From Cyanobacteriota bacterium (GTDB lineage: Bacteria; Cyanobacteriota; Cyanobacteriia; Thermostichales; Thermostichaceae): a DNA stretch of 26,780 nt. Made by a program: the position numbers and the translations under genes. The stretch covers positions 1 to 26,780 of the forward strand of contig JANRIL010000009.1 of assembly GCA_033764955.1 (NCBI GenBank), in the 5' to 3' direction. How positions within the stretch are numbered: the first letter of the stretch is position 1; every line of letters starts with the position of its first letter. Shown here in pieces: positions 1-26,780 of this stretch. Below the pieces are notes generated by a model. It did no database searches, had not been told where the DNA came from, and worked only from the letters and a program-made list of their open reading frames with translations.

Positions 1-141
1 GCACAATTTGGACTAGCCGACCAACTTTTGCTGTGGTGTTTCCAAGTGGGGTTGGGCGTCGCCTCACTATAAAACGCGAAGTCCTGAAAAGGATGGAGAA
101 GCCCACACCGTATGTTTGCATCGGTGATGGGAGTACGTCAC
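1..141 (+). mobile_element. Right end of an IS200/IS605-family (tnpB-associated) element or remnant, truncated by window start
   Basis: Subterminal bulged hairpin CCCACACCG-N11-CGGTGATGGG (102-131) preceded by GAAG and ending in GTCAC (137-141), the layout typical of cyanobacterial IS605/tnpB right ends. Frame 1 ends ...QVGLGVASL* (TAA 70-72), resembling TnpB C-terminal tails, but no RuvC or Zn-finger motif is visible in the window. Confidence 0.65.
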
Positions 142-560
142 TCCAATCTAGGGTTACTAGGTTCGGGTAAGCGGAGCCGCGACCAAAACTCCTGAGAAGG
201 TTGATGGATCACAATCCGATTCCCATCGGGATCCTGAAGATCAATTTCTCGTCCATGACTGGCGATTCTCACCGGAGAAGTTGGGATCCCTGCCTCAGCT
301 AGCCCATCCATCACAGCGTCGAGATTGGTCACCTGCAAACATAAGCTCAGGGATCCCAAACCTGCCTGAAAATCGGGATGGTGGCTGCTATAAATCCCTA
401 ACCGAAGTCCCGTCAGGCGAAATTCGATATAACGGTTGGCAATCTCCACGGCGGGATCTTGCCCCAATAAACGCTGATAAAACTCCTGTTGAACCCGCAA
501 ATCAGGCGTCGCCATACTTAACAAGGCAGCCTGGATGACTTTGCAATCAAATTCAATCAT
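138..560 (-). CDS. VOC family (glyoxalase/bleomycin resistance) protein
   Basis: 140 aa with FYQRLLG near the N-terminus and GREIDLQDPDGNRIVI near the C-terminus, both VOC-fold signatures. Confidence 0.85.
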   Translation of the reverse strand: MIEFDCKVIQAALLSMATPDLRVQQEFYQRLLGQDPAVEIANRYIEFRLTGLRLGIYSSHHPDFQAGLGSLSLCLQVTNLDAVMDGLAEAGIPTSPVRIASHGREIDLQDPDGNRIVIHQPSQEFWSRLRLPEPSNPRLE

Positions 561-741
561 ATAGAAAACGGTAGCCCTGTTGGGAATTAGAATGTCAAAA
601 CGGCAGATTATTCTCCAGGTTGTGTTTATCTAGAATGAAGGCTATCTTTACATATGTACAAAACAATTCAAATGCAGGGGGGAGTTGATAGCTATTGGGA
701 ATGAGTTCAAGCTTATCCGATGTCGCTATGGTTTGCTATTT

Positions 742-1794
742 ATGTCCTCGATTCGCGTGATACCTCCGTCGTTCAAACTGAAGAAATCGATTACAGCGGT
801 GTTTTCCCCTACAGGGGGCTACCTCGCCCAGATTGGTCGTCGGGTTTTTGTATGGGATGTCGCGCAATGCACGATCGTCTCGGACTTCAAAGTCATTTCT
901 AACGAGATTTATCTCGCTTTCTCAGGAGACCAGAAAATAATTGCGGTCAAGAACACAAGCGGCAAGCTAGCTTTCGTAGATGTGCCCAGTGGAAAAATCA
1001 TAGCTAGCAGTGATAAATCCAAAACCTATACAGAAGGAGGTCAGCCACAGTTCCTAATCAAAGAAAGTCTTTTGCTAGATGGTGATTGGGATGGTGTGTT
1101 GCGTCTAGTTGATCCAATGTCCGCCCGCGATGTAGGGTCATTCGCCTTCACAGGTCAATATAAGGTTTCTGCCATCGCAACAAGCCTTCAAAGGGCACGC
1201 TACGTGGTTGCAGTCAATAATAAGTATAATCAGCCTGGGGGTAGTCGCCTCCTCCTATACGAAGAGCCACTGCGCCTTGATCAGCCAGATACCATACTTC
1301 CACAAGACGAGTCACAAAAAAATGATGGCGGCTGGCTCCGCATTGAGACTTTAGCCATGCATCCCAGTGGTGGTAAGGTTGCTGTCGCTCTCTCCGCTCC
1401 CCCCTATGGATCAACCACTGTGCAGCTCATTGACCTAGATGGGAACAGCAGCCTTACGATTGTCCTGCCGTCTTATAGGCATCACGTGCGTAGCCTCTCT
1501 TGGTCTACGTCAGGCATCGTCGCCGTGTCTGTCCATGAAAACCTCTATAGAAAAGGGCAAACCCCTGAAGAGACGCGAGAGCTGATGCGGAACACCCCAC
1601 ATTCCCACGTCTGTTTCTATTCCGACTCGTCGGGAGACCTCATCGTTCAGTGGCCGTGGGTAGACGCAAGAACTGTAGCTTTTTCTCCAAATGATGATGC
1701 TCTTGTTGTCACAAGTCGAGAGCAACCTGGAATGTACATGGTTAAGGCGGAGTTGCAACGGATCGGTCTCACCTTAGGTGAGGCTGGTAGATGA
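742..1794 (+). CDS. WD40/YVTN-like beta-propeller protein
   Basis: Repeated blade-like motifs (AVFSPTGGYLA, LAFSGDQKIIA, LAMHPSGGKVA, LSWSTSGIVA, VAFSPNDDALV). ATG at 742 preferred over TTG at 685. Confidence 0.7.
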   Translation: MSSIRVIPPSFKLKKSITAVFSPTGGYLAQIGRRVFVWDVAQCTIVSDFKVISNEIYLAFSGDQKIIAVKNTSGKLAFVDVPSGKIIASSDKSKTYTEGGQPQFLIKESLLLDGDWDGVLRLVDPMSARDVGSFAFTGQYKVSAIATSLQRARYVVAVNNKYNQPGGSRLLLYEEPLRLDQPDTILPQDESQKNDGGWLRIETLAMHPSGGKVAVALSAPPYGSTTVQLIDLDGNSSLTIVLPSYRHHVRSLSWSTSGIVAVSVHENLYRKGQTPEETRELMRNTPHSHVCFYSDSSGDLIVQWPWVDARTVAFSPNDDALVVTSREQPGMYMVKAELQRIGLTLGEAGR

Positions 1795-1951
1795 ATTTAC
1801 TCGTTGCGATTCGGTTATTTCTCACCTATGGTTGATTTACTTAACGATGAGAATAGCAAAAATTCTACAATCCTTTACAAGCATGGATTTTATCAGGCTT
1901 GTTTGTCTCATTCTTATCTGAATCAACCATAAGTCTATCTAGAATTTTCCC

Positions 1952-2044
1952 TATAGCAATCTGATGTAATTTATGAGAAAAGCTTCTAGGTATAGTAGGG
2001 ACTTGAGGCCAACTTTCTCTCACAAATAGCGACCGATTACTATA
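1952..2044. repeat. MITE-like inverted-repeat element (TATAGCAATC...GATTACTATA)
   Basis: Terminal IR 9/10 match, plus inner imperfect IR ATTTATGAGAAAAG / CTTTCTCTCACAAAT. 93 bp, intergenic between convergent genes. Confidence 0.6.
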
Positions 2045-2073
2045 TTCATTTCCCCAAGTTGTTTTGAGTCAAT

Positions 2074-2679
2074 TTAGGGTAAAAACAGCATCTCTTTCCG
2101 CAAGATCTCCTCCGCTTCAGCTACGGTTGCAACTCCTCGCTCCGTAAGCGCCAAACTCACCTCCTGCAAAATCAGGAATGATCCGTCCTCCTGTTGTTGA
2201 TAGAGGGTAACAACGGGAAAGGGAATGGCTCCTGTCGCTCCGATACCCGTGATATAAGAGGCAATAGTATAAATATCGGTTAGTCCATCAAAATCTAACT
2301 CCGTAAACACCACCGCATCGAGACTAAAAGGAGTATAGGAAAGGGGAGTTAGCTCCTCGGACATTGGCAGTTCCCAGCGCACTCGTCCTCCATCCACTAG
2401 CCAATGGGTAAGAGTTTGTGGCTGACCGGGAGAACTGCTATCAAACAAAGAAAGAAAAAAGATAGATCCATATCCTTGTAAATTCACGGCAAATGATTGT
2501 TCGAGAATTGGCTCTAAAAGGGGTGGATCGGTTTTCCAAAGGGAGGTTATCGTTTGCCATTCCGCCTCGGTCATCTGTCGAGAAGAACTAGGTTCTAAGG
2601 AGGGTTGAGCAGATGCTGAGAGAGGGATCCCTACGAGTAAGCAGGGGATCCAAAGTGATATCCAGAAAAATTTTGACAT
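2074..2679 (-). CDS. Hypothetical secreted protein
   Basis: 201 aa with N-terminal signal peptide (MSKFFWISLWIPCLLVGIPLSASA) and an FG-GAP-like ELDFDGLTDI motif. Confidence 0.7.
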   Translation of the reverse strand: MSKFFWISLWIPCLLVGIPLSASAQPSLEPSSSRQMTEAEWQTITSLWKTDPPLLEPILEQSFAVNLQGYGSIFFLSLFDSSSPGQPQTLTHWLVDGGRVRWELPMSEELTPLSYTPFSLDAVVFTELDFDGLTDIYTIASYITGIGATGAIPFPVVTLYQQQEDGSFLILQEVSLALTERGVATVAEAEEILRKEMLFLP

Positions 2680-2761
2680 GATAATATCCCGAATAAATTA
2701 GATGCCTTAGACGCAAAACAAATAAATTTTTACTCAGCTATATAATAAATGAGCTAACAGA

Positions 2762-3397
2762 CTAAATCCCCAAGCCAATTAGCAGAATTGTTAACAGAAT
2801 TAAAGGTACATAGATAAAGAACTGCTGACTCTGCTGCCACATTAGAAACAAAGAGATCCCCAGCAAAAACAATCCTGTGCCGAGGCTGACATGCTGAATG
2901 AACGGATCTGCCACTTGCTTAATCCAGCGTTTCATCGCAGGAAAACCAATCCCCAAAGTTAACGCTAATATCGGTAGTAACCAGTACAACCAATTCCCCA
3001 TTGTCTGTAGAAATGATAAACCCACTAGAATGATAAACACCACAAAATAAAGGATGCGAATGTTGGCATAATCTTGGCGAAATTGTTGAGGAGGAGAATC
3101 ATTTTCGGTAGCCAGGAGCAAAGGTTCATAGCCAAATCCTCCTGACCACTCTGGTTCTTCTGTTTCCTGATGGCGATGCCACAAATAGATGTTGACCTTA
3201 CGAATGTTTTGTATCAGAGAAGCATCCACCGCGGCTCGTACTATTTCCGTCAAAACCTGGGTATCGACAACATCCCCCCGCATCCGTTCCACCATCACAT
3301 TGAGAATAGGCCCCTTGCGTTCGGCTTTGCCAAACAGGCGCAATTCATCTAGCTTAAACTCCAAAATTTGATTGAGGGCGTTCAGATGACGGCTCAT
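2762..3397 (-). CDS. Hypothetical membrane protein
   Basis: 211 aa with a soluble N-terminal half and about 4 hydrophobic helices at the C-terminus. Confidence 0.7.
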   Translation of the reverse strand: MSRHLNALNQILEFKLDELRLFGKAERKGPILNVMVERMRGDVVDTQVLTEIVRAAVDASLIQNIRKVNIYLWHRHQETEEPEWSGGFGYEPLLLATENDSPPQQFRQDYANIRILYFVVFIILVGLSFLQTMGNWLYWLLPILALTLGIGFPAMKRWIKQVADPFIQHVSLGTGLFLLGISLFLMWQQSQQFFIYVPLILLTILLIGLGI

Positions 3398-3562
3398 AAA
3401 TTACCCCGGTCACAACAAATCTGACAGACTGTTTTTGCTCCCTCAATCCCACGATTTACTTAGCAATAGACTTGACAACAGATATCCGGTCGCTACTGCA
3501 ATCAGTTTAACTCTGCGGGTTCCCCTTGCGGGCGTTGTTACCGCCCCTCTATCCTAAATCTG

Positions 3563-4591
3563 TCAAATTACCCGAACGCCGGGATTACCAGCTTGACAGT
3601 GCCCAATCACACTAGCCCAGCCAAACCCCTGCTCCGCCAACAGAGCTAAAACTTCAGAGACCGCCTCAGGCGATACACTCAACAGCAGACCCCCACTGGT
3701 TTGCGGATCCGCCAGCAAAAGTTGTTGCCATTCCAGCCGATCGGGAGCTTCCACCCCTTGATAGCCTTGCCAGTTGCGCCGCGCCGCTCCCGGAAAAATT
3801 CCTGCCTCAGCTAGCCGCATGGCCTCTGGGAGAATCGGCACCTTTTCGGCAGCTAGGGTCACTGCCACCCCCGCTCCACGGCACATTTCCAAAAGATGCC
3901 CCAACAACCCAAACCCGGTCACATCCGTCATGGCATGGACATCCCCCCGTTGCGCCAGTTGGGATCCCACCCGATTCAGTTGGGTCATGATCCCCAAGAC
4001 CTCCTGATAGCCCGCCTCGCTGAGTTGCCCTTTTTTGAGGGCGGTGGTCATTACCCCAATTCCTAGGGGTTTGGTCAGGATCAACATATCCCCCGCTTGG
4101 GTGGTGGCATTACGACACACAGCAGCGGGATCCACCAAACCAGCCGCCACCAGTCCAAAAATCGGCTCCGGCGAATCAATAGAATGTCCCCCCGCCAAAG
4201 GGATCCCTGCCGCCTGACAAACAGCAATTCCCCCCTGCATGATCCCCTGGATAGCCTCAACGGGCAGTTGATGGATGGGCATTCCCAACACAGCCAGAGC
4301 CAAAATCGGGGATCCCCCCATGGCATAAACATCGGAAAGGGCATTGGTGGCAGCAATTCGGCCAAAATCGACGGGATCATCCACAATCGGCATAAAAAAA
4401 TCGGTGGTTAAGACCAAGGCTTGTCGCTCGTTCAGTTGGTAGACCGCCGCATCGTCACTCGTTTCTGCCCCCACCAATAGGTGTGGAGTATGACCAAAGA
4501 GGGGCAAGTGCTGCAAGATTTGTTGGAGTTGGGCGGGGGCAATTTTACAGCCACATCCTCCGCCGTGGGAGTATTGGGTTAGTCGAATCAT
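3563..4591 (-). CDS. selD: Selenide, water dikinase (selenophosphate synthetase), Cys-type
   Basis: MIRLTQYSHGGGCGCKI, SDDAAVY, TTDFFMPIVDDP, SDVYAMGG, GGHSID, TDVTGFGLLGH, DPQTSGGLL. ATG at 4591 chosen; the upstream extension in the ORF track is unlikely. Confidence 0.96.
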   Translation of the reverse strand: MIRLTQYSHGGGCGCKIAPAQLQQILQHLPLFGHTPHLLVGAETSDDAAVYQLNERQALVLTTDFFMPIVDDPVDFGRIAATNALSDVYAMGGSPILALAVLGMPIHQLPVEAIQGIMQGGIAVCQAAGIPLAGGHSIDSPEPIFGLVAAGLVDPAAVCRNATTQAGDMLILTKPLGIGVMTTALKKGQLSEAGYQEVLGIMTQLNRVGSQLAQRGDVHAMTDVTGFGLLGHLLEMCRGAGVAVTLAAEKVPILPEAMRLAEAGIFPGAARRNWQGYQGVEAPDRLEWQQLLLADPQTSGGLLLSVSPEAVSEVLALLAEQGFGWASVIGHCQAGNPGVRVI

Positions 4592-4804
4592 CGATCCATT
4601 CAACAGGGTTGACAGAGGATGGCTGATCGTAGCACATCTCAATCCAAACCCAGTCTGGAACGGGGTTTTAAGACATAATCGATCCGCAGTAGCCCATGCC
4701 TACCCAATTGGGCAAGGCTATCTGCAATCAAACAATAAAAAGTAGGCTCCTGATTGCTCAAGATCTGGGGGGTGATGGGGGCGGGGTTGCAAACGGTTGG
4801 GAAT

Positions 4805-5044
4805 CTAGCGGTCAGTGGGTGGGTGGTAGGTCGTCACGTGATTAAGGAAATCCTGGCGAAGCTCACGAACCTCAGTCATTACTTCGTCTGTGCGGCGGTC
4901 AAAGCGATCCAGTGCCTCTCGGAAGTATTGGGCTAGCATGGCTTGCCCTTCTCTAATCTCTGAGTTCTGAATCCTCAACTCCGTAATAACCTGATCATGG
5001 TTCTGAACGGTCTGAATTAGCCATTGCTCTTGCTCTGGTGTCAT
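4805..5044 (-). CDS. Small coiled-coil hypothetical protein (79 aa)
   Basis: MTPEQEQWLIQTVQNHDQVITELRIQ...EVRELRQDF, an amphipathic heptad-like pattern. The ORF track's 5' extension to 5230 does not look coding. Confidence 0.6.
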   Translation of the reverse strand: MTPEQEQWLIQTVQNHDQVITELRIQNSEIREGQAMLAQYFREALDRFDRRTDEVMTEVRELRQDFLNHVTTYHPPTDR

Positions 5045-5319
5045 AATGCCTGCATGTTTTTTGCTTGGTTTGCCGGATCCTATCGCACAGGTTCGGGCTT
5101 TCTGTTGTAGCGGATCAGCAGCTTGATCGGGTCTCTGGTGGCTTGACTCAGCACTGCTTTGGGTTGGCGGGTTGCCTAGCAGCGAAGCGCCTGGTCTACC
5201 TGGGGAGTCTTGGGCTAACTCGATAGCCATTGCTCCAACATCTCGACGGAATCCTCAGGTAGAGCTAGATTGTCAAGCTGATTTACCTAGCTGTATCAAC
5301 ACTATGGGTCTAAGGTGGT

Positions 5320-5619
5320 CTAAGGTCGAGAAGCTTCCGCCAAATGAAAGATGCCATTCAAATAGGCTTGAGCTAGGGTATGTCCCCAGGCAAATTGCGG
5401 ATCTATTTGCTGTTCCGGCAGATAAGCCCAGGATTTTTCAGTCTGATCAAAAAAATAGCGAATTTCCCACCAGGGTTGACCCACAGGCACATCCTTAACC
5501 GCCCTAAGAAATCGCCCCATTTTTCGGGCTACCCGTTCTTCTACAAAATAAGGGCCTGCTAGGTGCAGACTATCGACAGCATGGATAAACTCGTGCCAGA
5601 GCGGATCATTTCGCCGCAT
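5320..5619 (-). CDS. Hypothetical protein (about 99 aa, start uncertain)
   Basis: Protein-like, aromatic-rich segment MRRNDPLWHEF...YLNGIFHL. The upstream part of the ORF overlaps the M23 gene end. Confidence 0.5.
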   Translation of the reverse strand: MRRNDPLWHEFIHAVDSLHLAGPYFVEERVARKMGRFLRAVKDVPVGQPWWEIRYFFDQTEKSWAYLPEQQIDPQFAWGHTLAQAYLNGIFHLAEASRP

Positions 5620-5720
5620 ATGCTGCAACTCCTGGCGGCAACACTTGGACTTAATTTTAGTCGCAACTTGCGGATTGTGCTGCCTGGTTGGACGGCGGTT
5701 TTGGGGGAGATCCGCAAGGA

Positions 5721-6662
5721 TTAGGGGAGCTGAGCCACGGCAAGCTTCAGTTGAGGGGCGGCATCTAGGGCTACCCAGTCCGTCGAGGGGGAGCGTTGCC
5801 ATAATTCAAAGTGCAGGTGGGGACCTGTGGATTCCCCCGTCGAGCCAACATAACCAATCACGCTTCCCTGTCTTACGGTTTGTCCTGCCGTGACCGCCAC
5901 AGTATCCATATGGCCATAGCGAGTCCGTTGGGTAGCCGAATGACCCAAAACCACCGCATTGCCCAAACCACCTAGGGATCCCGCCGAGAGCACGGAGCCT
6001 GAAAAAGCCGCCAACACGGGAGTTCCCATACTAGCGGCCAGATCCACTCCCTGATGAAATTCTTGCAGACCAGAGATGGGATGGGTTCTCATGCCAAAAG
6101 GGGAGGAAATAGGCACCGCCGTTGGCAAGGGATAAAGCAATGTTTCTTGGGTAGGAGCAGTGAAGGGGGGCGGTGGGGGAGCCATGGGAGCTTTGGGATC
6201 CTCAATTTTGATGCCCTGTCCAGGTGTGATCGTGATTTTTTTGCCGGAGGATCGCTCCATCATGACGACTGGGATATCCGTTTCCGACAGACCCGCATCC
6301 GACTTTTCGATGACAATCTCCCGTCCTACGGTTATCTCGCTGGTGGCTCGCCCATCTAAGGTATCGGTCTGAGCGGTTCCGGTGGGGAGGGCTGATTCGG
6401 TGTTGGGCAGGGGAGGAACATTCACCCCAGGTAACGGTTGGGTGGGCAACGGCTGGGATCCCTCGTTTCCAGGAGTGAGTAGGGTTGAGGTGTCGAGGGA
6501 GGGAGCCACCGCCGGAGGAGCAGGCAAGGCTTGAGAATAGGCGCTCAGGTGCAAGCCCAGGGCAATAGCTATCCCCAGTAAAACACCCAGCCAGAGCCGC
6601 CAGCGCCAGATTTGAGGGATCAGAGCCAGTGGGATCCTTTGTGTTTGATCGTGTGAACTCAC
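5721..6662 (-). CDS. M23 family metallopeptidase
   Basis: ISSPFGMRTHP, HQGVD (HxxxD), YGHM and TGPHLHFE (HxH), with an N-terminal TM segment and Pro-rich linker. GTG at 6662 follows GGAG; alternative start at 6719. Confidence 0.92.
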   Translation of the reverse strand: MSSHDQTQRIPLALIPQIWRWRLWLGVLLGIAIALGLHLSAYSQALPAPPAVAPSLDTSTLLTPGNEGSQPLPTQPLPGVNVPPLPNTESALPTGTAQTDTLDGRATSEITVGREIVIEKSDAGLSETDIPVVMMERSSGKKITITPGQGIKIEDPKAPMAPPPPPFTAPTQETLLYPLPTAVPISSPFGMRTHPISGLQEFHQGVDLAASMGTPVLAAFSGSVLSAGSLGGLGNAVVLGHSATQRTRYGHMDTVAVTAGQTVRQGSVIGYVGSTGESTGPHLHFELWQRSPSTDWVALDAAPQLKLAVAQLP

Positions 6663-6705
6663 TCCACCACTCCTCAGGTTAGACACCCATGTCACGAGCC
6701 ATTCT

Positions 6706-7512
6706 TCAGACAAGAACATCCTGTAGGCGAATCTCTCCCGGCATCAAGCAAATTTCTCCTGTTTGTGTTTGTACCCGCAAGGCTCCCGATGGGGCAACAC
6801 CCAAAACCGTAGCCATCCCCTGTTTGCCCAGATTGATGGTGGCATACCGATGCAACAACCAAGCTTCGCACTCTGGCAATATCTTGTGCAAACGGGATTG
6901 CTGCCAGCTAGAAAATCCCTGCTCTAATCCCAACAAGACCCAAGCGGCTATCGGTTCGCTTGTCAGAGGCATACCGACCACATCCTGCAAGTTTGTGGAT
7001 TCAGACAGGGGTAGTAACGGGCTGGGATCCCCCGCCTCTGGATAGGCTCGAATATTTAAGCCCAATCCCACCACCATCGACTGAAGCTGCTGCTGTTGCG
7101 TGCGGGTTTGCAGGAGGAGTCCCCCCAGTTTTTTGCCGTGGGCAACCAGATCATTAGGCCATTTGATGCCGATATCCTGGGATAGGTGGTGGCGCAGTTG
7201 AGCGACGACTCCCCAGACTAAGGCGAGGGTCAGCCCTGTCAATTCGGATAGTGGTTGCTGTGGCTCTAAAACCAGGGAGAGATAAAGTCCTCCTGGGGGG
7301 GAATGCCAGACCCGTCCATACTGTCCGCGCCCCGCCTTTTGTTGGGTGGCGATTAAGGTGGTGCCCACCCGCAAGGGATCCCCAGGCCATCTGGCGGGTT
7401 GCAACCAGTCAGACAAAATCCGATTGGTGGAATCTACCACCGCTAATTGCAGGAGATCCCGCCCAAAAGATTGGGTTTGTAGATATTTTTGGAGGCGCAG
7501 CGGGTTAAGCAC
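6706..7512 (-). CDS. birA: Biotin--[acetyl-CoA-carboxylase] ligase (no HTH domain)
   Basis: DSTN, QKAGRGQYGRVWHSP, GLYLS, IKWPNDL, KKLGGLL. Confidence 0.93.
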   Translation of the reverse strand: MLNPLRLQKYLQTQSFGRDLLQLAVVDSTNRILSDWLQPARWPGDPLRVGTTLIATQQKAGRGQYGRVWHSPPGGLYLSLVLEPQQPLSELTGLTLALVWGVVAQLRHHLSQDIGIKWPNDLVAHGKKLGGLLLQTRTQQQQLQSMVVGLGLNIRAYPEAGDPSPLLPLSESTNLQDVVGMPLTSEPIAAWVLLGLEQGFSSWQQSRLHKILPECEAWLLHRYATINLGKQGMATVLGVAPSGALRVQTQTGEICLMPGEIRLQDVLV

Positions 7513-7583
7513 AGCGGAACGAACAGGGGTTGCTTTTGAATTTTATCAAGCCCTGATCGCGGGGTGAGATTGACGGGGAGAGG

Positions 7584-7604
7584 GGGGGCAAGCTAGATGC
7601 CCCC
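7584..7604 (-). terminator. GC-rich hairpin downstream of the DJ-1/PfpI gene
   Basis: GGGGGCA-N7-TGCCCCC, about 20 nt past the stop codon. No U-tract, so it may only stabilise the transcript. Confidence 0.3.
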
Positions 7605-7622
7605 TATCAATGAAGACCATGC

Positions 7623-8360
7623 TCAAGAGTCCCTCAGTCCCAAAGCTTGCAACACCAGTTTGGCCGTTTCGACACCAGAGTTTTGCTGTTGCCCAGTCAC
7701 TAGATGTCCATCCCGCACCGCATGAGGGGAAAATGCTGCCTGAGTGACAAAGTGAGCACCCAGTTTTTTCGCTTCATCTTCAATGCGGAACGGCATCACC
7801 TTCTGCCCGACAACCTGATCGGCGTAGTCTTCTTCGCTATTGGCAAAGCCGGTTATCGTTTTTCCTTGAATGAGTAGCGTGCCATCGGCTAAGTAGGTTT
7901 CCAAAAGTAAGCAGGTGCCGTGACAGAGGGCAGCACTGGGCTTAGTGGCCGTGTAGAACTGCATGAACAAGTCCGCTAGCGCGGCATTTTGCCGAAACGT
8001 GAACATGGGTGATTGCCCGCCGCCTATCACGATTGCCTCATACTCTGCCGGATTGAGCGCGGAAATGGCAGGGGTATGGTTCAGTAGTTGCATAAACTCG
8101 GGCTGGTTAATGTATGCCAGCGATAGGGTGTCATCTTTGGAATACCCAGAGGCATCACGAGGATCGCTGAGGTTGTCAAATTCCACCTTGCCACCATGCG
8201 GACTGGCGATCGTGACGGCCAAACCCGCTTGGGTAAATACATCGTAGGGATGAATCAGTTCCGAAGCCCAAAAGCCCACCGGAATACCCAGCGTGGTTGA
8301 AACCGAAGGATTAGCCACAATCATTAAAATTTGCGGACTTATTGACGCATTCTCCAACAA
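7623..8360 (-). CDS. DJ-1/PfpI family (type 1 glutamine amidotransferase-like) protein
   Basis: GFWASELIHPY, GGGQSPM, nucleophile elbow ALCHG, TGFANSEE, DGHLVTGQQQNS. Confidence 0.9.
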   Translation of the reverse strand: MLENASISPQILMIVANPSVSTTLGIPVGFWASELIHPYDVFTQAGLAVTIASPHGGKVEFDNLSDPRDASGYSKDDTLSLAYINQPEFMQLLNHTPAISALNPAEYEAIVIGGGQSPMFTFRQNAALADLFMQFYTATKPSAALCHGTCLLLETYLADGTLLIQGKTITGFANSEEDYADQVVGQKVMPFRIEDEAKKLGAHFVTQAAFSPHAVRDGHLVTGQQQNSGVETAKLVLQALGLRDS

Positions 8361-8403
8361 ACTACCTCAATTCATACTGGATTGGGCATGATAAATTTGT
8401 CCA

Positions 8404-8430
8404 ATGGATAATTTGTATGGATAATATTCA
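8404..8430. promoter_or_regulatory. Putative LysR binding region of the divergent promoter
   Basis: ATGGATAAT repeated at 8404 and 8417, and a T-N11-A imperfect palindrome TGGATAATATTCA (8418-8430) overlapping the LysR start. Confidence 0.4.
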
Positions 8431-9340
8431 CCACACAAATTTGGCAGGTATTGATTTGAATCTGCTGGTTGTATTTGATGCCTTGATAACCGAGCAGAAT
8501 GTTACCCGTGCCGGAGAGCGAGTTGGCTTGAGCCAACCGGCAACCAGTAATGCCCTGGGGCGGTTGCGACGTTTAATGAGGGATGACTTGTTTATCAGAA
8601 CTACGGCTGGACTTCGCCCCACCCCAACCGCGATCGCCCTTCATCAACAGTTGCGCCCCGCCTTGCAGCAGATTCAGGCAGCCCTCTTGGAGCAACCTAT
8701 ATTTGACCCCGCCAACAGTGACCGTGTGTTTGCGATCGGCATGTCTGATTACGTGGAATTTACATTGCTACCATGCTTGATGCAAACGCTACAGACCTGT
8801 GCTCCACAGGTGAGTGTGCAGATTCGATCGGGGGATCGCCAGAAGTTGCTGGCTTTATTGGATAGTGGTGAAATTGATCTCGCTTGTGGACTGTTCCCTG
8901 AGAAAATAGCATGGCATCAAGAACAACTTCTGTTTCAAGAAAGCTATGTTTGTGTTTGCCGCCGCCAGCACCCTATAATTGGCACCTCTCTCTCTTTGGA
9001 AGAGTATCTGACTGTTTCTCACCTGCTGGTTTCGGTGAAGGAAGACCGCATCGGACGTGTGGACATGTTGCTTGCGGAACAAAACCTCAAACGGCGCATT
9101 GCTCTCTCAATACCCCATTTTCTCAGTGTCCCCTTTATTTTGGCAGAGACTGATTTAGTCGCTACGCTAGCCCGCCGTGTTGCTGTTACTTTTGCCAATT
9201 ATCAGTCGTTGAAACTGCTACCACTGCCGCTGCCGATCGCAGACTTTTCAGTGTTTATGCGTTGGCATCGCATGACAGAAACTTCTCCAGCCTATCAGTG
9301 GCTGCGATCGATTGTTTTAGAGGCATCTCGGATGATTTAG
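8417..9340 (+). CDS. LysR family transcriptional regulator (NodD/ToxR-like)
   Basis: HTH DLNLLVVFDALITEQNVTRAGERVGLSQPATSNALGRLR plus effector-binding domain. Divergent from the DJ-1/PfpI gene. Confidence 0.93.
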   Translation: MDNIHHTNLAGIDLNLLVVFDALITEQNVTRAGERVGLSQPATSNALGRLRRLMRDDLFIRTTAGLRPTPTAIALHQQLRPALQQIQAALLEQPIFDPANSDRVFAIGMSDYVEFTLLPCLMQTLQTCAPQVSVQIRSGDRQKLLALLDSGEIDLACGLFPEKIAWHQEQLLFQESYVCVCRRQHPIIGTSLSLEEYLTVSHLLVSVKEDRIGRVDMLLAEQNLKRRIALSIPHFLSVPFILAETDLVATLARRVAVTFANYQSLKLLPLPLPIADFSVFMRWHRMTETSPAYQWLRSIVLEASRMI

Positions 9341-9343
9341 GGA

Positions 9344-10075
9344 TTAGGGATCCTCTGTCCTTGGGGGAGCTTGCAGGCTGAAGAGGGCTTGCCGTGCGGC
9401 CATCATCTCCGCCGTCTTTTTGGAGGATCCCTCCCCTCGCCCCCGTAGGGATCCCTTCACCCACACCGTGACCTCAAACCAGGGGGGATGCTCCTGGGAA
9501 CGGCTTAAGCGATAGTCGGGTAGCTGGCTCCATTGTCGCTGGGTCAATTCTTGGAGAGCCGCCTTGGGGTTACCCCGCACCGGATCGGCCAGCAGTTTGT
9601 GCGCCCGTTCCTGCATGATCGGATCCAGCCACGGGTGAAGCCGTGCGATGGTTCGTTCCTGCCAGCTTAAATAGAGGGATCCCAACACCGCCTCCAGAGC
9701 ATCGGCCAGCCGCCGTGGTCGTCCTTTGCGATCCTGGTGCGCCCCAGATCCGAGGGCAAGAAACAACTCCAGCCCATAGCGATCGGCAATCTCAGCTAAA
9801 AAAGCATCACTGACCAGATCCGAGCGGATCTCAGAAAGATCACCCACCGACCGATCTGGAAAATAGCGATAGAGACATTCTGTGACGACAATCCGCAAAA
9901 CGGCATCCCCCAAAAACTCCAGACGATCATTATTGATCTGGCTATCTAAAGAAGGATGCACCAATGCCTGATCGAGCAGCAGCCAGTTCACCTCCTCCCC
10001 ATAGCGGGATAATCCTAACCGGGAGAGTAACTTTTCCAACGCTTGCCGACGAGCAGGCAACAGAGCAGTCATCAT
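9344..10075 (-). CDS. rnc: Ribonuclease III
   Basis: NDRLEFLGDAVL signature, ADALEAVLGSLYL, C-terminal dsRBD (PKAALQELTQ...GEGSSKKTAEMMAA). Confidence 0.95.
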   Translation of the reverse strand: MMTALLPARRQALEKLLSRLGLSRYGEEVNWLLLDQALVHPSLDSQINNDRLEFLGDAVLRIVVTECLYRYFPDRSVGDLSEIRSDLVSDAFLAEIADRYGLELFLALGSGAHQDRKGRPRRLADALEAVLGSLYLSWQERTIARLHPWLDPIMQERAHKLLADPVRGNPKAALQELTQRQWSQLPDYRLSRSQEHPPWFEVTVWVKGSLRGRGEGSSKKTAEMMAARQALFSLQAPPRTEDP

Positions 10076-10123
10076 TCACTTATTCACCTTCTCAGTCTTT
10101 GCCATCTCAATCTTTGGGCATGG

Positions 10124-11914
10124 TTAAGCAAGGGTATCTTCTAGCTTATCAATCAGAGACTCTGTGTAATCTAGGGCTTGACTGATGGTTGCGGGATCCG
10201 CCAGATCAATGCCCACGGTTTGGAGAGCCTGTTCGGGGCTACGGGATCCCCCCATATCCAGCAACTTGAGATATTTGGGCACAAAATCCTTGCCCGTTAT
10301 TTTGTATTGCTGATAGCAGGCAATAGCAACCACAAAGCTGAGGGTATAGTTGTAGCAATAAAAAGGCTTAAAGAAGATATGCCCAATTCTCGCCCAGTCA
10401 TATTGATGTTCGGGCAACAACTCAACGGCATCTCCACACAAATCCTGGTAGATTTTTAGCCATTCTTCGTTAATAAAATCATGGTCAAAGCTACCGTGGG
10501 TTGCCCGTTGATGCAAAGTCAGCTCTAGGCGACTAATCGTGCTTTGCCGGAATAGAAGATTCAGTTGATCTTCTAGTTGTTGGGTCAATAGTGCTTGCAG
10601 TAGCTCACTATCTTTGCTTTGTTTGAGCAAATAATCTAGGAGCAGCAACTCATTAAATGTAGAGGCAATCTCAGCCAACACCATGGGGGGATCACTATTC
10701 AAATAAGAGCGACGTGCTCGAATTCGTTCAAAGTGTAGACCATGCCCCAATTCATGAGCTAGCGTAAACAGATCATGATAGGTATCGGTATAGGAAAGCA
10801 GCAAATAACTGTGCAACCCATTCACATAGGCACAGAAAGCTCCCCCTCGCTTGCCGGGGCGTACCCGCGCATCCACCCATTGCTTCTCAAAAAAGGGCTT
10901 GGCTTGCTCGGCATAGTCACTACTAAACTCCCGCAATGCCTGCATGAGAATAGCAACTCCATCCTCATAGGTAATCGGGGGAGCCGCACTTGACCAGGGG
11001 GCATACAGGTCGCAAATCCGTACGGAACGCCCCATGCTACGCCCCTTCAGCCGATAGTAGCGTTGAAATAAGTCAAATCGATCGCGGGTTCCCTCCATGA
11101 GGGCTTCAAAAATAGGCAACGAAACCTCATCCACCAACAGTTGCTTGGCTAGGGTAGAGTCATAGCCCCGCCGACCGGACTCTAGGCGGTGATCTTGGAT
11201 GATTGTGTTCAAGATATAGCCATAGAGGGGGTTGTGGTTCGCCAACACCTGCCGGATGGCTCGATAGCCCGCTAAACGAACCTCCGGTTGAGGATGATAG
11301 AGCAGGGATCCCAATTCTGACTCGGTGCTGACGGTTTTGCCCTCCGGTGTTGTTACTGCCGGATAGGACTGCCCCCCTAAGTGCACTTCCCGCAATTTAA
11401 TAAAAGCTTCCCGGCCTGTCAGGGCGGCCTGGTTAAGGGTTTGTTCAACCGATTCTTCAAGCTGATGGGAACGAAGAGCCGCCAATCGACTCAAAAAGTG
11501 TTTATAGCTGGCTAGACTCGCATCGTTGGCTAGCCTAGCGAAATCGGTGGGGGGCATTTGCTGCAATTCGAGGTTAAAAAACAGCAGTTGGTTGCCGACA
11601 TCGGTGAGGACTTCTTGCACCTGGTCATAAAACTGCTTGGCTTGGCTATCCCGTGTGTCAGCGGAAAAGCGCAGCATGGGATAGGAATAAATTTTTAGAC
11701 TTTGCTCATGGATGGCCTCCATTTCCTGCAAAGCTGCCCCTACCCCCCCAGGGCTGAGGGAAGAAACTTGGCGATGATAACGGGTGCGAAAGTCGCGGGC
11801 ACGTTCTTGAACCGCCGCCAAGTCTTGGGCAAATTGGGGATCCCGAAAGTTGGCGTAGAGATCGGAGAGGTCCCAATCTTGGTCAAGATGTTCAGCAGTC
11901 TGGGGCAGAGCCAC
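10124..11914 (-). CDS. M3B oligoendopeptidase F family
   Basis: WDLSDLY at the N-terminus, RPGKRGGAFC, TLAHELGHGLH (HExxH), LAEIASTFNE, WARIGH, FYCYNY. Confidence 0.92.
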   Translation of the reverse strand: MALPQTAEHLDQDWDLSDLYANFRDPQFAQDLAAVQERARDFRTRYHRQVSSLSPGGVGAALQEMEAIHEQSLKIYSYPMLRFSADTRDSQAKQFYDQVQEVLTDVGNQLLFFNLELQQMPPTDFARLANDASLASYKHFLSRLAALRSHQLEESVEQTLNQAALTGREAFIKLREVHLGGQSYPAVTTPEGKTVSTESELGSLLYHPQPEVRLAGYRAIRQVLANHNPLYGYILNTIIQDHRLESGRRGYDSTLAKQLLVDEVSLPIFEALMEGTRDRFDLFQRYYRLKGRSMGRSVRICDLYAPWSSAAPPITYEDGVAILMQALREFSSDYAEQAKPFFEKQWVDARVRPGKRGGAFCAYVNGLHSYLLLSYTDTYHDLFTLAHELGHGLHFERIRARRSYLNSDPPMVLAEIASTFNELLLLDYLLKQSKDSELLQALLTQQLEDQLNLLFRQSTISRLELTLHQRATHGSFDHDFINEEWLKIYQDLCGDAVELLPEHQYDWARIGHIFFKPFYCYNYTLSFVVAIACYQQYKITGKDFVPKYLKLLDMGGSRSPEQALQTVGIDLADPATISQALDYTESLIDKLEDTLA

Positions 11915-12111
11915 CGCAGGCTTCCTCCAATGAAAATAGGATCACTCTAATCTATGGCTCCGAGAGATGCAAATGATGGTTGAAGGATCCCTAGGTCAAT
12001 CCCCCACAAAAGCTATCTGTGTCCGGTAAGCGGGACTGTTGCTGTTGTTTTTAGACTCCTCGATGACCAGCTCTGATGGGCAGAAGCGATCCCCTGGCGG
12101 TTCGAGAAAAA

Positions 12112-12153
12112 GTATTCTAAGCTACTCAAAATCCCCGTTTAGCCAGCTAAGTT
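12112..12153 (+). promoter_or_regulatory. NtcA-activated promoter (GTA-N8-TAC-N22-TAN3T)
   Basis: GTATTCTAAGCTAC at 12112-12125, exactly 22 nt spacer, TAAGTT at 12148-12153, upstream of the ABC operon. Confidence 0.65.
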
Positions 12154-12219
12154 GAGGGGCACATTTCCACTTAAGCCAGCATCTTAGCGGCAGCAGCGTT
12201 GCACAAGGAGTTGATACCC

Positions 12220-13266
12220 ATGTCGATCCTCTATGGTTCCGCGAAAGGAGAAACCCTCCGTCGTCGTACCTTTTTACTCCGTTCAGGGGCGGTGGCGGTG
12301 GGTTTGACCACAACTGCTTTCCTTACCCCGCGCTCTCAAGCCCAATCGGAAAAGCTCAAGGTGGCGGGGGTCTATACCGTTCCGATTGAGCAGCAGTGGG
12401 TCAGCCGCATTCATCAAGCCCTCAAGGCCGCTGAGGCACGGGGAGATATCGAATACAAATGGTCGGAATCCATTTCCAATACCGACTATCCACGGGTAAT
12501 GCGCCAGTATGCCGAAGAAGGCGCTCAACTGTTGGTGGGAGAAGTGTTTGGGGTCGAAAAAGAAGCCCGCACTGTGGCTCAAGACTATCCTGCCATCAGC
12601 TTTTTGATGGGATCTAGCCTCAAACCCGATCCGCAACTGGCCAATTTTTCGGTGTTTGATAATTACATCCACGAGCCATCCTTTTTGACGGGCATGGTGG
12701 CGGGTGGACTCACCCAATCGAATGTGATTGGCATGGTGGGTGGGTATCCGATTCCCGAAGTGAATCGCCTGATGCAGGCTTTTATGGAAGGAGCCAAGGA
12801 AGTCAACCCTGACGTAAAATTTTTGGTGAACTTTATTGGCAGTTGGTTTGATCCCCCCAAGGCCAAAGAGGCCGCTTTTGCTCAGATTGATGCCGGAGCC
12901 GATATTTTGTATGCCGAACGCTTTGGTGTTTCGGATGCCGCCAAAGAACGGAAAATCTTGGCAATTGGCAATGTTATTAATACCCAGCCCGATTATCCCG
13001 AAACGGTGGTAGCCAGCGCCCTTTGGCACATGGAACCAACCATTGATAAAGCGATTGCGGCGGTGAAAGCCGGAGCTTTCAAAGCGGAAGACTATGGGGT
13101 GTATAGCATGATGAAATATGGCGGATCCAGCTTGGCTCCCTGGGGAACCTTTGCTGACAAAATCCCTGCCGACTTAAAGGCTAAGGTCGAGGAGCGGCAA
13201 AAGCAAATTTTGGCTGGGGAATTTACGGTTGCCATCAACGATAACGAACCCAAGTCTACGGTATGA
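12220..13266 (+). CDS. BMP family ABC transporter substrate-binding protein (nucleoside/purine type) with Tat signal
   Basis: AAGGAG RBS at 12205-12210, twin-arginine RRRTFLL signal, and BMP motifs IGMVGGYPIPEV, FIGSWFDPPKAKEAA, GADILY. Confidence 0.9.
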   Translation: MSILYGSAKGETLRRRTFLLRSGAVAVGLTTTAFLTPRSQAQSEKLKVAGVYTVPIEQQWVSRIHQALKAAEARGDIEYKWSESISNTDYPRVMRQYAEEGAQLLVGEVFGVEKEARTVAQDYPAISFLMGSSLKPDPQLANFSVFDNYIHEPSFLTGMVAGGLTQSNVIGMVGGYPIPEVNRLMQAFMEGAKEVNPDVKFLVNFIGSWFDPPKAKEAAFAQIDAGADILYAERFGVSDAAKERKILAIGNVINTQPDYPETVVASALWHMEPTIDKAIAAVKAGAFKAEDYGVYSMMKYGGSSLAPWGTFADKIPADLKAKVEERQKQILAGEFTVAINDNEPKSTV

Positions 13267-14861
13267 CGGGGTGGAGTGCCCCATCGGCATCCCCGGCTGG
13301 AGGGGAGGAGGTCTTAGCTCTAGAAGGGATCAGCAAGCGTTTTGGATCCCTATTGGCTAATGATCAGATTCGCTTAACCCTGCGGGCAGGGCAGGTATTG
13401 GCCTTGCTCGGAGAAAATGGGGCGGGCAAAACCACCCTGATGAACATCCTGTTTGGTCACTATCGAGCCGATCAGGGCACGATTCGCGTCATGGGGCAGC
13501 CCCTCGTGGCGGGATCCCCGGCGGCGGCGATTGCGGCGGGAATTGGCATGGTTCACCAGCGGTTTGCCCTAGCGGAGAACCTGTCGGTGCTCGACAACAT
13601 TGTGGTGGGCACTCAACCCCTCTGGCGACCTTGGTTACAAAAGCGACAGGCTCTGCACAAGCTGCAAACTCTCGCCAACAGCTTCGGCTTAGCCGTGGAT
13701 CCCCAGGCTAGGGTGGGGGATCTGACGGTGGGAGAGCAGCAACGGGTGGAGATTTTGAAGGTGTTATACCGGGATGCTCGCCTGCTCATTCTGGATGAAC
13801 CAACCGCGGTTTTGACCCCCCAGGAAACCCATCAACTCTTTACTACCTTGCGTCGCTTGACGGCAGAGGGACTCTCCATCATTCTCATCTCTCACAAATT
13901 GCAGGAGGTGATGCAGGTCAGTGATCGGATTGTCGTGCTGCGGGCAGGGCGGGTGGTGGCGGATGTAGATACGTCCTCAACTACCCCCGAACAACTGGCA
14001 GGGTGGATGGTTGGTCAGCAGGTGCCTCCGCTGGTCAAGCTGCCTTTGGTGGCTGGGGATCCGGTTTTACAACTGAAGCAAGTCACGGCTCAAGGATCCT
14101 CCCCACAGCCCATTCAGGATCTCTCCCTCACCTTGTACCGCTCACAAATCGTGGGGATCGCCGGGGTCGCGGGGAATGGGCAGACCACCTTAGCCAACCT
14201 GCTCTGTGGGTTGATCCCTCCCTTGGCTGGAGAGTTTTGTTTGTGGGGAAGGGTGGTATCGTGGCCTTCCCCTCGTGGGATGGTGCAAGAGGGCATGGCG
14301 CGGATCCCAGAGGATCGTCACCAAATGGGGGTAATGGGATCCCTGAGCATTGAGGAGAATCTCCTGGCTGAGCGCTATTGGCATCCCACCTTTTCTCGTT
14401 GGGGTTTTCGACGATCCAAGCGAATTCGGGAACAGGCGCTGGCTTGGATGCAGCAGTATGATGTGCGTTGTCCCCAAGCGGACGGATCGAAAGCGCTGCA
14501 CCTGCCGATCCAGCTTTTGTCGGGGGGCAATATGCAGAAGGTGATTCTGGCACGGGGGCTGGCGGAGAATCCACCGATTATTGTGGCGCATCAACCCACC
14601 CGTGGTCTGGATCTGGGGGCAGTGGCCTATGTGCATCAGCAGTTGTTGGCAGCACGGGAGGCAGGGGCGGCAATTCTGTTGATTTCGGAGGATTTGGATG
14701 AGCTGCTCCGTTTGGCGGATCGGATCGGGGTGATGGTGCGTGGTCGCCTTTCTCCCCCTGTGCCGGTGGCGCAAACATCTGTGCAAGAACTGGGATTACG
14801 GATGGCGGGTCAACCGGAGAGGGTCACCTCAGTTGCAGGAGGGGGGGGGAATGCAGATTGA
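13263..14861 (+). CDS. ABC transporter ATP-binding protein (CUT2/nucleoside type, duplicated NBD)
   Basis: GENGAGKT Walker A, LILDEPT, second NBD GVAGNGQ and LSGGNMQK. ATGA overlap with the upstream gene. Confidence 0.95.
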   Translation: MTGWSAPSASPAGGEEVLALEGISKRFGSLLANDQIRLTLRAGQVLALLGENGAGKTTLMNILFGHYRADQGTIRVMGQPLVAGSPAAAIAAGIGMVHQRFALAENLSVLDNIVVGTQPLWRPWLQKRQALHKLQTLANSFGLAVDPQARVGDLTVGEQQRVEILKVLYRDARLLILDEPTAVLTPQETHQLFTTLRRLTAEGLSIILISHKLQEVMQVSDRIVVLRAGRVVADVDTSSTTPEQLAGWMVGQQVPPLVKLPLVAGDPVLQLKQVTAQGSSPQPIQDLSLTLYRSQIVGIAGVAGNGQTTLANLLCGLIPPLAGEFCLWGRVVSWPSPRGMVQEGMARIPEDRHQMGVMGSLSIEENLLAERYWHPTFSRWGFRRSKRIREQALAWMQQYDVRCPQADGSKALHLPIQLLSGGNMQKVILARGLAENPPIIVAHQPTRGLDLGAVAYVHQQLLAAREAGAAILLISEDLDELLRLADRIGVMVRGRLSPPVPVAQTSVQELGLRMAGQPERVTSVAGGGGNAD

Positions 14862-15912
14862 AGCCAGAGAGTCAGTTGCCCTTTGGCAGGTGGTGCTGGC
14901 TCCACTGGCTGCTGTCCTAATGGCTTTGGCGTTGTGCAGCCTTTTGATTGTCTGGACGGGATCCTCAGTGGGTGCGGCTTACCTCGCCCTTTGGCAGGGG
15001 GGAGTGGGATCCCGTTTTGCCCTGACGGAAACCTTGACCCGAGCCACCCCCCTCATCTTGACAGGATTGGCGGTGGCGGTGGCCTTTCGGGCGAAGTTGT
15101 GGAATATCGGTGCGGAAGGCCAGTTTTATGCCGGAGCCTTGGCGGCAACACTGCTGGGATCCGGTGCCATCACTGCCCCTGCTTGGTTGTTGATCCCCCT
15201 GCTGCTGGCGGCGGGAGCCGGAGCGGGCGGACTGCTCTTGGGGATCCCGGCCTGGTTGAAGGTGCGCTTTCGGGTGGATGAGGTGGTGACCACCCTCCTC
15301 CTCAATTTCATTGTGCTGCTGGCGGTGAGCTATTTGCTGGAGGGACCACTTAAGGATCCCCTCGCACTGGGTTGGCCGCAGGCGCGCCCGATTATGGCCA
15401 CCGGGGTATTGCCGAAACTGATGGAGCGAACTCGCCTACATGGAGGGCTGCTACTGGCACTGGCGGCAGCGGGGTTAATCTGGGGGATCAACCGCCTGAC
15501 CATTTGGGGCTATGAGATGAAAGCGGTGGGATCCAACCCTGAGGCGGCGGCATTTTTGGGGATCCCGGTGCATCGCGTGATTTTGTATACCTCTTTGCTG
15601 AGCGGTGGATTGGCGGGATTGGCGGGAGTGAGTGAGGTGACTGGATTGAAGGGCTATCTCACCCTGGATCTCTCCCCTGGATTTGGCTACAGCGGTATTG
15701 TTGTAGCGATGCTGGCTCAACAACACCCTTTAGGAGTCGTGGCGGCAGCAGTGTTTATTGCGGGCATCTATGTGGGAGCCGACAGCATGAGCCGGAGCTT
15801 GGGGGTGCCCACCTATTTAGCAGATGTAATCGTAGCTACTGCCCTCCTCGGCATGTTAGTGAGTAGCTGGTTAACCCATTACCGGATTCGCTGGGAGAAA
15901 AAGCGTGATTGA
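14851..15912 (+). CDS. ABC transporter permease
   Basis: ATPLILTGLAVAVAFRAKLWNIGAEGQ, GFGYSGIVVAML, multiple TM helices. ATG at 14851. Confidence 0.92.
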   Translation: MQIEARESVALWQVVLAPLAAVLMALALCSLLIVWTGSSVGAAYLALWQGGVGSRFALTETLTRATPLILTGLAVAVAFRAKLWNIGAEGQFYAGALAATLLGSGAITAPAWLLIPLLLAAGAGAGGLLLGIPAWLKVRFRVDEVVTTLLLNFIVLLAVSYLLEGPLKDPLALGWPQARPIMATGVLPKLMERTRLHGGLLLALAAAGLIWGINRLTIWGYEMKAVGSNPEAAAFLGIPVHRVILYTSLLSGGLAGLAGVSEVTGLKGYLTLDLSPGFGYSGIVVAMLAQQHPLGVVAAAVFIAGIYVGADSMSRSLGVPTYLADVIVATALLGMLVSSWLTHYRIRWEKKRD

Positions 15913-16843
15913 GCTATTCTTCTCCGTCAGCTTTTGGGTAGCAACGCTACGGATTGCGACCCCCTTGATTTTTGGCACGTTAGGGGAATTACTCTGCGAA
16001 CGAGCCGGAGTCCTTAATTTGGGGATCGAAGGCATCATGACGATGGGGGCAATGGTGGGCTGGCTGAGCGTCTATCAGGGGGCAGGGCTATGGGGGGGAG
16101 TTGTAGCGGCAGCGGTGGCGGGAGCGGTGGCGGGTTTTCTCCACAGCGCCTTGACGGTGCGTTTGGGCTTATCTCAGCATGTGACAGGCATTGGCATTAC
16201 CCTACTCAGCACCAATCTGGCCTATTTTGGCTATCGCATGGTTTTGCCGGAGGTTTCCTCTCCCCCCAAAATTATTCCTTTTGGAGATTATCCCTTGCCG
16301 GGGCTGTCCAAAATTCCCGTTCTGGGAGAAATCCTCTTTCAACAGCCTCCCCTCACCTATGGGGCAGTCTGTCTAGTGGTAGCAGTGGGCTATGGACTCT
16401 ACCACACACCGTTGGGGTTAGCCGTTCGCATGGTTGGAGAAAATCCCCAGGCGGCTGAGGCGCAAGGGATCCCTGTTTATGGGGTGCGGAGTGGGGCGGT
16501 GGTGGTCGGTAGTGCCCTGATGGGGGTGGCGGGAGCGTTTCTCACCTTATCGGCATTTGATGCGTTTTTTTTTAATATCGTCAATGGGCGGGGCTGGATT
16601 TGTATTGCCCTCGTGGTATTTGCCTCCTGGCAGCCCTACAAAGCATTGGCAGGTGCCCTCCTTTTTGCCGGATTTGATGCGCTGCAACTGCGTCTGCAAC
16701 AAATCTGGGGAGGCGGGATCCCCTATCAATTTTTCTTGATGCTGCCCTATCTGCTGAGCATTGTTGCCTTGGTGCTGGTATCTCGGCAATCCCGCTCCCC
16801 GCAAGCACTATTACTGCCCTTCCGCAAAGGAGAACGGACGTAA
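15905..16843 (+). CDS. ABC transporter permease
   Basis: ERAGVLNLGIEG, VGENPQAA, GRGWICIALVVF, MLPYLLSI. Confidence 0.92.
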   Translation: MIELFFSVSFWVATLRIATPLIFGTLGELLCERAGVLNLGIEGIMTMGAMVGWLSVYQGAGLWGGVVAAAVAGAVAGFLHSALTVRLGLSQHVTGIGITLLSTNLAYFGYRMVLPEVSSPPKIIPFGDYPLPGLSKIPVLGEILFQQPPLTYGAVCLVVAVGYGLYHTPLGLAVRMVGENPQAAEAQGIPVYGVRSGAVVVGSALMGVAGAFLTLSAFDAFFFNIVNGRGWICIALVVFASWQPYKALAGALLFAGFDALQLRLQQIWGGGIPYQFFLMLPYLLSIVALVLVSRQSRSPQALLLPFRKGERT

Positions 16844-17016
16844 TCATTTCTTCTATCGCTAGGCTTACTCGGACATGCGGATTCCCCTCAAACAATCCGA
16901 GCATGGATCATCTAGTGTGAATGGGCTGATGTACAGAAGTAATCATCACAACATCGTGAGGCAGAACCATTCGTCCTTCTTCATCTTGATGTTGTTTAAG
17001 GTAGTAACCGAATATC

Positions 17017-17135
17017 TATAGCAATCCTGCGAGGAATGTGAGAGATTTTATTCCCCTTTCCCTGTGAGAGGGAACTAGGAGTTCGGTGCCGTTCACTGAA
17101 CTTTAGTGAACATTCCTTAATTTGTAGGGGCTATA
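17017..17135. repeat. Second MITE-like inverted-repeat element
   Basis: Begins TATAGCAATC like the element at 1952 and ends GCTATA. Inner IR AGGAATGT/ACATTCCT and internal hairpin GTTCACTGAA-C-TTTAGTGAAC. Confidence 0.5.
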
Positions 17136-17193
17136 CCATATTTTTCATGGGCATTTTTTCACGTTGTCTTCTAGCAACCAAGCCATAGCAAAA

Positions 17194-17982
17194 CTATTCA
17201 TCCTGGCTTCTTGACTGCTGACTCATAAGATAAAGTTCGATATCAGAAATTCTCAACTCTAGCTCTGTGAGACGGTTTTCAATGTTATCAAATGTTTTAG
17301 ATCCTAAACTAGGAGGCTTGTGCATTAGCCACTTTCCCTGAAAATGCTTAAATGGAATACTTTGCTCTTTAGAAAACTGATTAACGGCACAAATAACTCC
17401 ATACCATCCCGGATCCCAGTCATCACCAAAGATAATTCCATTTGGTTTAAGAAGCTTCCAATAGTGACTAATATCTTGGAAGACACTTTCCTCATCATAT
17501 CCTGCATCAATATAAATTAAATCAGATTGCACATCAAAGGCAGCTAAATATTTAGAAGCGATCGTACTCGTATTAGGGATCGGAATAATATAGTCTTGTA
17601 ATTCTAAATGTGAGACATTAGCTAAAAACTGAAAATATAATGTTGGATATCCATTCTGTAGTGATTTTGTAAATTGTTCTCGAGAGAAATCATCCGTTCG
17701 CATTAGATGCTCAATACCCCCTAGCCAAGTATCAACACAAATGATTATGCTGTCCAGTGATTTTTCTCTAAGTAACGATGCCATATGTAGAGCTGAAGCA
17801 CCTTTCCATGTGCCAACCTCAATAATTACCTTTGGCTCTGTTGTCGTAATAAGTTTCTCAAAAATGGGATGGTGACTTCCCCATCCTTGCAGGTCTAGAG
17901 GGTACTGATTCGGATGAAAATGATCATACGGATCCGGCAAACGCAACCTTTCTCGCCACTCTTTAATTAACTGACTCATCAT
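17194..17982 (-). CDS. Class I SAM-dependent methyltransferase (Methyltransf_24-like)
   Basis: IIEVGTWKGASA motif I, ICVDTW, DLIYIDAG, LLKPNGIIFGDDW. Visibly AT-rich. Start could be 18018, 17982 or 17979. Confidence 0.88.
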   Translation of the reverse strand: MMSQLIKEWRERLRLPDPYDHFHPNQYPLDLQGWGSHHPIFEKLITTTEPKVIIEVGTWKGASALHMASLLREKSLDSIIICVDTWLGGIEHLMRTDDFSREQFTKSLQNGYPTLYFQFLANVSHLELQDYIIPIPNTSTIASKYLAAFDVQSDLIYIDAGYDEESVFQDISHYWKLLKPNGIIFGDDWDPGWYGVICAVNQFSKEQSIPFKHFQGKWLMHKPPSLGSKTFDNIENRLTELELRISDIELYLMSQQSRSQDE

Positions 17983-18204
17983 CAAACCCTTCTGGAACTT
18001 AGTTTGATTCTCCCTCAATCGCTTCTAATGAAAGCGAAGTTTACTAAATTATTTGGATTTCGGTTGTTGGGTATGGGTCGCGCGAGCCATAAGACTTTTT
18101 GTTCGCTTCGGCAAGAGGGATCCTTAGGGAAGGAAACTGGTGATGGCCTGCTTACTTCCCAGTCAGAGGACGTCTCTTCAACAAAACCTAGTTTCACCCA
18201 GCCA

Positions 18205-19671
18205 TCAACTATCCAAATCTGCGGCCAACACTTGCGTGATCACCTGCTGAGTATCGTGGCGAAAGGCTTCTACATTCACCCGACTCAGCAACAGCACCGC
18301 CACAACCATACCCACCATCTGCAAGCCAAAAACCAGACCAAAGGAGAAAATCGGTTGATCAAACCACTGCCGCCCCACCGATAAAACGGATCCCCCTAAA
18401 ACTGTAGCCAGCGCCCTTGCCCAGGCTTGCGCTAGCCCCCATGCCCCGATAAAGGTTCCAGCGGTCTCAGCGGCAGTCAAGTCTAGCATCAGGCTAATTG
18501 CTCCTGTGGTTGTTACTCCTGAGGCCAATCCAAACAAAAACACAACAAACTTGAGGAGCGTGGGTATAGCTGGGATCCCGGCGAGGATCATCAACCCAAA
18601 ACAGAACGCCACCGCCAGACAACCGCAGCGGGTAGTGCCCTGTTTGCCCAGGCGGGGCACCAATAAAAATCCTGTAGAGGCAATACCGATCAACGTGCCG
18701 GTTCCCCAAGCCGCATTAAGCAGAGTGGTTTCCGAATAGGGCATTCCAAACACAATGTCCCCGTAGGGTTCTAAAACCGCATCCTGCATGAACAGGCTGA
18801 TGGTCATCATCAACAAAAAAGTGAAAAATACCCCCGTTTGAGGACTAGCCGTTAGCACCCGCAGAGCGCGCCCCAAGGTAATCTGATCCTCCCGATTGAC
18901 CAACTGGGAACGGGATCCGTAGCGAGAATAGTGCTTCTCGATCCCCACCATACTGATCAGTCCCAAGCCAAACACCACCAGCGGCACTACCAGAAAAACA
19001 CGATTGATGGCGGCATGGAAAACATCAGGAGGGGTATCCACCGTCAACTGCTTGAGCAATACACTGATGATGATCGCCCCCACCACAATCCCCACCATCA
19101 GCATCGACCAGATGATCCCCACCAATTTAGGCCGCTCGTCTTCCTCCGAAACATCCACCAAGAGAGCCGCAAAAGGAGTCGAACTAGCACTCAACGCTAT
19201 TCCATAGAGCGCAAACCCCAAGCCAGCCAGGATCACCCAGAGTAGGGCGGCTCCACTCCACACCCATTCCCCGCTAGGGTTGACAAACTGTCCTAACTGC
19301 CACATCAACTGCACCGCCAAAAAAGCCGATAATCCAAAGGCCAGGGATCCCAGCCAGACATAACCCGTGCGATGGGATCCGGCTAGCGGACGAGCATCCG
19401 ACAACTGACCAAACCAAACCCGCGCGGGGGCAACAAATTGATGCATAGCAATCACAACCGCTGCCATCACCGCCGGGATCCCCAAATTGCTGATCATGGC
19501 TCGGTTCAATACCCCCAAAAATAAAACCGACATCATCCCCAGCCCCAACTGAAATAACCCCAGGCGAAAAACCGCCAGTAACGGGATTCGAGGTTTACTC
19601 CCTGAGGACGGTGCTGAGGAGTGCATCGAGTCGGGAGCAATGTTCTCAGTTGTTATTGGCTCGTTATCCAT
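18205..19671 (-). CDS. BCD family MFS transporter (PucC-like)
   Basis: RLGLFQLGLGMMSVL..GVLNR, APARVWFGQLSD, STPFAALLVD, QDAVLEPYG, LMLDLTAAETAGTFIGAWGLAQ. Confidence 0.92.
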   Translation of the reverse strand: MDNEPITTENIAPDSMHSSAPSSGSKPRIPLLAVFRLGLFQLGLGMMSVLFLGVLNRAMISNLGIPAVMAAVVIAMHQFVAPARVWFGQLSDARPLAGSHRTGYVWLGSLAFGLSAFLAVQLMWQLGQFVNPSGEWVWSGAALLWVILAGLGFALYGIALSASSTPFAALLVDVSEEDERPKLVGIIWSMLMVGIVVGAIIISVLLKQLTVDTPPDVFHAAINRVFLVVPLVVFGLGLISMVGIEKHYSRYGSRSQLVNREDQITLGRALRVLTASPQTGVFFTFLLMMTISLFMQDAVLEPYGDIVFGMPYSETTLLNAAWGTGTLIGIASTGFLLVPRLGKQGTTRCGCLAVAFCFGLMILAGIPAIPTLLKFVVFLFGLASGVTTTGAISLMLDLTAAETAGTFIGAWGLAQAWARALATVLGGSVLSVGRQWFDQPIFSFGLVFGLQMVGMVVAVLLLSRVNVEAFRHDTQQVITQVLAADLDS

Positions 19672-19875
19672 ACCTGATTTCCCTCCTGAATGCCCAGTGG
19701 AGACACCTATTCAGCTTTTTTATCCTCAGCCAGAAATTCCCATCTCGCAAGAGATCCCTGGGCAGGTTCGCCAAGGGGTCACCGGATCTCAGGTAAAGTT
19801 AAGAAACAATCCCGATCTTCTCGCCAAGATCCACCTGCTCATCCCTGCTGTTTTTGGATCCCGCCTGTTGAGCCT

Positions 19876-20979
19876 ATGATCACCTTGTCCCGAATGCGTA
19901 GCGAAGCCTCCCCTTGGCGGGGCTTAATTCATCACTACCGTGATCTCCTGCCGGTGAGTGAGCAAACCCCGATTGTGACCCTCTGTGAAGGCAATACACC
20001 CCTCATTCCCGCCCCCAGTCTGGCCGAAATCATTGGTAAATCCTGTCAGGTCTTTCTCAAATTTGATGGACTCAATCCGACGGGGAGCTTTAAGGATCGG
20101 GGCATGACCATGGCGGTTTCAAAAGCTAAAGAAGCTGGAGCCGAAGCTGTGATCTGTGCCAGCACCGGCAACACCTCCGCCGCCGCCGCCGCCTACGCTG
20201 CCCAAGGGAAACTACGTGCCTACGTGGTCATTCCCGATGGCTATGTAGCCAAAGGCAAGCTGGCACAAACCTTAATGTATGGAGCCGAAATTCTGGCCAT
20301 CAAGGGCAACTTTGACCACGCCCTCAGCATGGTACGGCAGATTGCCGAGCGCTATCCGGTGGCTCTGGTCAACTCCGTCAACCGCTTTCGTCTAGAGGGA
20401 CAAAAGACGGCTGCTTTTGAAATTGTTGATGCGTTGGGAGATGCCCCTGACTGGTTGTGCATTCCGGTGGGCAATGCCGGCAACATCACCGCCTATTGGA
20501 TGGGATTTTCCCAGTATCACCAACACCGAAAAACCACACACCGCCCCCAACTCTATGGGTTTGAAGCAGCGGGATCGGCTCCCATCGTAGAAAATCGTGT
20601 GATCGAACACCCCGAAACCATCGCCACCGCCATTCGGATCGGCAACCCCGCCAGTTGGCGCAAAGCCACGGCAGCCTGTGCCGTCAGCCAGGGATCCATT
20701 GATAGCGTCACGGATGCGGAGATTCTCGCCGCCTATCGCCTGCTGGCTCGCCAGGAGGGCATCTTCTGCGAACCCGCCAGTGCTGCCTCCGTGGCAGGCT
20801 TGTTGAAATATCGTCAGCAGGTACCCCCCCACGCCAGGATTGTCTGTGTGTTAACGGGTAACGGTCTCAAAGATCCAGAGACGGCTATTGATCACTGCCA
20901 AGCTCAAATGCACCTAGGGTTGGAGGCTGACTTGTCCGTGCTTGCTAAAACCATGGGATTTACAGCGGGTGTCGCCTAA
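19876..20979 (+). CDS. thrC: Threonine synthase
   Basis: [16 protein letters not shown] (PLP lysine), [43 protein letters not shown]. Confidence 0.96.
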
Positions 20980-20986
20980 AGCGTTG

Positions 20987-21015
20987 CTGAGATCGAGTTA
21001 CTGAGATCGAGTTAC
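20987..21015. repeat. 14-bp tandem duplication (CTGAGATCGAGTTA x2)
   Basis: Exact copies at 20987-21000 and 21001-21014, just after the thrC stop. Confidence 0.85.
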
Positions 21016-21553
21016 CGATGATCGCAAATTTATCATTCGTTCAAAACAAAATGGTAATTTTGATACCCATTAACTGAGCTTGAGCAGTCAGGATAGCAAC
21101 GGGCTATTTCAACATTCCTCTGTATATTCACTTGAATGCCCTGCCATTTCACTAAATGTATGGCTCCCTAAGTGTATAAACTTTTCTCTCTTCCCGTGAG
21201 AACCCAAGTCAGCCACAGCTTGATCATTCTGTGATCTTGATCAGGATCATCTCCGGCCATAAACCCTAGTATGAACCCTGAGGAATTTTGTCCAAACCAC
21301 CCCAAGTCAGCCAGCTAAACTGACCAAAACAAAAGAGTCATGCAGATTCATGATCAACAAACCAATCCACATCTAAAATATGGAGGGCTAATCACAAAAG
21401 TTTTCCAGGTTGTGCCCGTTGATACTGTGATATAACTCCCCTGATTTCCTTGCCCCTTGGCAGGTTTAAGGTGTTGTTATCCAGTCATATCTTCCCTCAC
21501 CCATTTGCCTGAGTTGAGTATCCCCCAAGTCCATTTCCTCTGGGACTTTTGCT

Positions 21554-24500
21554 ATGAATTCATCTCATTTGCGTCGGCTCATTGCCGTTCCTCTCCCTTG
21601 CCCTGCTGCATCGGCTGGTCAACCCTCACCAGAGACAACAGTGGGTCAACATCTGCTGATAGTGGATGATGGATCGGCGTTGGTAGTGCCTCTGAGCAGG
21701 CAACTGCGGGCTAGCGGATGGCAGGTGTTGCTGTTGTCTCGCTCTGGTCAACGGGTGCCAGCAGGCAGACCTGCCCCCGTTATTGAGGTGGGATCCCAGC
21801 CGACGGAACTCGAAGCAATGGTGCAACGGCTCAGGCAGGTATCCGGTGGACTGGCCGGGATCCTCAGTTTGCACACCCAACCCCATGCTTGGGATGATCA
21901 CTGGCTGGAAAAGGCTCTGGGGGATCTGCGCTTAGCAATCGGGCTAGCTCGTGCCATCAGTTTACAGACGGATCCCTTATCCTTTCTCTATTTCGTCACG
22001 GCTCAGGGAGGCCATTTTGGTCTGGGGGGCAACCCGCCCATCGACGCTCTGGCTACAGGGCTGGAGGGACTACCTCATCCGCTCCGTATGGAAATGCCCA
22101 AAACCTCCTTCCGCTCCATTGATCTGGATCCGGCGACGCCCCTAGAAGCCCAAGCCGAAGAGATCCTGACGGAGATCCGCCAACCGGATCAACCCTATCG
22201 CACCGCTTATGGCTGGCGACAGGGGCAACGCTCTGTTTTGAGTGTGCGGCAGATTCCGGCCAATTTAGAACCTCCCCCCTTGTCCCAAAACTCAGTCGTA
22301 GTGTTTGCTGGGGGAGCGCGAGGAATTGGAGCCGTCTGTGCCCAATCCTTGGCCGAACGGATCCCTTGCACCCTGATTTTTTTGGGGCGCACCGAGTTGA
22401 CCCCTGAAATCGAGGAATTGAGCCGTCTCTCCCCACCTGAACGACTCCAGCGCTCCGAAGCCTTTGGGCGAGACTATAAAGCGGCTCATCCCGGTTGCCT
22501 ACCCCGAATTCCCCGTGAACTATGGCGAAAAAAGATGCAGGCGGTAGAGGCGGTAGAAACCCTCCGGTCGTTGGAAACGTTGGGATCCCAAGTGGCTTAT
22601 TACGCAACCGATGTACGGGATCCCCTCAAGCTGCAACAGGTGTTTCAGACTATTCAGCAACGCTATGGGCGACCGGATATGGTTGTGCATGTGGCTGGGC
22701 TGGGAGGAGTGGAAACGGATCGACTGTTGATGCGCAAGGAATGGTCAGTCATCGATCAAGTGATCGAAACCAAGGTGACCGGAGCCATCCATCTTCTTAA
22801 GGCGGCAGAAGCCCAGCAAGTTCCCCTTTTTATTGGGTTTGGCTCGATTGCCAGTCGCTTTGGCAATAGTGGGCAGGTGGATTATGCCAGTGCTAACGCC
22901 CTCCTACACGGCATCGTGCGCGCCCACAATGCCCGCGGGGTTCTACCTGTCGCTAAAGTGCTGGCTTGGGGAGCCTGGGATGAGGTGGGAATCGCCGTCA
23001 GTGGCCCCACCAAACAAATGCTGATCAACTACGGTGTGCAGTTTATCGCCCCTAAGGATGGGGGATCCAGCTTTGTCCAGGAGCTATCTCACCCCCTCAG
23101 CCCATCATCCCCTGCCGAAGTCTATCTCAGCCCCAGTTGGGCTGGACTGGATCAATTGCTGCAAGAAAACGAGGCCATGTTGACGACAGCGGATCCCCCA
23201 CGACTCTTGGGATCCATCCTCCATTACGAGGCGGGTCAGTCGCTTAAGGCTGAGCATGTTTTAGAGGCGAAAGGGATCCCGTTTCTGGATCATCACCGCT
23301 ATGACGGGACGGCCTGGGTGCCAGCGGTGATGGGGATGGAGGTAGCGGTAGAAGCAGCGGCTTCCCTCTTCCCTGACCTCCAGCCCTTTGCCCTGCGTCA
23401 GGTCGCCCTCAAAAAAGCCGTGCGGTTGGTGCGGGATGAGTCAGTCACTTTGATCACCGAGGCTCATCGGCAACCCCCATCCCCCCTAGAGGCTCAGGAA
23501 ACGATCGTGCAAGTCACCGTTTCGGCTCGTTATAAAGACCGCACCTGGGTGTTTGCCGAGATGCAGGTGGTCTTATCCGCCGCTAGGGATCCCATTGAAG
23601 CCGGATTGCAGGATGGACACCTCTATCACGGTGGGTTGCCGATTGAACAGGAACCGGGAGAAGTGATCCAGCAATCCCACGCCGATCTCTATCCCTCCCC
23701 GTGGTTGCGCTTTCAAACCTATGGCTCCACCTTTCAGGTGATTCAGTCGATGGCGATGAATCTGGCGGCGGGACGCACCCAAGGGCAGATGGTCACTGAT
23801 GCCGATCTGAAGGGCTGTTGTACCCCCTTGACCCTGATCGATGGGGTGTTTCAGGCCTACGGGGTGTTGATCAGCACCATGCAGGGATCCTGGTGTGGGC
23901 CACCCTTGGGAATTGGCGAAATTCGCTGGTTACCGGGTACAGCCCAAACCCGCCAGGTCAGCTTTCAAATTCGCGTCAACTTGGCAGACAAAGATAATTT
24001 TCCCATCTTGCATATGCAAGACGAACAGGGCAGATGCATTCTGCGGATGCAGGGGGCAGAACAGGGGGGAACCAGTGTGAAAGCCCTCACCGAACAGGTG
24101 AAAAAATCTGCCGCTCCCCCTGTCACCCCCTACCTGGGATCCATCCTGGAAGAACAGCCCGGTCAACGATTGCGTGCCCAACAGATTTTGGATCCCTTGC
24201 AGGAAAAGCTCTTGCAGGATCACAAATTTAGCGGGTTTGTCTTGGTGCCAGCCGTTTATTTTATGGAGGTGGCGGTGGAAGCAGCCGCTCGCCTCCAGCC
24301 GGATCCCCCCCCCACAGGCTTACGCAACTTTCAAATTCACCAAATGTTTCACCTGCTGGCGGGATCCCAATCTTTAATCACAGAGGCTGAGCAGATCAAA
24401 CCTGGGGAAACCTACGTCAAGCTTTTTTCCCAACAAAAGTCTCAGTTGCGCCTCCACGCCGAAGGTCTCGTCACCCACAGCAGTCCCAGGAGCTTGGGAT

Positions 24501-24949
24501 CCCATCCTATCGGGGGGTTGCCGGAGATTCGCACCGAATCGGGGGAATGGCTCTATGCCCACCGCTTCCCCAACGGCCCAATTTTTCAAGTCATCGACAA
24601 AATGATCTTGGCGGAGCACCACCAGTCCTTGGCCTATTTGCGGTTAACCAGCCACCCCCACCCCCAGCGCTGGTTACCGCTCACCCTACTGGATGGAGCC
24701 TTTCAAGTGGACTCCGCCACCCGAAGTGGTTTCGATCACCCCAGTGGCCTGCCCAAAACAGTAGAAAAGATGGACTGGACAACCGCTGCCCCCCTAGCGG
24801 ATCAGGTGATCTGTCTCTCCTCCACCCGTGATGGATCCCCCGCTGCCCCAGGAGCATTGTCTCTGACGGATCGCAACGGCAATATTCTGTTACAAATGAC
24901 AGGGATTTCGTTGACCCCCGTACTGCCCACCCTTGGAGCCAGGAGTTGA
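21554..24949 (+). CDS. Stand-alone PKS/PUFA-synthase-like KR-DH-DH protein (SDR ketoreductase plus two polyketide dehydratase domains)
   Basis: Structural KR subdomain (FRSIDLDP), Rossmann GGARGIG, FGSIASRFGNSGQVDYASAN, WGAWDEVG. DH1: HRYDGTAWVP...YGSTFQ...LIDGVFQ. DH2: HKFSGFVLVP...NGPIFQ...LLDGAFQ. Confidence 0.9.
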   Translation: MNSSHLRRLIAVPLPCPAASAGQPSPETTVGQHLLIVDDGSALVVPLSRQLRASGWQVLLLSRSGQRVPAGRPAPVIEVGSQPTELEAMVQRLRQVSGGLAGILSLHTQPHAWDDHWLEKALGDLRLAIGLARAISLQTDPLSFLYFVTAQGGHFGLGGNPPIDALATGLEGLPHPLRMEMPKTSFRSIDLDPATPLEAQAEEILTEIRQPDQPYRTAYGWRQGQRSVLSVRQIPANLEPPPLSQNSVVVFAGGARGIGAVCAQSLAERIPCTLIFLGRTELTPEIEELSRLSPPERLQRSEAFGRDYKAAHPGCLPRIPRELWRKKMQAVEAVETLRSLETLGSQVAYYATDVRDPLKLQQVFQTIQQRYGRPDMVVHVAGLGGVETDRLLMRKEWSVIDQVIETKVTGAIHLLKAAEAQQVPLFIGFGSIASRFGNSGQVDYASANALLHGIVRAHNARGVLPVAKVLAWGAWDEVGIAVSGPTKQMLINYGVQFIAPKDGGSSFVQELSHPLSPSSPAEVYLSPSWAGLDQLLQENEAMLTTADPPRLLGSILHYEAGQSLKAEHVLEAKGIPFLDHHRYDGTAWVPAVMGMEVAVEAAASLFPDLQPFALRQVALKKAVRLVRDESVTLITEAHRQPPSPLEAQETIVQVTVSARYKDRTWVFAEMQVVLSAARDPIEAGLQDGHLYHGGLPIEQEPGEVIQQSHADLYPSPWLRFQTYGSTFQVIQSMAMNLAAGRTQGQMVTDADLKGCCTPLTLIDGVFQAYGVLISTMQGSWCGPPLGIGEIRWLPGTAQTRQVSFQIRVNLADKDNFPILHMQDEQGRCILRMQGAEQGGTSVKALTEQVKKSAAPPVTPYLGSILEEQPGQRLRAQQILDPLQEKLLQDHKFSGFVLVPAVYFMEVAVEAAARLQPDPPPTGLRNFQIHQMFHLLAGSQSLITEAEQIKPGETYVKLFSQQKSQLRLHAEGLVTHSSPRSLGSHPIGGLPEIRTESGEWLYAHRFPNGPIFQVIDKMILAEHHQSLAYLRLTSHPHPQRWLPLTLLDGAFQVDSATRSGFDHPSGLPKTVEKMDWTTAAPLADQVICLSSTRDGSPAAPGALSLTDRNGNILLQMTGISLTPVLPTLGARS

Positions 24950-24950
24950 T

Positions 24951-26780
24951 ATGGTTGCCAGTCTGCTTGCCCCCCCCACTAATGCTTTTGAGGTTGGTAG
25001 CCGCTCCACTGTTGATGGACTGGCCATTGTCGGCATGAGCTGTCTTTTCCCAGATGCCCTTGACATTCAGGAGTTTTGGCAGCACGTCTTGCAGCGGCAT
25101 TGCTCGATTGGGCGAGTCCCGCTGGATCACGCCCCCAGCCAAGGCGGGGATCCCTCGCCAGACTTTTCCTTAGCCGCCTTGATGCCCGTCATCTCGGTCA
25201 AGCCACAATCCTTTCGCCTGCCTCCCAAATCGACCCAAAACTTTGATCGCCGTATCTTGCCTATGTTGCAGGTGGTGCATGGTCTGTTGAACGGGGATCC
25301 CAAGATTGATCGGGCTTCCACCCTCACCATCATGTGTTCCCAAAAAATGTTTCCCCAAGAAGAAGCTAGCACCTGGATCAGCCGCCGGATACGGATGTTA
25401 GAGCTGTTCGAGCGGGTGGCTGATCGACAAGGGATCCCGACGGATCGGTTGCCTGAGCTAAAGGCAGCCTGGGTCACCGCCTACGATCAAGAATTTCCCA
25501 ATCCTGGTTTTGAGGGCTTTTTGGCGGAATCCTCCAGCTTGATGGCCTCAATGATCAGCAAAACCTTTAATCTGGGTGGCGGTCATATTGCCATGGATGC
25601 CACCTGTGCCAGCACCATCACCGCCATTCAAACCGCTTGGGATGCTCTCAATTCCGGTCATAATGACGCCGCCTTGATCACCGCTCTTTCTCCCGAAGCC
25701 GTCCCCTCTCGCTTTGCCCACTACGCGCAACTGGGTATTTTTACTCGTGATGCCGTCTTGCCTTTTGATTCATCCGCCAGTGGTTCTGCCCTGGGGGAGG
25801 GGATCGGAGCTATTTTGGTCAAGCGACTCCAGGATGCGGAACGGGACGGGGATCCCATCTATGCCGTAATTCGCGGGGTAGGATTCAGCTCGGATGGAGC
25901 AGGGGCAGGATTTGTCTCTCCTCACAAAGAGGGTCAAGTACGCGCCATGCAGGCAGCCTATCGGATGGCGGATACGGATCCCCAGACAGTGCGCTTGATC
26001 GAAGCCCATGCCACCGGAACCCCCAAAGGGGATCTGACGGAGCTGGAATCGATGGGGGAAATTTTTGGATCTCAATTGAGAACGGGATCCCAGCCGATCA
26101 CGATTGGGTCGGTCAAGAGCAACATCGGCCATCTCTTGGCCGCTTCCGGTATGGCAGGGTTATTCAAAGCTTGTTGTGCCCTCTCCCACGGGGTGTTGCC
26201 CCCCACTATTTTTCGGGATCCCCGCCCCGAACTGCGGGATCACTTTACTCAGTTTCAGTTATTGAGCCAACCCCAGCCCTGGCCGGAGGGGGATCGGGAG
26301 CGCTTTGCCGCCGTCAGTTCCTTTGGGTTTGGCGGTGTGAATGCCCATCTTATTTTGCAGGCTCATCCCTCTACCGCCCAGGGCTTGCCAATTCGCTCGC
26401 GTGCCCATTCCCTTACTATGTCGTTACCGATGTCGCCATCTCAGTTGTTAGCGGAGGACTCTATCATGTCTCATTCCACCCTGGTGCCACTTGAACAGCA
26501 ACTAGCATCGGTGCCTGGAGAATCTACGCAATCTCCTATGGCTGGTAGCTCTTCTGACTACATCATGCTGACGGATGAAGAAGTGGCCGCGGAAGTCCTG
26601 TCGATTGTCGCCGCCTGCACCGGATACGAGGTCAGTGAGCTGCAAGCGGATCATGACCTCGATGCCGATTTGGGGATTGATTCTCTGAAAAATATGGAGA
26701 TTTTGCTCAAGGTGGGAGAACGATTCCGTGTACAACCCCAGGAAGGAGACCAAATCACCGACTATCCCACGATCGGCAAG
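24951..26780 (+). CDS. Beta-ketoacyl synthase-ACP protein (PfaA/HglE-like, no AT between KS and ACP); 3' truncated by window end
   Basis: Translated by hand because it is absent from the ORF track. AGGAG RBS at 24941, open for 610 codons. LAIVGMSCLFP, DATCAS (Cys 25605), EAHATGT (His 26007), SVKSNIGH (His 26130), SSFGFGGVNAH, then ACP TGYEVSEL...DLDADLGIDSLKNMEIL (Ser 26682). Confidence 0.92.
   Translation, partial: MVASLLAPPTNAFEVGSRSTVDGLAIVGMSCLFPDALDIQEFWQHVLQRHCSIGRVPLDHAPSQGGDPSPDFSLAALMPVISVKPQSFRLPPKSTQNFDRRILPMLQVVHGLLNGDPKIDRASTLTIMCSQKMFPQEEASTWISRRIRMLELFERVADRQGIPTDRLPELKAAWVTAYDQEFPNPGFEGFLAESSSLMASMISKTFNLGGGHIAMDATCASTITAIQTAWDALNSGHNDAALITALSPEAVPSRFAHYAQLGIFTRDAVLPFDSSASGSALGEGIGAILVKRLQDAERDGDPIYAVIRGVGFSSDGAGAGFVSPHKEGQVRAMQAAYRMADTDPQTVRLIEAHATGTPKGDLTELESMGEIFGSQLRTGSQPITIGSVKSNIGHLLAASGMAGLFKACCALSHGVLPPTIFRDPRPELRDHFTQFQLLSQPQPWPEGDRERFAAVSSFGFGGVNAHLILQAHPSTAQGLPIRSRAHSLTMSLPMSPSQLLAEDSIMSHSTLVPLEQQLASVPGESTQSPMAGSSSDYIMLTDEEVAAEVLSIVAACTGYEVSELQADHDLDADLGIDSLKNMEILLKVGERFRVQPQEGDQITDYPTIGK

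Follow-up and report, generated by a model that had tools for sequence, protein, structure and literature searches.

Secondary lipid synthases of the Pfa/Hgl type are known to be diverse, and products are known for few of them. In the bacterial PUFA synthase, PfaA has the architecture KS-AT-ACPn-KR-DH, PfaB is an AT, PfaC is KS-CLF-DH-DH, and PfaD is an ER; fused pfaDA genes have also been described (PMC13291983). C24 1,3-diols and their glycosides are reported from non-heterocystous cyanobacterial strains (PMC11804610). Sulfotransferase (ST)-assisted elimination is described for cyanobacterial CurM and Ols (PMC11730487), and fatty alcohol disulfates are described from Entamoeba (PMC6801973; a 2026 bioRxiv preprint). 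In the full-text literature searched, which most subscription journals lie outside, we found neither a description of a PfaD-type synthase with a thioester reductase (TR) and sulfotransferases nor long-chain alkyl sulfates from cyanobacteria. This is in line with the suggestion, made in an initial annotation of this locus, that the pathway could be undescribed; no characterized match emerged from the searches.

The window (i.e., the whole 26,780-nt stretch of DNA analyzed here) is an entire contig (C17) of a cyanobacterial genome (G000), and positions 21554 to 26780 are the first 5.2 kb of an operon of ~14 kb. This segment opens an intact cyanobacterial operon of five genes (gene A, gene B, TR, STa, STb). 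The operon encodes, in this order, a rearranged lipid synthase of the PUFA/heterocyst-glycolipid type, a reductase, and two sulfotransferases, and its product is probably an undescribed sulfated long-chain alcohol lipid. The assembly splits the operon over two contigs (C17, then the reverse strand of C10); the end of C17 falls within the ACP of gene B, which resumes on the C10 reverse strand from base 62434. The initial annotation had described the second protein as an AT-less KS-ACP and had advised retrieval of the downstream sequence. That sequence supplied a cis-AT, a second KS, and a PfaD-type ER within gene B, as well as the thioester reductase and two sulfotransferases, so the apparent lack of an AT is a contig-end artifact. 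This also serves as a practical warning that the apparent absence of a domain at the end of a contig, as with the AT in this case, should not be taken for a biological feature. The features of the operon within the window are as follows.

21554 to 24949, + strand: gene A, 1131 aa, pseudo-KR/KR, DH1, and DH2 (open reading frame, Pfam)
21644 to 23173, + strand: KR region, residues 31 to 540; Gly-rich loop at 22310, catalytic Tyr444 at 22883 to 22885
23198 to 24058, + strand: DH1, residues 549 to 835; His581 at 23294 to 23296, Asp763 at 23840 to 23842
24098 to 24928, + strand: DH2, residues 849 to 1125; His890 at 24221 to 24223, Asp1047 at 24692 to 24694
24941 to 24945, + strand: AGGAG, Shine-Dalgarno-like, 5 nt upstream of the gene B ATG and within the end of gene A (read from the sequence)
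24951 to 26780, + strand: 5' part of gene B, ended by the contig; KS1, a linker of ~70 aa, and the first ACP to its last helix
25020 to 26411, + strand: KS1; Cys at 25605 to 25607, His at 26007 to 26009 and 26130 to 26132
26592 to 26780, + strand: ACP (PP-binding); Ser of DLGIDS at 26682 to 26684

As first annotated, genes A and B are co-oriented and lie 1 nt apart (gene A stop TGA at 24947 to 24949; gene B ATG at 24951); the alignment of orthologues favors this ATG over a TTG at 24933. The location of the AGGAG motif inside the end of gene A suggests, on the basis of the nucleotide sequence, that translation of the two genes may be coupled. A scan of positions 20800 to 21700, upstream of gene A, detected no promoter-like or terminator-like site, and Rfam detected no RNA family in the window.

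Pfam identified a KR (residues 249 to 477), a PKS-type DH in two stretches, and PS-DH in gene A, and no KS, AT, or ACP. The fold model, which contains two double-hotdog units, agrees with the original view of this protein as a KR plus two DHs. The best PDB fold matches of the model are PKS dehydratases (e.g., CurK, CurF, and MlnB), and a PDB sequence search yielded matches for the KR region only. The KR motifs (GGARGIG and the YASAN type) are kept in all 14 family members. Since the KR match spans 229 residues versus 178 model positions, the presence of the insert proposed at the outset is plausible. Both DH halves retain the His of HxxxGxxxxP and the Asp of DxxxQ. The two residues are retained in 14 of 14 family members in DH1, while in DH2, which diverges more, the Asp is present in 14 of 14 and the His in 12 (Tyr replaces it in the other 2).

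The domain order of gene B is KS1, at least one ACP, a pseudo-ACP, AT, KS2, and a PfaD-type ER. The join of the two contigs rests on an in-frame overlap of 6 nt between the end of C17 and that of C10 read on the reverse strand and on the collinearity of the joined protein with intact orthologues (P0004 and gene B of G171); at least one tandem ACP unit may have been lost there. One ACP is visible in G000, where the contig breaks inside it, and the count is 1 in G003, 2 in G171, 2 in G045, and 5 in G009. The first part of the protein is, as annotated, a Cys-His-His KS joined to an ACP (PP-binding, residues 554 to 615 in the numbering of the TTG-started frame) by the ~70-aa linker. Cys219, His353, and His394 of KS1 are unchanged across 4 aligned KSs, and the triad is present in every KS1 and KS2 row aligned. 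In the C10 part, Pfam detected AT, KS, PfaD/NMO, and the FabD helical insert; the AT motif is GHSVGE.

We placed both KSs in a quick maximum-likelihood tree of 52 hand-picked rows labeled by architecture, a set without labeled PfaA, PfaC, or HglE references. In this phylogeny, a check that the initial annotation had proposed, KS1 (support, 100) and KS2 (support, 99) were both placed outside the modular clade of 13 rows (support, 99). When KS1 was compared with 1.84 billion representative proteins, giant modular PKSs dominated the matches listed, because the scores of their numerous KSs add up; among the 150 listed, only P0053, P0005, and P0239 were informative, and the comparison yielded no phylogenetic placement.

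The ER (residues 1245 to 1690 of P0003, a fused C-terminal domain) exceeds the PfaD family cut-off (TIGR02814; 603 versus 449 bits). For the KS, KR, and ER regions, NCBIfam gives PfaA and PfaD models as the best matches, and relatives carry tandem ACPs, both of which would suit a canonical Pfa-like membrane fatty acid/PUFA synthase that makes acyl chains for ordinary lipids. However, scores against the PfaA model (TIGR02813) are far under its cut-off of 1010 bits (KS1, 272 bits; KS2, 493 bits; gene A, 129 bits over positions 1755 to 2355), and no match above 1010 bits was found in the G000 genome; the same family search gave no Pfa match above the cut-off in 14 named control genomes. The synthase proteins contain no FabA-type DH/isomerase detectable by Pfam (the DH families are PKS_DH_N and PS-DH) and no CLF (i.e., a KS-like domain without the active Cys), as the only two KSs have Cys-His-His in all aligned orthologues; the CLF row of the KS-CLF control, from cyanobacterial G038, reads E/F/H. 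Moreover, all 10 genomes with the synthase also have a dedicated TR, an indication that the chain is released by reduction and not by acyl transfer. We therefore regard a canonical Pfa-like role as very improbable and retain the initial reading of a split, reordered, probably iterative PfaA/Hgl-like secondary lipid synthase with a doubled PKS-type DH.

The third gene encodes a stand-alone NAD(P)H thioester reductase without an ACP (Pfam NAD_binding_4; E value, 2.4e-20). In fold searches, its model (pLDDT, 82.7) came closest to rice DPW (a fatty acyl reductase), the terminal R domain of the myxalamid system, a thioreductase of a PKS, and the R domain of CAR. A PDB sequence search with TR returned no match, and the ESM Atlas returned generic SDR/NAD_binding_4 clusters only. 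On the basis of its family and fold, TR is predicted to be a reductive-release enzyme as in the Hgl pathway; it might stop at the aldehyde.

A search for the KR-DH-DH architecture in other genomes had been suggested in the initial annotation; orthologues of gene A and of TR were found in an identical 10 of the 401 cyanobacterial genomes sampled. Among the 41 nearest genomes, strong matches to gene A, TR, and ST all fell within the same 5, with 2 more weak matches for ST; such co-occurrence counts overstate the support because related genomes are non-independent. The related genome G171 carries all five genes in unchanged order on one contig, G159 has B-TR-STa-STb, and G007 has ER-TR-ST. A metagenome scan with the TR protein alone found nothing, and a scan with the TR alignment found one weak match (L037) and one informative contig (L036; 76% G+C), also with ER-TR-ST. 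The PKS pair lies away from TR and ST in G003 and G009, and TR and ST are on separate contigs in G003. In G045, the genes after A-B-TR encode three UDPGT glycosyltransferases instead of sulfotransferases, which argues that the core product has free hydroxyls that are later decorated. Four relatives have one ST and an SDR rather than two STs, suggesting that the chemistry varies among lineages.

The head-group sets observed in this family are thus two STs (G000, G159, and G171), one ST plus an SDR (the four relatives), and three glycosyltransferases (G045). Whether G000 has the cluster-linked SDR elsewhere in its genome was also considered; the best match there was 47% identical, but G009 has a similar second copy at 45%, and the G000 protein is probably a paralogue.

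Gene A of G010 is broken into 3 to 4 frames, and in gene B of G009 the ER is interrupted by a frame break, as might be seen if the operon of G000 were itself a decaying or silent remnant. In contrast, all five G000 reading frames are open with every catalytic motif checked intact, so that the downstream degradation raised as a concern in the initial annotation was not found, and the G009 and G010 breaks may be errors of MAG assembly. There is little likelihood that the operon is a remnant, and we presume that it is expressed.

STa and STb are paralogous PAPS-type sulfotransferases (Sulfotransfer_3; E value, ~1e-32; 117 and 112 bits versus a cut-off of 27). They carry CHRSGTT at residues 55/59 and RDGRAV at residues 195/199, presumably the 5'-PSB and 3'-PB PAPS-binding motifs. 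The genome contains one APS kinase and one PPTase, the latter among the genes that the initial annotation had listed for searching. None of the five operon proteins has a TE domain, and the operon contains no transporter, starter-loading enzyme, or glycosyltransferase (GT).

Two other roles for the sulfotransferases were weighed. In cyanobacterial CurM and Ols, sulfotransferase-assisted elimination is established chemistry, and the STs show weak similarity to the CurM ST (E value, 0.0065); if they likewise activated a hydroxyl as a leaving group, the end product would be an alkene or an unsaturated aldehyde or alcohol instead of a sulfate ester. We consider this improbable, given that the operon lacks a thioesterase, that the STs are two in number, free-standing, and downstream of TR, that their best PDB sequence matches are tyrosylprotein sulfotransferases (TPSTs) rather than CurM, and that the three glycosyltransferases in the same place in G045 suggest decoration, not activation. 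The STs could also sulfate another acceptor (e.g., a glycolipid or polysaccharide sugar), in which case the PKS and TR would yield simply a fatty alcohol or a glycolipid, with only an indirect link to the STs. A faint match of STa to NoeE, a Nod-factor sugar sulfotransferase (27.6 bits; cut-off, 500), the unlinked ST of G003, and a GT2-methyltransferase gene ~4.4 kb off on C10 fit such a role. It is nevertheless unlikely, if marginally less so than elimination, since TR and ST are adjacent in G000, G007, G009, G159, G171, and the high-G+C contig L036, strong ST orthologues occur in PKS-bearing genomes only (5 of 41, plus the 2 weak matches), and the G000 operon has no GT.

We therefore favor, with moderate confidence, a pathway in which an iterative Pfa/Hgl-like synthase makes a long acyl chain, TR converts it to an alcohol, and the sulfotransferases O-sulfate that alcohol. 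The FabD-like AT would charge the phosphopantetheinylated ACP(s) with malonyl, and the two active KSs would elongate the chain iteratively, each probably over a different chain-length range. KR, DH, and the FMN-type ER would reduce every round, with occasional skipped steps leaving hydroxyl groups. TR would then free the long acyl-ACP in a four-electron reduction, through the aldehyde to the primary alcohol, and STa and STb would move sulfate from PAPS onto the hydroxyl group(s), giving a long-chain alkyl sulfate or an alkanediol disulfate.

More tentatively, these operons may form a small, patchy cyanobacterial family in which a permuted Pfa/Hgl-like synthase and a dedicated reductase build a very-long-chain alcohol scaffold whose polar head group is swapped between lineages; G000 would then make a so far unknown class of alkyl (di)sulfates in cyanobacteria, envelope or surfactant lipids that would be sulfated cousins of the heterocyst glycolipids in a non-diazotroph. 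The synthase genes appear to be long resident in their host. The GGGATCCC octamer, for which the initial annotation gave at least 12 copies, occurs 13 times in positions 21554 to 26780 (2.49 per kb versus 1.29 per kb genome-wide) and is not present at the orthologous loci of other genomes, which favors, as that annotation held, long residence over recent import.

The gene set of the operon predicts a sulfated long-chain alcohol, the sister operon with glycosyltransferases in place of sulfotransferases offers a natural control, and the compactness of five genes suits heterologous expression. If the product is confirmed, cyanobacteria would gain a class of sulfate-ester lipids, and the result would bear on how the chemistry of heterocyst glycolipids developed from simpler alcohol lipids, as asked in PMC11804610.

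Compared with known systems, the G000 operon resembles the PUFA synthase in its PfaA-like KS2, its KR followed by PKS-type DH, its PfaD-family ER, and the tandem ACPs of its relatives, and it is probably iterative in the same way. It differs in its permuted order (one protein is KR-DH-DH, the other KS1-ACPn-pseudoACP-AT-KS2-ER), in lacking a CLF and a FabA-type DH, in its FabD-like AT placed ahead of KS2, and in its predicted release by TR with sulfotransferases next. Fused PfaD-PfaA synthases (ER-KS-AT-ACPn-KR-DH; NCBI label Vulgatibacter) likewise hold ER, KS, AT, ACP, KR, and DH in large fused polypeptides, and their ERs are 49 to 53% identical to that of gene B; however, their ER comes first rather than last, they have one KS, and their KR-DH lies within the same chain. 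CurM/olefin synthase is also a cyanobacterial PKS paired with a PAPS-dependent sulfotransferase, but there the ST is a cis domain with a TE that serves decarboxylative elimination, whereas G000 has two free-standing STs after a reductase, no TE, and negligible sequence similarity. The Entamoeba disulfates are an analogue at the product level only (i.e., a long-chain alcohol with one or more sulfate esters, as predicted for G000) from a eukaryote, and we know of no PKS-TR operon for them. The Hgl system shares a cyanobacterial Pfa-like synthase, a thioester reduction that yields a fatty alcohol or diol, and subsequent addition of a polar head group (PMC11804610), and the G045 variant also shares glycosyltransferases. 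G000 differs in having three core open reading frames versus 7 to 10 hgl homologues (PMC11804610), a different domain order, a stand-alone TR without an ACP, and two STs and no GT as head-group enzymes; the word sulfotransferase is absent from the main text and one supplement of PMC11804610. As to the host, which the initial annotation took to be apparently a unicellular, non-heterocystous thermophile, no nifH above the cut-off and no HetR family match were found in the 89% complete G000 genome, the latter carrying little weight as the HetR control was equally silent in 14 of 14 control genomes. On the basis of its sequence, the operon would represent a new variant among the known secondary lipid synthases.

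The window is the complete contig C17 of a genome (G000) that comprises 3.8 Mb in 48 contigs and is 89% complete. The two genes examined here are co-oriented and 1 nt apart, as the initial annotation had recognized:

C17 21554-24949, plus strand: gene A, an ORF of 1131 aa
C17 24941-24945, plus strand: AGGAG ahead of the gene B ATG
C17 24947-24949, plus strand: gene A stop codon, TGA
C17 24951, plus strand: gene B start codon (ATG), one base after the gene A stop and supported by orthologue alignment

Gene A has a KR (249-477), a PKS_DH_N match in two stretches, and a PS-DH match, and no KS, AT, or ACP was detected in it with Pfam. Its best NCBIfam match was to PfaA, over the KR-DH portion of that model (positions 1755-2355; 129 bits versus a cutoff of 1010). 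In the 14 gene A family members compared, both the glycine loop of the KR and its catalytic Tyr segment are kept. The first DH retains its His and Asp(x3)Gln in 14/14 members, while the second retains its Asp in 14/14 and its His in 12/14, with the motif Gly gone from most. When residues 545-1131 were modeled with AlphaFold (pLDDT 75), two double-hotdog units appeared in succession, and the closest PDB folds are the CurK, CurF, MlnB, and PksJ dehydratases. The first reading of this gene, i.e., two DH domains with a KR but no KS, AT, or ACP, therefore agrees with Pfam, the family alignment, and the fold model.

Inside the window, gene B encodes a KS (Cys219/His353/His394) that is joined by a linker of ~70 residues to an ACP with the DLGIDS motif. 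This in-window architecture stood as described; its interpretation as an "AT-less" KS-ACP protein did not. C17 ends inside the ACP, and the sole other PKS-type KS of G000 is encoded on the reverse strand where contig C10 ends. Once reverse-complemented, this end shares 6 nt with the C17 end, in frame, and the C10 sequence carries the ACP helix onward exactly as intact orthologues do. Since gene B resumes on C10 with a cis-AT, the missing AT was an assembly artifact. The orthologues contain near-identical ACP units (1 in G003, 2 in G171 and G045, and 5 in G009), and the one visible in G000 is cut by the contig end. A break inside such a repeat would be what short-read assembly tends to produce. 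The C10 part of the operon contains the following:

C10, reverse strand: P0003, the gene B continuation (1719 aa; pseudo-ACP, AT, second KS [KS2], and ER)
C10 ~61991-62186, reverse strand (P0003 residues 83-148): pseudo-ACP, with DLGLTR versus DLGIDS; phosphopantetheine serine absent
C10, downstream of gene B, same strand as gene B: TR, a stand-alone thioester reductase (415 aa; NAD_binding_4)
C10, after TR, same strand as gene B: STa, a sulfotransferase (356 aa; Sulfotransfer_3)
C10, after STa, same strand as gene B: STb, a sulfotransferase (351 aa; Sulfotransfer_3)

The P0003 AT is FabD-like (GHSVGE motif), KS2 has its Cys-His-His residues, and the C-terminal ER belongs to the PfaD family (603 bits versus a cutoff of 449). 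Every orthologue examined has such a Ser-less ACP-like domain after its ACP array and before the AT; in P0003, it is followed by ~100 residues without domain assignment. At the level of predicted domains, gene B is KS1-ACP(n)-pseudoACP-AT-KS2-ER, KS1 being the KS in the window. The three further genes are on the same strand (gaps of 111, 9, and 75 bp), and STa and STb share 59% identity. With a convergent gene past STb and thrC upstream of gene A, the unit comprises five genes. The downstream sequence, which the initial annotation had asked to see, contains an AT, a second KS, a PfaD-type ER, and a TR, and also two sulfotransferases.

These five genes recur, with their order kept, on a single contig (56,741 bp) of another cyanobacterial genome, G171. 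The order geneB-TR-STa-STb recurs in G159, and G007 carries ER-TR-ST followed by an SDR gene. A 3.6-kb metagenome contig of 76% G+C content (L036), whose source is clearly not cyanobacterial, carries a PfaD-type ER, a TR (53% identity), and a sulfotransferase in matching order. The proposed search for KR-DH-DH proteins elsewhere yielded strong gene A matches in 10 of 401 cyanobacterial species genomes (G000, G003, G007, G009, G010, G045, G159, G171, G209, and G218), the identical 10 that have TR matches. Of the 41 nearest genomes, the same 5 gave the matches to gene A and TR and the strong sulfotransferase matches, with extra weak matches for gene A (4; KR only) and the sulfotransferases (2); these co-occurrence counts are not independent, since the genomes carrying the genes are mutually related. 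Two of the loci are interrupted, namely, G009 gene B inside the ER (L014 [G009:C48], 6052-7203 and 7149-14900) and G010 gene A, which is broken into 3 to 4 frames (G010:C122, 18463-21870); the breaks could stem from decay or from errors in the assembly of these MAGs.

The families are small. A collection of 5.8 billion proteins contained 19 gene A relatives (at least 41% identity), 11 gene B-type relatives, and 29 full-length TR relatives (at least 48% identity), below which the search down to an E value of 1e-20 returned one fragment and nothing else. Database labels of the relatives are generic (e.g., "SDR family oxidoreductase" and "PfaD family ... protein"). The gene A and gene B relatives come from cyanobacterial MAGs and one MAG labeled Anaerolineae. 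Genome searches place G171 in the same class as G000, and the NCBI label "Anaerolineae bacterium" on the MAG of a same-architecture protein is probably wrong.

The palindromic octamer GGGATCCC is highly iterated in G000 (4915 copies; 1.29 per kb), while the canonical cyanobacterial GCGATCGC is rare (0-19 copies per contig). At least 12 octamers had been reported in the two genes; we counted 13 GGGATCCC copies in 21554-26780 (2.49 per kb) and 12 sites on the C10 part of the operon. Since GGGATCCC thus occurs at genome density or above in the operon, and only 0-1 times at the orthologous loci of six other genomes (G045 has GCGATCGC instead), its distribution supports the earlier view of long residence in the G000 lineage over recent import. 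Two features complicate this view, and both hint at past lateral transfer or loss: the TR and sulfotransferases of G000 are 69-72% identical to those of another taxonomic family (f16) versus 61-68% to those of its own family, and the gene family is patchily distributed (4 of the 41 families sampled). No nifH above the cutoff was found in G000 (89% complete). HetR gave no match in G000; the HetR control likewise matched 0/14 control genomes, so this search was uninformative.

Elsewhere in G000, contig C25 (16,984 bp) has 0 GGGATCCC copies versus ~22 expected and 5 GCGATCGC copies, and C8, C12, and C24 are likewise depleted in GGGATCCC; these contigs could be mis-binned, or recently acquired or plasmid DNA. 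C17 encodes a Bmp-family binding protein, an ABC ATPase, and two BPD_transp_2 permeases at 12199-16843. Between ABC-permease genes and a PucC-like MFS gene, positions 17001-18000 have a G+C content of 38.7% versus about 52% overall; this patch, with a gene (17194-18018, minus strand) for a Methyltransf_24 protein without an NCBIfam match, may be acquired DNA. On C10, ORFs of 655 and 304 aa resembling membrane permeases lie ~1.4 kb past the operon end (L002, a C10 locus, 7031-9912).

In fold comparisons, the TR model (pLDDT 82.7) came closest to rice DPW (a fatty acyl reductase), to a PKS thioreductase, and to R domains, namely, the terminal one of myxalamid and those of carboxylic acid reductases; this modeled similarity supports reductive chain release. 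STa and STb contain CHRSGTT and RDGRAV motifs, and among solved structures they are closest in sequence to tyrosylprotein sulfotransferases. G000 encodes one PPTase and an APS kinase, so that holo-ACP and PAPS can be made. The STa/STb duplication is common to G000, G159, and G171 (61% and about 70% identity), while four relatives have one more distant sulfotransferase (47-51% identity) followed by an SDR gene. In G045, geneA-geneB-TR precedes three UDP-glycosyltransferase genes in place of sulfotransferases. This head-group swap is the most telling comparison: with sulfotransferases after the core in some lineages and glycosyltransferases in others, the core product would most simply be a hydroxyl-bearing aglycone that is decorated afterwards. 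On the basis of the TR fold, sulfotransferase motifs, cofactor supply, and head-group swap, we propose that genes A and B iteratively synthesize a long, largely reduced chain, that TR would release it as an alcohol, and that STa/STb would O-sulfate the alcohol.

Other genes accompany the core in individual genomes. A 653-aa ORF without a Pfam match follows TR in G209 (L061 [G209:C186], 6400-8361) and may represent a fourth type of enzyme that tailors this core or adds its head group. Directly 3' of STb lie genes for a fatty-acid-desaturase-like protein in G159 (L058 [G159:C90], 354-1739; weak match, 36 bits) and a Rieske protein in G171 (L059 [G171:C133], 14822-15838), which may be lineage-specific oxidative tailoring enzymes.

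In a quick maximum likelihood tree of 52 hand-picked KS rows, labeled by architecture and without labeled Pfa (PUFA synthase) or Hgl (heterocyst glycolipid synthase) references, KS2 (support, 99) was placed beside KS domains of PfaA-architecture proteins, and KS1, on a long stem (support, 100), joined KS-CLF-type rows in a group that the tree did not resolve. Neither KS fell within the clade of modular PKSs (support, 99). The best single-KS PDB match of KS1 was 6riw "ORF10," which we take to be the Moritella PfaC KS-CLF. Unlike canonical Pfa systems, the G000 system lacks a CLF and FabA-type DHs, has a different domain order, and scores below the PfaA cutoff. Passages of one report (PMC13291983) show that rearranged pfa genes are well documented, both fused (pfaDA and pfaBC) and split (pfaA); permutation in itself is thus not new. 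Full-text literature searches turned up neither this architecture nor any Pfa-type synthase accompanied by a TR and sulfotransferases. The present results support the earlier suggestion of an undescribed secondary-lipid pathway and extend it. According to PMC11804610, the products of Hgl-type islands in cyanobacteria other than heterocystous ones are C24 1,3-diols and glycosides of these; sulfotransferases are not mentioned in its main text or in one supplement. The logic of synthase, thioester reductase, and head group is common to the Hgl and G000 systems, while the gene content of the G000 operon differs. An "AT-less" synthase would have been the more exotic find; the operon offers a specific, testable product prediction.
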